In this document: positions 1 through 64,000 of the stretch, piece after piece | Layout of the letters: each line of letters begins with the position of its first letter | How positions within the stretch are numbered: position 1 is the stretch's first letter | DNA from: a virus | Strand: one strand, 5' to 3' | DNA: 64,000 nt | Virus record (IMG/VR): IMGVR_UViG_3300045988_080627 | Made by a program: the position numbers and the translations under genes | Notes under the pieces: generated by a model | Told to the model about the DNA's origin: nothing | The model's database searches: none | What the model saw: the letters and a program-made list of their open reading frames with translations, nothing else

Positions 1-405
1 TATTTATTTATAACTTTAGTAGCTTTATTATAAGTAAGTTTTTGACTTACAGGAACTCTAACAGTATCTGCTTTATAATGAATAGCTCTACGAATAGCTT
101 CACTTATATGCCATACAGCATAAGTTATAAATTTAACATTATATTCACTTTTATATAAATGACTAGCATGAATAAGACCTATATTTCCTTCAGCTATTAA
201 ATCTGATAAAGGTAATCCTTTATTCTGAAACTTTTTAGCTACAGTTACTACAAACTTTAAATTAGCATTTACTAATTTCTCCCAATCTCCAGTATCAGAG
301 CATTCTTTCTCTTCTTCTAAAGATAATGGAGTAGAATGAGTAATGTTATTTAGATAAGCTTGCAGTGCTTCACTATCATCAGTAATTAAATTACACCCAG
401 CCACT
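1..405 (-). CDS. RNA polymerase sigma-70 family factor, partial (C-terminus cut by window edge; no ORF-track entry)
   Basis: Minus-strand translation gives ...LVNANLKFVVTVAKKFQNKGLPLSDLIAEGNIGLIHASHLYKSEYNVKFITYAVWHISEAIRRAIHYKADTVRVPVSQ. This is the classic sigma-70 region 2.1-2.4 signature. The start is probably a GTG near 404. Confidence 0.55.
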
Positions 406-1035
406 TCTATGCCATGTTTCAGTTAATGAACCTTTTGTATAAGTCCTATATAGAGTGCACTCATACTTATCTGGATCTAATTCTTCTGGTAAATCTTCAT
501 CACACTCATAAAATTTATCACTATATAGGTAACAATTAGTTATTTCAGTACCATCATAAGGTTTATACGGCATATTAGAATAATCTATTATATTATATAA
601 AGTATCATCTACATTCATATAATCTGTAGTATAGATTACTTCATTAGGAAAATTTTCCCTCAATTTATCAAAATCAGTAGATATTTGTTCTACACGAGAA
701 TCGTAATAAGAATCAGCTATAATAAAATAAATCATTAGTCTTCTTTTATTAAAGTTTGATCAAATTTTATATTATCTACAGAAACTACTTCAGTACAAAA
801 AGAACATGATGATTTAATAGCTTCTGATATAAGGTCTGCTAATTGTTTAGAAACTTCTTCAGGAAGTTTTCCAATAAATTTTCTTTTATCAGCTCTAATT
901 TTAGCAGGTATTGTTGGCTGAAGACTTGTTTGTCTAATTTTAATAACTGCATCATAAGATACTGAATAATCTTTAATAGGAGAAACATATTTAATTTTAG
1001 GTTTCTTTTCTATTAATACTTTTGGAACTTGTATT

Positions 1036-1371
1036 TTACTCCTTGGCATATTTTCTAGTAGTTTCGTATTCACGCATTAACATTGCAAAAGTACTAACAA
1101 GCGATTCATCGCTTCCAGTATTCCACAAATAGTTAAAGGCGTGGAAAAGCTCATGGTAATATGTGTTAAGAATACATTCTCTTGATAGAAGCTTACCATT
1201 ATCTTTAAATATTCTGATTCTAATGATTTGTTCATCATAGTCAAATTGTCCATATAATGGGTCGTTGCCATCGTATAATTCTTCGTATAATTGTACTTTG
1301 AAGGTATGACATCCAAGAGTAAAGGTCTCCGGAATGTATGGTAATTTTTCATTAGCTATTACGTCTGTCAT
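1036..1371 (-). CDS. HExxH-motif protein (possible zinc metallopeptidase-like)
   Basis: The ORF contains YYHELFHAFNYLW, an HExxH motif. No further recognisable similarity. Confidence 0.3.
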   Translation of the reverse strand: MTDVIANEKLPYIPETFTLGCHTFKVQLYEELYDGNDPLYGQFDYDEQIIRIRIFKDNGKLLSRECILNTYYHELFHAFNYLWNTGSDESLVSTFAMLMREYETTRKYAKE

Positions 1372-1372
1372 T

Positions 1373-2068
1373 TTAAATATTTAAATATAATGGTTCATAA
1401 ATCTCTTTATATTCATTATCTAATATAGATACGTTATATATTTCAGTATTACCTAATTTTAAATATTTATCTTTGCAAGTATGTAAATGCCCACAAAATA
1501 CATATTTAGGCTGTACTCTACAAATAGCATCTGCTAAAGCTTTACCTCCAGCGTGAATGGCTTTTGGATTCCATTGACTAGGAGGTAATAAATCTAAATC
1601 TCCTAACATTGGAGTGTCGTGAGTTAAGATTATATCAGCATCTTCTGGGATATTATCATAATAACCTTTTAACCATTCTTCATTTTGCATAAATGCCCAA
1701 TTACCAAACTTATGACAGAAAGGAGAGCCATATATTTTATAATGTTCAAGACTTCTAGCTATATATTCATAAGTAGTACCTTCCAAGTATGTAAGTTTAA
1801 AATTAGTCTTAGATTCTACTGCATGAATTATAAAAGATGCTCTTTCTATAAGTTTATCGTGATTACCTGCAATCATAACAACTTCATCACAAGGAAGAGA
1901 ATTAATCCATTCTGTAAATTTACCTAGAAACCATAAGGTAGATGCGGTGTTATCAAATTGAATATTCAAAGGAACAATATCTCCTGCTATTAATACTAAC
2001 TCACAAGGTTTAATTTTTGGTAAATGACCATGTAAATCACTTAGTGTGCAAATTTTTGCCATTATCAA
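1373..2068 (-). CDS. calcineurin-like metallophosphoesterase
   Basis: Motifs SDLHGH, IAGDIV and AGNHD match the GDxHG...GDxxD...GNH(D/E) pattern. The track start is TTG; an ATG lies two codons downstream. Confidence 0.6.
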   Translation of the reverse strand: MIMAKICTLSDLHGHLPKIKPCELVLIAGDIVPLNIQFDNTASTLWFLGKFTEWINSLPCDEVVMIAGNHDKLIERASFIIHAVESKTNFKLTYLEGTTYEYIARSLEHYKIYGSPFCHKFGNWAFMQNEEWLKGYYDNIPEDADIILTHDTPMLGDLDLLPPSQWNPKAIHAGGKALADAICRVQPKYVFCGHLHTCKDKYLKLGNTEIYNVSILDNEYKEIYEPLYLNI

Positions 2069-3318
2069 TATAATTGTTTAATAGGATCATCTAAATCATC
2101 TCTTCTAGCTTTAAAGCTAGGCTGCAATGGAATACCATCTTCAGAATAATAGAAAAATTTACATTCTCCAAAATGTCCTTTATATTCGGTATCAAAATTT
2201 TCTACATAATATTCTTTCAAAGCTCTATCTCCCCAAGGCTTAGCTTTGAAAGTTCTACCATCAGGTAACTCCATTATAAATACCATATCTTCAGAACCTC
2301 TTAGCCCTAACTCATAATCTACAATCTTAAAACAGTCATCTTTGTAATTTTTGAACTTGATCATGACATTTTTCCTAGATCCAAACTCATACATGCCTTC
2401 AGGATCTCTACAAACAACTCCTTCCCAACCTTCAGCTACATATTTATCATGTAATTTCATAATATTATCATATCCAGTAACTTTTACTTGAGGTAATATT
2501 TGTAAATGTAATTCAGAATCACTAAAATCTTTATTAGGATTAAATCCAAGTTTAAGATATTTAGCTATTCCAATTAACATCTTTAACCTAGTTTTAAAAG
2601 GTATATTAGGAACCATTATATCATATATAAAGTACTGTAATTCATCACAATCTACAGCATTTTTCTCCATTCTAGCAGCACTATTTATTTTAGCTAGACT
2701 CCAACCATGTTTATAAAGTTCTCCATCGAGTTTAATTGACGGATGTTCTTTAAAGAATTGAATTAATAGTGGATGTTTTCTTATGTGAGTAGTTCCAAAA
2801 TCATAATCTCCACCTCCTCTAGAAGCTGATTTTATTTCTTTACCATCCCAATAAAAAGAACATCTAAGTCCATCCACTTTTCTACTAGCATAATAATAAG
2901 GAGTATTATCAATAGTTTTCCTAGCCACTTTACTAGCTTGCTTGGCTAACATATGTTTAGGAAAACCATTACCATCAGTATTATACTCAGGAAGAAAGTT
3001 TAAAATTATTTTCTCATCTTTATTATCAGGATCTTCTTCAACTTCTTTATAACCTTTATCTTTATATTCTTTAAGTTTAGAGTTAAACTGAAGTTGAGTT
3101 TGTTCCCTAAGAGTTCTACTGACTAATCCTTTCTTTATAGGAATATCTGGATGGTCCAGTCTTTTACCATTTAATTGCCAAGACTGTCTTTTAATAAGAT
3201 AGGCATGAGCAGAATCACTCCACTCATACCATAGTCTTACACATCTAACTTTACCTTTAGCATCCTTAGATACTAAATAAGCATTTGTTTGAAATTCTTT
3301 TTCAAATAAGTCAGACAC
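2065..3318 (-). CDS. ATP-dependent DNA ligase (nucleotidyltransferase)
   Basis: Adenylation motif I KVDGLR (KxDGxR) within ASRKVDGLRCSFYWDG. The size is appropriate for a phage ligase. Confidence 0.55.
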   Translation of the reverse strand: MSDLFEKEFQTNAYLVSKDAKGKVRCVRLWYEWSDSAHAYLIKRQSWQLNGKRLDHPDIPIKKGLVSRTLREQTQLQFNSKLKEYKDKGYKEVEEDPDNKDEKIILNFLPEYNTDGNGFPKHMLAKQASKVARKTIDNTPYYYASRKVDGLRCSFYWDGKEIKSASRGGGDYDFGTTHIRKHPLLIQFFKEHPSIKLDGELYKHGWSLAKINSAARMEKNAVDCDELQYFIYDIMVPNIPFKTRLKMLIGIAKYLKLGFNPNKDFSDSELHLQILPQVKVTGYDNIMKLHDKYVAEGWEGVVCRDPEGMYEFGSRKNVMIKFKNYKDDCFKIVDYELGLRGSEDMVFIMELPDGRTFKAKPWGDRALKEYYVENFDTEYKGHFGECKFFYYSEDGIPLQPSFKARRDDLDDPIKQLY

Positions 3319-3762
3319 GATTCAATTTCTTTAAAGCATCATAAAGTTGCTCCGGTGTTTCCACTTTTACAAGTTCTCCATCTATAGTCCATTCTTTTTC
3401 TACATCTTCATATAACCACCATTCTATATCCTCTACAGTATTTTCATCATTATTAGCTAAAGCTCTTATTAAATCAGTTATAATGAATGTTGTAGATTCA
3501 CCTATAGGAGATTCTCTTAACACACAATTTAAAACATTTTCAAGTTCCTCTAATTTCTTATAATAATTTAAAATATCACGTAAAGAATTACAGAATCTTT
3601 CTTTATCATAAGTTCTGAAAGTAGCATAAGAATCTGATGCTCCTTGTAAGTAATCAGATATTATAATATCTTTAGCATCTTTATTCTTAGAATTAAGTAC
3701 TATGTTATTAGCGTATTGATTACCTAGTACTCTTAATTTCTTTATAAAAGATTCTTTACTTA

Positions 3763-4257
3763 TCACTTTATTCCAGATTTACCATAACCACTATCAGATC
3801 TATCTGTCTCATTCAAAGAATCTGCTTTTATAAAATTAGCTTTTTCCACTTTATTAAGTACTCCTTGTGCAATTCTATCTCCTTGTTCAACCATAAAAGG
3901 TTCAGTACCATTATTTATGAGAATAACTCCAATATTACCTCTATAAACTGCATCTATAGTTCCAGGAGTATTTAACACAGTAATACCATACTTTAAAGCT
4001 AGACCGCTACGAGGACGAACCTGAAGTTCATAACCATTAGGAATTTCCATATATAAACCTGTTGGAATAAGTGCTCTACCTTTAGGATTTATAATTATTG
4101 TGGTAGCACCAGGTTTAGTAGTATTAAATAAATTATCATCATTCTTAATCTCTTCTACATTAGCTCTGAGATCAAAACCTGCATCACCTTCATGTGCATA
4201 CTCAGGAAGTTTATTACTAGATTTATTAATTACTGGAATATTAATAGTTGTGCTCAT
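3763..4257 (-). CDS. dut: dUTP diphosphatase (dUTPase)
   Basis: All canonical dUTPase motifs are present: AGFDLRA, RPRSGLALK, GTIDAVYRG, GDRIAQ. Confidence 0.85.
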   Translation of the reverse strand: MSTTINIPVINKSSNKLPEYAHEGDAGFDLRANVEEIKNDDNLFNTTKPGATTIIINPKGRALIPTGLYMEIPNGYELQVRPRSGLALKYGITVLNTPGTIDAVYRGNIGVILINNGTEPFMVEQGDRIAQGVLNKVEKANFIKADSLNETDRSDSGYGKSGIK

Positions 4258-4506
4258 TTAAATAAGATATTAATTTAGAAATTACATTGTCTTTATCTTC
4301 TGCATAAAAGGCTTTAATAACCTTATCATCTTTTTTTACTAATGCAAATGGAGTTTGGCTACTGCCCCATTCTTGCTGTATCTTATAAGCTTTACTACGT
4401 TCTACTTTAGAACCTCTATCTAAGAATTGTAAAAAAGCTTCTCCATTATAGGAGTTTTTAAACAATTCTACTAATGCTGGATTATTATGAATCAATAATA
4501 CATCAA

Positions 4507-5976
4507 TCATAATAGCATAGTTATATCGCTTCTAGTTCTAGACATACTTACATATTGTAATTGTCTAAGAGTCTCTTTATCTTTAGCTCTAAAGATATCT
4601 TTCATATCTATAAATACATTATCATAAGAAGACCCTTGAGAACGATGAGTAGTAATAGCATACCCGTATTTAAAAGTAGCTTTTCTTATACATCTACCAT
4701 CAGTAAATAGATCTTTAGATGTACAAAAACTTCCCATTAAAGTATAATATATTCCCCACTTCTTTTTTCTATCGTATCCTTGAGAATTTATTGCTTCAGT
4801 TCTTATAGTTTCTATAACTATAGCTAAATCTTCATTACATTCTTCTGGAGCTAATAGCGGAATTTCAAAAGAAGCATTGCTATATTCATCATATAGTTTA
4901 ACTAAATATCCTTTACAACTAGTATAATATGGAACTTTAATAATAGTAGGAGTAAATTCTTCCACTATATAATCCATAGAATTAGTTATTTCATAACCAT
5001 CTTTTTTGAAATTCTCATAAGCCATTAAAATTTCTCCTTTATGAAGAAAGTTATCATCATTCCACAAGAATTTATGAATAGCTTTATTATAGTTATTTAC
5101 ACGAGTATTAGTATAAGCTAGAATTTTAGTGTGTAATATATCTTTAGCTTCTATCTCGTGTTTAAATTCCAAAATTGCTTTTTTACAAAAATTTTCTAAA
5201 TTCGACTCTACAAAGAGACTTCCATCCTCACCTTCACAATTATTCCACTGATATATTGGAGACTCTCTAAGCGTTTGTAAAATGTCTTTAAGACCACTTT
5301 TTTCAGATTGTCTGTATATTTTAGTCAATCTAAATTGATGTTTACATCTAAAGACTTTTGATTGTTTATCTTCTTTTACTGGATTTAATTGAGCATAATC
5401 ATCACAAAAGATAATCATAGTACCCATTAAACTACACTTTTCTACTAATAAATCATATAAATCACTACTTACCATAGACGCTTCATCACAAATGATAATT
5501 CCGTCATATGGTATAGACATTCTTTTATCATCATTAGCAAAGAATCTTAATTCTCTAATATCCAGTTTAAGAATATCTACCTTAGGAGATAATGCTAGCA
5601 TACTATGAAGAGTAGTTGCATCATAGTTATTATACTTTTTAAGTACTAAAGCTGCTTTGTGGGTAGGAGCACATAACTTAACTGGGAAGCCTTTAGTATT
5701 TATCCACTCTAAAAGAAAGCTTATTGTAAGGCTTTTTCCTGTTCCAGCACTTCCCCCTAAATTTATAGGATTTAAAAAGTCTTTTTGTTTGAAATTATCT
5801 AATATAATATCAACTATATCGTGCAATACTTGTAATTGCTCTTCTCCTAATGTTATTTGTTTTTCTTCTTCAATAAATCTTAACCAATTATTTCCTTTTA
5901 CAAAAGGATTATCTATCATATTAGGTCTTTCTGGAGACCCATCGAAATTATCTATATAAATAAATTCATCACTCAT
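4507..5976 (-). CDS. SF1B Dda/RecD-like DNA helicase
   Basis: Walker A GSAGTGKS, motif CAPTHKAA, and motif VI-like ITTHRSQGSSYDNVFID. Confidence 0.7.
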   Translation of the reverse strand: MSDEFIYIDNFDGSPERPNMIDNPFVKGNNWLRFIEEEKQITLGEEQLQVLHDIVDIILDNFKQKDFLNPINLGGSAGTGKSLTISFLLEWINTKGFPVKLCAPTHKAALVLKKYNNYDATTLHSMLALSPKVDILKLDIRELRFFANDDKRMSIPYDGIIICDEASMVSSDLYDLLVEKCSLMGTMIIFCDDYAQLNPVKEDKQSKVFRCKHQFRLTKIYRQSEKSGLKDILQTLRESPIYQWNNCEGEDGSLFVESNLENFCKKAILEFKHEIEAKDILHTKILAYTNTRVNNYNKAIHKFLWNDDNFLHKGEILMAYENFKKDGYEITNSMDYIVEEFTPTIIKVPYYTSCKGYLVKLYDEYSNASFEIPLLAPEECNEDLAIVIETIRTEAINSQGYDRKKKWGIYYTLMGSFCTSKDLFTDGRCIRKATFKYGYAITTHRSQGSSYDNVFIDMKDIFRAKDKETLRQLQYVSMSRTRSDITMLL

Positions 5977-7119
5977 ATAAATATACTCTTTCTCCTTTTG
6001 GAGTAAGAAACCCCTTAGTAAAAGCGTTTATCTTTTCTTTACTACAAGTCTCCCAAGTATTTCTATTTATAGCTTCTTTAAGAGATTTATTATAATAAAT
6101 TATATCTAAGATTGTTTCCCAATATATATCGTTATTATTAGTTTGAAAAGTTAATAATAACTGATATTTCTTAAATAATTCTAAATTTATTTGAGGAGTA
6201 AATTCAAATCTAGGACTATCATATTTATCTTTCCAAGTAACGTCATAACTATGTAACTCAATCCATTTATTAGGAAATCCACAAGGTAGCCCTGATATTA
6301 TAGGTCCAAAATAAATGGAAGGTTTAGGAAATTTAAACCATCTCCTAACCTTCCACCATGTTCTAAGAGGATTCTCCATCAGCACGTTTTAAATAAGGTA
6401 TTAACTCATCTTCTATTATTTTATAAAAAGTCGAGTTAATATCAGTATATACTAGAGTTCCATATAAAGCTTGAATAATTTCTTCTTTATTTAGCTCCCA
6501 CTCTTCCATATAAGATAGAGTGGATTTAATAGACATATCAGAATCAGTGTGTAAGAATTTTATATAATCAAATATATCTTTAATACTTACATCTAATTCA
6601 TCTGTTGTAAGATATTGATATGAAATTTTCATGATTTTAAAGATAATTTAATTATGTATTGTGCTACGTCGTTTATAACTTCTTTTAGACTAGAATCTAA
6701 AGGGTTATTATTTTTATGACCTCGTAGTTTTAAAAATCTATAAGTATAGGCACGAGCTTCCGGCATCCATTTATCAAATACTTCTTTATTAGATAATGTT
6801 GGAGGAAATAAACTTCTAATCCAATTCCAATATTCAGAAGTATCTATCTTTAAAGTTTCTATGAATTTAATTTCCATTCTTTAAAGTAAATTTAAATATT
6901 CCAAAATACTTTCACACAGTAAATCTAATAACTTATCATTGATATACTCATCATATTTTATATCTTGTTTTATAAAGTATCTCTCTAGATAATAATAAAT
7001 ATTATCACTTATATCGTCATACCAACTATCTTTAGGAGCATTTTCCTTCAAGAGTTCATTTTGTATAAACTCTGAAAAATCTTTTACACTAAGATCAAGA
7101 TAAGAAGTATACGGAATCT

Positions 7120-7821
7120 TTATAATATCCATGGTACAATTTGTTTAGTTTCTGTATTTAATACAAATGGTTTACAGCAATCTAGCATAGCATATTTATC
7201 TGTAATTAAAGGCTCAGTTCTTCCTCCCCAAGTGTGCCCAAATATTTGATAATAATCCTTATAAGGATTTTGTATCTGAAAATCTTCTAAACTATTCCAT
7301 ACACAAGAGCCATATTTATTATAACCTCCTCTAGAATATGGAACTTGGTCTAAAGGACTATTATTAGTTATGTCTATATTATCTAAGTCTTTTAATTCCA
7401 GATTATTATAGTCTAACCAATCTTTAGTAATACCTGCATGAGAAAATAAATATTTATGAGGCTCTTTAGTAGTTAAATCTTCATATATGTAATATAATTG
7501 AGGATTTAAACTGCTAATCAACTCTTTTACTTCTTTTTGTTTCCAGTAATCGAATCTACATTTACCATATCCATTGAAATAGCTATGATCGTGATTACCT
7601 AATAAGCATATAACATCAGAAATCTTACGTCTATTCTCTACAAAAGTAACTAATTCTCTAAGATTGGTTAAAGATTCTGCTTTATCAGGCTCTCCATCTA
7701 CATATTCTCCATATGGGTCATGATAATCCCCTAAGAATATAATTTTACCTTCCCAATTATTGCATGGTTCTTTCCAGAAGTCTCGACCATGCAAATCAGG
7801 CACAATTAATATTTTATTCAT
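7120..7821 (-). CDS. Ser/Thr-phosphatase-like metallophosphoesterase
   Basis: VPDLHGR...FLGDYHD...LGNHD, a lambda-phosphatase-like motif set. Confidence 0.55.
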   Translation of the reverse strand: MNKILIVPDLHGRDFWKEPCNNWEGKIIFLGDYHDPYGEYVDGEPDKAESLTNLRELVTFVENRRKISDVICLLGNHDHSYFNGYGKCRFDYWKQKEVKELISSLNPQLYYIYEDLTTKEPHKYLFSHAGITKDWLDYNNLELKDLDNIDITNNSPLDQVPYSRGGYNKYGSCVWNSLEDFQIQNPYKDYYQIFGHTWGGRTEPLITDKYAMLDCCKPFVLNTETKQIVPWIL

Positions 7822-8731
7822 TCAAATACCATTCTTTAAATTTTTCTAAGAACTCATCTTCAGTAACTAAGTCTGTAATATTTTCGGAATCTATATCACC
7901 TACAGAATATTCATAAGGAGAGGCATATTTAATTAACTCCTCTATATAATCTTCTATATAATCTTGAATATTCTCAATAATTTTATCTATATCATCATTT
8001 TTATTTCCGATATAATGCTTGATATAGTTCACAATCTTCAACAGATACGTGTCGAATTTCACGCCATGTTAAGTTTATCATTCTTCTTTTAATTCTTCTT
8101 TTAATTCTTCTAAATGTTTAGTATAATAATCTAATAATTTATCTTCCGCCACCTCTTTTATTTGTTGGCAAAGATCATCACTTGTCATATTATCTATAAT
8201 ATCTTGTTCTAAATCCATATCTCTTACAAAACCGTCATACCAGCAATCAGGATTATTGAATATATCATCAATTAAATCCTCTGGAGTAGCTGTATTTCCT
8301 AAGTCCTCCAAAGTAGCCGATATATCCCAAGTTTCGATAAACCAATTAACTATAGATTCTATTGAATAATTATACTTACTAGCTAAGTTTATTTCTTTTT
8401 GATATATAAAATACATATTAATATGGTTTAAAATGTTGTTCTATTAGTTTACCTTCTTTATATACAAGGGTTCTTTCACCTTCTTCTGAATTATCAGGTT
8501 CATATCCTTCATAATAGTATTTACCATCTTTGAAAAATATTTCATCTTCTACAATAGTACAATTATAAGGGAGCCAATCCGCTTTTAAGTTTTCTTCAAA
8601 AGGTTCATAAACATCAAACATTGATACAGCTTCTTTAGTAGTATAATAAACATTATCATACCCTTTAAAAGCTTTTAAATTATAAGAAATGTCAGTAATA
8701 GCACTGCCATCAAATATTCCGTATAACTTCA

Positions 8732-9172
8732 TTACAGTAAAGATTTAAATATTTTAACAATAGTACTCTTCTGAGCAGTAGGGAAACTACTCTGAACATC
8801 TGCAATAACACCTTTAGTATCTTTAATAGTAAGAGTTGTTATTTCCATTAATTCAGCAATAAGTTCTTTTATTTCTTGCTCTGAAGGTTCTTTAGGTATA
8901 AATTCTTGGATAAGACCTAATTCTTTAGCATCTTTGTCTCTTAAATCATAACGACCTGCTTTATCATATATAGCTATAGTTTTTATACGCGTTTTAGCCA
9001 TTTGCTGTAGAACTTCTAATTCAGAAATCGGTTTCTCAGAATACTTATTACGAGATAATTCTGATTTAATCAATTTTGCAGTATCTAAAATAAAAGTATT
9101 AGAAGTCTTTCTAGCCTTCTCAATAATTTCATCAATACTCTGTTCTAATTCTGTTTTAATTTCTTTCATCAT
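8732..9172 (-). CDS. GatB/YqeY-domain protein
   Basis: Resembles YqeY: ...YDKAGRYDLRDKDAKELGLIQEFIPKEPSEQEIKELI...KDTKGVIADVQ... Confidence 0.4.
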   Translation of the reverse strand: MMKEIKTELEQSIDEIIEKARKTSNTFILDTAKLIKSELSRNKYSEKPISELEVLQQMAKTRIKTIAIYDKAGRYDLRDKDAKELGLIQEFIPKEPSEQEIKELIAELMEITTLTIKDTKGVIADVQSSFPTAQKSTIVKIFKSLL

Positions 9173-9956
9173 TTATTACTATATTTTTATTAACCATCCA
9201 ACTTATATTATCCATTATTTTTATAGCGTAAGGCTAAAATTAAATAGTTGATAGCTTCTAATTCACTATCAGATAAAGTTATTAATTTACCATTAATATC
9301 AATATCGTATCCTTCTCCATTAGCCCATTCCGTAAGGGTTATATAATCAGAGTCTTTACCACTATATGTATATTTTTTAAGATTGTCAGTAATCTGATTC
9401 ACCTTCGTTATTTCCATGATTTAACTTATTAAAACCATAAATAATTAATTCTTTAAAATCTTTTTCTTCTTGTTCTGTTAAATCTAAAGGTCTTTCATCT
9501 ATCCACATAAACTCATAAATTCCTTCATGCTCATTATATTCAAAACTTGCTATAGTATAACAAGTTTCAGGATGATTAAAGCAGCTCTTATGTAATTTAT
9601 GCCAAGAAAAGTTTGGATCTCTGTACCAATTATCATCTACTTTTATAAAATCATCCTCATGCCCATAATAACAATTAGGCATATATCTATTTATATGATA
9701 AGCTTTAATTTCTGGAGGATTTTTTAAAAGATAGGTAGCAACCTTAAATTCTAAATTATTTATTCGTTTAGGCTCTATCATCATTTATATTAATTTTACC
9801 TTCTTTAATCATAAATTCTATTTCATCTTCTCTATAACCAAGAACATCATATAAATAAACTTCTACATCATCAATATCATCTGGAACTGTTACTAAATCA
9901 ACACTTCCTACACTATAATTTAAAATTGCGCATTCCATAAAACTAAAAAAGGAGGC

Positions 9957-10457
9957 TTATTCAGCCTCCTTCCAAAATATATTAGTACACCATGTCATTA
10001 TATGGGTTTTTCTATCTATCTTATAAAATTTTTGATTAGTATTTGGATTATTTAATGGTCCAAATTGTTTTATATAAGGACCCAGCTTAAGATAATCAAA
10101 ATTATCAAGATCTATAACTTCATCAGCTAGTGTTTGTCTACCGCTATACCATCCAATATGTAATTCAGGATAATTTTCTCTAACCCATTTAGCTAATTTA
10201 TTTACTTCCTTTGGATCAGAGTCTCCTCCCATAAATCCTACTAATGTAATTCCTTTATTAGATTCAATTAATCCTTGGAGTCGTTCCAAGGATAATATTT
10301 CTCCAATATCTTTTGACAAATAAGGTGAGTGGCAACCATCGCAGAAACAATTGCAACCACTGATGTTAATACACAGAGAGACTTCATTAGGAAATTCTGC
10401 AAAAGTAACAGCTGTATCAACATATTTAAGCATAGAACTCCTTAATTTTGTTCTCAA
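9957..10457 (-). CDS. nrdG: anaerobic ribonucleotide reductase activating protein (radical SAM)
   Basis: CNCFCDGC is the CxxxCxxC radical-SAM cluster motif. The gene lies immediately downstream of nrdD and a thioredoxin-like gene. Confidence 0.75.
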   Translation of the reverse strand: MRTKLRSSMLKYVDTAVTFAEFPNEVSLCINISGCNCFCDGCHSPYLSKDIGEILSLERLQGLIESNKGITLVGFMGGDSDPKEVNKLAKWVRENYPELHIGWYSGRQTLADEVIDLDNFDYLKLGPYIKQFGPLNNPNTNQKFYKIDRKTHIMTWCTNIFWKEAE

Positions 10458-10689
10458 GCATATCGGCAGTTAAAACTCCAGAAGTTCTTCCTACTTCTAT
10501 ATCATCTTTTATAAATACAAGAGTTGGAAGATTTCTAATATTATATTTAAGAGTAGTTTCTTCCTCTGTTTCTATGTCTACTGTAGTTAAAGTAATATCA
10601 GTATGATTTTCTAATACTCTTTTTAAAATAGGTGCTAAAGCTTTACATTGTCCACACCACTCTGCTTCAAATTTTAATATTTTTTTCAT
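10426..10689 (-). CDS. thioredoxin/glutaredoxin-like redoxin
   Basis: WCGQCK active-site motif in an 87-aa protein. Its start codon overlaps the inferred nrdD exon 2 stop (ATGA). Confidence 0.6.
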   Translation of the reverse strand: MKKILKFEAEWCGQCKALAPILKRVLENHTDITLTTVDIETEEETTLKYNIRNLPTLVFIKDDIEVGRTSGVLTADMLENKIKEFYA

Positions 10690-10786
10690 TGTGCTAATTC
10701 TATATTAATTTCTAATTCATTCTTTCTACTTCTAGTACTACCTTCTAGTTGTCTAGCAGCACTCCAGTTAGAAATTTTTGTTAAAT
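10686..10786 (-). CDS. nrdD: nrdD exon 2 (inferred)
   Basis: Joining exon 1 (...ggg t) to 10786 (at tta aca...) gives RIIGYLTKISNWSAARQLEGSTRSRKNELEINIELAQ*. This restores the RxxGY glycyl-radical motif and a C-terminal tail similar in flavour to the E. coli NrdD tail (GYLG...NAGKQEE), as recalled from memory. Exon 1 ends in U and the intron ends in G. Confidence 0.65.
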
Positions 10787-11851
10787 CCTTTTATACCCTC
10801 TCTTTCGAGATATTTAATTTATTAATAACATATTCTTTTATTTCAGCTTTACGTTTCTCTGAAATTTTATCAATATAAGAATTATACAGAGCATCATTAG
10901 CTTCATTCCGAAAATTTTTTAATACTAATTTTTCACAAAGATACCTTTGATAAACGGCTTCTTCTTTTAAGTCTCTATTCATTAAATAATAACGTTGTTT
11001 TTGAAAAGTAAAATCAGTTTTCCACCTATTTCGTTTTTTATCAAAAGATACACCTCGAATACCCGAAGTATTATTAGATTTCTTTTGTAGGTTTAACATA
11101 TTTTCTTGGATAGTTACTTCTCTAAGATTACATTTTCTATTATCATGAGTATCTCCACTAATATGATCAACTTGTTTATCAGTAGGAAGTACCAACCTAT
11201 GAAAATAGATACGTTCTTTTTTCTGGTTTCCTGTAAATAAATAAGGTTTATTATTTTTATAAACAGTTCTCCATTTATGACCCTTTAACTTTGGAACATC
11301 ATCTATATCTAGAATAAATGTTTCCATAATATTTCCATGAGAATCGTAAGTATCTATTTCCGCAAAATTATCTTTTAATCTAATTTCATTATCATCAAAT
11401 ACTCCTCTTGAATTAGTATCTTTAAATTCCCCCAAATCTTCTAAATTGTTCTCTATGTTTTTCACATAGTATTTTTCCAGAAAGTTTATTAAAACTAACT
11501 TTTTTAAATTTTGATGATACTCCACATACTTCACAAAAGCGTTCTTCTGTTATTTTTCTCATATTGTTAAATAATTATGTTAATAATAAGGGAGTGGACT
11601 ATACCATCAACCCATAGGTTGCGCATTGGTAGTCTCTGAGACCCATAAATTTTATATATGTTAAGTATATACAAGACTTGTATAAATTCTAACACTTTAA
11701 CATAAATTAACAATTTATATGTCTGCTGATTGCCCAATCCTAAGACTTATTCATCCTTGAAAATATTTCAAGTATACTTAGGCTCTAAGGGGTTTCCAGC
11801 ATATTCTGCGTTTACTACATAATATTACTATTATGTGGGGCGTTTACGTTC
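10787..11851 (-). mobile_element. group I intron in nrdD (phage T4 nrdD/sunY-like architecture; ORF 3' of core)
   Basis: Minus-strand core elements are present: R-like ggtCTCAGAGACTAccaatgcg (about 11626-11640), S-like ggTATAGTCCactcc (about 11596-11603), and P/Q-like gctggaaacc / caatcagcagac. The terminal G at 10787 abuts exon 2. The HNH ORF occupies the 3' portion. Confidence 0.7.
10791..11534 (-). CDS. intron-encoded HNH homing endonuclease (frameshifted relative to N-terminal zinc-finger segment)
   Basis: Contains the HNH motif DHISGDTHDNRKCNLREVT. A 46-aa alternative-frame ORF (11422..11562) encodes CEVCG...GKILCEKHREQFRRFG, which is the N-terminal zinc-binding motif of this HNH family. 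A 1-nt length change in the C5 run at 11429-11433 (plus strand) would fuse the two frames. Confidence 0.6.
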   Translation of the reverse strand: MKYVEYHQNLKKLVLINFLEKYYVKNIENNLEDLGEFKDTNSRGVFDDNEIRLKDNFAEIDTYDSHGNIMETFILDIDDVPKLKGHKWRTVYKNNKPYLFTGNQKKERIYFHRLVLPTDKQVDHISGDTHDNRKCNLREVTIQENMLNLQKKSNNTSGIRGVSFDKKRNRWKTDFTFQKQRYYLMNRDLKEEAVYQRYLCEKLVLKNFRNEANDALYNSYIDKISEKRKAEIKEYVINKLNISKERV

Positions 11852-13970
11852 ACCCAATAATTCTATCCCATAGACTTACATGAGTACTACCACATTTAGG
11901 ACATTTACTAAATGGCTGTTTTGCTATAAAATGGCACTCTTCACATTCACAATTAGGAATATTAAAAGTAGCATATTTACAACCCACTTTAGCCATAAAT
12001 TTAAGTAAATACTCATATTGTTTCTGACTCAAATGTTCAGATAAATTAAGATGGCAAGCAGAACCTCCATCTAATTCATCAGCGGCGAACTCAGAACTAT
12101 GAAGTATAATTTTATCAAGTATACTTATATGTGTATCGTTAGGTTTAAATATATAACTGGCATATAGATTAGTATCTGTAGGAATCCAATAACCATCAGC
12201 TTTATCTCTATTGTAAAGTTTTACTGAAGCGCTTTCTGCAGGAACTTGCTCTGTATTAAATTGAGCTGTTTTAGTTTTATGTTTCTTATTCTGCTCTTTT
12301 ATAGTACTAAATATTAATCTACAAAATGTTTTATAATAAATATTATTATTACATTCCATTCCTAAGTATTCAGCAGCCTGATTTAAGCCATTAATTCCAA
12401 TAGTTAAATACTGCTTATCAAGATTAATAAAACCAGCATCATAAGCAGCATATAAATGATGGTCTTTGCACCAATGCATTAAGTCGTTATAAGCATATTG
12501 ATACAAATAAACTCTTTCAAGAATATTTTCTATATATTTCTTAATTCCTTCTTGGAAATCTTTATGTGTAATCCAATCTACTGGGAAACAACATTTATTT
12601 GTATTAACATCAATATGGTCTCTATAATCAGACCAAGTATGTTGCCAATCTTGAATAATTCTGTTTAAATTAAGAGTGATGACATTCTTACTACCAGTCA
12701 TTACACCTATTTGACCATTAGTAGTATTAAATGTATTTTCTTGTACTGCATTTTGTAAACGACAACATGAACTTAGACTATCTACACTACGAGACAGATA
12801 AGTAAAGAAAGAATTTCCTTGAGCATATTCATTGCATATAAAATGGAAAGTATCTAAATCTTTAAAATTATCTTCCTTATCTGTTAAACAAGCATAACTA
12901 CATACAGGAAATGTTAAAATACATTTTAATCTTTCTTGGTTTAACCAGTGTAAATAACGTCTTTGTAACCAATTAGTAGAATTCCATTCTGGCTTTGTTC
13001 CATCTGGAAATACAAATTCTCCAAACATACCTTCAAAGAAATATTTATCGAAGAATGAAAAATTTGTAAATGGAGACTGCATTCCTCTAGCTCCTGCTAT
13101 TTGATTAATGGAGTAAGTTACCTGTTGAAAATATTGATCAATTTGACTACCAATAGTCTTTTGTTTTATACAGTAATCTGTAGTTATCTTTGCACTTGGT
13201 TTAAGATAATAATTATTTCCCCATTCTTTTCTACAGAAATAATCCATATACATTAGAAACTCAGGAGTAGCTACTGCTCCTTTAATTTCAGAGGCTAATG
13301 CAAAGTTTAGATTTACATAAATACCACAAAATGAATCTAGATTCTTTGGAACGGCTGATTTACCTCCTAATTTTTCTAATCCAGACAACAAGAAAGGATA
13401 CATAGAAGCTGCCATACAATATGGTTCTCCTACTTGAGAAGATGAATCGTGAGGATACAAAATAGTTTTAAAATCATTCCTCATAACTTTTATATTAAAG
13501 TTAGGATCTCTCTTCTTTACAAAACTTTCCCACCATTCTGTATTAGTAAGTTTATTATCGACTTTATGTATTTCAGCATTTAATACTCCAATGCCTTTAG
13601 TTCCTACATTACTATTATCATCAATAGTAGCATTAGCAGTATTATCAGACTTTACAAAATTATGAATAAATTCAATATCCCTAGTAGCATGATTTCTAAT
13701 ATCTTCACGTTCTTTACGATATAGAATATATTTTTTAGCTACGTCGTAATATCCTAAATCCATTAAGAGTTCTTCAATTTGGTCTTGAATATTCTCAATA
13801 GATTGATCTTCAGTTTCTACTACAGAATTAGTTATCTCAGTAACTGCTCTGTAAATATCTTCGTCTATTGTTCTACTAGAATTTTGGGTAATTCCAAAAG
13901 CCTTTAATACAGCATCTCTAATTTTGTTTCTGTTAAACTCTTCTTTACTCCCGTCTCTTTTTATTACCAT
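11852..13970 (-). CDS. nrdD: anaerobic ribonucleoside-triphosphate reductase, exon 1
   Basis: N-terminal ATP-cone MVIKRDGSKEEFNRNKIRDAV and C-terminal zinc ribbon CECEECH...CPKCGS. The ORF stops right after ...WDRIIG, lacking the glycyl-radical Y. The inferred 5' splice site follows the U at 11852. Confidence 0.8.
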
Positions 13971-14070
13971 AAATAATATTTATAAATTAACATTTTAAAT
14001 CATCTACGAAATAAGCACTATAATACTAGTACTGAACTAATAATATAGTGCTTATATAGTTATTTCAAAA

Positions 14071-15402
14071 TTAAATTTTTGTTTCATCTAAAAAAGAGAG
14101 TGTATCTATTATTTTAGAATTAGAATAATTATAAGGAATTTCTATCAATTCTAATTTTCCCGGATGTTTACTACATATTTTTCTTAATAAATTATCTCTT
14201 CTAATTTGTTTTTGAAAATCTTCTTGGCTATTATGAAAAAATGGGATAAATTCATAATGTTGTTTTCCATTATATTCTATTATATAAATACAATCATTAT
14301 GTTTCACTATGAAATCTACTATAATTTTATTAGAATTGCGTGCTATTTCTTTAGTCTTTATCTCATATTGAAATTTATATTTACAATGATATTTATTTAA
14401 TAAATTTTTTATAAATAATTCTCCTTTACTAGGCTCTATTTGTTCTCTAGCACATTCAGGGCATTTACACCCCTTTAAATGATTGCCTGGGGATTGCTCA
14501 AATTTACCATGTTTTGGACAAATAATAGTAATTGGAGTTTTATAATTTATATAATTAACTTCGTTGTAATCATATTTCCAACCATGAACTTCTCTAGCTT
14601 TTCTTATAAAATCTTCTTTAGTTAAAGTATAAGATTCTATAGCACAATCTGGACAATATCCATGATGGTATATTAAAGTTGATGCTAGTATGCTAAAATC
14701 TCCATGTTTTGGACAAGTTAAAATTACTGAATTAGTTATTCCAGTATAAACAGTTTTATTTGTAGTATATTCGGGATGAATTTTTTCACATTCTTTAATA
14801 AATTCATCTTGCGTAAATCTGAAAGTATTAGTACATTTAGGACATCCATTTTTACAATTTAAATGCTGGTAAGGTAACTACCAAAATTCTCCATGTTCAG
14901 GGCATATAATACAAACTTTTTCCCTACTACCTTTAAAATCTACTTTTGAATAATCAAATTTATAATTATATTTTTCATTAGCAGCTTTTACAAAATCCTC
15001 TTTGGATCTAATTACTTTAAAATCTTTACTTTTTCCTCGACATTCCTTGCAAGCACATTGTCCTTTTAAATGATTACTAACTGTTTGCCAAAACTCGCCA
15101 TGTTCAGGACATATGATACACACTTTATTATTAGTACCCGTATAAACTACTTTGGAATAATCATATTTATTATTCCAAATTTTATTTGCTTTTCGTATAA
15201 AGGTATCTAAATCAAATTTTTTACCTGAACAAATAGCACAGCCTCGTCCCTATAAATGTGAATTTGCTTCTTGTACAAACACTCCATGAATAGGACATAT
15301 TATCTTAACTTTATCTTTTGATCTAGAAACTTCTACTAGGGAATAATCATACTTATTTCCATGAATTTCTTGAGCTTTTTTAATAAAATATTCTTTATTC
15401 AT
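14071..15402 (-). CDS. zinc-ribbon repeat protein with C-terminal DUF559/Vsr-like endonuclease domain; contains two in-frame TAG codons
   Basis: One 444-codon frame (ATG 15402 to TAA 14071) carries five tandem modules of about 63 aa (KYDYSKV...IICPxHGxFxQxxxxHLxGxxCxxC). The C-terminus VDFIVKHNDCIYIIEYNGKQHYEF...RRDNLLRKICSKHPGKLELIEIPY matches the DUF559/Vsr-like PD-(D/E)xK pattern. In-frame TAG codons at 15250..15252 and 14878..14880 split the ORF track into 14071..14307 and 14878..15123. Confidence 0.55.
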
Positions 15403-17145
15403 CTGTATTATGATTTAGTTAAGATAACTATATATAGATTTGTACAAGAAGCAAATAAATTTTTACAAGTTTAAAATCTTTTTAAGTAATACACATTTTT
15501 CAAATTTATTCATAATATCCTTATTATTATCATTTGAAATACCTTCTGTAAAACTGTTATAAACTTCAAACATTGAAGCTTCCCCATTAATTCCTATATA
15601 ATAATCAGATTTAGAATCTTCAAACATACGTTTATAAGAAGCTATAACTTCAGAAGTAGCTAACTTTATTTTACCAAAACCATTATCTTCAAATTCAGTT
15701 ATAGCTTGTCTTACCCAATATCCTAAACTGATATTTATATTAGATTCTGAAGTGTCAAATTCAGTATTTTTCAAAGTTTTAAGAAAAATTCCTAATGAAT
15801 CAGCAGCTTCTACTAAAGTTTTTACAGGAGAATAATCTACAGGTTTATCAGGAGATAATTCAGAAACCCTTATATAACTAGGATTAAATACACACATATT
15901 TAAACATGCCATATTTAATCCTGTTCTAAAAAACTTTATTATAGGTTTTCTAGTATCTAATCCATATAACATATTTATAGTTTCTTTATGATTATCTACT
16001 GAATACTCATTTGGTAATACTGCTTCTAACCATACTCTATTAAAAGTTAAATCAGCAGTATCTATATCACCATTTTTATTATAAGTGATTTGATCAGGTA
16101 ATTTTACATGTACTCTAATATCAGAAGTTAATTTTTGAACTCTCTCTAAGAAAGGTTCAATATATCCTCTAGTAGGAAGATAATCTTTACCTTTAATACT
16201 AGTAGCTTTTCCTTCTAATACTTCTTCTAAAGTAAATTCAGTTGGCATTCTCTCCATTGTATGTGAAAAACATTATGTTATCAATAATTTCTTTATCTAA
16301 TAATTTTTGTACTAAATTATGAGGAGTATCTTCCGCATAATTAATTTTATTTACATCTACACTAGTAATATATATCCACTTACTCCCGTTGTATAATATT
16401 TGTCCACAGGGATATGAATTTTTATAGCAGATAAGTAGTGTTTTGTTATCTTTAGTAATTTCATTAGTTACCATTTTAATGTAGCAATAAATTCTTCATC
16501 AGACATTTCTTCGAAATCTCCTTCTCCGTAAATAACATCAGAAATATTATATTCTACTATTTTAAATTCAGGTTTTCCATGTTCATGCCAATAGTCTTCT
16601 ACAACCTTAGCACAGGAATTAGGACTTCCAACACCTAAAGCTATAGTCACATCAAATTGATTAACTTCTAGACAATGACCTTTATAAAAGTCTCTACACT
16701 TTTTAATATGTGTAAGACATAAATCAGTTGCTTCTTTACCTATAATTGTTTCTAAAGATGGAACCTTTTTATAATCTCTATAACCTGGTTTATCTTTAGT
16801 CGATGGTTTGTAATCATCTTCTATTCCTCCTTCAACTAGGTAATTAATAAGAACATCAAAAGTATCATCCCAATCATCTACAATACCATAAGCAGTTTTA
16901 AAAGAATCTCTTATATAAATAAAATTATCTTGTGAAAGATAATGTCTTTTATAAAGAGGGTTTTCTTTAGAGTCTTTAAAACCACTTTCTATAAGTTCAT
17001 CTATATTTATTGATGGTTGTGCCCATCTATACATTTCCACTAAACATTTATGTATGGCTTCTTGTAAAATGTCTTGTCTACTAATCATTATTGTAAGTAT
17101 AAAATTCTAATAATCTAAAATTATCTGCTATATGTTTAGTATCTA

Positions 17146-18672
17146 TTAATTATTTCCTTTAATAGTTCCCATTAAAATATCTTTATCTTTTACAATAGTA
17201 TAATTAATACTCCATTTAGTATGTCCAAAATTAGCTGTAATATAATTACTACTACCATACATACTACCTACTGAAATATAATCAAACTGCTTACCAGTAG
17301 TATAAGCATAATTATGTAAATCACCTTTTACTACATAAATATGAGGACTACATATACCTTTTTCTGCTATATAATTAGCAAAGAATAATTCAGTCTGAGG
17401 ATTTAAAGTAAGAGGAAATTGTCTAGTCTGAGAATTATTATCTTTACCATGAGCATACAGGAATTGATGATCTCCAATGATAAAATTATCAATAGGATAG
17501 TTACTAATATAACTCTTAACATTATATTTAGTTAAATATGCAGCTAAAAGTTTTTGATTTAACCATTCAAAATCTCCACCATGATTAGATTCTCCTATAG
17601 AAAGATAATTAAAATCTTTACTTTTTACTTTCACTGTAAGAGTAGCAAAGAATTCCATCATACACTCTATAAATGCTTCACTAATTTCTTTATTGTCAAG
17701 AATCTCAGGAAGTTCATGCCCTCCTCTAGTAGTTTCTTTATTGAATCCATCAATAGAATCTCCAAGATTAACTACATATACAGAATGATATTCTTGTTCT
17801 ACAAAAGATTCTACAATTCTAGATAATCTAGATTTAATTTCTGTAACATCATAAGAAGGTAGCTGTACGAAACTACTATATTTAGCATTATAGGCTCCAA
17901 TATGTAAATCAGATAACCATATAATTAAATCAGGATATTTTGCTTCTTTATTATTAATATTTACTGGAAGTTCTTTATAATCCTTTACTGTATTTTTAAT
18001 AGTAGTTTCTATAAGTTCTTTATTTAAAGACTTAGAGTTTTCTTTAGTTAATTTAGTAACTAAAGCTCTTAAATCCTTTACTTCATCCTTCTCTATTCTT
18101 TTTAAGAAATCATTCTCTTTTTCTCTAAGATGCATTTCTTTTAATTCATCCTCAGTATATTCTTCATACATATGAGGAGCAAATGGAGAAGATGCTTTAG
18201 TAATATTAAAAGCTCGTAAAATTCTTTTAAAGTCTATAAGAGAGTAGTCTGGGAAATATCTGCTGACAATCTGCTGGGTTAAACCAGAACCATAATAGGT
18301 ATACATTCTATATACACTATTCATTTCGTTTCTAGTAAAGACTCCTATGATTGCGGGCTTATTTCTTCTAAAAATTTCAAACTTATATCCAGTAATTTTA
18401 CCAGTCTCTTTATCTCTTATTTCCCAAGTATTAGAAGCATCATCTGTATCTTTCTTCACTTCTTTTTTCTTAGTATTCTTTAGTCTATCATATAATTCCA
18501 ATATCTTTTTATCACCCTCATCTTTATGCTCCTTCTTTCTAAGATTTCTCATTACTATATATACAGTGTTTACAGATTTTCCTGCTATAGCACATTGGTC
18601 TTTTAAAGAACGATTATTATTAATTGCATCACTGAAGAGTTTAATATAAAAAGATTTTGTTGTTTGTTTCAT
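17146..18672 (-). CDS. metallophosphoesterase-domain protein with N-terminal HTH-like region
   Basis: WLSDLHIG...VVNLGDSIDG...GESNHGG are phosphoesterase-like motifs. Family assignment is uncertain. Confidence 0.35.
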   Translation of the reverse strand: MKQTTKSFYIKLFSDAINNNRSLKDQCAIAGKSVNTVYIVMRNLRKKEHKDEGDKKILELYDRLKNTKKKEVKKDTDDASNTWEIRDKETGKITGYKFEIFRRNKPAIIGVFTRNEMNSVYRMYTYYGSGLTQQIVSRYFPDYSLIDFKRILRAFNITKASSPFAPHMYEEYTEDELKEMHLREKENDFLKRIEKDEVKDLRALVTKLTKENSKSLNKELIETTIKNTVKDYKELPVNINNKEAKYPDLIIWLSDLHIGAYNAKYSSFVQLPSYDVTEIKSRLSRIVESFVEQEYHSVYVVNLGDSIDGFNKETTRGGHELPEILDNKEISEAFIECMMEFFATLTVKVKSKDFNYLSIGESNHGGDFEWLNQKLLAAYLTKYNVKSYISNYPIDNFIIGDHQFLYAHGKDNNSQTRQFPLTLNPQTELFFANYIAEKGICSPHIYVVKGDLHNYAYTTGKQFDYISVGSMYGSSNYITANFGHTKWSINYTIVKDKDILMGTIKGNN

Positions 18673-18801
18673 ACTTTTTTAAAAATTAGATAGCTGTTAC
18701 GCCTTTATAAATAAAAGTATCTATCAAAATAAAGGTATCTAAATTAAAAAAGGCAGATACTCTCACGAGCACCTGCCTTACTTACTAATTATATTGTTAA
18801 A

Positions 18802-19482
18802 TTAAAATTCCAGACCAAAGAACATATAGCGACCATTCTTAGTACTCTTAGATGGAGTATAAGTTACAGTAGCTACTACTGGGTCAGAACCAATAGACTC
18901 CTTACCCTGAACGATATCAATCTGACCCTTAAAGCCCTTCTTAAGAAGTTCCTTAGCCATTTCTTTAGCTGCGGTCTTAGTAGGACGAATAACCTTTGTA
19001 TCTGGTTCAACACGACCAGTATCGTTACCATCCTTATCAAGAATTGGCTCACCAGCCTTCTCATTCTTTACACGCTCAGACTTCAAAGTCTTCAGTACTT
19101 CCTTTGTATCATGGTCTACCAAATCAAACTTCTTCTGAGTATCACGCTTACCCTCAGTCTTAATATCAACAACCTTCCAAGGACGCTCACGTGTACTTAC
19201 AACAGCACTAGAAAGAGTTACAATGAAACCACTACCAGGAGCATTCTTAGTCTTTTTCTTCAAATACTCCAACTTAAATTCCTTCTCATCATTAGAAGTT
19301 ACTTTAGCATTTTTCTCATGGAACTTCTTCCATGCCTGTGTCGCATCACCATTAATATGGAAATTCTCTTTCTCTACCTGTGCTACTGCTGCTTCCTTTG
19401 TTTCTGCACTTACTTCAAAACTCTTAAAATTAAAAATTTCACTCATTTTCAAAAATATATTAACATTAATTCTTATTATCAA
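18802..19482 (-). CDS. hypothetical protein with C-ending codon bias (likely abundant)
   Basis: The gene is a locally GC3-rich island compared with its neighbours. The real start is probably MSEIFNFK (a later ATG than the track start). No recognisable domain. Confidence 0.3.
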   Translation of the reverse strand: MIIRINVNIFLKMSEIFNFKSFEVSAETKEAAVAQVEKENFHINGDATQAWKKFHEKNAKVTSNDEKEFKLEYLKKKTKNAPGSGFIVTLSSAVVSTRERPWKVVDIKTEGKRDTQKKFDLVDHDTKEVLKTLKSERVKNEKAGEPILDKDGNDTGRVEPDTKVIRPTKTAAKEMAKELLKKGFKGQIDIVQGKESIGSDPVVATVTYTPSKSTKNGRYMFFGLEF

Positions 19483-20916
19483 ATCATCTGCGATGTTTTT
19501 TCTTTATCTTTGTAATGCTAATATAATCTATATTTTTTGCCTCCAAAAAGAAAATTATAAAAAAATTAATTTTTTAAAATGGAAGAAATTTTCCCATTAA
19601 TTCTCTTATTTTTGCTGGCATATCTTTTGGTTGCACGCCAAATGTTGGAAAATCAGTACATCCGTATGAAAAATCCTCAGTGATGATAGCAATAGCTTGT
19701 ATTGTATCCTCATCAAGACCTGTTTTTTCTGCTAGTTTAGCAGTTACTTCATAATAAGTAACTCCAGGTTTTTTCTTTTTCATAGAATTTACCATATATC
19801 CAAGTAATGATATAAGTGCAAATTTTAAATTTATATTTTCCCCTAAAGACCCTAAACTAAAGTATTTACGATATAAATCGGAAAGTTTAGTATATTCAGG
19901 TCTCTTGAGTAATTCCGAATCCCTCATAGCCATGCATACAATAGAATGCTACTAATTTAAGAAGATAAGTAAACTCTTTAAATCCTTTATTAAAAAGTTC
20001 TCTAGTCATAGGAACTACTTTAGTACTAAAATTTGGAATAGTTTCTACTACTAAGAAATTACTTTTAATTTTAGGATTCTCAATGTTATAGTTCTTCTTA
20101 GCAGCCATAGTTAATAACCAACTATATAAAGCCATTTCTCTATAATAGTGATATTTAATAAGAGCCCCTTTAGCAAAGTTATTTATTAAATCTCCTGTAG
20201 TTTTTAAATCATTCACAGTGATTATATTTTCTTCTTTATTTATACTATAATTATCAAGTTTTGACTTAATTTTTAGTATAAAAGGTTTATGCTCTGGAGC
20301 TTCTACTAAAACATCTATAAGAAAAGCTATTTCATTACCAATAATTGGTTGTTCTAGCAATCCTTCAGGGTTTAGTAAAGATTGAATTTGTGTATCACTA
20401 TCTAGAGCCTCTAAGCATATTTTTAATTTAGCATGATTCTTTGGGTCTGTAAATATTGGTGTTCTAGTATCATTATTTTCTTTTTCAAAAGCTTTTCTAT
20501 CACACCAATACTGAGTACAGTCTGCTAACACTTTTTCTATCTTTTTATCTGACATTTTATCTTTATAATAATCACACTTATCAGATGCTTCTAATATAAT
20601 ATCGTTAGTAACATTGATACCTTGTGTTTTCTTATAAATATAATCTGCCATTAATCCCATTTTAGCAGTAGGTCTGCTAACGTCTGTTAGAAAGAAGTCA
20701 TTAGGTTGTAAAACTAGAGTATGTAACCAACTACCAAATTCCAAGCTAGTTGTATTTAACTTAGTCTTACCCCAATTATCAAAGAACTCTGTTGGAGAAC
20801 CGTCTTGATCTGGATTTATTTTAGATAATCTAGAGTTTGAGATATAATTATTATACTTTTCTGAAAAATAAGTATTATCATCAATATCTTCAACTCTCAA
20901 AGTCTCTATCAGAGGT

Positions 20917-21453
20917 TTAATAGAAATTTGACTTAATTTCACGTAAATAATTGTTAAAGTCTTTAGACTCTTTTATGCATCCATACCCATATTCTATCTC
21001 TTCTTTATCTAAACTATAAATCTTACCATAAGGACCCCATTTTTCATTAGATTCAGAAGCTATCAATAAGCAAGGTAATCCTGCCAGATTCATCTGAATA
21101 AAATTACTAACAGAATCATCAATAAAAATATCAACTCTACCCTTTATATAACGAGCTTTATTAGCACGCTGATATAAGACTTGATAAATAGGTTTATTAG
21201 GATACCCATTATTTCTTAACCATGTCTTACTATAATCTTTATTACATACTCTTTTAGTACAATATAATTCAGGTATAAAGTTTATTCTATTTTTTATTGG
21301 AAGATTTATCCACCACTCTCTATCTTTTATTAAGACTCGTTGTACATTTTTTGTTATTTCTCCATCTGATTTAGGATACCCAAATCTTTTTAAATATGGA
21401 TTCATAAACTCATTTAATGTATCATCTAAATCTAATCCAATTCTTAATTTCAT
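20917..21453 (-). CDS. HAD-family 5'(3')-deoxyribonucleotidase-like
   Basis: IGLDLDDTL is HAD motif I; FIDDS is also present. The size fits phage NT5C-like nucleotidases. Confidence 0.5.
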   Translation of the reverse strand: MKLRIGLDLDDTLNEFMNPYLKRFGYPKSDGEITKNVQRVLIKDREWWINLPIKNRINFIPELYCTKRVCNKDYSKTWLRNNGYPNKPIYQVLYQRANKARYIKGRVDIFIDDSVSNFIQMNLAGLPCLLIASESNEKWGPYGKIYSLDKEEIEYGYGCIKESKDFNNYLREIKSNFY

Positions 21454-22432
21454 AGATTAAATAATTCTTCAGTATCTCTTATATATGTTACTCCAATACC
21501 TTTTTTAGCCAATTCAGCTCTAATATTTATCCAGCTATCATTATTATCAAGAATAGCATATGTATCATCGTCTAAATTTAAGTACTTATCAATTTCTTCT
21601 TTAGCCTTTTCAACAGCTTCCTCATATGAAGATGCAGTCAACTTATGAAGTTTATTTTTATTACTCTGACAAATTGCAAAAATATAATTATTCATTTGGT
21701 ATTGTTATATATAATTATCATTATAATAATAAATAATATCATCGTGGTGAATGGGAGTGATAAAAATATTACCACTGCTAATGTTACCCAACTCCATAAC
21801 AATATTCCAAAAATCTTAAGTAAAATTAATATTATACTTATTATAAAATCTATTACTCCTAAGATTAGTAGTTCCCTCATATTAAATTATTACTTTTAGA
21901 ATAACATTCCAATAAAGTATAGAAAAAATCCATAGGAACCATTGCTATTGCTCCTGGACTAACACTGCCTTCTGTTGGAGCCTTCTTCCAGCATAGTACA
22001 AATGACTTATTCTTATATGGGCAAGAATTTTCTATCTTAAAATATGCTGGAGTATTAGCAGTATGTTTTGCTTGAATATTTATAGGTAATTTTCCAGACC
22101 TATCAATTATATCAACTTTATTATTATCTGTAAACTTACTTTCTCCTCTAGCACTTACGCACTCAGTATACCCCATATCTCTAAGATGATGAATTATATC
22201 TGCTTCCCATGCACTTCCTTTATTTCTAGATTTTTTAGCTTGATAACTCTTCTTAGTATGACTATCTATCCATTCATATAAAGTGCCATCAGCCATTTTC
22301 CCAGATTTATTACATCTAATTTTAAGAGCTGCTTGACTTATTTTAGTTTTTTCAGAGCATTCTTCTATAGATGTATAATCGTGTACATCACCATTTTTAT
22401 AGGTTATTCTAATAGCAGTGTTCAAATTCTAA

Positions 22433-23443
22433 TTACTTCTTGACATAGTTACTTAATTTTTTTATATAATACTTTATAAATTTTAAAGTATTCTGTCGAC
22501 CATATTTTTTATAAAAATCACTTATATCTTTTACTTTGAATTTATGAGGTATAAAGAAATAAAGTAATTCTGGATGATTTCTTCTTATTTTAGCCATATT
22601 AAACATTCCAGGTCTATCATTATCATAAAAAGTTACTATATAAGTAAATCTTTCTTTTAAATCATTTAACATATTTTCAGATAACCATTGTGTTTCACTA
22701 TTTGGGGCACAGGCTATTATACCTAATCCTCTTAAACACATAGTATCTTTCATACTTTTAGTTATTACTAATAAATTACCTTTCTTTGGTAATTGATTAT
22801 AACCTTGAACCTTTTTAGAAGGCCAATTTGTTAGAAATCTATATTCCTTACGTTTAGGATAATAAATTCTCCACAATTCTTTACCTTTCATTGTTCCGCC
22901 ATAATATCCGAAGATAAAGTTATCTTTAGTTTTTATAGTTTGAATATTACCATTTAAAAATATAGTACGACAAGAATATACTTTATATTTATTTAGTAAT
23001 TCTAAAGAAACTCCTTGCTTACTCCACCATTTTAATTCATCTTCTGAGAAATCTTTTATTTCTACTCGTATATCTGCTGGTTCATTAGTTTTAACAAACG
23101 AAGTACTTGATTGTATTACAGAATGATAATTATTTCGTCCTTCTAATAAACCAAAATCTTTAGCTATGATGTCTAATGCTTGATGGTATTTACAAGCATA
23201 TTTAGTCATAACTACAGATATGAAGTTTCCATAAAAGCTCCCATTAAAATCATGGAATATAAGTTCTCCTTTAGAGTTACGAAAAAAGGAAGCCGTAGGA
23301 TTTTTATCTTTACGTAAAGGATTGCAAATTAATTTTTTTGAAACTTTTACGCCAAGATAATACTCCATATAGGCTTCCTCTGTGTTATATTTAAGTAAGT
23401 AGTCCTTAGTAATATCTGGTTTATAAGAAAAATCTAATTTCAT
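22433..23443 (-). CDS. DnaG-like DNA primase (zinc ribbon + TOPRIM)
   Basis: ICNPLRKDKNPTASFF...IFHDFNGSFYGN resembles the CHC2 primase zinc finger. LLVITKSMKDTMCL is TOPRIM-like. The gene neighbours the replicative helicase and SSB-like genes. Confidence 0.5.
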   Translation of the reverse strand: MKLDFSYKPDITKDYLLKYNTEEAYMEYYLGVKVSKKLICNPLRKDKNPTASFFRNSKGELIFHDFNGSFYGNFISVVMTKYACKYHQALDIIAKDFGLLEGRNNYHSVIQSSTSFVKTNEPADIRVEIKDFSEDELKWWSKQGVSLELLNKYKVYSCRTIFLNGNIQTIKTKDNFIFGYYGGTMKGKELWRIYYPKRKEYRFLTNWPSKKVQGYNQLPKKGNLLVITKSMKDTMCLRGLGIIACAPNSETQWLSENMLNDLKERFTYIVTFYDNDRPGMFNMAKIRRNHPELLYFFIPHKFKVKDISDFYKKYGRQNTLKFIKYYIKKLSNYVKK

Positions 23444-23466
23444 AAAAACTACTTACTTTATAATTA

Positions 23467-24237
23467 CTACATATCTGCCAACATAGCATCGAAGTCTTCA
23501 TCTTGAGCCTCCTTGCCTTCAGTAGAGTCAATAGACTTAGCCTCTTCTGAATCAGCAGCTGGCACAGGAGCAGTAGGCTTACGCTTCTCCATATCCTCTT
23601 TCTGCTTAATCTCATAACTAGAGAAGGATAATTTATCTTCTTCTAAGCTAGCAAAATTATCACGGATATAGAACTGTCCATTACTATTAATAGCTCCAAT
23701 ATCAGGAATCTTAGCAAATACATTGCCAGTTTCCTTCATTACTCCCTTTTCATCCTTTTTCTTTTCCTTACGACCACTAAGCTTCAAATAGAAATTTTTA
23801 TTCATACAATACTTAGTCAATACTACCTGGAAAAGCTGCATGAATTGGTCAGTACTCTTACAAGTAGGAGCTTTAGTTATAAACAACTCTTTAGCCTTAT
23901 CACCTCCTACTACTGTTATAATATGTAGCATAAAACCCTTAAGCTGCTCAAATGCTGAAGGAAGTACATATGGAAATTCTACACCCTTAGAATCTTTTCT
24001 CTTACCCTCATATCTTTTAGCAGAAGTTTCATTAGGATAAAATAATGATTCTTGGTAAGTTCCATCTGCTCCTTCAAAATGAAGTACAAGAGATTTCCAA
24101 GTTGTAGTAGGGTCTTGCTTACCTTGACCCTCCTTAACTTCTATACTTTTCAACTGAACAAGATAAATTCCATAAGGACGAAGACCTTTCTTACTTGTAG
24201 GATTAATATCACCAAGACCACCAAAATTCAAACTCAT
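23467..24237 (-). CDS. single-stranded DNA-binding protein-like (acidic C-terminal tail)
   Basis: C-terminus ...EAQDEDFDAMLADM is typical of SSB/gp32-type tails. GC3-rich codon usage and a position in the replication module support this. Confidence 0.4.
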   Translation of the reverse strand: MSLNFGGLGDINPTSKKGLRPYGIYLVQLKSIEVKEGQGKQDPTTTWKSLVLHFEGADGTYQESLFYPNETSAKRYEGKRKDSKGVEFPYVLPSAFEQLKGFMLHIITVVGGDKAKELFITKAPTCKSTDQFMQLFQVVLTKYCMNKNFYLKLSGRKEKKKDEKGVMKETGNVFAKIPDIGAINSNGQFYIRDNFASLEEDKLSFSSYEIKQKEDMEKRKPTAPVPAADSEEAKSIDSTEGKEAQDEDFDAMLADM

Positions 24238-24841
24238 ATTGCTATATTATTAAAGATTATCGAAATTAAAATCACTATCTGAAATTTCTGTATCATCTGC
24301 GTTACCGTCAATAAGACTAGCCATTTCATCATCTAATTCGTCTTCTGATGCAATATCCTCTGCTTCAGGAACTACATCTTCTTTAATCTCAGGTTCTTGA
24401 TTACCTGTTAATATAAACAATCCATCAATTTTAGGATGTGGAGTGAAAGTAAACTCATTACCATGCTCAGCAAGGTTCTGGTTATTCTTTCCTCTATATG
24501 AGACTGCATTCTTCTGAGTTAATTTATTACCTGATTGCGTACCAAATGTTTCAGCAGCTCCAATAACTAAGCACTCTTTCTTATTAAGCTTCTGTTGTTT
24601 AATATCTACTTTATCTCCTGGTTCTACACCAAGAGCTTTCACAGCAGCCTTATTAAGAATATACTTATTCTCCTCAAGAATTAATAGTGGATTAGGATTT
24701 GTATCATCTACTTCTGAATCTTTCTTTTTAGAAGAAGATTTACGAGTAGATGGTTTCTTTACAGAATCATCCTTTAATTCACGTGTATCAGTAAAAATTT
24801 CTCCAGTTTCTTCATTAAGCCACTCAGACTTAATTGTCATT

Positions 24842-25594
24842 TTAATCAGCTTCATTTAAAATATTGTCATCATTATTGGTTTTATTATCTTCATCTGCGA
24901 TTTCTTCTTCATCACCATATTCAAAGTTATGGATAGTATCTAAAACCTTTTGCATATTAGGTTCAATCAATTTATCTTTAAAACATCCATCAACACTACG
25001 ACAAGTATCATTACCATTGGTTTTTGTTCTAAAGAAATAACTAATATTGCCATCATCATCAACCTGGCGTTCAGTATATAAAATATAAGAAAATAAACCA
25101 TCAATATTTACGGTTCTATCCAACATTTTACCACTAGAATATAACTGCCAATGTTCATCGAGGTCAGTACCAGCATTAATAATATGACTAATGAATACTA
25201 CATTAAGATCTTCACGCAGTTCACTAGCTTCCATGATTAAATCATAATAATTTTTAGCAAATACAACGTGCTTATCCCAACCTTTTTCAAGTGCAGAATC
25301 CATTATATTATTTGAAAGACAATAGTTAGCATCGTCTACAACTACTGTCTTAATATCAGAACGTAATTTATCAATAATCTTCAACCACTTACCAATAGTA
25401 GTATAATCATTAGATACAAGCCAATTTCCAACTGGCTTTTTATTTACAACTTCAGCTTTTTTATATTTACGTCTAAATCCAGGAATTTGAAGTTGTTTGT
25501 TAGTACAACTAATAATAAATGTTGATTTATAATCCAAGTAACGTAAAGAAGTGCTTTTTCCGGTACCACTCAAACCTGCTAAACCAATAATCAT
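24842..25594 (-). CDS. P-loop NTPase (RecA-like/Sak4-like ATPase)
   Basis: Walker A GLSGTGKST and Walker-B-like VVVDDANY. Confidence 0.45.
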   Translation of the reverse strand: MIIGLAGLSGTGKSTSLRYLDYKSTFIISCTNKQLQIPGFRRKYKKAEVVNKKPVGNWLVSNDYTTIGKWLKIIDKLRSDIKTVVVDDANYCLSNNIMDSALEKGWDKHVVFAKNYYDLIMEASELREDLNVVFISHIINAGTDLDEHWQLYSSGKMLDRTVNIDGLFSYILYTERQVDDDGNISYFFRTKTNGNDTCRSVDGCFKDKLIEPNMQKVLDTIHNFEYGDEEEIADEDNKTNNDDNILNEAD

Positions 25595-26673
25595 AAACTA
25601 TAGTCTAATTTACTTTTTACTTTTTCATCTTTATCTTCATTCTTTATTATATTATCTGTTGAACTGTTATTTGTAGCTCGATATCTAGAATAATCAAAGA
25701 TTTCTTCTGGCTTAGGCATTTCCATCCACTTATTTACTGCTCCGTCAAAGAAACAGCAATCAGCTACCTGGTTTTCTCCATATCTTGATTTTAGTACAAG
25801 AATACTTCGAAACCTATAACCCATTTCTTTAACTTGATAACCTCTATAAGTTGTTCTTTTATCAACTTGAGGATTATATACAGCTAAAATAATTTCAGAA
25901 TTCTCTGAAACAGTGGACGTTTCCTTAATATCCTCTACCATTGGCTCCATGAAAGCTTCATTCTTTTTTCTTTCCATGTTAGCCACTGCTCTATTGGATT
26001 GCATAACAATAATTGGAGATAATCCTGTTTTATTTCTAATGATAACTAATTTATTAGTATAATCATCAATTTCTCCTTTTCTGTTCCTCCCATTAGATGG
26101 CTGAATCAATCCAACATGGTCAGTTACTGAAAGTATTACTTTTTCAGGGTCTTTCGGAATATATTTATTCTCTATAAATTCTCCTTCTTTTTTAAGCTCT
26201 TCCATTGTAACTTTTATGAGCTTATCAGAATTAAAAGAGCCTTCATATATAGTTAGTACTTTATATACTTTTTCTAGCCAATCATATCCTAGTTGTACAT
26301 ACTCATATAAATCGTCAGGTAAAATATAATCTTTACCTATAGATAATATTTGTTTAGCAGTTACAACAATATGATAAGTATCATATAAATAAGTACTTAA
26401 TAATTTAGCTATAATAAAGTCTTCTTTCATTTCAAGAGCAAAGAAAATAATTCTTAATTTATTATCTTCTAAATGCTCTTTTAAAGGAGCATATATATAG
26501 GAATATAATACACATGAACTTTTACCTTGTCCTGAACTCGCAAATAAGAGAGTCATGGTACTTTTAGTAATACCTCCTATTAATTCTTCCAATTTAGGAA
26601 GACCCATACTAAATCCTTGATTAAATCCTTGTCTACCAAGCTCTATCGAACGTTTAAAACTTTCTAAACTCAC
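25591..26673 (-). CDS. DnaB-family replicative helicase (RecA-like C-terminal domain)
   Basis: LLFASSGQGKSSCVLY Walker A in a DnaB/gp41-like context, adjacent to the primase. Confidence 0.5.
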   Translation of the reverse strand: MSLESFKRSIELGRQGFNQGFSMGLPKLEELIGGITKSTMTLLFASSGQGKSSCVLYSYIYAPLKEHLEDNKLRIIFFALEMKEDFIIAKLLSTYLYDTYHIVVTAKQILSIGKDYILPDDLYEYVQLGYDWLEKVYKVLTIYEGSFNSDKLIKVTMEELKKEGEFIENKYIPKDPEKVILSVTDHVGLIQPSNGRNRKGEIDDYTNKLVIIRNKTGLSPIIVMQSNRAVANMERKKNEAFMEPMVEDIKETSTVSENSEIILAVYNPQVDKRTTYRGYQVKEMGYRFRSILVLKSRYGENQVADCCFFDGAVNKWMEMPKPEEIFDYSRYRATNNSSTDNIIKNEDKDEKVKSKLDYSL

Positions 26674-27359
26674 AGAGTGGTGATTGAATTATAATTCATA
26701 CCTGAATCTCCATTCTTTAAAGCTTCAAGATCTTCCCATTTTTCATCTACAATAAATGTAGCTAAGCTATAATTAATAATACCATTATCAGTATTAGCTT
26801 CCCAATCTAATAAATCAATAATCTTTTTATGAAGTTCTTCATTCCAATGGATTTTCTTTCCATAAGTTCTATAAGCATCTTCAAGACTATTAAACTTTTT
26901 AGAAACACCTAGCATACTAGTTAAGCATCCATTAATATTTCTAAATCTAGGATAATGTTCTCTAAGTTCTTTTCCCATTTCAAAAGAACTCTTAGCTAAA
27001 CATTTTAGGAAGTTTTTATTAAATGGTATTTCTTCAGGAACTAGTTTCATTCCTGGAATAATTTTATAACTTTTAAGGATAAGACCTTTATCTTGTAAAG
27101 ATTTAAGTATATCTATAAAACTTCCTACATATTTTTTATCAATAGCTAAATACCTACGAAGATAATCTTCTGAATAATCTTCTATATAAGCATTTATAGC
27201 TTTAACAACAAATAATTCAGTAGGAGTAATATTATATTTTTCTAAAATTGTTATTTCTTCATCAATGTTTAAATCAAACATACAGTAATTCAGATAATTA
27301 AAAGTCTTTCATACTGTAATTAAGTTAATCTCTTCTCAGAGCGATATTAATACATAGAT

Positions 27360-28484
27360 TCAGAATCTAAAATCAAATTTAGGAACTATCTTTTCACCTG
27401 GGGTAAAGTCTTTACCTTGTAATACTTTATCCAATTCTGATTCGTCTATAGTTATAAAAGAATCTCCTTTATGAGAATCATAAAACCACTTAGTTTCTTG
27501 AGTCCTATTTAATACTATATTGAATATCTCTGCTGTTTTACCTTGTTCAAAACGAATTGATCTTCCTCTTCGCTGACAAGCTCTAGTAGTTGAACTATCT
27601 AATCCAAATATAATAGCTACAGAAAGACCTTTTACATCAAGTCCTTCATCAGCTTTTTTTACTGTAGATAATAAAGTTATTTTTCCAGAATTAAAATCTT
27701 CAATAGCTGTAGCACTTCTTTTCTTAGAAGTTCTACTAGAATATACAGTAGCATTAGGAATTTTTTCTGCCATTTTAATATTATTAGCAAAAGTTATTAT
27801 TTTTTTATCCTTTCTAGCTTCTATAATTTTCTTTACTATTTCAATTTTTTTTGGATGATTATTTATAAAAGCTTTTTTCTCATGCATAGTAGCCCAAAAT
27901 CTGATAGCATGATAATTTATACTTTGTAATACTTCAGATTTTTTGTTAGGGTCACTACACATAGAATCTCTTAAGAGTAGCTTATTTCGCCAACCCATAG
28001 GACCAGCTAATTTATTAACTAACTCCCAAGAGAATCCAAAAAATTCAAAATGAGAAATGAATTCTCTATTTATTTTTTCATATTCTTCTAAATCATCTAC
28101 ATTTATTAAAACTAGATATTCTTTATATGGGCTAACCCAACCATTTGCAAGACAAGTATTAATATCAATAGTATCAATTACTGGACAATATTGTGCTAAT
28201 ATTTTATCTCTACCATCAAGACGCTCAAAAGTAGCTGTAAGACCTAAGATAAATTGGTATTTTACTACTTCAAATAATCTTACAAAAGTCTCAGCTGCAT
28301 ATCTATGAGCTTCATCCAATACTAAAAGATCATATTTGGCAGGATGTTTTATTACAGTGTTTATTATTTGTACATCACAATTTAATCCTAATCCATTAGA
28401 ATCTATATGACTATACCATTGTTTTTGTAAAGTTTCTGTTGGTACAATTATTAGTACTCGATATTGTGGAAAGTGTTTTAACAC
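27360..28484 (-). CDS. SF2 DEAH-type helicase, C-terminal part (motifs Ia-VI)
   Basis: Motifs LIIVPTETL (Ia), VLDEAHR (II), TATF (III) and QRRGRSIR (VI) are present. Motif I is absent from this ORF. Confidence 0.65.
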   Translation of the reverse strand: MLKHFPQYRVLIIVPTETLQKQWYSHIDSNGLGLNCDVQIINTVIKHPAKYDLLVLDEAHRYAAETFVRLFEVVKYQFILGLTATFERLDGRDKILAQYCPVIDTIDINTCLANGWVSPYKEYLVLINVDDLEEYEKINREFISHFEFFGFSWELVNKLAGPMGWRNKLLLRDSMCSDPNKKSEVLQSINYHAIRFWATMHEKKAFINNHPKKIEIVKKIIEARKDKKIITFANNIKMAEKIPNATVYSSRTSKKRSATAIEDFNSGKITLLSTVKKADEGLDVKGLSVAIIFGLDSSTTRACQRRGRSIRFEQGKTAEIFNIVLNRTQETKWFYDSHKGDSFITIDESELDKVLQGKDFTPGEKIVPKFDFRF

Positions 28485-28496
28485 TGTTTTAATACA

Positions 28497-28790
28497 GTTT
28501 AGTCCTACTCTGGATTTCGGTTTTGTTATCGTATAGCTTTTTATCTATACTTCTTACTATTACTAGTAAGTCCCGCATAAATTTTTACCCACTTATTTCA
28601 GTTGGGGTATCGAACACTCGTGGAGAAATTATATTCTAATAAAAATAGTCTAGCTATTAACTAGATTATTTATTAGTTTCATTCTCTATGCTGTACGGTG
28701 TAGAAGATTCTTTAATTTCTTCTATTACCTCGGTATTACCCTCTATAGGGCTTTTACCGATTTTGCTCGATAATAATTCCGAAGATTCCT
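28497..28790 (-). other. intervening sequence interrupting the SF2 helicase P-loop (intron-like; splice sites ambiguous)
   Basis: About 290 nt lie between GFG and KT. The region contains hairpins (cttactagtaatagtaag) and shares the motif GAAGTATAGATAAAAAGCTATAYGATAACAA with the 3' end of the AAA-ATPase intervening sequence. No clean omega-G was found at the inferred 3' junction. Confidence 0.35.
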
Positions 28791-28971
28791 CTATCGGAAC
28801 GGCATTGTAATTAACAGATATATAATCCACTTTTACAGTACCAAAGCCAGTAGATGCAACTATTGTCCCAATACAACGATTTTTTATCCATTTTCTACGA
28901 CACTCTTCTTGTCGTTCATCTCTAGTGATTTTATGAAATAATTCTCCTTCAATCAGAGAGTTTGTAGCCAT
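28666..28971 (-). CDS. SF2 helicase N-terminal part (exon 1) running into an intervening sequence
   Basis: The ORF ends ...RCIGTIVASTGFG then TVKVDY. Joining ...STGFG to K-T-VLKHFPQYRVLIIVPT (start of 27360..28484, codons aaa aca gtg at about 28488..28496) restores Walker A STGFGKT. Confidence 0.45.
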   Translation of the reverse strand: MATNSLIEGELFHKITRDERQEECRRKWIKNRCIGTIVASTGFGTVKVDYISVNYNAVPIEESSELLSSKIGKSPIEGNTEVIEEIKESSTPYSIENETNK

Positions 28972-30498
28972 TGTAAGCAGCTACTGCTTTAATTTGCTTA
29001 ATACGCTTCTCCCACTCTGAAGCTTGCCATCTAACCTTATTTTCAAGATGAAGTAAAACTTTATCTCTTAAGGTTTCTAATTGTACTTTAGTCAGATCAT
29101 TATAACGCTTATCATATTTATCCTTACGGAAGGTAAGCATTGCACTAAACTCTTTTAGAGTTAAGCCTTTTCTATCATCAATTTTTAAAACGAGACCTTT
29201 TTCGTTTTCAGGATTCTTAGGGTCTTTCAGTTTAATATTTAGAAGTTCAGCAACTTGCTTAATTCTATCTACTAAACGACCATTTTCGTCTTTCTTATTT
29301 AATTCTAATAACTCAGAACGTGTAAACCACAATCCAAGCTCAGTAATGAATGTAAGAGTAATATGTTTACGAGTACATTTACCTAAAGCAGACAAACAAG
29401 CTTCTCTAACAATATACAATGGCAATGAAGCAAACATAATAAATGAATCTTCATCACTATTCATAATATCATTAAGAGTCCATTCTTTAAAGAGAGTTTC
29501 TGCAATAGCGCTAGCATTTGTCTCTCCTTCACCTCTTTCTGCATTCTCTTTAGCAAACTGTTCTGCCTGAGAAGTAATCTGTTGATTAAGCATATTAAAG
29601 AAACTAGTTCTTACAATACCTTGTCTAGTACTACCTTCACCTGGATACAATAGCCAAATTAAGAACAACTCAGCATTACAGCGAGTTCTTTGGTCTTCAA
29701 TCTGTTCCAACAAAACTCGTCGTCCAGGATTTTCATAGTTGTCACTATAAAGCATTGATTCACAATGTTTATATGCCTTACGTAATTCTTCTTCAGTCAT
29801 ATCTACCATTTTTATGGAAGACTGAACGCGTTCACCATCTACAATTTTTCTGGAACCTTTCCAGAGAAATGTTTCTACATCATTATTCTTAGCTTCTAAA
29901 GCTTGATTGAGTTTATCACCTAAAACTGTTGTCATAAATCTTAAAGATTATTTATTGTATTATTATATCATCTACGTTTTTAGGTCTTTGAGGGACAAAC
30001 TTAATAAACCAGACATTATTATATCTATATTTCTGTTGTGTGTCTCCATCGTACCATTCATCTATTCCTGCTATTACAGGCTTCACTTCGAGATAACCAA
30101 TATCCCCATAATTTATAGTAGCAGCGCTCCAATTAGGAGGTTGGGTACACATAAGATATTTAGTTTTTTCTCTAAGCTTATCCTCATTATCTAACAATTC
30201 GAATACATATATTACATAGCCTAAGCTATCATTAAATTTCTCAAGTAATTTACTATAAACAACCATTAATTGATAAATAAATTTCCGCAATAATATGGTA
30301 ATCCTTTTTCAAGGCGTAAATATTATTTATCAATTTTTAGTAATTTTAGTTATCTAGGATTATAATTTCTGCATCCATACTTAGCAAAATTACATTTAAG
30401 CATGTCCATATTTACTAAGCATTTATATCTTTTACAATTCTTACAATCTCTATCTGGAAATTTAAATTTCTTACCGTCAGTATCCTTTATGTAAGTAT

Positions 30499-30897
30499 CT
30501 AATGTATTAGAGCACATATTATAGATAATATACTTATACCTCCAAATAAATAATTCAATTTTGATAATTTTTTATTTTGTATATACAATTTATTATTTTT
30601 ATCAGATTGAATCTTTATTTGATAATCTTTATATGTTAGCGTACTATCCAATGTATTTACTAAAGATTTATAGTTATTTATTTGAATTTTTTGTAGACTA
30701 TCATTTACTAGTAAATATTTATGCTCATTAAAAATAAGATTAGTTATTTTTAATTGATACGGTGTCAATAAGAAGTTTTCTCCCGACTTCTTGAATGTAG
30801 TTTGTGAAAAACTGCAGGTCGCTATCAGGAGACTGCCTAATAATATTGTCTTTCTCTTTAACATAGATAGTTTTATTATAGTAGATAACAGTATCAC
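30499..30897 (-). CDS. secreted/lipoprotein-like protein overlapping the previous ORF out of frame (o-spanin-like arrangement?)
   Basis: Signal peptide with LLIATCSF, a lipobox-like sequence. Overlaps the 30740..31072 ORF by 158 nt in another frame. Confidence 0.25.
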   Translation of the reverse strand: MILLSTIIKLSMLKRKTILLGSLLIATCSFSQTTFKKSGENFLLTPYQLKITNLIFNEHKYLLVNDSLQKIQINNYKSLVNTLDSTLTYKDYQIKIQSDKNNKLYIQNKKLSKLNYLFGGISILSIICALIH

Positions 30898-31072
30898 ACT
30901 TATTGATATTAACTTTAATAGAATCTTTCTTACTATTTAATGAATCTATTTTTCTTTCTAAAGTATCTGTAGGCATTACAGTAGTAGGTTTAAATCCTTT
31001 ATATAAAAAGATAGTAGCTCCTATAATAGTAATTAAAACTAATATTAAAATTATTCTATCTAAGAGTTTCAT
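30740..31072 (-). CDS. membrane-anchored protein (N-terminal TM + coiled coil; i-spanin-like)
   Basis: MKLLDRIILILVLITIIGATIFLY is an N-terminal TM segment, followed by a charged helical region. Confidence 0.3.
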   Translation of the reverse strand: MKLLDRIILILVLITIIGATIFLYKGFKPTTVMPTDTLERKIDSLNSKKDSIKVNINKCDTVIYYNKTIYVKEKDNIIRQSPDSDLQFFTNYIQEVGRKLLIDTVSIKNN

Positions 31073-32527
31073 TAATTTTCTATTACTTTAAAAGCTGTTT
31101 TTTGAACTAAAGCTTTAGATTTTTCATATTTATCTTTAGCTTTAGCATATGCAACACTATACTGCTCAGGATATTGTTTTACGTGATTAACTTCATTATC
31201 AAGTATGTATTTTACAGTCTCAATATTAAGAAGTCCTGCTCTACCTAATAGTACATTAGCATTTCTATTGCTAATACTTTTACCATAAGCAATTTTCTTA
31301 CCAAGCTCATTATTGTGCTTATCTACTGGATTACAGAAAGATACTCCAAAACTAAGAATTCTGGTAAGAGTTTCAGATATAGTACATTCTTTAAGAACAG
31401 CACATACTACAAAGTAATGATCTTTGCCTTCAAAGTCTACAAAACTACCTCCTCTATAATCTACAAATTTCTGTTTAGCGTTTGTCATAATTTTTTAAAT
31501 TTAGAATTATTAATAATATAATCTAGAGGAGCTGATACTAAATCAATGGATTTTATAATTCTATATCCAATCTTTTTAGTAACTTGTACTCTCTCTTTAA
31601 GAGGTTTACTTGAAGATATAAACTTACTACCTAATAATTCCTCCCTATCTTTATAATGAGCATATGCTGTAAGTTCGTAGACGAACATCTTAGAAACTGT
31701 AATATCTCTATGATGTTCGTCTCTCCAAGTAGTTATAGGAATGGACTTAATCATTCCTCCATTAAAGTAGTATTATTAGGAGTTTCTCCCACAATATCAT
31801 ATAATCTATGAAGTTCTTTTGTATAGGAATCTAAATATTGTTGCATAGTTAAAGCCTTTTCAGGATTAGCTTTAGCTACTCTATATCTAGCAATTGATGC
31901 CATAGCTCCGGATAAGGTTAGCCCATATCCTACTAAGGTAAGTTCCTCTCTAGCCTCTCTAGTTTTAGATTTGGCATTAATAGTCTTTATAGTGTATAAA
32001 TCCCAATGAGGACAACTTTCATCATTTGTTGAAGATCTTAATTCAAAATCAGATTCTTTAATTATCATAGATTACTTTGATCCAATACCACCTGGTCTTG
32101 TTGTTGCATTTTTTACTGCTTGAGGGAGCTTATCCCACCATACTTGCTTTTGACGAAGTCTTTCAAGCTTTGCTTTATACTTCATTTTAACTAGAATTGA
32201 AAATTAAAAGAAAATTTATCATCTATATAACATTAAAATTATCTAAGTAAAATACCATAATTTAGTTGTAGACACATCTAGAATAGCCTACAAACTTCTA
32301 AATATAGAACCATGAACAATTTATCACTCTAGAAATGAAAATGTCTTAGAGAGACTCTGAGACATTACCTTCAAAGTGCTCGTCAGCATACTTACGAGCA
32401 TCTTTAACATCATCGAAATATCTACTTGGTTTTAATCTGTCACTACGTTTTACTGCAATTTTACCACCAGTAGTACGATAAATAGTGATAGTGTCTACTG
32501 TTACTTTTACAATTTCTTTAGCCATAA

Positions 32528-32743
32528 TTAATTATTTTTAAAAATTTTACTTAAAGTTTCTTTAAACTCAGGATAACCATAATACAACGCTAATAGCGTA
32601 TTTATAACTGGACATAATAATATTAATACTGATAATATATTAATAGGAATATCATTTTTAAACCATTTATCTATAATGGCAAACCCAGAGCATGCCCAAA
32701 TAAATATAACAAATATAATAAATATTATTGAAACTATTTGCAT
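32528..32743 (-). CDS. small two-TM membrane protein (holin-like)
   Basis: 71 aa with two hydrophobic helices: IVSIIFIIFVIFIWACSGFAII and ILSVLILLCPVINTLLALYY. Confidence 0.3.
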   Translation of the reverse strand: MQIVSIIFIIFVIFIWACSGFAIIDKWFKNDIPINILSVLILLCPVINTLLALYYGYPEFKETLSKIFKNN

Positions 32744-33156
32744 TACTCTAATAATTCTAAACTAGCATTGCTAGCTAATTCATCAGCTAAGTTATTACCA
32801 AAACAATCTTGATGCCCTCTAACATGAGTAAACTTAATATTTTTTATTAAAGATTTAATTCTTTCATATTCCTTATCTAAAATATTCCAGAGTTCTACAT
32901 TCTTCTTTTTCTTCCACCCTTTAGTAAGACATCCTAATACATATTGACTATCACTTATAAATTCTATTTCATCCATTGGAGTTTTAATAGATTTAAAAGC
33001 ACATAGCATAGCAATTAATTCCATTTTATTATTAGTAGTATGTTTAAAGCCTTTAGAGTACTTTTTAAATACTTCATTATTCTTTATCCATACTATTCCA
33101 ATACCTCCTTGGTCAATAGAAGATTTATAAGCACCGTCAGTATAAATCTGTAACAT
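32743..33156 (-). CDS. rnhA: ribonuclease H
   Basis: IYTDGAY...NNKMELIAMLCAF...ISDSQYV...VRGHQDCFGNNLADELA is the RNase HI catalytic signature. Confidence 0.8.
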   Translation of the reverse strand: MLQIYTDGAYKSSIDQGGIGIVWIKNNEVFKKYSKGFKHTTNNKMELIAMLCAFKSIKTPMDEIEFISDSQYVLGCLTKGWKKKKNVELWNILDKEYERIKSLIKNIKFTHVRGHQDCFGNNLADELASNASLELLE

Positions 33157-33626
33157 AGTTATAAAGATATGTAATCTGCATATTCAAATACTATTCCATT
33201 CTTTTCAGGATCAAAATACGTTGTAGACATACAAAAAGTATCAAAATTATGAGATTTTCTATAGCTATTTAATAAATCTCTAACGTATTTTTCAGTATCA
33301 CTTATCGTGGAAATATAGCAATGTCCCTCACCTTTAATAACAATTTGTATATCCGAAGCATCATCTAAATCTCCAGTACTAGAACTAATTTCCCAAGTTC
33401 TATTATCTGTAAATAATGCTTCTAACTCTAAATTAATATCATGAACTAAGTCAGAATCTAATTCATTCTTATTTATAATGATCATTTTTATTCCAAAGTA
33501 TTAAATAACAACGTTCGCCTTCAAAGTTTGAGTACCATAATATATACTGGGTATCTGTAATATCTAATCTTGGGTCAATTATAATTATTACCAAAATAAT
33601 AGCTATAATAAGTCCTGCAATATACA

Positions 33627-34436
33627 TTAGATAACTTTAAGCATTGTAACATTCTCAGGAAGATTCTCCCAGTCTTCGTAAGAGTTAGTAAACCATACAT
33701 GGTTAAAGTTTTCTGACAAATTCTTTATACCTTTAGGATTTACCATATGAGTAACTGCAATATTTAAACGTTCTTTAGGAATACCTAGAGAATTAAATGC
33801 TTTAGCAATACCACAGAAGGTTCCTCCACCATCACATAAATCATCAAGAATTAATAGAGGTTTATCACTAATTGCTTCAGAATTATCTATCTTAATTTCT
33901 AAAATCTTTCCTGTAGTTAAATCTCTAACCTTACTACAAGTAAGTGCAGTTCCAACATACTGATAATCATATCTTTCTTTAGCTCCTGCATCCGGAAGAA
34001 CCATTTGATAGCCATGCCATACAGTATTTGAAGGGCTGCCTTCTATGTATAATTCAGTAAATTTTCCTCCAAATCTATAATCATAATAAACATCAGAATG
34101 AGGTTCTAAGATTTCAATATTGTCTGCATTACAATTTTTTAATGAGTTTAAGACTATTTTTAGAGTAAAAGGTCTATTAAAATTCATTACTCTATCCATC
34201 CTCATACCCATTAAATAATAGATACTTAATACATACGAAACTTCATGTCTGTCAAGAATATCTAAAACTTGCATAAGTATGAATAAATCTTCAGCATTAG
34301 TAATTCTACACTTTACTTGTATTTGTTCCTTATGACTGAAGTCTCCTAATGAAATTTGAACTTCTCCATCAGGAAACCTAGAGATAGAATATTTAATATC
34401 ACTATCTTCTAGGTGTACTAAATTTAATTGTTGCAT
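33627..34436 (-). CDS. prs: ribose-phosphate pyrophosphokinase (PRPP synthetase)-like
   Basis: The N-terminal region SRFPDGEVQISLGD resembles Prs FsDGEv. PRPP-binding loop LLILDDLCDGGGTF is present. Confidence 0.55.
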   Translation of the reverse strand: MQQLNLVHLEDSDIKYSISRFPDGEVQISLGDFSHKEQIQVKCRITNAEDLFILMQVLDILDRHEVSYVLSIYYLMGMRMDRVMNFNRPFTLKIVLNSLKNCNADNIEILEPHSDVYYDYRFGGKFTELYIEGSPSNTVWHGYQMVLPDAGAKERYDYQYVGTALTCSKVRDLTTGKILEIKIDNSEAISDKPLLILDDLCDGGGTFCGIAKAFNSLGIPKERLNIAVTHMVNPKGIKNLSENFNHVWFTNSYEDWENLPENVTMLKVI

Positions 34437-35701
34437 AATCTACAATTTGTTTTAAAATGTTATAATTCTGATAATTTATTTATATAAATATTCGAATATT
34501 TCTTTCCAAGTTTCTGCATTATACTATAGAAGCTTCTTCTAAAACTACTATCTTTCATACATAATATCTTTATATTAGAAATTAAATCTTCTGATATACG
34601 TGCTTCAGAGTATTCTTTAGACACTATTTCAGAAGATCTAATTAATTCTACTAATAAAGATACTTGGCTAGCTTTTTGATAATTCATAAGCAAGAATCTC
34701 TAATTGCTGTATAATATCCTAAGATAAAAAAGTCTTTACATTTTTTTAACTCTTTATTAGACATTAATAGATATATAGGAGATTCTGCAATTAATGATTT
34801 CCAAGCGTTATTTGCTCTTATCTCAATTATATCTGTATTCATAGTCCTTCTTTTTCTAAAGAATTCCAATAATCTGCTTCTAGATCATTCCAATAATCAT
34901 CTAGATCATTTATAATATTTGTTAGATCTTCCATCAGTTATACAATATAAAATTAACCATATAATAAGAAGTATAATTATAAGTCCTATTCCTATTAAGA
35001 GTGGACTAAAAACAATCCACCATGAAATATCTGAATGTAGAAGAACTTTAGCTATTAATAAAATTAGGAAAGATCCTGAAATAAGTGAAGTTCCACATCC
35101 AAAATCAATTTTTACTTTTTCATTTGACATTGTCTAATAAAGATTTTATATAATCAATAGATTCCTTCACAGATAGACAGCCTCCGCTCTTTAATATAAT
35201 ATAAGAGCTTTCACCAACTTCTTCTACTAAGGAAATATTATCTACGGCTATTAAATATCTTCTATTAATATTATCATTGTCTAATGTTAAATCAATAAAC
35301 ACGTTTAATCATATTAATAATTTTCTACTAGTAATCATCTGCGTTATGATAAGTAAGATAATATAATACTATAAAGATTTAATCCTAGTACAAATTGTTT
35401 CTATAGCATTATTAAACTCTTGCTTATTACTATCTAAAATAGTTTCTCTTAAAAACCCTAAATATGAAGTACTACGACTAGTAATAGAAGGTAATTTAAG
35501 ATTTACCACAATACATTTATTACCTTCTACTCTAATTCGTAATGCTCCACACTTTTTATACTTAACCATTTAAATTTATAAATATTAGTAATGCTAATAC
35601 AAAAATAGGGATTAATAAGATTAACTTACTAGTCCCTTTCTTTTTACCATCAAAGGCTTCTACGATTTCTTTTAATGTCATTTGTTCATTATATAATTAA
35701 T

Positions 35702-36085
35702 TTATTTAAGAATCTTAACTTTTACATTTTTAATACTAATTCTCTTAGAGTCTTTTGGATGAATGAGTATATCAATACGATGCTTATGTCTTTTATTCAT
35801 AATATCTCTGACTTCATATACTCCAAATCCCTCTATAAATACTTTCTTAGGTTTATTCTTTGGAAATAAATAAAGTAAATCACGAGAAACTGCACACCAT
35901 TTAATTTTACCTCTTTTTAAATGATGTAAATTAATTTTAGAACCATCAGCTGTAATTAATGGTTCACTATTGCATTGACTCTTTACTGGCTGATAACAAG
36001 TAAGAGTTACGTGAGTTATTGTTTGAGCAACACTTTTAGTGCATAAAAAACATAATAATATTAATATAAATTTAAATCTTTTCAT
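35702..36085 (-). CDS. secreted 3D-domain (MltA-like) cell-wall-binding/hydrolase protein
   Basis: Signal peptide, then TCYQP...ITADGSKI...WCAVSRDLL...GFGVYEVRDIM...IDIL, matching the 3D-domain pattern. Confidence 0.45.
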   Translation of the reverse strand: MKRFKFILILLCFLCTKSVAQTITHVTLTCYQPVKSQCNSEPLITADGSKINLHHLKRGKIKWCAVSRDLLYLFPKNKPKKVFIEGFGVYEVRDIMNKRHKHRIDILIHPKDSKRISIKNVKVKILK

Positions 36086-36933
36086 AATATATAAAATTTT
36101 TAAAATGTATACAAACGAAAAAAGTCGAGCTTATTGCCCGACCAAACATCAGTAAGTACCCCTTTGGTACTTACAAAGTAACTAATAAGATTAAATAATT
36201 GGAGGCATGTATAATCTAGAATATTGAGTAACATACCAAATCCAACCCTTCTTAAATGCTTTTAAAGTTCTTTTTAAAATTTTCATCATAATAAATCAAA
36301 TTTAAAGTTTAACTTATAAAATATCTAGGAGGAGAGTTTTAAAAAATTAAGAACCCCAGGGAAATCTCCCTGTTAAAGACAATCTTATGGTCTTTATTTT
36401 TATTATTTAGGATTCTGTAGGAATGCAAAAAACATCGAACCATTCCAGTTCGTAGGTTCTACGACACCTAATAGGCGAGTGTGCATCGTTGAGAGGCACC
36501 CTATAAGTTACGTTGCTCCTGTAGCTAGCGTTCTAGAGCTTTGTTATAGTGTGGGATGTGCGCCTTTAGCTACACTAATCCTGCATTATTTATAAGATAT
36601 CTTTCCAACGCATGAAGAATAAGAAATTTTTTTATTATTATCTTCTAATATATAATAATAATCCTCAAATGTTTCTTGAATACCTTTAAAAACATATTCT
36701 TTATCCATCCACATAACAGGTTTTTCCTACATTAAGTAGTTCTTCTTTTACCCATTTTGGAGCATCCTTAGGAACATCATCTACAGAATAATAATTTCCT
36801 ATTACTTCATACATTAATTTATTTATTAATTGTTGGAAAGTCTGCATTAAAATAGGAACATCTTCAGTTTATACTTTAATGTTTCTAAATTGTCTGTATC
36901 AATAGTTATTTTCATAAATATTTAATTTAATAG

Positions 36934-37017
36934 TGGAGCGTAGGAGATTCGAACTCCCGAAGCTAAATAGCAGCTGATTTACAGTCAGCCGTGTTTGACC
37001 ACTTCACATACTAGACA
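36934..37017 (-). tRNA. type II tRNA-Tyr(GUA)-like gene with non-pairing acceptor stem
   Basis: Anticodon arm gctga-ctGTAaa-tcagc, long variable arm, and T arm gggagTTCGAATctcct. The 5' strand tgtctag does not pair with the 3' strand acgctcc, so this is a pseudogene or unusual tRNA. Confidence 0.4.
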
Positions 37018-37032
37018 ATAATTTTTTATGAG

Positions 37033-37105
37033 TTGCAGAGTGTTGGAATCGAACCAACGACCTCCAGCTTATGAAACTGGCGAGCTACCACTGCTCCAAC
37101 CTGCG
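37033..37105 (-). tRNA. tRNA-Met(CAU), initiator-like (C1xA72, A73) with 1-nt acceptor bulge
   Basis: D arm TGGAGCAGTGGTAGCTCG and anticodon loop ttCATaa. Similar to E. coli tRNA-fMet as recalled from memory; not aligned against a database. Confidence 0.5.
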
Positions 37106-37116
37106 ATATTAAAAAG

Positions 37117-37188
37117 AGCTTCAAGTAGGATTCGGACCTACGACCTGCATTTTACAAGAATGCTGCACTACCACTGTGCTATTGAAGC
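37117..37188 (-). tRNA. tRNA-Thr(UGU)
   Basis: Perfect acceptor gcttcaa/ttgaagc, anticodon loop ctTGTaa, T loop tccgaat. Confidence 0.75.
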
Positions 37189-37332
37189 TTAAATAAAAGC
37201 GAATATGGCATTAGACGGGCAAACTATCGTGACCATATTCTAATAATACATTGAGCTATCAGGCATACTCGTGGATTGCCCCTCTACCTCTAACAACTTC
37301 CTAGTTAACAGCTAGGTGCTCTCCATTATTTG

Positions 37333-37409
37333 CGGAATATAAGGGACTCGAACCCTTAGTTTTACTAGAGTGACAGTCTAGTTCCCTTACCAACAGGGCT
37401 TAATACTCC
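37333..37409 (-). tRNA. tRNA-Asp(GUC)
   Basis: Acceptor ggagtat/atattcc with one G-U pair, anticodon stem ctaga/tctag, loop ctGTCac. Confidence 0.6.
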
Positions 37410-37412
37410 GTG

Positions 37413-37493
37413 CGCCTAGACTAGGATTCGAACCTAGGAACCTTTCGGGGCAAGTTAACAGCTTGCTGCCGTTGACCACTTGGCTATCTAGAC
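37413..37493 (-). tRNA. type II-like tRNA with anticodon GUU (Tyr-like body; Asn anticodon)
   Basis: The D arm resembles the Tyr-like gene. Anticodon stem gcaag/cttgc, loop ctGTTaa, and a 12-nt variable region. The same anticodon hairpin recurs at about 37298-37318 without a tRNA body. Confidence 0.4.
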
Positions 37494-37738
37494 GAAAACT
37501 CCTGATTAATCAGGAGTTGAATCAACTTCAATAGTGTTATAAACTACTGTAGTATCAACATTAATAGAATCATTTGAAGTTGAATTTATTGAATTATTTG
37601 AACCAATAGAACAACTCAAGAGTGTAAATAATACACTAAGTACAAGTAATTTCTTCATTTTTTTATTTTTTTATTGTATTAACTATTATAATCTAAATTT
37701 TATTATTTAAAATATAATTTTAATAAAATTTAAAAATG

Positions 37739-37764
37739 AACCGAGAACTTCCCAATTCTCGGTT
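37739..37764 (-). terminator. rho-independent terminator (minus strand)
   Basis: Hairpin aaccgagaa-cttcccaa-ttctcggtt followed on the minus strand by a T-rich tract. Confidence 0.5.
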
Positions 37765-38169
37765 CTGTGTACTAAGGTAAGTACGACCCTTCCAATTTCA
37801 TGTTGAAATCTTCAAAAAAGTCAGTATATTTATAGATATATACATCTGGGAATCAGGTTAATCGTGAAATTCGTAACTATAACAGTCCTAACCAGTTTGT
37901 GGTATAAATATAATTTAATTATAAAATTAAAAAAGTTAATTTTTGTTTACTTTATTATTTTTAATTAAATTATTTATTTCTGTTTCTGTGAGTTCTATTT
38001 TGTAATCTCCATAACTTAAAGAGTAATTAAAATCAAATAAATAGACAAATTTCTTATCTATATATTGAGCACATTGTGGAATTACACTAATATTAGTAAC
38101 TGTAAATTCAATATTGTCTAAGACAATTCTTTCATATAATTTAAATTTGCTAGTCATATTAAAACAAAA

Positions 38170-38196
38170 GAGGGAACTCCCCAGTAGAGTTCCCTC
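38170..38196 (-). terminator. rho-independent terminator (minus strand)
   Basis: Perfect 10-bp stem gagggaactc/gagttccctc followed on the minus strand by cttttgtttt. Confidence 0.55.
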
Positions 38197-38703
38197 AAAG
38201 ATTGAGTTTCCTTTTAATTATCACGACTATAATTTACGTTTCACAACGTTCAATAAGTATTCCTTATTACTAAGGTTATTATAGTTGTGAATTTTTTTTC
38301 TAAAAATAAAATCTTAAGAATTTTAATTCTGAATCATAGCACGAAGTTCTTCAATAGATTTGTTTTCAAGAGCTTCATCCTCTTTCTTTGCAATAAGCTT
38401 AGCAATACGTTTGTTACGAGCATCAATTTGGGCTTTATTAATATTGTCCTTACGAGCCTTTAATTTAACGTTAATTACATCTTTTACAATATTGAAACGA
38501 AGTTCGTCATCATTTTCTTCAGCTGGAAGCTCTTCAATGAAAGATTTCTTAGGAGCTTCACTAATTTTCTTATCTAGCATAATAGCTAAAGTGTTAAGAT
38601 TCTGCAGAGATAAGTCGAACAAATCTTCTGTAGTAATCATACCCTTGTTTGTCTTAAAACGTAATTTCTTCTGTAATGCTTCTTTGTACATAGTTATTAA
38701 TTA

Positions 38704-40737
38704 TTAAATGTTTACTTTATAAATTTTACCTGAATCTACTCTAACCATAAATGAGTTACGAGAAGTGGCAATAAATCCTAGACCACTCATCTGATTATCA
38801 TTATAAGGAGTTAAAGATTTAGATGCTAATACTTCAAACACTCTCTTATGATTCTTAGTGAGTTCATCTTTAAGATATTCATTAAAATATCCACGAACAG
38901 CGTCTGGATTCTTGCAATTCTTTAACATAAAAAAGTAATGCTTAGCACCTACTTTATTATTTCCCCAATAATTTGGAGATAAACATATCGCAGACACTTC
39001 AACAAAGTTTTGAGTTTTTACTCCCCAAATTTCTTTAGATGCTGTAGTATTACTTAAATGCTCTTTAGTGAAGACAACCTTATATCCGTCAGAAGTAAAG
39101 TCTAATACTGGAACATTAGCTCTATCAGGAACATCCTTATCATACACATAAGTATGAACAACTCCATTGAGTTCTACCTCTACTTCAAATCCTAAATCAA
39201 TATTCTCAATTTTAACAAAGTTGTTAACAAATACTTCATATTTACCTGCTTCAGGAACTCCTGAGAAAATAATATTTTCTACAGCATTACGAGAATATCT
39301 TTTAGGATTAGCACGCTCTTCGGAAGCGCTACCTCCACTGGCATTCATATCTACATCAAGGAGACCTGCTTTATTACCATAATAAACATGCCCATAAGGA
39401 CTCTTCATATGTAAATCTAAATCATCGTAATTGTACCAGTGGAGAGAGATTCGCATATAACCATCTACTTTACCTCCAACCTCTTTAACACGTTGTTTAA
39501 TAGCATCAGAGATATTACCATTGTATGCCCAAGCAAAACCATTATTCCATTTAAACATAGAAGGAGCTTCTTTATTAACTGGGGCAGTAAGAGTTACTAA
39601 ATTATTATTTAACTTATTGTCAAAGAATAATTCAAGCTTACTAGCCTTAGAAACAATATTATTAAAGAACTCTTCCATAGTTGTCGGAATAGCAGTTTTC
39701 TCAAAGTCTGTAGCAGCTTTGCTAGTATTAGAAGTTTCGTTCATAAGAGAATCAAATCCTCCTAACATTCTCTTACGAGTTTCTCTATTTACAAAGATAA
39801 CATCTTCAACAGATATATCTTCTACTTGAGCATGACGTCTCTCTAAAGAATCTTCATAACCAAGTTCTACTACAGTTTTATAAGCATTTTCTACCTGAGT
39901 TTTAGTAATAATACCTTTAGGTCTCTTATAATTATAAGGAGCAACCATAGCTTCAAACTTCTTAACTGAACTTTCAACATTGTTAGTATCAGTTATATCT
40001 TTAAGAAGCTGACCTATAGCACTATTAAGTATATGTGTTACAGCATCAGGAAGTACACAAGAAGATATCCAAGCATAATTATCTAACTCAAAGCCTTCTA
40101 AATGCTTATTCTCTACTGTATCAAGAGCAGTCTTTAAAGCACTTACTTGACGCAGATAAGTGTCACCTCTATAGAGATTATCATCTGCAATTAAGTCTAA
40201 TACTGTTTGTACAGAATCATAATTAATTTCAGATAAAGTTCTTATCCATACATCATGTGTAGATTTAGCGCCTGCACGGAATGTTGGAGTCTGAGATTTA
40301 TCCATAATTAAATTACTTGTAGGAGTAGCGTAGAAATGATTCCAAGTAATTATTTCTTTAGAAGGTAATATCTGCTGATTACATTTACAACCCATTGTAG
40401 TCTCTTCTGTAACAAATGCATTTCTAATTTTAGTATTTTTAAGCACTTGTAACATATTGTCTACAACTTTAGCAAACATTCCCTCAGCGTGAACATCCTC
40501 CCAATAAGAATGTATTTTATAATTCTCATCTACAGAGACTAATGCTCCATAGCGAGTAATGAAATGTTTACAATTTACACAGTTAAATTCTTGACGTACG
40601 GCTCCTTCAGGGAAAGATTCCATATAAGCCATCCCTAAAAATTCTTTTTGAGTGTCAAGAATAAAGAGATGCTTGTTCTCTCTAATCATCTTATTACATG
40701 CTTCTGTAACAAGATTTCTAAAATCTAAGTATTCCAT
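38704..40737 (-). CDS. large hypothetical protein (677 aa)
   Basis: Long uninterrupted ORF with no motif I can assign confidently. Confidence 0.3.
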   Translation of the reverse strand: MEYLDFRNLVTEACNKMIRENKHLFILDTQKEFLGMAYMESFPEGAVRQEFNCVNCKHFITRYGALVSVDENYKIHSYWEDVHAEGMFAKVVDNMLQVLKNTKIRNAFVTEETTMGCKCNQQILPSKEIITWNHFYATPTSNLIMDKSQTPTFRAGAKSTHDVWIRTLSEINYDSVQTVLDLIADDNLYRGDTYLRQVSALKTALDTVENKHLEGFELDNYAWISSCVLPDAVTHILNSAIGQLLKDITDTNNVESSVKKFEAMVAPYNYKRPKGIITKTQVENAYKTVVELGYEDSLERRHAQVEDISVEDVIFVNRETRKRMLGGFDSLMNETSNTSKAATDFEKTAIPTTMEEFFNNIVSKASKLELFFDNKLNNNLVTLTAPVNKEAPSMFKWNNGFAWAYNGNISDAIKQRVKEVGGKVDGYMRISLHWYNYDDLDLHMKSPYGHVYYGNKAGLLDVDMNASGGSASEERANPKRYSRNAVENIIFSGVPEAGKYEVFVNNFVKIENIDLGFEVEVELNGVVHTYVYDKDVPDRANVPVLDFTSDGYKVVFTKEHLSNTTASKEIWGVKTQNFVEVSAICLSPNYWGNNKVGAKHYFFMLKNCKNPDAVRGYFNEYLKDELTKNHKRVFEVLASKSLTPYNDNQMSGLGFIATSRNSFMVRVDSGKIYKVNI

Positions 40738-40759
40738 AAAATTTTTAAAAGTTAGAAAA

Positions 40760-40779
40760 AGAGGGAGATTCCTCCCTCT
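40760..40779 (-). terminator. rho-independent terminator downstream of SPFH gene
   Basis: Hairpin agagggag-attc-ctccctct followed on the minus strand by ttttctaactttt. Confidence 0.55.
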
Positions 40780-40793
40780 GTGATACTTAATGT

Positions 40794-42347
40794 TTATACA
40801 TTTACATTGGTGTTCTCTATGTCGCCGTTAACGTTAACATTCTTGTTAACCTTAGCTTCAATAGTGTTAGCCTTCATAATGTCTGCCATATCTACACCTG
40901 TAGCATCTTTTACAATGTCACGAGTCTGTTTAATAATAGCAGGTACATTACCAGAAATACCAGAAGCCTCAGAACCATTAGTTCCATAAACTGTCATATT
41001 ACCAATCTTACTCATAGGCTCGGCAATATACTTAGCCATATCAGGAAGAACTTTCTCATTAAGTTTAGAAAGCATGTCAATTACAGCAATAGAGCCATAC
41101 TTATTATATGCTTCAGCCTTTTTCTGCATAGCTTCAGCTTCTGCAAGACCTTTAGCTCGTACACCTTCAGCTTCAGCTAAAAGTTTAGCCTTAGTACCTT
41201 CAGCTTCAGCAGTCAAAGTCTGCTGAGTAGCATATGCTTCAGCTTCACCTTTAGCACGAATACCTGCTGCTTCCTGCTCCTGAGAATAACGATTAGCTTC
41301 AGCTTTAGCTTTTACAGCCTTAGCAGTTTGCTCTGCTTTATACGCCTCAGCTTCAGCCTCACGCTTTTGTTTTTCCAAAGCAGCCTGAGCATCAATCTCT
41401 GTCTGATACTTATCAGCATCAGCCTTAGCATTTACATCTGCAAGATACTCATTCTGCTTAATCTTAATCTTCTCCTCAGACAAGGTCTGCTCTTTACGAG
41501 TCTTTTCAATATCAGCATCTACAGTTTTGGTATTAATAGTTTTCTGCTGCTCCTGCTGCTGAATTTTATATGCAGCATCAGATTCAGCCTTTTTAATATC
41601 AGACAATCTCTTCAGTTCAGCTCTCTTAATAGCCAACTCATTATTACGTTCAGCAATAATGGTATCAGCCTTTACTCTGGCTTCATTAGCTTCATTATCA
41701 GCCTCAGCCTGAGCCTTAGCTACATCTCTATCAGCATTAGCACGTGTAATCTTAGCATTCTTCTGAATAGCTGCTGTATTATCAGCACCCAAATCACGAA
41801 TCAAGCCCTTCTCATCAGTAATATTCTGAATATTGCAAGACAAAATCTCAAGACCTAACTTAGCCATATCAGGAGCTGCTTTTTTCTGAATTTCATCAGA
41901 GAATGCGTCTCTATCAGTATTAATTTTAATCAAGTCAAGAGAGCCTACTACTTCACGCATATTACCTTCCAAAGAATCTTTTACCTGAGCAGCAATCTGA
42001 ACAGGATTCATATTCAAGAAGTTCTTAGCTGCAAGTCTAGTGCCTTCTGTATCAGGTTTTACCCTAACTTTACATACGGCATCTACCATTACATCTAAGA
42101 AATCATGAGTAGGAACTGGCTGTGAAGTCTTAACATCAACTGTTACTTGACCAAGATATACTTTATCCAATCGTTCAAGTACAGGAATTTTTACTCCACC
42201 ACTACCGATAAGTACTCGTGGTTCTCTACGAAAACCTGAAAGAATGTATGCCATCGAAGGAGGAGCTTTAACATACATTGTAGCAATAATAACAAGCAGT
42301 ACAATAATAACGATTGCGATAACACCAATAAGAACTAAATGTTCCAT
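40794..42347 (-). CDS. SPFH/Band-7 (flotillin/stomatin-like) membrane protein with long Ala/Glu/Lys-rich coiled-coil tail
   Basis: N-terminal TM LVLIGVIAIVIIVLLVIIATMY, followed by an SPFH-like region and a very long AEAEA/KAK repeat-rich coiled coil. GC3-rich codon usage and a strong terminator suggest high expression. Confidence 0.55.
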   Translation of the reverse strand: MEHLVLIGVIAIVIIVLLVIIATMYVKAPPSMAYILSGFRREPRVLIGSGGVKIPVLERLDKVYLGQVTVDVKTSQPVPTHDFLDVMVDAVCKVRVKPDTEGTRLAAKNFLNMNPVQIAAQVKDSLEGNMREVVGSLDLIKINTDRDAFSDEIQKKAAPDMAKLGLEILSCNIQNITDEKGLIRDLGADNTAAIQKNAKITRANADRDVAKAQAEADNEANEARVKADTIIAERNNELAIKRAELKRLSDIKKAESDAAYKIQQQEQQKTINTKTVDADIEKTRKEQTLSEEKIKIKQNEYLADVNAKADADKYQTEIDAQAALEKQKREAEAEAYKAEQTAKAVKAKAEANRYSQEQEAAGIRAKGEAEAYATQQTLTAEAEGTKAKLLAEAEGVRAKGLAEAEAMQKKAEAYNKYGSIAVIDMLSKLNEKVLPDMAKYIAEPMSKIGNMTVYGTNGSEASGISGNVPAIIKQTRDIVKDATGVDMADIMKANTIEAKVNKNVNVNGDIENTNVNV

Positions 42348-42417
42348 AAATTTGTAAATGTTTAAATAATAAAAATTAAATATCTAAGAATTAACTGATG
42401 TTAGTTCCAAGGGGTGT

Positions 42418-43305
42418 TTATAATTTATAATTTACAAGACCTGTAGCCTTACTTGCAGAGTAACAACTATTAATTAAATATATTCTGGCATTTCCATACT
42501 CAGTCATAGTTACTAAATACTTCTCTTTAGTATTTATTATTAATATATGATCTTCTTCAAAATAGTCTCCAGGTTTCAGATACTTTAATTCTTTATCTTC
42601 TATAGTAGAACCAAAGTTATCACTAAATTTAGTATGGCATTCATTAATGAATTTTCTTTCTTCATTAGAAAGATTTTTAAAATCTTTCTTTTCTAGTTCC
42701 TTATAATCATTATAAGTTTTTAATAAGTTCTTTATATTCTCAGAAGTAAGCTCTAATTCACAATTTCTAACTTGTATTACTCTATATAAATAAGAGAACT
42801 TAGAGAACTCAATATTAAAGGTTTCTTTAATATAAGGAAGGGCTTCTACTCCATGAATATTGATTTCAGTTGCTATAGCTTTAATTAAATCTATAGTAAT
42901 AATATTCATAGAATGAGTTAACTCTATAACTTTCTCTATAGCATTTTTATTCTCTAAAATATCATTAAGAATTTCTCTAGTAATTTCTTCTGGAAGATTA
43001 TCAAAAGACTTTTTATATCTTATTCTAGAAGGTCTACCAAGAAGGTTTGAATCTACCTTTAACTCATTAGTAGTAAGTAGAAATACCCTACGATAAATAG
43101 AGTTATAAGTACCATCCATAAAAGAGAGAACATCAGAAGAATCTTCAAATTATTTCTCATATTCATCAAAGAAGAAGATACAGTTAAAATTAATAGCTGT
43201 GGATAAATATTCTATTAATTTACTATTAGTATTACCGCCCATTGATTGTACTAAGATTACAGGGAGCTGTAAATGATTACAAAGTACTTTTGCGGTAACT
43301 GTTTT
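42418..43305 (-). CDS. classical AAA ATPase, exon 2 (Walker B, sensor 1, Arg finger); contains an in-frame TAA
   Basis: Frame from 43305: KTVTAKVLCNHLQLPVILVQSMGG...NCIFFFDEYEK-TAA-FEDSSDVLSFMDGTYNSIYRRVFLLTTNE...GRPSRIRY.... The TAA at 43150..43152 lies between Walker B and sensor 1. The track ORF 42418..43119 starts at the next Met. Confidence 0.45.
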
Positions 43306-44616
43306 CAGTATTGTTATCATATAGCTTTTTATCTATATTTCTATAACTTCTTATTTGTTATAGCTCAGCGTACCTTTTTCTCCATTCAAATAATTGGGAG
43401 AGCGGGCGCTCTTGGAAGTATTATATTCTCTTATAAGAGTTTCAACTTCTACGCGTTACAGTGATGAAGATTCGTTACTATCTTCATTTACCACGGGATT
43501 AACATCACAGCCTTCCCCGTTTTCACTCGCTAATAATTCTAAACATTCCTGTTTAGAACGGCAAGTTTTAAAAATTTTATATCTTTTATATTTTCTGTCT
43601 AAATAAATGGAACTATTACTATATACTAAGTCTAAAAAATCTAAAGAATTTGTTAAAGATATATTTAATACTAGAGTATTTTCCATTCTTGGATCTTTTA
43701 CTAAAGAACTTTTTATATTAAAATTACTTAATATTGATTGTATCTTTACTAAAAATTGCTTAGTTCCTAGAAATGAAACTTTTGGTAAAATTTTAGTTCT
43801 CTAATAGTAACTTAGGCATCCATCACCATCAAAGTATCCTCTAATAAAAGGAATTTCTAATTCTTCAGAAATATTAGGAAATTGAAGAGTTAAACTTTTT
43901 CTTGGAGTACATCCTAAATTATTTAGAGTATTCCATAAGTGCTTATTAACTATTCCCCAGCGACACCTTAAAAAAGTTTTATCTTTATTCTTAACTTCCC
44001 CTAATTTGACATTATCTTTATTATGCTCCATAAACTTATTAAATTTATGTAAGTGTTCAATATCAGAGCCTTTTAAAGATAGTTCAAAACCATTATCTCT
44101 TGATGAAATATAACCATCAGCAAATATAAATCCTAACCAATAAGCTTTCTCCTCTGTATCTATAGCATCGAAGATATGCTCATTAAATTTAGTTTCATTT
44201 TGATGATTGATTATTTCAATCCCTTTAGCTTTTAATTTTCTAGACAAAGTTTGGATAGAAGTATGATACTCTTTAGCTAATTTAGATAAACTTATCCCTT
44301 GCTCATATTTAGGAATAATATCTTTATCTAGATCAAATAATAATTTGTTTTGCTTATTAACTACTTCAATCCCATTTCTTTTTAGAAATGAACTTATAGT
44401 AGAAGTAGAAATTCCAACTTCTTTACCAATCTTAGTACAGCTTAATCCATCTATTAAGTACAAAGTCTTAATTTTTTCTCCTAATTCTTCATTAATTACA
44501 AATTTCATATTCATATAGTTAAAATTAATATTACTATAATACATATGAAATTTTATTAAATCCAAATAAATATAAAATTTTTAAAAATTTAAGCTTACTG
44601 AAATTGCTTAAATTTT
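43306..44616 (-). mobile_element. intervening sequence (putative group I intron) in AAA ATPase P-loop carrying a LAGLIDADG endonuclease
   Basis: 1311 nt lie between GTG and KT of Walker A. The element ends in G at 43306 and the upstream exon ends in U. It contains ORF 43801..44565 and shares a roughly 32-nt 3' motif with the helicase intervening sequence. Core R/S elements were not found by eye. Confidence 0.45.
43801..44565 (-). CDS. LAGLIDADG homing endonuclease (two-motif) with N-terminal HTH repeats
   Basis: YWLGFIFADGYIS and FIRGYFDGDGCLS are two LAGLIDADG motifs. Repeated HTH-like segments (LSKLAKEYHTSIQTLSRKLKAKGIE) precede them. Confidence 0.7.
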   Translation of the reverse strand: MDLIKFHMYYSNINFNYMNMKFVINEELGEKIKTLYLIDGLSCTKIGKEVGISTSTISSFLKRNGIEVVNKQNKLLFDLDKDIIPKYEQGISLSKLAKEYHTSIQTLSRKLKAKGIEIINHQNETKFNEHIFDAIDTEEKAYWLGFIFADGYISSRDNGFELSLKGSDIEHLHKFNKFMEHNKDNVKLGEVKNKDKTFLRCRWGIVNKHLWNTLNNLGCTPRKSLTLQFPNISEELEIPFIRGYFDGDGCLSYY

Positions 44617-44883
44617 ACCAGTTCCTTTGATTCCATCAAGCAGAATACCTAAATTTCCTGTAGTATTTTCATACGTCTTTAAAACATAATCAATAAATTT
44701 TTGGTTTAAACCATACAGTTTGTAATCAAACGTAAAAGACTCTGCAATTTTACTTAAGTAAAATCCAGTCATTGATTCTTTAACTTCATAAATTCCTTTA
44801 GGTAATCCTTCAGGGTGAGATACTGTTGTTGAACTACCCTGACTAAAAGTATTACCATCTTGTAACCAAATTTGTTTACCCAT
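44617..44883 (-). CDS. classical AAA ATPase, exon 1 (ends in Walker A GIKGTG)
   Basis: The ORF ends ...LLDGIKGTGKI*. The splice inferred after ggt (U) joins exon 2 aaa aca gtt..., giving GIKGTGKTVTAKVL. Confidence 0.5.
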
Positions 44884-45022
44884 TTTAATAAATATTAAAT
44901 AATTACTTTAATAAATTTATAAGAGTGTCTATGTTGTGTAACATATCATCAATTATTTCGATAGCGTGATCAATACTTTCTTCCATATTTATTTTATAGT
45001 TCTTAATTTTTAATATTTAAAA

Positions 45023-45268
45023 TTATTTAATTGTTTCACCTATTCTGTAACCATAACCATCAGATACCCTAATTCTTTTAATTACATATTGTTTAGTACG
45101 CTTATCATATATTCGTATTCGAAAGATATGATGACCATCAAAACTAATCTCGTCAGTTACTATTGTTGCTCCCTTATAATTCAATATAGAATCTTCTTTT
45201 TGAGCTGGAGTAACTGAAGGACTGCACGATATTAATAGCGATAAAATTACTAATACTATTACTTTCAT
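45023..45268 (-). CDS. small lipoprotein
   Basis: MKVIVLVILSLLISCSPS carries a lipobox, LLISC. Confidence 0.4.
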   Translation of the reverse strand: MKVIVLVILSLLISCSPSVTPAQKEDSILNYKGATIVTDEISFDGHHIFRIRIYDKRTKQYVIKRIRVSDGYGYRIGETIK

Positions 45269-48200
45269 AATAATTAAATATAAAACGATTATAAATTGGA
45301 GGAGTACTGTAGAATCAAATCTCCACTATAGTTGTCCTCATATAAATACTCTTAAGAGTTTTAAAATGTAACTCTTTATAAATTAGTATTAAAAACTAAA
45401 TTGAACATCCCTTTCGACATCTAATAATCCTCCATTCCAATTAGATTGAAAATCCATACTAAACCATCCTCCATTTACTGTTCTAGCAAACCAAACAAGA
45501 TGATTATCATATTTAGGAATATAACAACCTATGAAATAATCAGTATCTCCATTCCATATCCAATTATAATCAAGAGCACTATTAACTAAATGTATCTTTA
45601 GATGTATATCAGCTTTATTAAAAGGAATTATTTTCTTTACATAAGCTTTATATAATCTACTTGGTGAACATTTACCGTCATCAAAGAAATTATAAATCTG
45701 TTTCTTCTTTGGTATCATTTACCTTAAATAATTTATAATAGTTTATTAATCATCAGGCAAACTATTTGAAGGAATAGTTACTTCCAGATTATTTCTCTCT
45801 TTTTCAAGTTGCTGAATAGCATTTGCCTGTTTATCAACAGTTGTTTGTAACTCTTCAATCTCTTTCTTTTGATATTTATTACTAGCAATTAAGCCTAATA
45901 CAGATACTGCCAGACACAACATTGTTATTTTCCAAATTGTACTATTCATATTTTTATTCTTTTAATACCAAACTATATAAATTCCAGAAATCCCATTATA
46001 AAGATTTTTATTGAGTACCCAAATTCTTTTAGATATTCAATATAAGTATAATTATGAGGTAAATTATATATTATAGAAGTAATATCTGTGGGTCTAATTC
46101 AGAAGACTGAGATATAACTTTTGCTTCTTTTGCCTTAATCATAACTCTTTAATTTTTAAACTAGCATCTTTAAACCACATATTAAGTCTATCTATAGCAT
46201 TTTTCCAATCAGATTTAGAGCATATTTCATAATACTTTAAGTAATCAGAAGTGTTTAAACTACTATACTGACATATTCCCATACATGCTCCACAAGGAAC
46301 AATTCTAGTTATAATATATCCACCTTTATCACTAATAACTACTTTTAAATAAGAAGATTTATCTTTATAATAAGGATTTAATCTAAGAGTGTCATCACTA
46401 GCTTGTGTCTTTTTAAATCTTATATTATTTATTACTTCTTCTATAGTATTATTTAAATTACTTATTTGATTTAAAAGATTCTTTTTAAGCTTTTCTAAAT
46501 CTTCTATAGACATTTTTGAATAATCATTCATATTTTTATTTATTTGATTTTCTTTAAGTTCTATAGGGTTCATCCTCCCAGCTTAATTTTCTTCCGATGA
46601 GCTTCTTAATACTCCCATTCGGAAGAACCATTACGTCACCCCACCATTCTCTATGCTTCTCACATCTTTTTGGTTTATTCCAAAAAGCTTTTTCTATGCC
46701 ATCATAATCAACGGCAAGCCATATACTATAATTTTTAGGTAATTCCATGACTATTATTCTTTAAGTTCTACTGGCTCATCCTTCCAAGATAGTTCTCTTC
46801 CAATAAGTTTCTTAATGCTGCCTTTAGGAAGATGAATATTACGGTCTTTTATTGTCCTATCAACTATATTGAAACTGATATGATTATTATTTATATTATA
46901 GAAGATATAAGAATTTGCACGATATTCACATGCATTCAAATCTCCTTTTAATATAAAAATACATTTAGAATAATACATATCAGGAACAGCATCAGTTACC
47001 ACAATATCTCCATCCTTGAACTCAGGCTGCTTTTCAATCTCCAAAGTTTCAAGATTTAGTTTGCCGCCAAATCTTTCCTCTATGGTAGTAATATAACACA
47101 AGAAAGACTCTGTATCCTCAAGAGAATATTTATATGTTGAACAAATAGATTCTTCAAGATACTTTATATCATTCTCATCCTCGCTGTCTAGATAATGCTT
47201 GCAATAGAAACTCGTATAGGTATCATCATACCATTTATCAAAGATAACCTCTATACAACCATCATCGCTAACCAATACATCACCTTTCTTCCAAGCTAAC
47301 TTGGACCAGTCACGCATTTCTTTTGAGGGGTATAATGTAATCTCTCCACCTTCTCTGTATTTTCCATCTGAGAGGTAAAGTGTATCAACTTTATTTTTTG
47401 TTAGCAACCAGATTTCTGTACCATTAGTATCGTAGGCTATGCCATTATATGTCATTTGCCCAAATGCTGAGGAATACAATTTAGTTCCTTTTGACTTACT
47501 CTTAAGGATTTTTGCTACGTTAATATTTCTTTCCATATTACTTTTCTTTATTAATACTACTTATAATAGAGTCTAAAGCTTTATTCCAATTAGATTCTGG
47601 TCCTTCTTCAAAGTCTGGATCTTGAATATCCTTCATTGTGGCAAGATAAGCATCTTTAAATTGGTGAGGAGTAATCTTTTCCCAATTTCTAATACCATCT
47701 ATATAAGAGTTGTCTCTAGTGATGCAAGCCTCGCTTAAACATATATAATATAAGTAATTATCTTTTATGGAAACAATTTTTATCAAATCATTCCATTTTG
47801 TATCTAAATAACAATCACCAATATTAAACTTAGAAATTACATTTCTCCTTTCTAATTCTTTAATTTTACTATGAAGATTATTACTTTGTTCTTGTAATTT
47901 CTTATATTTATTTTTTAGTTCTTCTAATGTTTCCATAATTATATTATTTTGGTTTTAATTCATAATTTATCAAAGCTTCGTTGAAGACGTTTTTCAGTTT
48001 CATCAATTAATCGTTTTAATGAAGCATAAAAAATTGGATCTTCACATAAACATCCAAGGTAAAATCCTAAACTATCATAATTATTAAAAAATGTTTTAGT
48101 TGCTGCTTCTTTTATAAAACGTTTTGCTTTACTACAATAACTAATTATATTTTCTAATTCTGCAGCTCTTTTAAGTATGTCTTTATTCATATTTAAATTT

Positions 48201-49069
48201 CTAATTTTTTGCACGAATTAGTTCTTATAAATAGTGTCAAGAATATCTCTAAAATTAGGATTATCTATAACAGCTTGAGCATCTTCTTGATTTTTAAAAT
48301 GTATAGCATTAAGATATGTTTGTGCTCTACTTGTTATATTATAAGAATTTGTAATAGTTGTAAAACTAATACAATATTTAAGTTCGTACTTATTATTCCA
48401 ATCTGGCTTCCAATCTCCATTATAGTACTTAGCTATATTCATAAGTTGATTAATAGCTAATATCTTCTCAATTTGTCTGTAGCTATTTGCAACACCTGGA
48501 TTATCATAAGAAGCATATTGTGCGTATGATTGAATTTTACCTTTTGCTATAAAGAAACAAGTATCTTTATTAAGCTTTTCTGCTATTTCTTTATAAGTCA
48601 AATATTTTTTAATAGGTTTAAACTTAATACATTCAAAGGTACTATTCTCTTTATCAATTTCGTAACCTTCAGGAATAATAAATTCTCCTAAATATACTGT
48701 TAGTAAAGATACCCAAATTATAAGTTTTCCACAAGAATATAAATTTACATTATTATAGAAGGGTACTAATTTACAGTTAATATAACTATGAAATCCCCAA
48801 TTTATTGTATCTGTAAATTTAACTTCTGTAAACACTATTTGATTTACAGGATATTCAAATTCTTGATAATAGAATGGTTTAAAAATTCCCTCATCAGCAT
48901 AAACTCCTATTTTATATACCCTAATATCTCTTTTAGCTATTAATACTTTACTTTGTTTAGTTTTATAAAAACACATAAGCTTAATATTTAATTATTAAAC
49001 GTAAAAAAGGAGTATACTAACTAATTAGCTAATATACTCCTATGAAACCTGGCATTTCAGTCTATCAAA

Positions 49070-49380
49070 GACTTTGGAGAAGTAATACGAATCGAACGTA
49101 CTTTGGCTACTTAGATAATTATCTATATTTCGCCTTATCACCTGTCCTATATACTCCGGATTATATAGGTAACTTCTCTTTTCTCTAATTAGATACACAA
49201 ATTCCTAATTAGGTACGACGATTGAAACTTCGCAGTGGAGGACTTACGAATCTAACGTACTTTGAAACTTTCGTTCACAATTCCTGGGGAATTACTAGAA
49301 TTACCCATTTGTTGTTTCCGTTTCTTATCAATCTGTCCTATAATATTCGCGACTATATAGGTATCCTCCTGGGAGCTGTT
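49070..49380. repeat. two tandem structured repeat units of about 110-120 nt, GC-richer and non-coding
   Basis: The units share acgaatcGaacgtactttgg / acgaatcTaacgtactttga, and each ends with a palindromic hairpin (cctatatactccggattatatagg; cctataatattcgcgactatatagg). Confidence 0.45.
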
Positions 49381-50413
49381 AAACTCCGCCGCATAGATAT
49401 ATTTTATTACTCAGAAGATTATCCACCACACTAATATCTACAATTTTAGTTTTTATAGTTTTAAATATCTACCAGTATAAATGATTTTATCAGATACAAT
49501 TTCACCTTTAGTATTTATAATATACGTAGCGCCTTTAGGGATTATAAAAGTTGCTATATAACCATCATTTTCAAAAGACATAAGCATTCTTCTATTTCCT
49601 AATATTATACTTTTGCATCTATATACTCCCTTAGCTACACGAAAGGTAGAATTACATATAAATTGTACTCCAGTATAACTATGATAAGCTTTTTCTATCT
49701 TAAGCGTTTCATACCTTCGAGCTATCTCATCATATTCAAGGGTTGGTATTTTATATAGTACATTTGCAATATAATTAAAGTTTTTAATGATAGATACACA
49801 CGATTGCTTATTAGCACATGTAACTATTTTATAAATTTTAATATCTTTATCTGCAACTTGATATTTTACATTTCTTAAAGCTTCTATCCAACACATAATT
49901 ATTTAACTATTTTATAATCACCAACTTCAAATCCTTCTTCAATAGAACTTATGGTCCAATTTTCATCCCAATTATCTACATCATAAGGACATATTAATTC
50001 AATTTTAGCATAATTAGATGCTTTATCTAATTCTAAAATTCTATAATATAAATAACTTACTTTAGTGAAATTAAATATATCACCAACTTTTAACTTTATT
50101 TTTTCCATATGTTAATGTGTTATTTAATTAAACAATAAAAGAGCCTAATTAGATTAACTAATTAGACTCTTTAAAACAATAATATGATCAGAAAAAGAAT
50201 GTTACGAAGTTCTATTATAAATGTCCTAAATTATTCTTCTAGTTAAGTTAAAATGATTAGCTACTTTTTCTCCAATTATGTAGTATTTTATTCATTTACT
50301 TCTTTTATAGAAGGATAATTTTTACTTTTACATTTATCTGAATAATATATTTTCCTTTTCACAATTCTAACAAATAGAGTGTGTCCCAGATTTTCCTTTA
50401 ATTTTCACAGTAG

Positions 50414-50485
50414 TCTTGAGGCTGGGACTTGAACCCAGATTGGATGTGTATAAGACATCGAGCCTAACCATTAGCCGACCTCAAG
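50414..50485 (-). tRNA. tRNA-Ile(UAU)
   Basis: Acceptor cttgagg/cctcaag, anticodon stem gatgt/acatc, loop ctTATac, T loop ttcaagt. Confidence 0.6.
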
Positions 50486-51413
50486 GATTAGTGTATAAGA
50501 CAGAGCGGATATCTGAGCAATTTAAAAAGTATCTGAGGATTGTTACTTCCTCTCCTTCTTATTTATTGTATAAAATGAAACTATTTTTCCAAAACTATTA
50601 CATTTTAAACTCACAATAGGATTATTACAAGATTTATAAGCAATCTAAGAGAGACTCGAACTCTCTGAAATCCCAATAGTCCTAACTAAATAGAACTATT
50701 TGATTATTTAGACTAACCACTCATACAGAGGATTTATAGATTAACTAATAAGAGCGTCTTCTCACATGGCTGAAAAGTATGTTAAAAACTAGAGTGTAGC
50801 TAATTATATACAAATTGAGGCACTAATGAGTATATTTAATTAGACTAACTTCCACCGCTCACAGTTGCTTCCTATTAGACCAAATCTCTATTAAATAGCG
50901 TTCTATTTATAAAGATTAAAGGATTCGAACCCTTGTTTCTCTTATTATATATATAATTAACTAAATATCTTCTTGTATCTCGATTTATTTCACTAACTAA
51001 TTTAAACCTTATTTCGTGTTTATTTCATTAGCTATTCTAAATTTATGATAATATCCCTTATTAATTCCTTTATCTATTAAATAGATAAAAGTGGGCACAA
51101 TCTATTCGGGATTATATTCCGCAATCGCTCCTTTCTCACAGCTGATAGAGAGATTTATAAGAACCAAATACTTCCTCTATGAGGAGAGTCAATAAATAGT
51201 TAACTATGTAAATGTTAATTCTATTATTTCTATCAATTATAACCAATAGTATTTAATGTATTCTAGTATTTAATGTATTAAAAATAAACTATCTATCTTC
51301 ACAGACTGATAGCTTACTAACATAGTATACCTATGAAACAAAATGTATTTAAATAAAATGCCTTACAATAATAAATAAATGAATCCTTAATCTACATTTT
51401 AAAATAATAAAAG

Positions 51414-51479
51414 GAAATGTGGACAGATTCGAACTGCCAACCTCTGGTGACCTACCTACTAAACTTGAGCTACACATTT
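51414..51479 (-). tRNA. short (66-nt) tRNA-like gene/pseudogene
   Basis: Acceptor aaatgtg/cacattt pairs and the T arm ggcagTTCGAATctgtc is present. The D and anticodon region is too short for a cloverleaf. Confidence 0.25.
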
Positions 51480-51689
51480 CTATTTATACTATGTTATATA
51501 GCCTTATTTAAAACTCATACTACTTTCACAAGCAATATGAGTCAATGCTTAAGTCTTTTATAGACTTACTATAAACAATTACAAGAAATTCATCAATTTT
51601 CACAAATTAATAAATTAATATGAGTTTAAAAATACTTATCAATACCTAAATAATCACTTAATCATAATTTAGTAGCTCAGACAAGCTAA

Positions 51690-51796
51690 CTTAAATAAAG
51701 GGATTCGAACCCTTAATCCTCAAGAAATATTTAATGACGACTTCAGAGACGCATTCCGTCAATCTGCTGCTGTATACCAATTCCGCCATATTTAAG
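51690..51796 (-). tRNA. over-long (107-nt) tRNA-like gene
   Basis: Acceptor cttaaat/atttaag pairs perfectly and the T arm aagggTTCGAATccctt is present. About 30 extra nt lie between the D and T arms (insert or intron-like). Anticodon not assignable by hand. Confidence 0.3.
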
Positions 51797-51893
51797 TTAG
51801 CTTATAATCCGAACTATTTAGATTCTTTTTAGGATTTTATGAGAATTAGTGTTACCCAAATAGCACCACGTGGAGGTTTCTCATTTGCTATTC

Positions 51894-51979
51894 TAGTTCG
51901 GACGGGATTCGAACCCGTACGGTCATTCCTGACCAAGGGATTTTAAGTCCCTCGTGGCTACCCATTACACCACCGAACC
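51894..51979 (-). tRNA. tRNA-Leu(UAA), type II
   Basis: Acceptor ggttcgg/ccgaact, anticodon stem aggga/tccct, loop ctTAAaa, long variable arm, T arm acgggTTCGAATcccgt. Confidence 0.7.
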
Positions 51980-53007
51980 TATAAACAACTAATTATCTGC
52001 TAGTTGCCAACAATATTTATAAAACTATTATGGTATTACAATTGTTTTAATATATTTGTAGCTATGTATAATGAAATATTCACAGTTGTATGAATATCAT
52101 TATTTAACTTTAAGATATATATATTATTTTCATCATTCTTTCTAGTTATCTCAGATATATATTTATGATTTATTAAAAATCCTTGTGTTGCAAGAATAAA
52201 ATCAATACATAAAACACGTGAAATATTTTTCAATGAACAGCATATAGTAACATAATTGCCATGAACATCTATTATAGTACTATATTTACCAGATGTTTTT
52301 ATACATACAATGTCATTTATGTTTATCTGTCTGTATTCTCGTCCCTTAAACACTAAAAATGTATCAGAGTCAATTTGTATTGTTTTTACTTCCATTATTT
52401 ATGTAATGTTTTAAAAGTCTATTAAATGTTACTTTAGATTCTTCATAGAATTGATCTCCTTCAATAGTTACACCAAATGCCCATAGTAATTGATGGAATC
52501 TCATATCAGGATATTCTTGAGCTTTTGCTCTAATTATATCAAGAATCTTTAGATTATACTCTTGTCTATTCATATTTCTATTTAATTAGCCCATAATAAA
52601 ACGAGCACTTACAATATTTTCAGGATGATAAATAGTTTTAGCTAATCCTTTTATTGCCCATTTCTCAATAGCAGAATGTTTAACTCCGCTTTTAAGTTCA
52701 TGGTAAAACATTAGTTCATAAGCTTCCCCACTTTTAAAAGTTATTTTGATTTTAAATGTAGGTCTTACTCCAGTTCTAATGAGTTCATCCATTTCTTCCT
52801 CAGTTACCATATAACTGAACAAAGGATTGGAAAGATGTTCTTTTTTATACTCAGCCTCTAAATTAGACAGAGCTGTTTTAGAACTTTTAAGTACATTTTT
52901 ACATCCAAGCTTTTCAGCACTGTCTATATATGCTAATAGCTTAGTTTTTCTAATAAAATAATCTTGTCTTGTCATAATTTATCTATAATTAATGTGTTAA
53001 TAATTTG

Positions 53008-53106
53008 TCAGGCGTAGAGATTCGAACTCCTTAGGCTTATTCCCGTACGAGCTATTCACCAATCTAACCCCTCGTAGATAGTGGTTCCCACACCGCAAGT
53101 CGCCTG
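53008..53106 (-). tRNA. over-long (about 98-nt) tRNA-like gene
   Basis: T loop TTCGAAT with a weak stem; acceptor caggcga/acgcctg pairs 6 of 7. The internal region does not fold into a standard cloverleaf. Confidence 0.25.
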
Positions 53107-53112
53107 TAATTG

Positions 53113-53184
53113 TTGGACTACTCAGATTCGAACTGAGGCTAACAGAACCAAAATCTGTTGTGCTACCGTTACACTATAATCCAA
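53113..53184 (-). tRNA. tRNA-Gln(UUG)
   Basis: U1-A72 acceptor tggatta/tagtcca, D arm gtg-taacggtag-cac, anticodon stem acaga/tctgt, loop ttTTGgt, T arm ctcagTTCGAATctgag. Confidence 0.7.
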
Positions 53185-53364
53185 TAATGACTTAGTAAAG
53201 ACCCAAAGTTTCCTTATTTAATCCTGACTAACTTAGTAAAGCAATTGGGTTTGTCTTTACCTTTAAAATCCAGTTTCTAAGTCTGAAATACTTAGTAAGC
53301 GCAAATACTAAGTTATAGTCGGCGCTACTTTTACGCATTTTGTGACACTAAGTATTATAATTTG

Positions 53365-53436
53365 TTGAACTACCCAGATTCGAACTGGGATTGAGAGTTC
53401 TAAAAACTCTAATAACTACCATTACTCCATAGTCCA
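53365..53436 (-). tRNA. Gln-like tRNA with anticodon UUA (ochre-suppressor type); weak D stem
   Basis: U1-A72 acceptor tggacta/tagttca with one G-U pair. Perfect anticodon stem agagt/actct with loop ttTTAga. T arm cccagTTCGAATctggg. The D stem (gag/tta) pairs poorly. Confidence 0.5.
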
Positions 53437-53446
53437 TTATTAATAG

Positions 53447-53534
53447 CGGAGAAAGAAGGATTCGAACCTCCGAGCCACATAATATGACTAACATCTTAGC
53501 AGAATGTCACTTTCGACCACTCAGTCATTTCTCC
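53447..53534 (-). tRNA. tRNA-Ser(GCU), type II
   Basis: Acceptor ggagaaa/tttctcc, anticodon stem acatt/gatgt, loop ctGCTaa, long variable arm, T arm ggaggTTCGAATccttc. Confidence 0.65.
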
Positions 53535-53645
53535 AATAGAGCTTCCTATCTTCACAGACAAGAAGCCTTTCCAACTCTTTAACGTTTTTACATAATCCGC
53601 TGATTATGCACAATTTAAAACCATTTAATTTGTTTACGTATGGCG

Positions 53646-53720
53646 CAGCACTAACAAGATTCGAACTTGTTTTTCCATCTTTTAAATAAGTGGCGTCTTA
53701 ACCAGGTAGACGATAGTACT
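53646..53720 (-). tRNA. tRNA-like gene with enlarged (11-nt) anticodon loop
   Basis: Acceptor agtacta/tagtgct and T arm acaagTTCGAATcttgt are good. The anticodon arm is ccac-ttatttaaaag-atgg; the anticodon cannot be assigned. Confidence 0.3.
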
Positions 53721-53798
53721 AAGTAGACTCTCTATCTTCATAGACTGAGAGTCTTGTGTATTACAAATGAATACTTTTAACAACTTAAGAACGAATAG

Positions 53799-53871
53799 TG
53801 TTCCCTACGAGATTCGGACTCGTGACCCACAGATTAAAAATCTGTTGCTCTGCCAACTGAGCTAAGGGAAC
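53799..53871 (-). tRNA. tRNA-Lys(UUU)
   Basis: Acceptor gttccct/agggaac, D arm gctc-agttggcag-gagc, anticodon stem acaga/tctgt, loop ttTTTaa, T loop tccgaat. Confidence 0.7.
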
Positions 53872-53883
53872 TAATATTGCATA

Positions 53884-53952
53884 AGGAGTAGGATTCGAAC
53901 CACGACATCAAGTTTTTCAGACTTGCGCTCAGACCATCTAAGCTATATCTCC
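53884..53952 (-). tRNA. tRNA-Phe(GAA)-like with degenerate T stem and acceptor (pseudogene?)
   Basis: Anticodon arm caagt-ctGAAaa-acttg is clean. The T-loop flanks pair only 2 bp and the acceptor strands are not complementary. Confidence 0.3.
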
Positions 53953-54353
53953 ATATCCCATATTTCTATAAAGGAGAATAGTGGTAACACCTACCTATAC
54001 TAATAGGTTTATTAGTTAGGATTTATCCAAACACACTAACAACATGGTTAAATTCAAATAAAATGATAGGGTCTTCTCAAATCATAGCTGGTGATTGTAG
54101 AAATTCTACATAAATGAGTATTTTAAACGAAACTATTATTTAGTTAGCTACTCTATCTAATAGTTGAAGGATTTTACCTTCATCTCTATCATAATTGTAC
54201 TAATCTGGCGGCTTATTTAAAATAAGTGTCCATATTTTATGCATATTATTTTGGACTAGATTCCTCTTTATTCATTTCTCACAGCTGATAGAATAAAATA
54301 TAAAATAAGGATATCCCATACTTCCTCTTCAGGAGAGTGATTAATACAATTTG

Positions 54354-54435
54354 TACGGTAGAGAGGATTCGAACCAATGACCTTCTCGAAATGACCTATT
54401 ATAAAGAGATGCTCTAACCACTGAGCTACTACCGT
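54354..54435 (-). tRNA. tRNA-like gene (82 nt) with internal 8-nt direct duplication and weak T stem
   Basis: Acceptor acggtag/ctaccgt and D arm gctc-agtggtta-gagc are good. aggtcatt is duplicated before the T loop, and the T stem attgg/cctct pairs 3 of 5. Confidence 0.3.
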
Positions 54436-54866
54436 AAGTACTAGTTTATATCGGAAACTAGTAAAAAACGTTAACACATTATTATGGAAACTTAAAAACC
54501 AAATGAAAACATGGTATCTACGGAAGTGCTAAGAGTTACATAAGGAATGTTATCTCTTACTGTAATAAAGACAACAAAACGTCTTTCTGTACTAATTTCT
54601 TTACAATAATGAATCTCTATTTCATCCTTTGTTTCTGAGGAATATACTTTTAGTACCATTTTACCAAACTTACTATTACTAAAAGTAATAGTTTTTCTAG
54701 CTTCATTATATACTATTGAAGTTTTAATATAGAATGTATTACTCCACTCACCATCCTGATAAACGGTGATAGTGTTGTAATTAAACGCATGAGCTATTGT
54801 AGTTAATACAATAAAACTCATTAATAAAATAATCTTTTTCATACTACTCAATCTTTTTAATATTAG

Positions 54867-54948
54867 TACGGAGTAGAGGATTCGAACCAATATAACCCCT
54901 AATGATATTATGTTGCTATGGGTGCTCTAACCATTAAGCTAACTCCGC
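54867..54948 (-). tRNA. tRNA-like gene (82 nt), same weak T arm (attggTTCGAATcctct) as previous
   Basis: Acceptor gcggagt/actccgt and D arm gctt-aatggtta-gagc. The anticodon region cccat...attaggg is non-canonical. Confidence 0.3.
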
Positions 54949-54955
54949 ATATGTG

Positions 54956-55040
54956 TGAGGGAAGAGGGACTCGAACCCTCAAGAACATATTGTTAACAGT
55001 TTAGAAGACTGTGACGCTTCCAATTACGTGCTATTCCCCC
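54956..55040 (-). tRNA. tRNA with anticodon UCU (Arg) but long hairpin variable arm
   Basis: Acceptor gggggaa/ttccctc, anticodon stem acagt/actgt, loop ctTCTaa, variable hairpin aacaatatgtt, T arm gagggTTCGAGTccctc. The D arm is atypical. Confidence 0.4.
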
Positions 55041-58000
55041 AAGTGCAACTAATTGTCTGCTAGTTGCCAACAATATATATGAACTTTACAGAATTACTCT
55101 ACTATTTCAGTTTCAGATATATACCATTTACCATTAATTTTAACGGCTTCTATCTGTTTATTGTTTACTGTCTCAAGGAATATTACATCTTCCAAAGTTC
55201 TGTTGAGAGAAATAATATATTTATTAGCCTCTTCTTTAGAATTAACTATACGAGACTGAATGCTATTGTTAATAACACTATATATCTTTCTTAAAACTTT
55301 CATAATTATAGTTTTTATAAAGTTAATAATAAATAGAGCATTGTTTCACAACAACACTCTACTATAGTTTCAAACATTTATTGTAAAAAGTAAAAATTTG
55401 TTAATTTCAAATTTTATAGTTTAAATCATCATATTTTACAAATTTTAAACTTTAATACAATACAAAGACAATTTTATAGTATGTCTGCAATATCTACATA
55501 ATCATCTTCTGGATCTGGACAATCTTCAATATCACATGTTGTATCATTCTCATTATATTTTGAATGATAAGCAATGTAATTTAACTTATTAATAATATTG
55601 TTTACTTTAGCTAATCTATTATAAGTAGAATCTAAAGCCTGATTCAAAGCATTTGCAACAACTTTACACATAGTGTGCATAGCTTTATCTCTTACAATTC
55701 GATTAGCTACTACTTGGTCGTCCTTATCATTTTTACTTAAAGTAATTTTAGCAACGACTATAATAGTAGAATTATCAATAGTAAGTCCCCAAGAAGTTAA
55801 GTTTTTAATGAAAATCTTTCTCTCTTTAGAACTTGCAATTCTAAGAAATACAGAAGTATCTGCACTTGAAACTTCCACATTAGCTCCTTCTAAATAGTCC
55901 ATTATGTACTCTAAATCACAAGACATAGTACAAAATGTATTGTTACCAACTCTCTCAATGTTGTATTTTACTTTCTTAATTGTCTGCATTTTCTTTCGTT
56001 TTAAATTCTTTGAACAATTTAATGATACCTTTTAAAGCATATTCTGGAACATCGCCACAAAGACATCCACCATTTACATACAGCTTAACATTACCATATG
56101 TAAATTTAGTAATCTCAAGATTTCCTTCAGCACCATTAGATTCATTCTCTAACCATATTGGAAAATCTTTCCATTCATCTACAGTTAATGATTCATCAAT
56201 AACTGAATGTTCTTCAATAGTTGGTTTTAAAGCTTTAAAATGCTTTAATACTAGAGCTTTATGTTTCTCATCTGCAAACTCTAGCTTCTTTGGTTTCTTA
56301 CTAAGGAAGAAATAATCTTCTTTAATCTTAGCTACAACATTTTTTTGTTTGATATTAAATAATAATTCCATAATTTTAAAATTAATAGTTATATTTATTT
56401 AGTTCAAGATTAACTTCAGAAATTAATCTAGATTTATATGTAGCTAATGCTGTTTTATAAGTTTCAGAATCAGCTTCATAATGATCTTCGATATATTCTA
56501 AAGTTCCTTCTTTGAATATTACAGTTTTAGATGATAATTTATCTAATAGAAATATTATTCCATTAGATGTTAAAGATTTACCTACAGTAAATCCTTTACT
56601 ATACATATTAATATGTATATACAAACAATCATAGAGACTTAAAGCATTGTTTATATTACTTTTTATGTCTCTTAGTTGGTCGAGTTTTACTTGTTTTACT
56701 ATTCTATTATGACCAGTAATAGTCCAAATCACGCATAGAATAAAACAAAGTATAATAATTATTAATAAACTTTTATCCATATATTCTTGGTTCTGTATTA
56801 ATATTTTTAGAACTAATATATTGATAAAGCCATTTAACATTATTTACAATAAAAATATTACCTTTTATATCTGTAAATAATATTTTCTTGTACTTATCCA
56901 TAATTAGCCCTGATAACACTAGTAAAGGGTTTCTAATATATACTGCAAACGTTCCTCCTTTCATGCTTTCTCCAGAAATAGTTCTTAATTTATTATTAAG
57001 ATATTGATATTTCTTGTTAAAAGCATTAGCATAGTTAGAATGCATAGTTTTAGAAACATGATATTTTGCATCAATCTGTGCTGATAGCATTATTACTAAT
57101 TCTCCCAGTGTATTATGATTCATTGTTACCATTGATAGATTCCTCCTAAAGATAATTGTGCTTGTAATGTTTCTAAGTCACTTTTAATTGGAAGTTCTTT
57201 ACCGTAGGTAGTTTTATACTCTCGGCAAACTTGTGCAATAGTTTTCTTTTTAGAAAAGACTAATGCTGTAATCTTAATAATGTCTTTTGTTTCCATTTTT
57301 TAAACTATTTAATTATTAATAATGTGCCATCACCTTTCTCATTTAAGAGTCTGCTACTTTGGATATGCAGGATGTAGGTTTACACTTAGAGTCCTATTTT
57401 CACAAACCGAACTCTAATTCTTGTCTTTGTAATCTATAGTGCCTATGGACATAATAGATTACTAAAGTAACTAGCCCTATCTATCACAGACCGAACTAGC
57501 AAAAATGATCTAAACTGTATATTGTTGATAACTATTCTATTTTAAAAATACATAAGTCTTGTCTTATGATTAACCAATTTACTTTCCAAGATGTCAACTA
57601 TTTATTTATACTCTATAGTACTAGAGTGCAGCATCATTCTTTTACTTAATACACTTCACTTTTTAAAGATTCATATCCTTCATATAATGGGAACTCTGAA
57701 TTAAGAGTAATCTTAATAAATACTTTATCATCAATAGTTACAAGTCCTACAGCTTTAATATTACGATTACTATTATTATAACTAGTACAAATAACTGTAT
57801 TAGGAGTAACATCTGTCACCCCTTTAAAACCCATATTATCAAGAATTTTACATATAGGTGTTAAGTAATAAATTTTACCTTCTTTGATAACACAAGAAGA
57901 AAATGGAATTACTTTATCACCTATATGATAAGTTTTAGCGTCATGGTCTATTGTGAGAGCCTTACCTGCAAGACTCTCACAACCTGATATAATTTTTTTA

Positions 58001-61000
58001 TTTAAAATCTCTGTATTCATCGATTACATCAATTAAATCCTGGAATGTATATTTTCCAATATCTGATTTATCTTCAACCCAGTAAAGAGCTTTAGCAATC
58101 TGTTTAAGTTCAAACTTAGTCAATTCGCCCAACTTGTACTGCTGGACTTTTTTAACTAGTCCTCGCATAGTCTCATAAGCATTAAAAGAGAATGTATGTT
58201 CTCCTCCAGATTTTCTAGTATATATAATGTATTTATCATCACAATACTTTATACTATCTGAATGCTTAACAAGATTACTAGCACAAGCTTTTATTCTATC
58301 TTCTAAAGCTTCTACTATAACATTAGTATAAGCCTCAAACACTTTCTCAGCAAACTCTTTGAAATCTCTTTTTGATGGAGTTTCAGAGAATGCTACTTTC
58401 TTAAAAGGAATAGATACAGAAATTGTATATTCCTTTTCATTCTGCATTATATTTATCATGAATTATAGTTTTTAAAATCTTTATACGTTACTTTACCCAT
58501 TATTATAATTAGAGCAATGAAAATAATATTTTGTAAGAGTATCATAGCTTATAATTATTTTGTTGGTATTCTGCTACTAATAACTTAGCATTATCTGCTA
58601 GTGCTATAATATTAGATTTTAATAATCTTTTATAAGCACACAAGATAATGTCATAACAAGTTTGTGTAGAATCATATGGTTCTTCTTTACAATCTTCCCA
58701 CTGTGCAATGGTTAGAGTATTAAGACCGTAGATTCCTCCAATATAAACCTCATCTATTGTCATGGAATTTATATCGTCAGTTCTAAACATTCCATATCTA
58801 TCTGGACCAAGATTAGCATTACGAAAACCTTTACGCCAAATACGTTTATGGAGTATCATACACTCAGCCAGAGTATTGGCATTACCAATTTTAGTAAGCC
58901 AACACTCATAACTATTAACAAGACCTTGTTGAAGCTTGTAGTCTGCAACATTCTTGTTTAATTCCCTTTTATTGAAAATTCTATTCCAAATGTTGTATTT
59001 TTTCATTTTATTTAAATCATTAAATTATTTGCAAGTTTAAATATCGCAGTATCAATAGAGATATAGTTCATTTTACGCTGAGTAAATTTCTCATTAATTA
59101 TAAGATTCATCAACTTAGCTAATTCTACTGAATATGGAATATTAGTAGCTTTTACTAAGAGTTGAACTGCATAATTATGAGATTTACGATTGGCTATAGC
59201 CATATTATGTGTTTTAATGACTAATCTACGCCAATATAGATGTTCCTTAGTTTTTATCTCTCGCAGATACAACTGATGTACCTGCAAGAGACTTGATTTA
59301 CCTGTTAACATATATGGAATTATTAGTTTGATTGCGTAAGTCAGAATTTTCTGATTGAAGAGTAGCTATTGTAAATAACAATGCTACAACTACTATCCCT
59401 AAAAGAATAGTAGAGATTACAAAGATATTCTTTTCCATTCTGTAAAGTGTATAATTGGGATAGAGCTGATAACCTACTACCTTAATTAGTATTTTATTGC
59501 ATAATACTACTAGTTGCCACATCGGGTGGTACTGCAACCATATTTATTTACAACTCTATCCCTTATTGTTATTTAAATTGTTAACTAATAAAAGTAAGCA
59601 GCCCTCTAGCTATTAAGCTGAAGGGATACACTTGCTTAGGTTTTACTTACACTTTACTACATATTGAGCAGGAAGTGATACATCTACTGCTACATCACCA
59701 ATAGTTGTATAACCGACTTATCTGTCATTAAAGCACGAAGAGCAGGTTCTTTATCATTCAAAATTTCCGAAGCATTAAATCTTATTACTTCTAATGATAC
59801 TGCTGGAATCAAAGTGTCAATAATGAAATTCAAAGTAGTATTTTTTACGAATACCCTCTGATAAGAAAAACTTAATGAGAGTTTTTATCTGTTCAAGTTC
59901 ATAGTTAAGTGTCTCAAAATTATCAGTAGGCTTCATAAATAATGAGGCACTTTACTACCTGATCATGTACTACTTGTTCATATATTATGGAATCTTTAGC
60001 CTTGTCAGCAATATCCGCATAAGTGTTAAATACACCCTCTAACCACAGCCCAAACTCACTAATAAGTTCAGGAGTACCTGTAAATGTACAATACTTACTG
60101 TCAAACTCTGCCAAATCAATTGGCTGTTTTGTTGTTGTATCAATAATTTGGAATATCATAATTTACTTTATTAAAGAGTTATTATTTTAGTTAATTAAGT
60201 AGTTTATACACTTGCTTAGGTGTTTGATATTTATCTATGAATATCAGCACCTCTAGAAGCTTCAAATACCTCCCAATTAAAATCAGACTCTATATGTTGT
60301 AGAGTAGTATTATATGGTTCTAGGTATTTATAGAACATGATAGTACCAGTACTTGTTATAGGTTGTCTATATAACCTATAAGTACGGTCTTGATGTTTTG
60401 TTGCTTCTCTTCGTCCCCACTCAATTAATTGATGAGGATTGAGTCCTATCTTACACATTGTCATGTCATCACCAACAATTGTGTACACTACAATATAAAA
60501 ATACTGCATAACTTTATACGATTTACCTTAAATACTATCGCGAGGTTTTTAAATGAATATTAAGCACTTTAGTTTTAAGACCTATAAACCACGTTGAGGT
60601 ATGCTTTATGATATAAGATTTCGTCTAAAGTAAACTTTAGACAGGGATTTCAACCTTTGGGTAAAAACCTTTTGTTTTTGTTTGTGTTTGTTATTTTTAG
60701 TGAAACATCTTACAAAGAATAAAAATATTATTGTGTAATATCTTTATAAATTGTTTGATGTGATAGGATGATTTGGATGTAATATATGAATTGGTTTTAG
60801 TGAGAGAGATTGGGAAATTGAGGAAAGGTTTGGTTGGTGGATGGGGGGTTCGTGTGCACACAAACTCATACCAATCCATACAAACAACTCACCTTCCTTA
60901 TCCATTCCCAACTTATCCCCCACCAACTCCAACTATCTCTCCAAACAGCATACTTGACCACGATAACTTTGTTATCCTCAATCAACAACATAAAAATTCC

Positions 61001-61134
61001 AACAATTTGTGTTGGAAGTTGAACATTGTAGAACTCCAAAGTTTCTAAGTCAACTAACTTATTTTTTCCATAAACTCCCTTGATAGTCTTGAACATTACA
61101 AAAAAATACAAAGAAATTTATAAAAAAAAACTAA

Positions 61135-61157
61135 GGGAGAGAGATTACTCTCTCCCC
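61135..61157. terminator. bidirectional rho-independent terminator
   Basis: Hairpin gggagagag-att(a)-ctctctccc flanked by A9 upstream and ttttgg downstream. Confidence 0.55.
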
Positions 61158-61163
61158 TTTTGG

Positions 61164-61685
61164 TTAGCTTAAGCGGATATTAGAGAAACGCTTAGCGTTT
61201 CCATAATTTGCCAAAGTTTCAATATCCACAGTAATAGTGGATACGTCTTTATTTTCAAGATAAGACGCGCAAGCCTTTAAGTCATTACAACCCGGGCACG
61301 CTTGTGCCAAAATACGAGTCACATTTACAACTCGCTTTCCATCAAGTCCGTCGATGGTGATATCTGACGCTGACAATACAGTCACCGTTTGAGCTGGCTG
61401 ACCAGTCATCATGTTGGCTGGTATAGTACGTTCCTCTGCATTAAACTGAACATTGTCACCGAGTGACAATACGATGTTAGCACTCTTGTTGAGAACTGCC
61501 TCAATCTGAGAGGCAGACATTGCACTGTGGTTAACAGTGCCGTTTTTACCGACTGAAATTTTCATAACTTTTTGTTTTTTAAAATTGTTAATAATTTTTG
61601 TTTTGGTTTTTACTCCAAATATGTGGGGGGCTCTAAGGGGCAGTCTACTCCCTCTCACATAATAAAAATTAATTTTTAAAATCAA
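61164..61685 (-). CDS. hypothetical protein, GC3-rich (likely highly expressed); probable true start MKISVGKNG
   Basis: Codon usage differs from neighbouring genes. Followed by a strong terminator. Confidence 0.3.
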   Translation of the reverse strand: MILKINFYYVRGSRLPLRAPHIFGVKTKTKIINNFKKQKVMKISVGKNGTVNHSAMSASQIEAVLNKSANIVLSLGDNVQFNAEERTIPANMMTGQPAQTVTVLSASDITIDGLDGKRVVNVTRILAQACPGCNDLKACASYLENKDVSTITVDIETLANYGNAKRFSNIRLS

Positions 61686-62390
61686 ACACTATTCTTACTT
61701 TCTTACAAAAATCCTTATTTTTTTTAAACCCCAGGGGGCTATATAAAATCTTCCATAAAAAATTTTAAAATTTTAATTTAAAAATCTTAGAATATTAACT
61801 TTTACAAAAATTAACTTTTAATATTCCTTACCTCAACTATATTACTCGTGTAATCAAAAAATAAATATTAAATGAATAAAGAACAACTAATACAAAGTAT
61901 TAAAGACCTTCCTGATTAGTATAATATAAATTTATAGGTTATTGATAATGTAATTCATATAACCATGACTAAAAAGGTAGATGAATTTGAAGAATATTGT
62001 AGTAAATTAGATGATGAAACATTTAATAATGCTTGTCTAATATTTGGAATTATTTCAGATATATCTTTAGAAGATTTTTCTTCTAATTTATATAAACCTG
62101 AATATAAAAAATATAAACAAGAATTTAAACGTATAGTAGAATTTTTAAATGATAGAAACATTACGAAAAATTAATAATATAGTTCCTAATCTTACAATAT
62201 CGCAATTATTAGAAATTATAAATATTATTAATGAACCTAATTTAATTATAGATAATATAGGAAAAGAAGTACCTTATAATGGACGTATGACAATAGATGC
62301 CGATGATATTAGAAGTAATATTACTAATATAGGTACTTATCGATAAAGATATTATTCTCCTATGGTGTAATGGTTAGCACAGAAGACTCT

Positions 62391-63393
62391 TAAAAATTTT
62401 AAAGTATGGAAAATAAAATTTATAAACTTACGGATAAAGAGTTTTCAGACTTAGTTAAGTCAAGTCTGAATATCTCAGAAGTTTTATTTAAACTTGGATA
62501 TACTACTGTTGGAAACAGTTGGGGATATTCACAAGTTAAACAAAGAATGCAAGATTTAAATTTATCAGGTAAAGATTTTAGAGGCAAATCAGCTATAGCC
62601 GACTGTAATGAAAAGAAAGAAATAGATGCTTCTAAATTATTATGTGAAAATTCAAAACACGCACGTAATATATTAAGAAGTTATATATTAAGAAATAAAT
62701 TACTTCCTTATACATGTGCAATATGTGGAATTACAGAATGGCAGGGTAAAACTTTATCTCTAGAATTAGACCATATTAATGGTATAAATAATGATAATAG
62801 AATAGAAAATCTAAGATTTTTATGTCCTAATTGTCATAGTCAAACCACTACTTATGGTGCTAAAAATAAGCAAAAAGTAGAATCTAAATACGAGCTTTCT
62901 GATGAATTAAAGAATTTAATTATTAGTTCTTATATAGAATTAAAAAATCAAAAGAAAGTTGCTGATAAATATAATTTAAATCATAAAGCAGTAAAACAAG
63001 TTTTATCAGAAGCTGGATTAACTAAACAAAATCAAAAGTATGTTATACAATATGATTCTTCTCATAATGAAATAAGAAGATTTGGATGTATAGCGGAATG
63101 TTGTCAATGGTTAATGGATAATAATTTAGTAACTACTAAATTAATGAAAACTTGTAGAGCAACTCTAAATAGAAATATTGGTATTCTTTGGAAAAATTAT
63201 TACTTTGAAATATTGGATGCTTAAAGGATAATCCATAATCTTTAAGTAGAATCTCTTTTAATCGACTTGGAAGCGTATATACTTAGTATAAAGTGACAGG
63301 GCGCAAGTTTAAATACAGCGTGAACGACTAAATAAAGAGACTGGTCTTAGGACTGGATGTGATAGTCTAATCCTCTACAGAGGTGTTAAAATG
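62391..63393 (+). mobile_element. group I intron in tRNA anticodon loop, encoding an HNH endonuclease
   Basis: 3' core after the ORF: R-like gaacGACTAaa, P8-like hairpin, S-like gtgaTAGTCtaatcc, P9 hairpin cctct-acag-agagg, terminal ttaaaatG. A possible internal guide aaagagt (62436) is complementary to the exon end gactct. Confidence 0.55.
62406..63224 (+). CDS. intron-encoded HNH homing endonuclease
   Basis: CAICGITEWQGKTLSLELDHINGINNDNRIENLRFLCPNCHSQT is an HNH motif with flanking zinc-binding cysteines. Confidence 0.7.
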   Translation: MENKIYKLTDKEFSDLVKSSLNISEVLFKLGYTTVGNSWGYSQVKQRMQDLNLSGKDFRGKSAIADCNEKKEIDASKLLCENSKHARNILRSYILRNKLLPYTCAICGITEWQGKTLSLELDHINGINNDNRIENLRFLCPNCHSQTTTYGAKNKQKVESKYELSDELKNLIISSYIELKNQKKVADKYNLNHKAVKQVLSEAGLTKQNQKYVIQYDSSHNEIRRFGCIAECCQWLMDNNLVTTKLMKTCRATLNRNIGILWKNYYFEILDA

Positions 63394-63431
63394 AAATCTT
63401 TTAGTCAGGGTTCGAATCCTTGTGGGAGAAC

Positions 63432-63713
63432 ATGATAGCAGCAATTTATGAATTAAATGGTAAGATTTTAAAAACAACTAATCTTACTAAAAAATTAAAA
63501 CGATTAAAATCAGAACCTAAGATTCTATTTCAATTAGAAAATGGAACAGAAGCTGATTTAGACAAATGGATTAAAGACAACCAAAATATAAATTCTAATT
63601 CAGAAGAAGATGTTGAAATTAAAAAATATCATTATAGAAATCCAATTACAGGATATACAATAACTTCTATATATGATAATCTAGATGTTAATGGTTATAT
63701 AAAAATTGATTAA
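63432..63713 (+). CDS. hypothetical protein
   Basis: ORF MIAAIYELNGK... starts right after the tRNA 3' exon. The track gives an alternative TTG start at 63420 that overlaps the tRNA. Confidence 0.4.
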   Translation: MIAAIYELNGKILKTTNLTKKLKRLKSEPKILFQLENGTEADLDKWIKDNQNINSNSEEDVEIKKYHYRNPITGYTITSIYDNLDVNGYIKID

Positions 63714-63871
63714 TGACTAACAAAGAATTAAAAGACTTAAAGTCTAAAATGAACAAAGTACTTAATGAAGTACAGTAGATTATTGATACTATAGGAGATA
63801 ATGATTTACAAGATAATCAATTAACTCTTGATTTTTGTGATAAGTTAAATGAATTATCTGTTACTTATTAA
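63713..63871 (+). CDS. small hypothetical ORF with an in-frame TAG (63776..63778)
   Basis: MTNKELKDLKSKMNKVLNEVQ-TAG-IIDTIGDNDLQDNQLTLDFCDKLNELSVTY-TAA. The ATG overlaps the upstream stop (TAATGA). Confidence 0.3.
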
Positions 63872-63906
63872 TAAATATTTGGGGATGGATATTTATTAAT
63901 TTTTTC

Positions 63907-63944
63907 AAAAAAAAATAGCCGAGGCTTCTCATTTGAGAAACTTC
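63907..63944. terminator. hairpin terminator (A-run upstream; bidirectional candidate)
   Basis: aaaaaaaaa-tagccgaggcttctcatttgagaaacttcggcta, an imperfect 9-10 bp stem. Confidence 0.4.
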
Positions 63945-64000
63945 GGCTATTATGGTTTTATCTATATAACCAAGGTGTCCTTACTATTACTGGAGTTCCT

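Follow-up and report, generated by a model that had tools for sequence, protein, structure and literature searches.

The nrdD locus and the exon junction

The window, that is, the whole stretch of viral DNA that was analysed, is 64,000 nt long (IMG/VR record IMGVR_UViG_3300045988_080627) and has a G+C content of 29%. Its nrdD gene lies on the minus strand in two pieces, and all features described below have the same orientation. Exon 1 (11852..13970) codes for an ATP-cone, the NrdD barrel and a Zn ribbon, as determined from the list of open reading frames (ORFs), from Pfam (NRDD, 2e-69; ATP-cone, 1.4e-20) and from an alignment to 4COI. It comprises 706 codons and a T, the first base of a Tyr codon. 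In agreement with the original prediction, the NrdD ORF (706 aa; 11850..13970 with the stop) has the C-terminus ...SLWDRIIG, and the radical Tyr and the tail are absent from it. The TGA stop of this ORF is made up of the exon T (11852) and the first two bases of the insert (GA). Exon 2 (10686..10786, 101 nt) starts with AT TTA ACA AAA; read as (T)AT TTA ACA..., it yields YLTKISNWSAARQLEGSTRSRKNELEINIELAQ and a stop codon. It lacks a start codon, and its 5' end falls within a codon. The stop codon TGA of exon 2 overlaps the ATG of a thioredoxin gene (ATGA), which lies directly downstream (10426..10689; Pfam Thioredoxin, 1.5e-19). A putative NrdG activase gene (9957..10457; Pfam Fer4_12, 2.4e-5) is also found downstream of nrdD.

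The exons are separated by exactly the 1065 nt that had been predicted (10787-11851), and exon 2 shares its frame with the stop of the HNH ORF located in the insert. Exon 1 ends in U and the insert ends in G, so read on the minus strand. Joining of the exons restores RxxGY, as was expected: the product contains RIIGYLTKISNW, and the reading at the junction is RIIGYLTKISNWSAARQLEG... The predicted ligated-exon sequence across 11852/10786 is ...ATTATTGGGT-ATTTAACAAAA... In one respect the prediction had to be corrected. It placed the interruption exactly at the glycyl-radical codon; it turned out that the insertion lies one base 3' of this codon, so that the Gly codon is whole and the Tyr codon is split (GGG T/AT, with the slash at the insertion point). 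In many phages the NrdD gene runs through precisely this point without a break. The intron-less Lak-A1, for instance, reads GGA TAT TTA ACT, and its sequence at the insertion site is GACCGTATCATTGGATATTTAACTAAAATTTCG.

Before splicing, the Pfam NRDD score is 235.2 bits and positions 31-541 of the 562 in the profile are covered; after splicing, the score is 257.9 bits (2.6e-76) and the coverage reaches positions 31-560, so that positions 542-560 are regained. When the spliced protein was aligned to NrdD homologues, its C-terminus matched them as well. DRIIGYLTKISNWSAAR aligns to residues 617-634 of T. maritima NrdD (4COI), and G706 corresponds to Gly621, the published radical site of that protein (PMC4493059). 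The spliced product has the NRDD barrel, the Zn ribbon and the C-terminal RxxGY loop of a class III NrdD, with CECEEC...CPKC standing before RIIGY.

Ribozyme architecture and covariation of the insert

The insert (10787..11851, 1065 nt) has the architecture of a group I intron. It begins with GAACGUAAAC and ends in ...AUAAAAGG, and its last base is the omega-G. All the conserved elements that had been proposed were located in it: R, CUCAGAGACUA (~11630-11640); S, UAUAGUCC (~11596-11603); and the P and Q elements, AAUAUGCUGGAA and AAUCAGCAG. The internal guide sequence (11838..11846) provides strands of P1 and P10. In P1, the exon end GGGU (11852-11855) pairs with GCCC (11838-11841), which leaves U•G at the splice site. 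Of the 28 sequences compared, 26 have UG at this place, and two further P1 pairs show compensatory changes. P10 could form between UAAA (11843-11846) and UUUA of exon 2, but with only 4 bp, compared to 6 bp in Lak-B1. The P2 hairpin (11817..11836; ACAUAAUA-GUAA-UAUUAUGU) has a GNRA loop, and its inner five pairs all show double changes. The 5' strand of P3 (CGCA, 11807..11810) pairs with UGCG (11622-11625); its pairing is 100%, each of the four pairs has double changes, and three of them occur as four pair types. The P4-P5 part of the P4-P6 domain (11724..11801) consists of P4 (UGCUG/CAGCA, 11797-11801 with 11724-11728), P5 (CCC/GGG), P5a (CCUAAG/CUUAGG) and the P5b hairpin (11756-11772); the Rfam group I model RF00028 aligns the same P4 and P5. 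P6 and its apical extension (11640..11723) start from the pairing of GAC (11721-11723) with GUC (11640-11642), and the P6 pairs vary as GC/AU and GC/CG among family members. The extension holds an optional 57-nt hairpin (11644-11700), flanked by the direct repeat AAUUUAUG and missing in three relatives (L001, L233 and L236).

In the P7/P3'/P8 region (11596..11636), P3 and P7 cross to form a pseudoknot. P7 is composed of G-(A)-GACUA (11630-11636) and UAGUCC (11596-11601). All 28 sequences have the same G-C pair in its guanosine site, adjacent to the bulged base; the outer pair, on the other side of the bulge, occurs as AU, GC or UA. The P8 hairpin CAACC-UAUG-GGUUG (11608-11621) shows double changes in four of its five pairs; J8/7 is AUGGUA. 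The 5' strand of P9 (CCCU, 11589..11592) pairs across the ORF with AGGG (10796-10799), and in relatives P9 is CCCU/AGGG or CCGU/ACGG. The AGGG strand belongs to the 3' terminal ribozyme domain (10787..10809), together with the P9a hairpin CUC-GAAA-GAG (10800-10809), whose stem covaries, and the tail UAUAAAAGG, which closes the intron with the omega-G (10787) at ...AAAAGG/AU. ORF-less relatives have a homologous 3' module, with P9/P9a 20-22 nt past P7', compared with 790 nt here.

We compared the insert with related phage introns, 28 sequences in total. Among them, 97.9% of cells pair, and both sides have changed in 19 of 35 pairs; P5, P6, P7 and P8 all covary. The covariation score was 0.49, versus 0.14 in shuffles (0 of 500 reached the observed value) and no more than 0.10 for slid partners. 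P4 and most of P7 are invariant and carry no covariation information, because they were used as search patterns for the comparison set. The outer three pairs of P2 were excluded from the pair count, because MAFFT set them one column out of register.

The covariance-model search that had been suggested as a check gave a divided result. Rfam found no group I match in the whole window at the gathering threshold, nor at E<=10 on positions 10600-12000. When only 311 nt were searched, RF00028 aligned over its full model length with the same helices and gave 25.1 bits (E=1.4e-4), below its gathering cut-off of 50 bits. The T4 sunY control reaches 105 bits, and the compact homologue of Lak-B1 likewise stays under the threshold; therefore, we did not take the Rfam miss as a refutation. 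The low score is a limit of the general model and a property of the whole intron family. Model R1, a covariance model built from 22 introns of other lineages with the lineage of the window left out, recognises the window with 139.9 bits (E=6e-40) and T4 sunY weakly, with 22.5 bits. Only the narrowed search and the family model recovered the core, and the prediction of a group I intron in nrdD is borne out by the junction alignment, the covariation of P1-P8 and this leave-lineage-out model.

Elsewhere in the window, a split tRNA was noticed at 62.4-63.4 kb. A guide sequence was not found there for three possible 5' exon ends, and RF00028 gave no match.

The HNH gene and the occupancy of the site in relatives

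The insert was also predicted to encode an HNH endonuclease. The homology was confirmed: we obtained 31.2 bits for Pfam HNH_3 (E=1.7e-7; cut-off 24.8) and, with the repaired ORF, E=1.2e-26 for PHROG 99, 'HNH endonuclease'. The Pfam AP2 match (7.9e-4) is under its cut-off, and a search of solved structures with the HNH protein gave no useful match. An intact reading frame was not found in the window. The 5' fragment of the gene (11422..11562, 46 aa) has an ATG start and a zinc-finger-like N-terminus, CxxC...CxxH; the 3' fragment (10791..11534, 247 aa), in another frame, has the HNH_3 motif and an AP2-like DNA-binding region. They are separated by a single extra G in a G5 run (11429-11433), which ends the 5' fragment early. 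The related contig L050 has G4 at this place, and this is the sole indel in 1265 nt of 98% identity. The extra base may also be an artefact of assembly. The present-day mobility of the window copy is doubtful, as its HNH gene is disrupted. The last HNH codons double as P9a and the 3' strand of P9, and the stop codon TAA (10791-10793) comes 4 nt before the 3' splice site.

At least 17 NrdD loci are occupied at the Gly/Tyr site; their NrdD proteins range from 100% down to ~25% identity with that of the window. Unannotated introns lie at the same nrdD site in the Prevotella megaphages Lak-B1 to Lak-B9, in MT835492 and in IMG/VR gut contigs (L050, L017, L121, L194, L218, L223, L169, L190 and others). 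They share with the window intron the RxxG/Y insertion point after the first base of the Tyr codon, the core helices, J8/7 and the P9 module. Where such introns bear an ORF, it encodes an HNH protein of the same family and is placed in the P9 loop. The ORF is intact in L050 and L017, and in L001, L233 and L236 it is deleted with the last ~87 nt kept. ORF-less relatives keep a structured RNA of 245-365 nt at the insertion point. The Lak-B copies are of this kind (245 nt, as in the Lak-B1 homologue), whereas the window copy has longer P5/P6 extensions, the 57-nt hairpin and the frameshifted ORF. The intron is absent in Lak-A1 and cr116_1. Close relatives show every stage of a homing cycle: an empty site, an intact HNH gene, a frameshifted one and a deleted one.

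Interpretation and comparison with known introns

We consider it highly probable that the 1065-nt insert is a mobile group I intron, which interrupts nrdD at RxxG/Y. Once nrdD has been transcribed, the ribozyme would fold from the first quarter of the intron, at its 5' side (~11589-11851), together with the final 23 nt. The exon end GGGU would pair with the guide GCCC in P1, and a guanosine bound in P7 would attack just 3' of the exon U (11852). The guanosine site would next be filled by the terminal G (10787), P10 would align exon 2, and the exons would be ligated. This would remake the Tyr codon and the 33-residue C-terminal tail and complete the RIIGY loop that holds G706. Ribosomes would be kept out of the core by the in-frame TGA at the splice junction. 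The segment of ~770 nt in the P9 loop is apparently a homing-endonuclease gene; its intact product would cut intron-less nrdD at the conserved sequence coding for ...RI(I/V)GYL..., and repair would spread the intron. We infer splicing in vivo, the specificity of the endonuclease and homing from the sequence. The HNH gene of the window copy carries a +1 frameshift; therefore, this copy is probably immobile, yet it should still splice.

The same frameshift shows that decay has begun, and RF00028 gives just 25 bits. Both would fit a decayed intron that does not splice, with nrdD being a pseudogene truncated before the radical-loop Tyr. This seems improbable to us. The core helices are all intact, the 98% identity to L050, where the ORF is intact, includes the flanks of the intron, and the low Rfam score is family-wide, the compact Lak-B1 copy included. 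Besides, exon 1 is an unbroken ORF of 706 codons, and exon 2 is conserved, in frame and still overlaps the thioredoxin gene.

The position of the HNH gene between two NrdD-coding pieces also resembles a genes-in-pieces arrangement, such as that of NrdA of phage Aeh1. In this case, a free-standing HNH gene would sit in nrdD, and two separate NrdD polypeptides would be made without splicing. We find this very unlikely. The covariation backs the ribozyme fold, and half of the radical loop would have to come from a separate 33-residue peptide beginning with Tyr. We rejected such a split gene on two grounds: the 5' end of exon 2 falls inside a codon, and a structured RNA persists at this place in relatives without the ORF. 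An intein or other protein-level element, of which MT835492 has an example elsewhere in nrdD (an in-frame LAGLIDADG intein between the two Cys of SSCCRL), was rejected as next to impossible, because the frame meets TGA immediately past the Gly/Tyr junction and TAA two codons on, intein motifs are absent, and the inner ORF starts independently in a different frame.

Annotation that ignores splicing would read nrdD as truncated or as a pseudogene and miss the 33-codon exon 2. In the Lak-B genomes and in many contigs of gut phages, nrdD is probably misread in this way too, since the family escapes the standard Rfam model at its curated threshold. The locus illustrates clearly how a homing element can occupy the best-conserved codons of an essential gene; our knowledge of group I introns and of NrdD stays the same. 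Two further readings are speculative, and we give them little weight. The intron may gate the anaerobic dNTP supply during infection: unspliced mRNA, with its reading frame closed by the junction TGA, would give a 706-aa NrdD lacking only the Tyr and the tail of the radical loop, and the efficiency of splicing could determine how many subunits of the dimeric enzyme are activatable relative to those that are not. More modestly, the introns may form a distinct compact family (without P7.1/P7.2 and below the Rfam threshold) that is specialised on the glycyl-radical site of NrdD and crosses unrelated gut phage groups.

The original prediction called the intron T4-sunY-like, and only the position of the ORF 3' of the core supports this. 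Both introns have the endonuclease ORF there and a short 3' terminal domain; the ORF follows P9 and P9.1 in T4 and lies inside the P9 loop in the window intron. T4 sunY, of subgroup IA2, has P7.1/P7.2 (UCCCUGAUGAAUGUAAGGGA, GGGUCAAGCGACCC) between GACUA and P3', whereas the window intron has just CCAA between P7 and P3'. The T4 endonuclease I-TevII is annotated as GIY-YIG, in contrast to the HNH enzyme of the window, and the RF00028 scores are 105 and 25 bits, respectively. The insertion sites also differ, as was correctly foreseen: the T4 intron is annotated near codon 180 of 605, not at Gly580, and the window intron is at codon 707.

Introns in nrdD of gut phages have already been published. 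In the Jug gut jumbo phages, nrdD is fragmented by group I introns in 95 of 104 genomes, and metatranscriptome reads span the spliced junctions (PMC12880540). The text of that paper gives no insertion sites; the window resembles the Jug phages in its G+C content and element types. Jug phages come from the human gut and have a G+C content of ~27-30%, close to the 29% of the window (PMC12880540). Their nrdD genes carry short group I introns together with HNH or intein elements (PMC12880540), and MT835492, a relative of the window, likewise combines an intron with an intein.

The nrdD junction and the joined protein

The nrdD reading frame of 706 codons (11850-13970, minus strand, stop included; Pfam ATP-cone 1.4e-20, NRDD 2e-69) ends in ...CPKCGSTHVSLWDRIIG, and the Pfam NRDD match of the unspliced protein reaches no further than position 541 of the 562 in the profile. 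The frame closes with TGA, of which T (11852) is the final base of the exon and GA are the bases after it. The second exon starts 1065 nt downstream, from 10786 downwards, with AT TTA ACA AAA ATT TCT AAC TGG..., after ...GGGUAUAAAAGG. Joining T to AT gives ...DRIIGYLTKISNWSAARQLEGSTRSRKNELEINIELAQ and a spliced NrdD of 739 amino acids. Splicing raises the NRDD score from 235.2 to 257.9 bits and extends the coverage up to position 560 of 562. The best solved relative of the spliced protein is Thermotoga maritima NrdD (4COI), whose alignment crosses the junction and places G706 opposite residue 621; the glycyl-radical site of the T. maritima enzyme is Gly621 (PMC4493059). Thus, the Pfam gain and the alignment through the junction to NrdD homologues bear out the original prediction that nrdD is interrupted and that joining restores RxxGY. 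The interruption had been placed at the glycyl-radical codon. This is correct for the motif but not for the exact codon, as the break point lies one base past the Gly codon, within the Tyr codon. We infer that the nrdD transcript of the window is spliced.

Directly after nrdD (9957-10689, minus strand) lie a thioredoxin gene, whose ATG overlaps the TGA at the end of exon 2 as ATGA, and a putative NrdG activase gene. These adjoining genes and the T. maritima-type NrdD as the best structural relative hint that the enzyme is a thioredoxin-dependent rather than a formate-dependent class III reductase.

Phage genomes were searched by tblastn with the last 98 residues of the spliced NrdD. Many phage NrdD genes are uninterrupted at the junction, including those of Lak-A1, Lak-C1, the crAss-like phage cr116_1 and IAS virus. 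In the Lak-B megaphage records, all nine matches end exactly at the G of RIIG. The Lak-A1 junction reads GAC CGT ATC ATT GGA TAT TTA ACT AAA ATT TCG, and Lak-B1 has a 245-nt insert without an ORF between ATC GGG T and AT TTA ACT AAA ATT TCG. The closest GenBank relative, MT835492 from human faeces (96% identical), has the insert of the window minus a 700-nt ORF segment (window 10874-11572) and minus a 57-nt hairpin. Among the loci fetched, the intron family was present at the Gly|Tyr point in at least 17 NrdD genes, whose proteins are between 100% and about 25% identical to NrdD of the window, and four other loci were uninterrupted there; the loci were fetched via intron motifs, so these counts are no frequency. 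In one relative (L190), the exon ends in GGAU and the guide is GUCC, which indicates that P1 follows the exon. In all nrdD-site copies examined, the exon T forms a stop codon with the two bases that open the intron, GA or AA. Established work cited in PMC3984707 indicates that splicing is hindered when translation runs into a phage intron. In this context, the junction stop codon may have a role.

Group I core and covariation

The RNA fold of the intron (10787-11851, minus strand) was worked out by hand. P1 pairs GGGU with GCCC, with a U•G at the splice site, and P10 pairs UAAA with UUUA. P2 is ACAUAAUA-GUAA-UAUUAUGU, P3 is CGCA with UGCG, and P4 is UGCUG with CAGCA. P5, P5a and P5b are present, followed by P6 (GAC with GUC), P7 (G-(A)-GACUA with UAGUCC) and P8 (CAACC-UAUG-GGUUG). 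P9 (CCCU with AGGG) is formed around the ORF and the P9a hairpin CUC-GAAA-GAG, and the intron ends in a terminal G. P3 and P7 cross each other and so form the group I pseudoknot. The P6 extension contains a 57-nt hairpin (11644-11700, minus strand) with an 8-nt direct repeat (AAUUUAUG) on both sides. This hairpin is precisely missing from MT835492 and two other relatives (L233, L236). The pattern suggests that it is an optional module, acquired or deleted through repeat-mediated recombination.

Relatives were gathered by two pattern scans of viral contigs, with P/Q and R/S motifs. A subfamily of 29 distinct cores has the common arrangement GACUACCAA-P3'-P8-GGUAUAGUC, without P7.1 and P7.2. Covariation was computed for the named structure on a MAFFT alignment of 28 of these cores. 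Standard pairs were formed in 97.9% of cells, compared to 80.1% with shuffled partners and 35-45% with slid partners. Both sides changed in 19 of the 35 pairs, and the covariation score was 0.49 versus 0.14 for shuffled partners (0 of 500 reached the observed value) and at most 0.10 for slid ones. P3 is paired in all 28 sequences, and all but one of its four pairs occur as four pair types. In P7, the outer pair varies between AU, GC and UA, and the G-C pair by the bulged base is invariant. P4 and most of P7 served as search patterns; they are invariant for that reason and carry no covariation information.

The general Rfam group I model RF00028 gave no match in the window at the gathering score and none at E<=10 in a 1.4-kb slice. 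Given 311 nt only, it reached 25.1 bits (E=1.4e-4, cut-off 50) in a full-length alignment that covers 11573-11861 and has the same helices. It scored 24 bits over P4-P6 of Lak-B1 and 105 bits on the T4 sunY control. Our family-specific model R1 was built from 22 introns of other lineages, leaving out the window, its near-identical relatives and L017. R1 scored 139.9 bits on the window (E=6e-40; 11589-11848, minus strand), 157.5 bits on MT835492 and 22.5 bits on T4 sunY. Thus, a group I core is found, and the general Rfam model under-scores this family. R1 also matched cr116_1 (NC_055882) weakly (20 bits, E=3.7e-4) at 509-702, plus strand. The match directly follows a CDS with the annotation 'endonuclease; mobile intron protein' and is upstream of the uninterrupted nrdD; it may mark a further group I intron of related type.

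The HNH frame and other mobile elements

In relatives without an ORF, P9a, whose 3-bp stem covaries and whose loop is GAAA, lies with the P9 3' strand 20-22 nt after P7', and the intron ends in ...GGGUAUAAAGG. In the window, 790 nt separate P7' from this module (AAAUAUCUCGAAAGAGAGGGUAUAAAAGG). Therefore, the ORF is located in the P9 loop. P9a and P9 are encoded by its last codons (...NISKERV*), and its stop is 4 nt from the splice site. The predicted HNH endonuclease was supported by homology (Pfam HNH_3, 1.7e-7; PHROG 99 'HNH endonuclease', 1.2e-26; an AP2 segment below threshold), but the ORF is not intact: it is in two pieces of 46 and 247 amino acids in different frames. In L050, a relative 98% identical to the window, the one indel over 1265 nt is GGGG in place of GGGGG in the window (11429-11433). 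The extra G that splits the frame may be real or an assembly error. The ORF is unbroken in L050 and L017; MT835492, L233 and L236 have lost it and kept its last ~87 nt.

MT835492 carries an in-frame LAGLIDADG intein, CFSKDT...YVIGSFLGDGSF...LITHN|C, at 4609-5666 (about window 12764), between the two Cys of the conserved NrdD motif SSCCRL, where the window has no insert. Thus, both most conserved nrdD motifs are targeted by mobile elements in the same lineage. Just upstream of nrdD in the window (14071-15402, minus strand), three short ORFs contain repeats of a ...KVxIICPxHGxFxQ... module and an EYNGKQHY-type C-terminal segment, and one of them matches Pfam DUF723 (4.7e-5). They look like a fragmented free-standing endonuclease-like gene.

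A candidate tRNA at 62356-63427 (plus strand) seems to lie in two separate halves. The 5' half, with the acceptor, D arm, anticodon stem and CTCTTAA, is at ~62356-62390. After it come an HNH ORF (62406-63224; Pfam HNH 1.4e-5), ~165 nt with group-I-like P3, P4, P7 and P8 (R1 13 bits, E=0.04) and the 3' half (63391-63427). ARAGORN found no tRNA in the genomic DNA, and almost all of the joins tried in silico gave one. If the exon ends in U and the intron in G, the tRNA would be an amber suppressor with the anticodon CUA. At this locus we found no P1 guide sequence and no RF00028 match.

Comparison with known introns

The nrdD insert is typical of mobile group I introns that carry a homing-endonuclease gene. 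In phages, group I introns are found preferentially in conserved genes, ribonucleotide reductases among them (PMC3984707). Both the gene and the habitat are already documented for such elements, and our literature search found no paper naming the Gly|Tyr site specifically. The intron is of value for annotation and serves as a tidy example.

The label 'T4-sunY-like' turned out to be loose. The intron resembles T4 sunY only in the ORF 3' of the core, and it lacks the P7.1 and P7.2 that T4 sunY has between P7 and P3'. The T4 intron is inserted near codon 180 of 605, and its endonuclease, I-TevII, is of the GIY-YIG type; an insertion independent of that of T4 was rightly predicted. In a 2026 study of the Jug gut jumbo phages, 2513 group I introns were described, 95 of 104 genomes had an nrdD fragmented by introns, HNH genes and inteins, and metatranscriptome reads spanned spliced nrdD junctions (PMC12880540). 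The window, with a G+C content of 29%, and its relatives fit this picture.

Follow-up and report, generated by a model that had tools for sequence, protein, structure and literature searches.

Can a gene that carries two in-frame TAG codons within the replication region of a phage be translated from end to end, and if so, by which decoder? This question is raised by the gene at 14071-15402 on the minus strand of a 64,000-nucleotide stretch of DNA (hereafter the window) from the IMG/VR virus record IMGVR_UViG_3300045988_080627. An uncultured code-15 tailed phage of the human gut, with a G+C content of about 29%, is the source of the window, which holds its standard-code module for replication and nucleotide metabolism. 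Genomic comparisons support the decoding of TAG as glutamine (Gln) in this lineage and the translation of the gene through both of its TAGs. These two codons are read as Gln, as the phage is a member of a gut lineage in which TAG is switched to sense. On these comparisons we regard as very probable the scheme as a whole, in which a code-15 lineage harbors a mobile endonuclease gene with TAG as a Gln codon and a phage tRNA(CUA) serves as the decoder.

The endonuclease gene and its locus

Translation of 14071-15402 on the minus strand gave 444 codons, comprising 443 codons of the sense frame and a terminal TAA. The sole internal stops are TAG-1 (codon 51, 15250-15252) and TAG-2 (codon 175, 14878-14880), as a sequence-only reading of the window had claimed. 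From the base composition, the probability that a random frame of 444 codons lacks both TAA and TGA was calculated as about 2e-14. The same reading had held that interruptions by TAG only are more than random decay would give, and the codons of the gene agree with it: TAG is reached by 43 of their 258 single-step nonsense paths, so that two TAGs out of two have P ~0.03. Its proposal that the TAGs stand where paralogous repeats have Gln applies to TAG-2, at which HGEFW-TAG is matched by HGVFVQ, HGEFWQ, and HGKFEQ (Gln in three of the four other zinc-ribbon modules, encoded by CAA in every case), but not to TAG-1, where K or N stands in the paralogous modules. TAG-1 does fall in the HLxG spacer, its site being NSHL-x-G, and orthologues from other phages, with 56-60% identity to the window protein, have a conserved Gln there (motif NSHLQGRGC, codon CAA). 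At the TAG-2 site, the more distant orthologues have Gln, and the closer ones have T or C. When both TAGs are read as Gln (table 15), the protein reads ANSHLQGR and GEFW-Q-LPYQ / ...GEFWQLPYQHLNCK across the sites. The protein-database cluster to which the 443-aa protein belongs has 382 members and calls Q at both sites, where the underlying DNA has TAG.

Translation and comparisons with Pfam, PHROG, and AlphaFold2/Foldseek assign to the predicted 443-aa protein five zinc-ribbon modules of the DUF723 type and a putative C-terminal PD-(D/E)xK-like nuclease. The protein matches Pfam DUF723 with 63.7 bits, as well as PHROG 559, 681, and 7140, which are annotated as endonuclease; Pfam DUF2726 stayed below its cut-off. 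Its AlphaFold2 model has a pLDDT of 86 and was matched by Foldseek to PD-(D/E)xK nucleases with E-values of 1.4e-3 or weaker, and residues D363, E376, Q381, and H382 are conserved. In the PDB, neither the protein itself nor a profile of 16 sequences found a sequence relative.

Relative to MT835492.1, the gene and a 60-bp upstream region form an insertion at 14072-15461, between nrdD and the neighbour on its upstream side, a 264-aa gene. Window position 14071 aligns to position 6501 of locus L001 and window position 15462 to its position 6506, and about 4 bp in MT835492.1 replaces 14072-15461. The same intergenic locus is occupied in L005 and L117-L122, thus the gene displays a precise-site presence/absence polymorphism in otherwise collinear genomes. 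Since MT835492.1, the closest genome with about 93% identity, lacks the gene at the exact locus, the gene behaves as a mobile, free-standing, homing-endonuclease-like insertion, whose cleavage and homing function is putative. A megablast search with the gene region against 50,697 phage records matched the flanks alone (in MT835492.1), and a distant blastn search revealed short stretches in Klebsiella and Yersinia phages that resemble the zinc ribbons.

Coding of TAG in the lineage

Since structural genes are missing from the window, the demonstration of genome-wide recoding comes solely from relatives with 93-96% identity to it. A coding-density comparison, which the sequence-only reading had proposed as a check, gave a gain under the TAG-sense code in these relatives. 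In the structural module of MT835492.1 (60-120 kb), ORF coverage is 0.11-0.37 under code 11 versus 0.99-1.22 with TAG as a sense codon, and the corresponding values for the structural modules of L011-L019 are 0.20-0.37 and 0.71-0.89. The late ORFs of MT835492.1 contain 1-128 TAGs each, except for a pair of short TAG-free ORFs with which the module begins. In total, its late genes have 598 TAG, 342 CAA, and 69 CAG codons (TAG being 59% of the Gln-type codons). When TAG is replaced among ten close genomes, the replacement is a Gln codon in 60 of 75 cases (48 CAG and 12 CAA, with 15 other codons), and several columns in the alignment of the major head protein alternate between TAG and Q. A larger total ORF length with TAA as a second sense codon was rejected as an artefact of AT-rich DNA; the late ORFs tile the genome with TAA and TGA as stops.

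The early genes present another picture, with 120 CAG and 0 TAG among approximately 14,900 codons. Within the window, in-frame TAGs are confined to endonuclease genes and a 52-codon ORF by the tRNA. For the window genes that terminate with TAG, among them the ORF ending at 6363 as previously noted, readthrough would add only 0-19 residues, and TAA terminates 62 of the 95 minus-strand genes. These observations agree with the earlier suggestion of unit-specific recoding rather than full reassignment, in that the replication module can be read in the standard code and the structural module is recoded. The putative 52-codon ORF (63713-63871, plus strand) follows the suppressor tRNA at a distance of about 280 nt. 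Its TAG at 63776-63778, the third in-frame TAG of the sequence-only reading, does exist; it is conserved in all relatives and, along with the ORF, in 11 related loci. Other multi-TAG 'ORFs' near tRNA genes (36339-36731 in the window and 13777-14121 in MT835492.1) look non-coding and were set aside. A LAGLIDADG-type endonuclease gene (43456-44565, minus strand) has an in-frame TAG at 43801-43803, which is spanned by the Pfam LAGLIDADG_3 match and conserved in MT835492.1. In this gene the pN/pS ratio is 0.045 upstream and 0.52 downstream of the TAG, and the segment after it looks to be under relaxed constraint, so not every in-frame TAG of the early module need be read through.

In this scheme, TAG acts as a rare terminator in the early core genes and as a frequent Gln codon in the structural module, and the two TAGs of the gene at 14071-15402 are ordinary Gln codons under the late code. 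If so, the full-length 443-aa protein would be made only once TAG is decoded, and prior to that, translation would end after 50 residues. We thus infer late-only expression of this endonuclease.

A different explanation is that the gene is a decaying pseudogene, a homing endonuclease gene with two nonsense mutations that is untranslated past codon 50. Homing endonuclease genes often degenerate after fixation, and both the elevated pN/pS of the LAGLIDADG gene after its TAG and the failure of standard tRNA finders to report a CUA tRNA (none by ARAGORN and Rfam in the window, MT835492.1, and 116 loci) would fit such decay. The variation of the gene points in the opposite direction. Among eight independent alleles, obtained from different samples in independent IMG/VR, ENA, and Logan assemblies, there is not a single TAA, TGA, or frameshift; TAG-2 is present in all eight, and codon 51 alternates between TAG (six alleles) and CAG (two alleles). 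ERR14720729, ERZ28620357, and ERR11457648 are among the samples in which the phage occurs. The window and L005 differ by 33 nucleotides in the gene, with 25.5 synonymous and 5.5 non-synonymous changes 3' of TAG-1 (pN/pS 0.05, p ~1e-13) and with 12 synonymous and 0 non-synonymous changes in codons 52-174, between the two TAGs. This comparison shows purifying selection on the frame beyond both TAGs. No Cys/His zinc ligand has been lost, the nuclease motifs are preserved, and the lineage demonstrably reads TAG as Gln. The alignment of homologues, also proposed at the outset, likewise argues against a pseudogene, given Gln at TAG-1 in the orthologues and alleles free of frameshift, TAA, and TGA. 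Altogether, we consider decay to be very improbable. An artefact of assembly or sequencing, or a separate translation of three ORFs, might be suspected from the metagenomic origin of the window and from the code 11 ORFs that cover parts of the frame (14878-15123 and 14071-14307), but the recurrence of the same TAGs in the IMG/VR, ENA, and Logan assemblies, together with synonymous-only change and the lack of an internal start codon in codons 54-92, leaves these options a negligible probability. Translation through both TAGs is therefore the reading we retain. Under it, the occurrence of CAG at codon 51 in two alleles means that TAG itself is dispensable there, so that any role as a 'timer' is without visible selection; the CAG/TAG polymorphism suggests that TAG is tolerated or neutral, not required.

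The split tRNA(CUA) and the UUA tRNAs

The CUA suppressor tRNA attributed to the window by the sequence-only reading is indeed encoded there (62356-63431, plus strand), but not as a contiguous gene, since a 1003-nt insertion divides its anticodon. Exon 1 (62356-62390) ends after anticodon nucleotide U35 and is 100% identical to nucleotides 1-35 of the intact 73-nt tRNA(CUA) found in the relatives L123, L126, and L127, which served as the reference; exon 2 (63394-63431) starts from A36 and matches the intact tRNA in 37 of 38 nt. Joined together, the exons form a canonical cloverleaf with the anticodon CUA. Nine of the 14 related contigs have an intact copy of the tRNA; that of the window is split. 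TAG-rich ORFs start 0.6-6 kb beyond the tRNA in relatives. This phage-encoded, Gln-like tRNA would be the decoder of TAG, and in this strain it would require prior excision of the insertion from the anticodon.

The intervening sequence (62391-63393, plus strand) is probably a group I intron, as judged from its junctions and from a comparison of alleles. The junctions, CTCT|TAAAA...AAAATG|AAATC, place the insertion after a U and end it in G. Three kinds of allele coexist at the same tRNA site: intron-less ones (nine), a 219-223-nt version, and the 1003-nt version. The 219-nt allele gave a weak match to Rfam Intron_gpI (RF00028), with 17 bits and E=0.05 against a gathering score of 50, and no Rfam match was obtained for the insertion of the window, either as the whole stretch or as its 3' 186 nt. 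A core assigned by hand includes P7 (GACUA/UAGUC), P3 (CUUUA/UAAAG, with CCCUA/UAGGG in the short allele), and the P8 and P9 hairpins; an automatic alignment of the long and short insertion types was uninformative. Within the insertion lies a TAG-free ORF for a 272-aa HNH endonuclease (62406-63224, plus strand; Pfam HNH, E=1.4e-5). Splicing of the split tRNA is inferred from these features. To the proposition that a mobile group I intron, with or without the TAG-free HNH ORF, splits tRNA(CUA) between nucleotides 35 and 36 and makes the code switch dependent on splicing, we assign an even chance. No description of an intron-split suppressor tRNA was found in the phage recoding literature searched. 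It is the most novel by-product of this analysis, TAG-to-Gln recoding being already published.

Two further genes, reported by ARAGORN as 'tRNA-Stop', have the anticodon UUA, not CUA. One (53364-53436, minus strand) derives from tRNA-Gln(UUG) by a G36A change; its orthologues in L095, L096, L098, and L115 read TTTTTGGA, and the window reads TTTTTAGA. Exact-pattern scans of IMG/VR for this UUA variant returned no match, so it appears to be specific to this strain. The other (53645-53720, minus strand; ARAGORN, Rfam 39 bits) is an orthologue of the tRNA-Glu(UUC) of relatives with an altered, enlarged anticodon arm, and is 87% identical over 71 nt to the tRNA-Glu of L092. Classical ochre suppressors read UAA and UAG. 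Hence the two UUA tRNAs might read UAG by U-G wobble, replacing or joining the CUA tRNA, in which case readthrough would be partial and leaky. The presence of two such tRNAs, one of them clearly a tRNA-Gln(UUG) with G36A, and the interruption of the CUA tRNA in this strain make this option worth weighing, as does the consideration that, if the CUA tRNA is not spliced, decoding would need the UUA tRNAs or some component outside those observed. A suppressor arising by this TTG-to-TTA route has been described by Yutin et al. 2021 (PMC7886860). On the other side, only this strain has the Gln-derived UUA tRNA, whose D stem is weakened and whose Rfam score is only 39 bits, and other strains that lack it carry the same TAG-containing gene and the TAG-rich late module. 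Moreover, TAA, the main terminator of the minus-strand genes, would be read through as well, and the CUA tRNA is the family-wide decoder. With intact CUA tRNAs present in relatives, the UUA tRNAs were dropped as the decoders, and their contribution to readthrough is judged improbable; tRNA(CUA) remains the preferred candidate.

Relation to known systems and significance

Phages of the human gut that combine genetic code 15 (TAG to Gln) with an early module in the standard code have been described before (Ivanova 2014; Yutin 2021, PMC7886860; Borges 2021/2022, bioRxiv 10.1101/2021.08.26.457843; Peters 2022, with metaproteomics, PMC9523058; and, for the phAss-1 group, PMC10607447). TAG recoding being already known, the present case is ordinary in this respect. 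Like those phages, the lineage combines low G+C, core early genes without TAG, a TAG-dense structural module, TAG equivalent to Gln, a phage-encoded tRNA(CUA), and a family that mixes recoded and standard-code members. Unlike them, the window belongs to a different, unannotated family, whose head protein has matches in just two of the 50,697 phage records, MT835492.1 and MT835470.1, and its suppressor tRNA is split by an insertion. MT835492.1 itself was deposited unannotated.

The closest parallels to the endonuclease gene are the group I intron endonuclease of the Agate phage, which lies in an early gene and has an in-frame TGA (Borges et al., bioRxiv 10.1101/2021.08.26.457843), and the intron ORFs with TGA in Zeta crAss-like phages (Yutin et al., PMC7886860). 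They share a selfish endonuclease gene with a recoded stop in an otherwise stop-free early region, so that the complete protein is not expected before the code has switched. The window gene differs from them in having TAG instead of TGA, in being free-standing and intergenic rather than intron-borne, in its DUF723 zinc-ribbon and PD-(D/E)xK type, and in its CAG/TAG polymorphism, which suggests a tolerated TAG.

Bacterial group I introns also occur in tRNA anticodon loops, including those of cyanobacterial tRNA-Leu(UAA) and tRNA-fMet, Azoarcus tRNA-Ile, and Agrobacterium tRNA-Arg. The insertion in the window lineage resembles these introns in its location inside the anticodon loop, in a 5' exon ending in U and an insertion ending in G, and in the coexistence of an ORF-less form of about 220 nt with intron-less alleles. 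It differs from them in its host gene, an amber suppressor that implements the code change of a phage, in the HNH endonuclease ORF carried by one form, and in the weak covariance-model support. Among phages, 'enigmatic' tRNA introns have been noted in Lak megaphages (PMC6784885).

For annotation, part of the genome, both here and in the relatives, needs table 15; otherwise, the endonuclease gene and the structural module are called as fragments. If the splitting of tRNA(CUA) by an intron is true, it would add an RNA-level gate or delay to recoding, and it would account for some TAG-recoded phages being left without a suppressor in the output of tRNA finders. The lineage offers a clean natural example in which selfish endonuclease genes within a standard-code early module appear to tolerate a late-code Gln codon and the core early genes do not, a tolerance in line with the published proposal that endonuclease production is delayed by recoded stops.

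An endonuclease gene read through two TAG codons

The minus-strand gene at 15402..14071 forms a single frame of 443 sense codons, as the sequence-only reading had claimed, that ends in TAA on translation and whose sole internal stops are two in-frame TAG codons on the same strand, TAG-1 at codon 51 (15250-15252) and TAG-2 at codon 175 (14878-14880). Base composition gives a random frame of equal length a chance of ~2e-14 of lacking both TAA and TGA. Single-step changes that would turn a codon of this gene into a stop number 258, of which just 43 yield TAG, and two TAGs of two therefore have P ~0.03. In agreement with the sequence-only reading, glutamine occupies the TAG-2 position in three of the four other zinc-ribbon modules, encoded every time by CAA. 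TAG-1 sits in NSHL-x-G, and the paralogous modules have Lys or Asn there.

In the encoded protein, five zinc-ribbon modules (Pfam DUF723, 63.7 bits; DUF4379) precede a C-terminal domain that weakly matches Pfam DUF2726. The protein was assigned to PHROG families 559, 681, and 7140, all of which carry endonuclease annotation. Its AlphaFold2 model (pLDDT 86) gave weak Foldseek matches (best E=1.4e-3) with PD-(D/E)xK nucleases as the common theme (Bax1, the R2 restriction-like endonuclease, Hjc, and AF1548), and PDB sequence searches gave no match. We interpret this gene as free-standing and homing-endonuclease-like, the structural model lending tentative support to the PD-(D/E)xK class.

The closest public genome, MT835492.1 (human faeces, Mexico; 121.6 kb; unannotated), is ~93% identical to the window over 1-45.7 kb and has ~4 bp in place of window 14072-15461. 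The endonuclease gene is thus an insertion, flanked by nrdD (11850-13970; Pfam NRDD and ATP-cone) and a 264-aa gene. The insertion is found at the identical site in related loci from IMG/VR (L005) and from Logan and ENA (L117-L122). An HNH_3 endonuclease gene without TAG (10791-11534, minus strand) also adjoins nrdD, window 10874-11572 has no counterpart in MT835492.1, and this gene is another mobile insertion. The nrdD of relatives (L001 4136-5193, from MT835492.1; L118 3424-5332) contains an in-frame insertion of ~1057 bp that is absent from the window nrdD; the resulting ORF of 1062 to 1095 codons has a weak Intein_splicing match, and the insertion is probably an intein.

Comparison of eight alleles of the endonuclease gene from independent assemblies revealed TAG at codon 175 in 8/8, and at codon 51 TAG in six and CAG in two (L121 and L122), which indicates that TAG at codon 51 is tolerated, not required. 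TAA, TGA, or a frameshift was found in none of the eight. The window and L005 alleles differ at 33 nucleotides; past TAG-1 the changes divide into 25.5 synonymous and 5.5 non-synonymous (pN/pS 0.05; binomial p ~1e-13), including 12 synonymous and 0 non-synonymous ones between the two TAGs. Re-initiation does not account for this constraint, since codons 54-92 show synonymous-only change yet have no internal start codon. The alignment of homologues proposed in the sequence-only reading places Q (CAA) at TAG-1 in orthologues of 56-60% identity, within the conserved motif NSHLQGRGC, and at TAG-2 either T or C in the closer orthologues and Q in the more distant ones. In a large protein database the product appears at 443 aa, with Q at each of the two sites, as part of a 382-member cluster, and the source DNA has TAG at both. 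The frame is kept by selection across both TAGs, and these comparisons gave none of the outcomes that the sequence-only reading had named as refuting it.

TAG as glutamine in the lineage

Coding density was compared in MT835492.1 as the coverage by stop-to-stop ORFs of at least 100 codons per 10-kb bin. Under the standard code (code 11), coverage was 0.5-1.2 in the first 60 kb and 0.11-0.37 at 60-120 kb, where reading TAG as sense increased it to 0.99-1.22, the gain sought as a check on recoding; TGA as sense had no effect. With TAA and TGA as stops, one strand is tiled by ORFs over 63.7-121.6 kb, and these late ORFs, among them the major head protein (phrog_11589), contain 1-128 TAGs each, with the exception of two short TAG-less ORFs at the module start. 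The late genes use 598 TAG, 342 CAA, and 69 CAG codons, versus 0, 273, and 120, respectively, in the early ORFs of the window. Across ten clade genomes, 75 in-frame TAGs are replaced in a relative, by CAG in 48 cases, by CAA in 12, and by the other transition neighbours TGG and TAA in one each, and alignment columns of the head protein switch between TAG and Q among members of the clade. Taken together, the alleles, pN/pS, orthologues, late-gene coverage, and TAG/CAG/CAA replacements show that TAG encodes Gln in the lineage of the window, as first interpreted from sequence.

The window is a replication module that encodes NrdD, DNA ligase, PIF1-like, DnaB-like, and SNF2-like helicases, and a flotillin-like protein. 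The stop codons of its minus-strand genes are TAA (62), TGA (27), and TAG (6, two of them within endonuclease genes), so that four genuine TAG terminators agree with the remark that some ordinary genes end in TAG; their read-through would add 0-19 residues. In-frame TAG is confined to endonuclease genes, namely gene 14071-15402 (two), a LAGLIDADG gene (one), and a GIY-YIG gene of MT835492.1 (five), and the HNH genes at 10791-11534 and 62406-63224 have none. This distribution, with TAG-free early ORFs versus TAG-rich late genes, upholds the suggested unit-specific recoding. In the LAGLIDADG gene (43456-44565, minus strand), the TAG at 43801-43803 lies inside the second LAGLIDADG domain and is kept in MT835492.1; pN/pS is 0.045 upstream of it and 0.52 downstream (Fisher p=0.003), and unlike gene 14071-15402, this gene may be truncated or decaying. 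The GIY-YIG gene (MT835492.1 12551-13201, in locus L002) lies between tRNA-Met and tRNA-Tyr genes and is absent from the window.

A split suppressor tRNA and neighbouring elements

ARAGORN and Rfam reported 13-17 tRNA genes and no CUA tRNA among them. Among relatives fetched around gene 61164-61685, L123, L126, and L127 have an intact 73-nt tRNA(CUA) on the opposite strand. Window 62356-62390 is identical to the first 35 nt of this tRNA, and 63394-63431 agrees with 37 of its last 38 nt (both plus strand); once joined, the exons fold as a canonical cloverleaf in which U1 pairs with A72 and the D arm resembles that of phage tRNA-Gln. A 1003-nt insertion (62391-63393, plus strand), preceded by U and ending in G, lies between anticodon nucleotides U35 and A36 and contains a TAG-free HNH endonuclease ORF (62406-63224, plus strand). 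Thus, the claimed CUA suppressor tRNA gene is present and Gln-like, but split. The third TAG of the sequence-only reading (63776-63778) falls within a conserved ORF of 52 codons a short distance downstream of the tRNA, and the first TAG-rich ORFs of relatives begin 0.6-6 kb past tRNA(CUA).

Among 14 IMG/VR contigs with exon 1, nine are uninterrupted, two have an ORF-less insertion of 219-223 nt at the same site, and three have the 1003-nt form. The short insertion matched Rfam Intron_gpI weakly (17 bits, E=0.05; gathering score 50), and the 1003-nt one had no Rfam match. By hand, P7 (GACUA/UAGUC), P3, the P8 and P9 hairpins, and the terminal G were assigned in the same order in both forms, with P3 as CUUUA/UAAAG in the 1003-nt form and CCCUA/UAGGG in the short one. 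The insertion is likely removed from the tRNA(CUA) RNA, since strains with the interrupted gene keep TAG-rich late genes, as in contig 105372 (L011, L134).

Two UUA tRNAs are encoded on the minus strand. The one at 53364-53436, found in this strain alone, is an orthologue of the relatives' tRNA-Gln(UUG) with G36A and lies beside a second, normal tRNA-Gln (53112-53183); the other, at 53645-53720, is orthologous to tRNA-Glu(UUC), and its anticodon arm is altered and 2 nt longer. Further tRNA-like genes with abnormal anticodon arms (54353-54435, 54867-54948, 51414-51479, and 51690-51795, all minus strand; loci L091-L116) include some with 11-21 extra nucleotides and one with a T-run of 3 to 5, depending on the strain. 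At one such slot the relatives have 6- or 8-nt anticodon loops (CGTAGA, CGTTGA, CTAGGTAA, CACTAA, and CATTAA) and the window copy is decayed. These genes could be short introns, anticodon-nuclease decoys, or decay products.

A possible conserved non-coding RNA is the intergenic element 59438-59601, which is 93-96% identical in distant relatives with diverged flanks. Its minus-strand fold (-31.6 kcal/mol, z=-2.6) is closed by a long helix, GGGAUAGAG/CUCUAUCCC. Another intergenic region of ~90 nt, 57538-57629, is 94-99% identical across distant relatives and is probably a conserved promoter or operator, because it contains TTGACA and has no notable fold.

Recoding in the phage family

Late-gene TAG-to-Gln recoding with phage suppressor tRNAs is well documented in gut phages (Yutin 2021, PMC7886860; Borges et al., 10.1101/2021.08.26.457843; Peters 2022, PMC9523058; phAss-1, PMC10607447). 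Yutin et al. (PMC7886860) described recoded stops in intron ORFs and a TTG(Gln)-to-TTA suppressor mutation, and Devoto et al. reported tRNA introns in Lak phages. No intron-split suppressor tRNA came up in a literature search of limited coverage. The TAG-containing endonuclease gene is real, and TAG-to-Gln recoding itself is already known.

The head protein of this phage family matches just two unannotated records of 50,697 phage records, and the family is so far unannotated. Translation under the standard code of the host would explain why the core early genes avoid TAG, and the endonuclease would be completed only when the suppressor tRNA is active, and would thus be made later. The 80 related loci mostly use the standard code, the TAG-recoded ones being the clade of the window and a few others; by the shared major head protein, L011-L090 form one family, in which TAG as sense is needed in this clade and ~7 other loci. 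Since most of the family reads open without TAG as sense, recoding was gained or lost over a short phylogenetic distance.

Follow-up and report, generated by a model that had tools for sequence, protein, structure and literature searches.

The locus discussed here raises the question of whether a gut phage can read the ochre codon TAA as sense. In a 64,000-nucleotide stretch of viral DNA (IMG/VR record IMGVR_UViG_3300045988_080627; the whole stretch is hereafter called the window), an earlier interpretation made from the letters alone (the sequence-only reading) had pointed to a tRNA gene with the anticodon UUA close to a normal tRNA-Gln, as well as to an in-frame TAA inside the conserved domain of an AAA ATPase, and had likened the combination to codes in which both TAA and TAG specify Gln. 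The source is a gut phage of ~173 kb, of whose genome the window forms a part. The G+C content is ~29% overall and ranges from 26 to 37% across 2-kb segments, and nearly all long ORFs of the window are located on the minus strand. ARAGORN detected 13 tRNAs in the window, every one of them on the minus strand, and two of the 13 carry the anticodon UUA; these are referred to as Sup1 and Sup2. The coordinates of genes and in-frame stop codons given below all refer to minus-strand features.

Sup1 occupies positions 53365..53436, directly after tRNA-Ser(GCU) (53447..53534), which serves as the reference point for assigning both UUA tRNAs to positional orthologues. ARAGORN called it as tRNA-Stop(tta) at 53364-53436, in agreement with the 72-nt gene described in the sequence-only reading, which had omitted its minus-strand orientation. 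When scored with a covariance model, as that reading had proposed, Sup1 reached 39.3 bits in a full-length match to model positions 1-71 (Rfam tRNA model RF00005, with a curated gathering score of 29 bits, was used for all tRNA scoring). Its structural description was also borne out: the acceptor begins with U1-A72, G2-C71 and G3.U70 and ends in the discriminator A73, the anticodon stem AGAGU/ACUCU consists of five Watson-Crick pairs enclosing the loop UUUUAGA, and the D stem is weak, with one A-U pair, three wobble pairs and a bulge. The T arm (CCCAG-UUCGAAU-CUGGG) has a perfect stem. Apart from the weak D stem, Sup1 displays all the cloverleaf features considered here, namely a 7-bp acceptor, a 5-bp anticodon stem, a 7-nt loop, U33, a purine at position 37 and the UUCGAAU sequence. 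The normal tRNA-Gln(UUG) is likewise present 181 nt away, as a canonical second Gln copy at 53113..53183 that was called by ARAGORN and scored 63.6 bits.

The genomic context supports the suggestion that Sup1 is a Gln-type copy. In 26 IMG/VR relatives and MT835539.1, the array follows the order Arg, an odd tRNA, Phe, Trp, (Lys, Asn), Glu(UUC), Ser(GCU) and Gln(UUG), and the slot directly after tRNA-Ser(GCU) is held by tRNA-Gln(UUG) in L002, L007 and at least 20 other relatives (L numbers denote loci of related phages unless stated otherwise). The closest Sup1 orthologues, found in L050, L052 and L056 with flanks that are 94.5-96.5% identical, carry UUG as well, and the acceptor and T arm of Sup1 are common to phage Gln tRNAs. 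Eight positions, A36 among them, distinguish Sup1 from these orthologues. Its D loop contains GG (G18G19) where the orthologues have AG, its A11-U24 pair corresponds to C.C, and its T stem CCCAG/CUGGG corresponds to a stem with two G.U pairs; the orthologues score 33.4 bits, below the score of Sup1. Between the anticodon stems of Sup1 and the window's own tRNA-Gln(UUG), two double compensatory swaps have occurred. A single strain was found to have UUA at this slot. Searches for exact matches to the anticodon arms of Sup1 and Sup2 returned none in IMG/VR and, in JGI metagenome contigs, a single one, due to chance and located in a non-tRNA sequence. Taken together, Sup1 is a redundant tRNA-Gln derivative that bears UUA instead of UUG in this strain only, and its score and structure argue that it is not a low-scoring pseudogene. 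In E. coli, G3.U70 together with A73 constitutes the alanine identity set. Since Sup1 carries both elements, its amino acid is uncertain.

Two observations extend beyond the sequence-only reading: a second UUA tRNA (Sup2), and the heavy TAG-to-Gln recoding of late genes that is described further below. Sup2 (53646..53720; 53645-53720 according to ARAGORN) scored 39.0 bits against the gathering score of 29, again over model positions 1-71, and occupies the Glu slot of the tRNA array. It retains a Glu-type acceptor and D arm (GGCACUAUCGUCUA-CUGGU-A-GACG), and its nearest Glu(UUC) relatives, in L022 and L023, have the anticodon stem CCAYU/GRUGG in common with it. Relative to these two, C36 is changed to A in Sup2, and the loop is flanked by two additional nucleotides, one per side, that can pair (U-A). 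The resulting anticodon arm, GACGCCACTTATTTAAAAGATGG, can be written as CCACU-U/AUUUAAA/A-GAUGG, in which a U-A pair has been added and a C.A mismatch is itself conserved. The acceptor, D arm and T arm are of regular cloverleaf form, while the 7-nt loop AUUUAAA, which provides U33, the anticodon UUA and A37, requires the extra pair, and the stem is consequently non-standard (6 bp, or else a 9-nt loop). This anticodon arm does not vary among seven contigs of different sample origin (the window, L048, L054, L055, L049, L057 and L051), and the T stem in L055 and L049 contains a compensatory C-G to U-A change. Among 15 Glu/Sup2 sequences, cloverleaf pairing is preserved in 98.3% of cells compared with 87.3% in shuffles, seven pairs have changed on both sides, and the sole unpaired cells are those of the conserved C.A of Sup2. 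The conservation of the arm, combined with the compensatory changes, shows Sup2 to be a maintained gene rather than a fresh pseudogene. Sup2, not Sup1, is the conserved UUA tRNA, having been kept in a subclade of strains.

The second element of the question, the in-frame TAA, resides in an AAA ATPase gene that is split inside Walker A (GIKGTGK/T) by a 1.3-kb intron. Exon 1 (44615..44883) ends in the Walker A motif GIKGTGK, the intron (43307..44614) harbors a LAGLIDADG homing-endonuclease ORF (43456-44544), and exon 2 (42418..43306) extends from the end of Walker A to the stop codon, encompassing Walker B, sensor 1 and the match to Pfam PF00004. The minus-strand translation of 42418-43335 reads ...IFFFDEYEK[stop]FEDSSDVLSF...VFLLTTNE, which places the TAA (43150..43152, codon 141 of the ATPase) between Walker B and sensor 1, exactly as the sequence-only reading had it, in the context DEYEK-X-FEDSSDVLSFMDGTYNSIYR. 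The Pfam AAA match (PF00004, E = 6.1e-07) covers residues 6-100 of the exon-2 product and runs across the stop at residue 57. An intron-less allele of 384 aa exists in L048, and the exons of the window splice to the same 384 aa with a single stop at codon 141. In all 28 relatives (MT835492.1, 15 IMG/VR relatives, 11 proteins of ~95% identity or more, and L048), the corresponding residue is Glu, encoded by GAA in MT835492.1 (92% identical). Sequence comparison therefore indicates that the TAA replaces an invariant Glu codon, GAA, and not a Gln codon. Truncation of the gene in related phages had been named in the sequence-only reading as an outcome that would speak against the meaning it gave to this codon; the gene was found to be intact in 28/28 relatives, which implies that it is under selection.

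Assembler error is an unlikely source of this TAA, as the codon is present in two assemblies, possibly derived from the same reads. Logan ERR209473_231 matches the window with 100.000% identity over 20.4 kb, and ENA ERZ28579479 scaffold_18 (173,343 bp) does so over 12.7 kb. The Logan stretch spans both UUA tRNAs and the TAA, and the 12.7-kb ENA stretch spans the tRNAs, with the TAA in a separate stretch of scaffold_18. In addition, the truncated 233-aa ATPase product is recorded in four source collections.

If TAA were generally read as sense in this phage, it should not behave as an ordinary terminator, and yet it does. The stop codons of 73 non-overlapping minus-strand ORFs comprise 50 TAA, 19 TGA and 4 TAG, and neighboring genes of the window are tightly packed. 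Tandem stops follow 7 of the 50 TAA-terminated genes, a count on which nothing is built here, and the median distance from a TAA terminator to the following in-frame stop is 6 codons. Late genes of this genome also end in TAA, one ORF in tandem TAA TAA; this ORF belongs to L061, the 9 kb of the same genome that lie past the right end of the window. Further in-frame TAAs in conserved genes, for which the sequence-only reading had recommended a search, did not emerge: comparison of coding frames with those of relatives revealed a single in-frame TAA in ~83 kb of this genome, that of the ATPase, and none in the 19 kb of flanks. A homologue search with the 643-aa protein of the flank gave just one representative, 96% identical and situated on a 4.4-kb contig. 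Other in-frame stops in the comparison of the window occurred only within a decayed gene at ~36.7-36.9 kb. Only the coding strand and frame were kept for this purpose, as a six-frame comparison of near-identical DNA gave many false stops in frames that are antisense or do not code. With TAA treated as sense, the spurious ORF length gained is as great on the non-coding strand as on the coding one; in a genome of 29% G+C such ORFs open on both strands, so that comparing totals between stop-codon sets is uninformative for TAA.

Isolated in-frame stops also occur elsewhere in the clade. In the Sup2-bearing L063, which shares a contig with L048, a TAA interrupts a late gene at ...YNDQPIVAWL[TAA]LNSILAHNWN..., the rest of which is conserved, and L061, L065, L002 and L062 have TAG (Gln) at this site; this exchange hints that TAA and TAG may be interchangeable. 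On the other hand, L017, a strain without a UUA tRNA whose array (L047) contains Glu(UUC) and Gln(UUG), has a TAA at a conserved Glu, and two further strains without UUA tRNAs have TGAs at conserved Trp residues (two in L013 and one in L011). Overall, ~4 nonsense polymorphisms were counted in ~300 kb without UUA tRNAs compared with 2 in-frame TAAs in ~112 kb of Sup2-bearing sequence. Such similar rates amount to no enrichment, and an in-frame TAA by itself therefore cannot show decoding.

The situation is very different for TAG. Two in-frame TAGs are present within the window, one (43801-43803) in the LAGLIDADG ORF of the intron and the other (14878..14880) in a DUF723 zinc-ribbon repeat protein, where the interrupted motif EFW[TAG] corresponds to EFWQ and KFEQ of paralogous repeats, placing the TAG at a Gln position. 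The late genes of the same genome, as represented by L061, contain in-frame TAGs as well, including one at a Gln position of a lytic-transglycosylase (SLT) motif, ATGWF[TAG]FI. Across the MT835492.1 late module (62-121 kb), ORFs of at least 150 aa account for 1.6 kb under the standard code and for 46.3 of 49 kb with TAG as sense, the longest reaching 3401 aa. The late module of MT835539.1 behaves likewise, the second late-module figure for relatives being an increase from 3.4 to 22.8 kb (ORFs of at least 150 aa). Between strains, TAG is exchanged mostly with CAG (33) and CAA (18) among 104 non-TAG pairings. By these comparisons the lineage reads TAG as Gln, heavily in late genes, while keeping TAA and TGA as terminators. 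Of the TAA/TAG-to-Gln code envisaged in the sequence-only reading, the TAG half thus stands and the TAA half falls, as TAA ends 50 of 73 genes and its only in-frame occurrence in ~83 kb is at a Glu position.

No tRNA(CUA) was found in the window with ARAGORN in default or intron mode or at lowered thresholds, nor with Rfam at the gathering score over the whole window or at E values of up to 1-5 over 50000-55200, and neither the window nor MT835492.1 and MT835539.1 (176 kb in all) yielded one. A short IUPAC search for CUA anticodon loops was uninformative, giving 299 matches against 302 expected. The CUA gene that the sequence-only reading had counted in its Gln trio of UUG, UUA and CUA was therefore not recovered, leaving the trio unsupported. 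Two other elements of the array were considered and rejected. A tRNA-like element of 104 nt at 53003-53106, which contains UCUAC, was examined as a CUA gene, and its fold is no better than that of shuffled sequences (z = -0.31). The odd 82-nt tRNA at 54354-54435, called Stop(tta) by ARAGORN in many relatives, was examined as the suppressor of the lineage and set aside since the call depends on whether a run of T has 3, 4 or 5 residues, the motif UAUAA being constant throughout. Many degenerate tRNA-like remnants are scattered through the array. Most TAG-recoded relatives possess ordinary Glu(UUC) and Gln(UUG) at the two relevant slots and no UUA tRNA there, indicating that UUA tRNAs are not required for TAG decoding in the clade.

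The explanation that is favored, with a confidence of about one half, is that Sup1 and Sup2 are functional UAR-suppressor tRNAs in a TAG-recoded phage, and that the TAA of the ATPase is a strain-private nonsense mutation that is possibly rescued in part. Sup2 arose from tRNA-Glu(UUC) through the C36-to-A change along with an inserted U-A pair that preserves the 7-nt loop, and Sup1 from a redundant tRNA-Gln paralogue whose anticodon changed to UUA. Pairing of U34 with A, and with G by wobble, would be expected to let both tRNAs read UAA and UAG; their expression, charging and wobble decoding are postulated by analogy with classical ochre suppressors. In a genome with hundreds of sense TAGs and no detected CUA tRNA, they would assist TAG decoding and would also give low-level read-through of TAA, the latter at little cost, as translation would run on for a median of only 6 codons to the following in-frame stop. 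The ATPase TAA would be a private GAA-to-TAA mutation that may persist through this read-through, with presumed rescue of the ATPase by insertion of an amino acid that is probably Glu from Sup2, and Gln or possibly Ala from Sup1; a Glu-charged Sup2 would bring back the wild-type residue. According to E. coli context rules, a T following TAA (TAA-T) is poor for suppression, which counts against such rescue. Given that TAA serves as a normal stop, this would represent at most local suppression and not a new genetic code. Overall, functional UAR suppression by Sup1 and Sup2 is plausible.

A bolder version of this scenario, considered unlikely, holds that the UUA tRNAs make UAA and UAG synonymous, sense-capable codons late in infection and that the group stands at the onset of UAR-to-Gln/Glu reassignment, with in-frame TAAs beginning to appear via G-to-A drift at TAG (as in L063) and at GAA (as in the window). 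If correct, TAA recoding would have been seen for the first time in a bacterial virus, and an answer would be at hand to how TAG is decoded in TAG-recoded phages lacking a CUA tRNA. Completed reassignment of TAA to sense in this strain, with UAR as Gln/Glu in the manner of ciliate code 6, is far less probable still. The presence of two cognate UUA tRNAs, a TAA inside a conserved domain and a TAG-to-TAA exchange in a Sup2-bearing relative would fit it, and none has been reported in phages so far (PMC13037316). However, it is contradicted by the 50 of 73 tightly packed genes that end in TAA, by late genes ending in TAA (one in a tandem pair), by a single in-frame TAA in ~83 kb at a rate similar to that of strains without UUA tRNAs, and by the equal spurious ORF length opened on both strands. 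Within the 83 kb examined, the evidence thus largely refutes TAA recoding as a genetic code of this phage.

The strongest competitor of functional suppression, although judged less probable, is that all three elements are coincidental products of decay without any suppression, Sup1 being a drifting Gln copy, Sup2 an altered or non-decoding relic of tRNA-Glu and the TAA an ordinary loss-of-function mutation in a dispensable gene. The change of G36 to A in Sup1 would be expected under A+T mutation pressure, and a genome of 29% G+C whose array is littered with degenerate remnants provides a suitable background. The intact tRNA-Gln(UUG) 181 nt from Sup1, the restriction of its UUA to one strain, its weak D stem, the C.A mismatch and irregular anticodon arm of Sup2, and nonsense polymorphisms that are similarly frequent without UUA tRNAs (L017, L013 and L011) all point in the same direction. 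Nevertheless, decay does not readily account for an anticodon arm of Sup2 that is conserved base for base in seven contigs, for its compensatory T-stem changes, or for an inserted pair by which the loop stays at 7 nt, with U33 and A37 in place; Sup1 is moreover more tRNA-like than its UUG orthologues (G18G19, A11-U24 instead of C.C, a perfect T stem), and the AAA gene is intact in 28/28 relatives. It is also conceivable, though improbable, that the UUA tRNAs act on the host and not on phage codons, either by read-through of host TAA stops that disturbs host or defense proteins, or as decoys or replacements for the targets of anticodon nucleases. This would explain why Sup2 is conserved when almost no phage gene seems to need TAA decoding, and it accords with two published proposals, one being that suppressor tRNAs left 'unused' by a phage damage its host (PMC12386605) and the other that altered anticodon loops allow phage tRNAs to escape tRNA-targeting defenses (PMC10264068), but it leaves the in-frame TAA and the TAG/TAA exchange in L063 unexplained. 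Functional suppression remains the preferred reading for the comparison with known systems.

Among these, the E. coli supB (glnU) and phage T4 psu2+ suppressors are tRNA-Gln(UUA) molecules that read both UAA and UAG. Sup1 is similarly built on a tRNA-Gln body in which UUG has become UUA by a single G36-to-A change beside an intact Gln copy, is phage-encoded like psu2+, and like both would be expected to read UAA and, by wobble, UAG. The differences are that supB and psu2+ are laboratory-selected mutants, whereas Sup1 is a natural variant in a metagenomic phage, known here from its sequence, and that its G3.U70 and A73 make the inserted amino acid uncertain. A second parallel is provided by the code-15 gut phages, in which TAG encodes Gln (bioRxiv 10.1101/2021.08.26.457843; PMC9523058). 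These are likewise A+T-rich, inhabit the gut, carry suppressor-type tRNAs in the array and concentrate TAG as Gln in late genes, with an early module compatible with the standard code. Their suppressor is a tRNA-Sup(CUA), whereas UUA is the only suppressor-type anticodon detected here, one of the two tRNAs is derived from Glu rather than Gln, and equally TAG-recoded close relatives lack them. According to Borges et al. (bioRxiv 10.1101/2021.08.26.457843), a recognizable suppressor tRNA/tRNA(CUA) occurs in ~40% of TAG-recoded phages and ~60% have none; the same survey tallies TAA-suppressor tRNAs by code beside TAG and TGA ones. As with Sup2, a suppressor tRNA of Zeta crAss-like phages (PMC12386605) is conserved across diverged strains although the matching stop is hardly ever in frame; there the anticodons are CUA or UCA, and here the anticodon UUA corresponds to TAA, the principal stop codon of the phage itself.

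A survey of jumbo phages from 2026 reported no TAA-recoding phage (PMC13037316). An analogy for a sense TAA is offered by ciliate code 6, where TAA and TAG both specify Gln. The present phage resembles it in having a Gln-type tRNA(UUA) alongside sense TAGs, as well as one site (L063) at which TAG and TAA are apparently interchangeable, but it is not a member, since TAA remains the dominant terminator and in-frame TAAs are not genome-wide. What is new is the combination of ochre-type anticodons, one of them on a Glu body, with a TAG-recoded phage lacking a detectable CUA tRNA. Should the UUA tRNAs prove inactive, they would illustrate that ochre anticodons can arise through decay in A+T-rich tRNA arrays and that single in-frame stops are common polymorphisms in metagenomic phage genomes. 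If active, as is favored here, they would be a concrete candidate for wobble decoding of TAG and an instance of natural informational suppression, possibly a first step toward the loss of TAA as a stop.

In this phage lineage, TAG recoding is massive in the late-gene module, as seen in regions L019-L021 (MT835492.1 62-121 kb and MT835539.1 27-55 kb) and at 11600-18700 of L061, which continues the same genome past the right end of the window, and ORFs in this module extend to as many as 3401 aa once TAG is taken as a sense codon. The standard code, by comparison, almost fits the 64-kb window, which represents the early/replication module.

The genes encoded on the minus strand of the window include an anaerobic ribonucleotide reductase, NrdD, adjoined by an apparent NrdG activase, an SPFH/flotillin protein, a PIF1/RecD-type helicase, and an ATP-dependent DNA ligase (jointly at 11850-13979, 9957-10469, 40794-42383, 4507-6027, and 2065-3321), while a sigma-factor gene is incomplete and continues past the left end. 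Beyond that end, L058 carries a DNA polymerase A gene and, after it, a LAGLIDADG_2 ORF. Approximately 8 kb past the right end, a 643-aa protein is encoded (L061 18691-20622) that has an apparent intein-like insert (C...LGDGS...DTDGY...THNT), and Pfam LAGLIDADG_3 is present in some of its homologues.

Within the AAA ATPase gene, the Walker A motif is split by a 1.3-kb intron (43307-44614, minus strand); an Rfam search at gathering score yielded no group I intron. The intron harbors an ORF for a LAGLIDADG homing endonuclease, whose own translation requires read-through of TAG, and the allele in the related contig L048 lacks the intron. A tmRNA of approximately 330 nt was predicted by ARAGORN in eight IMG/VR relatives (L005, 9205-9538; L008, 7895-8228; L010-L014; and L016), located 0.5-3 kb upstream of AAA exon 2 and with a predicted tag of ARVINMTPVSYAIAA or ARVINMTPAYQAAA, each followed by a stop; neither ARAGORN nor Rfam predicted a tmRNA within the window.

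Nonsense polymorphisms affect conserved positions in relatives without UUA tRNAs, including TAA at an invariant Glu (L017 17596-17598) and TGA at invariant Trp residues, at two sites in a single strain (L013 6340-6342 and 17580-17582) and at one in L011 (6238-6240). A decayed gene with multiple stops and indels occupies approximately 36700-36900 of the window (minus strand) and is intact in relatives such as L012 and L009.

Two conserved tRNA-like genes on the minus strand, at 54354-54435 (Rfam, 50.4 bits) and 54867-54948 (41.2 bits), combine normal acceptor and D arms with a mismatched T stem, an anticodon loop enlarged by 11-21 nt, and a common motif, AUAAUA..UCAUU. The T run in the former comprises 3, 4, or 5 residues depending on the strain, and its ARAGORN call therefore varies among Ile(tat), Tyr(ata), and Stop(tta). 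Five degenerate tRNA-like remnants in and around the array (53003-53106, 51690-51795, 51414-51479, 50910-50970, and 53884-53952, minus strand) exhibit T arms of the GGUUCGAAUCC type and acceptor-like stems, with broken or absent anticodon arms, and in one of them, a Phe(GAA)-like gene, the T stem is truncated.

The Gln-derived UUA tRNA Sup1 (53365-53436, minus strand) carries G3.U70 and discriminator A73, as do its UUG orthologues, whereas the canonical Gln copy has G3-C70. In E. coli, G3.U70 and A73 are alanine identity elements.
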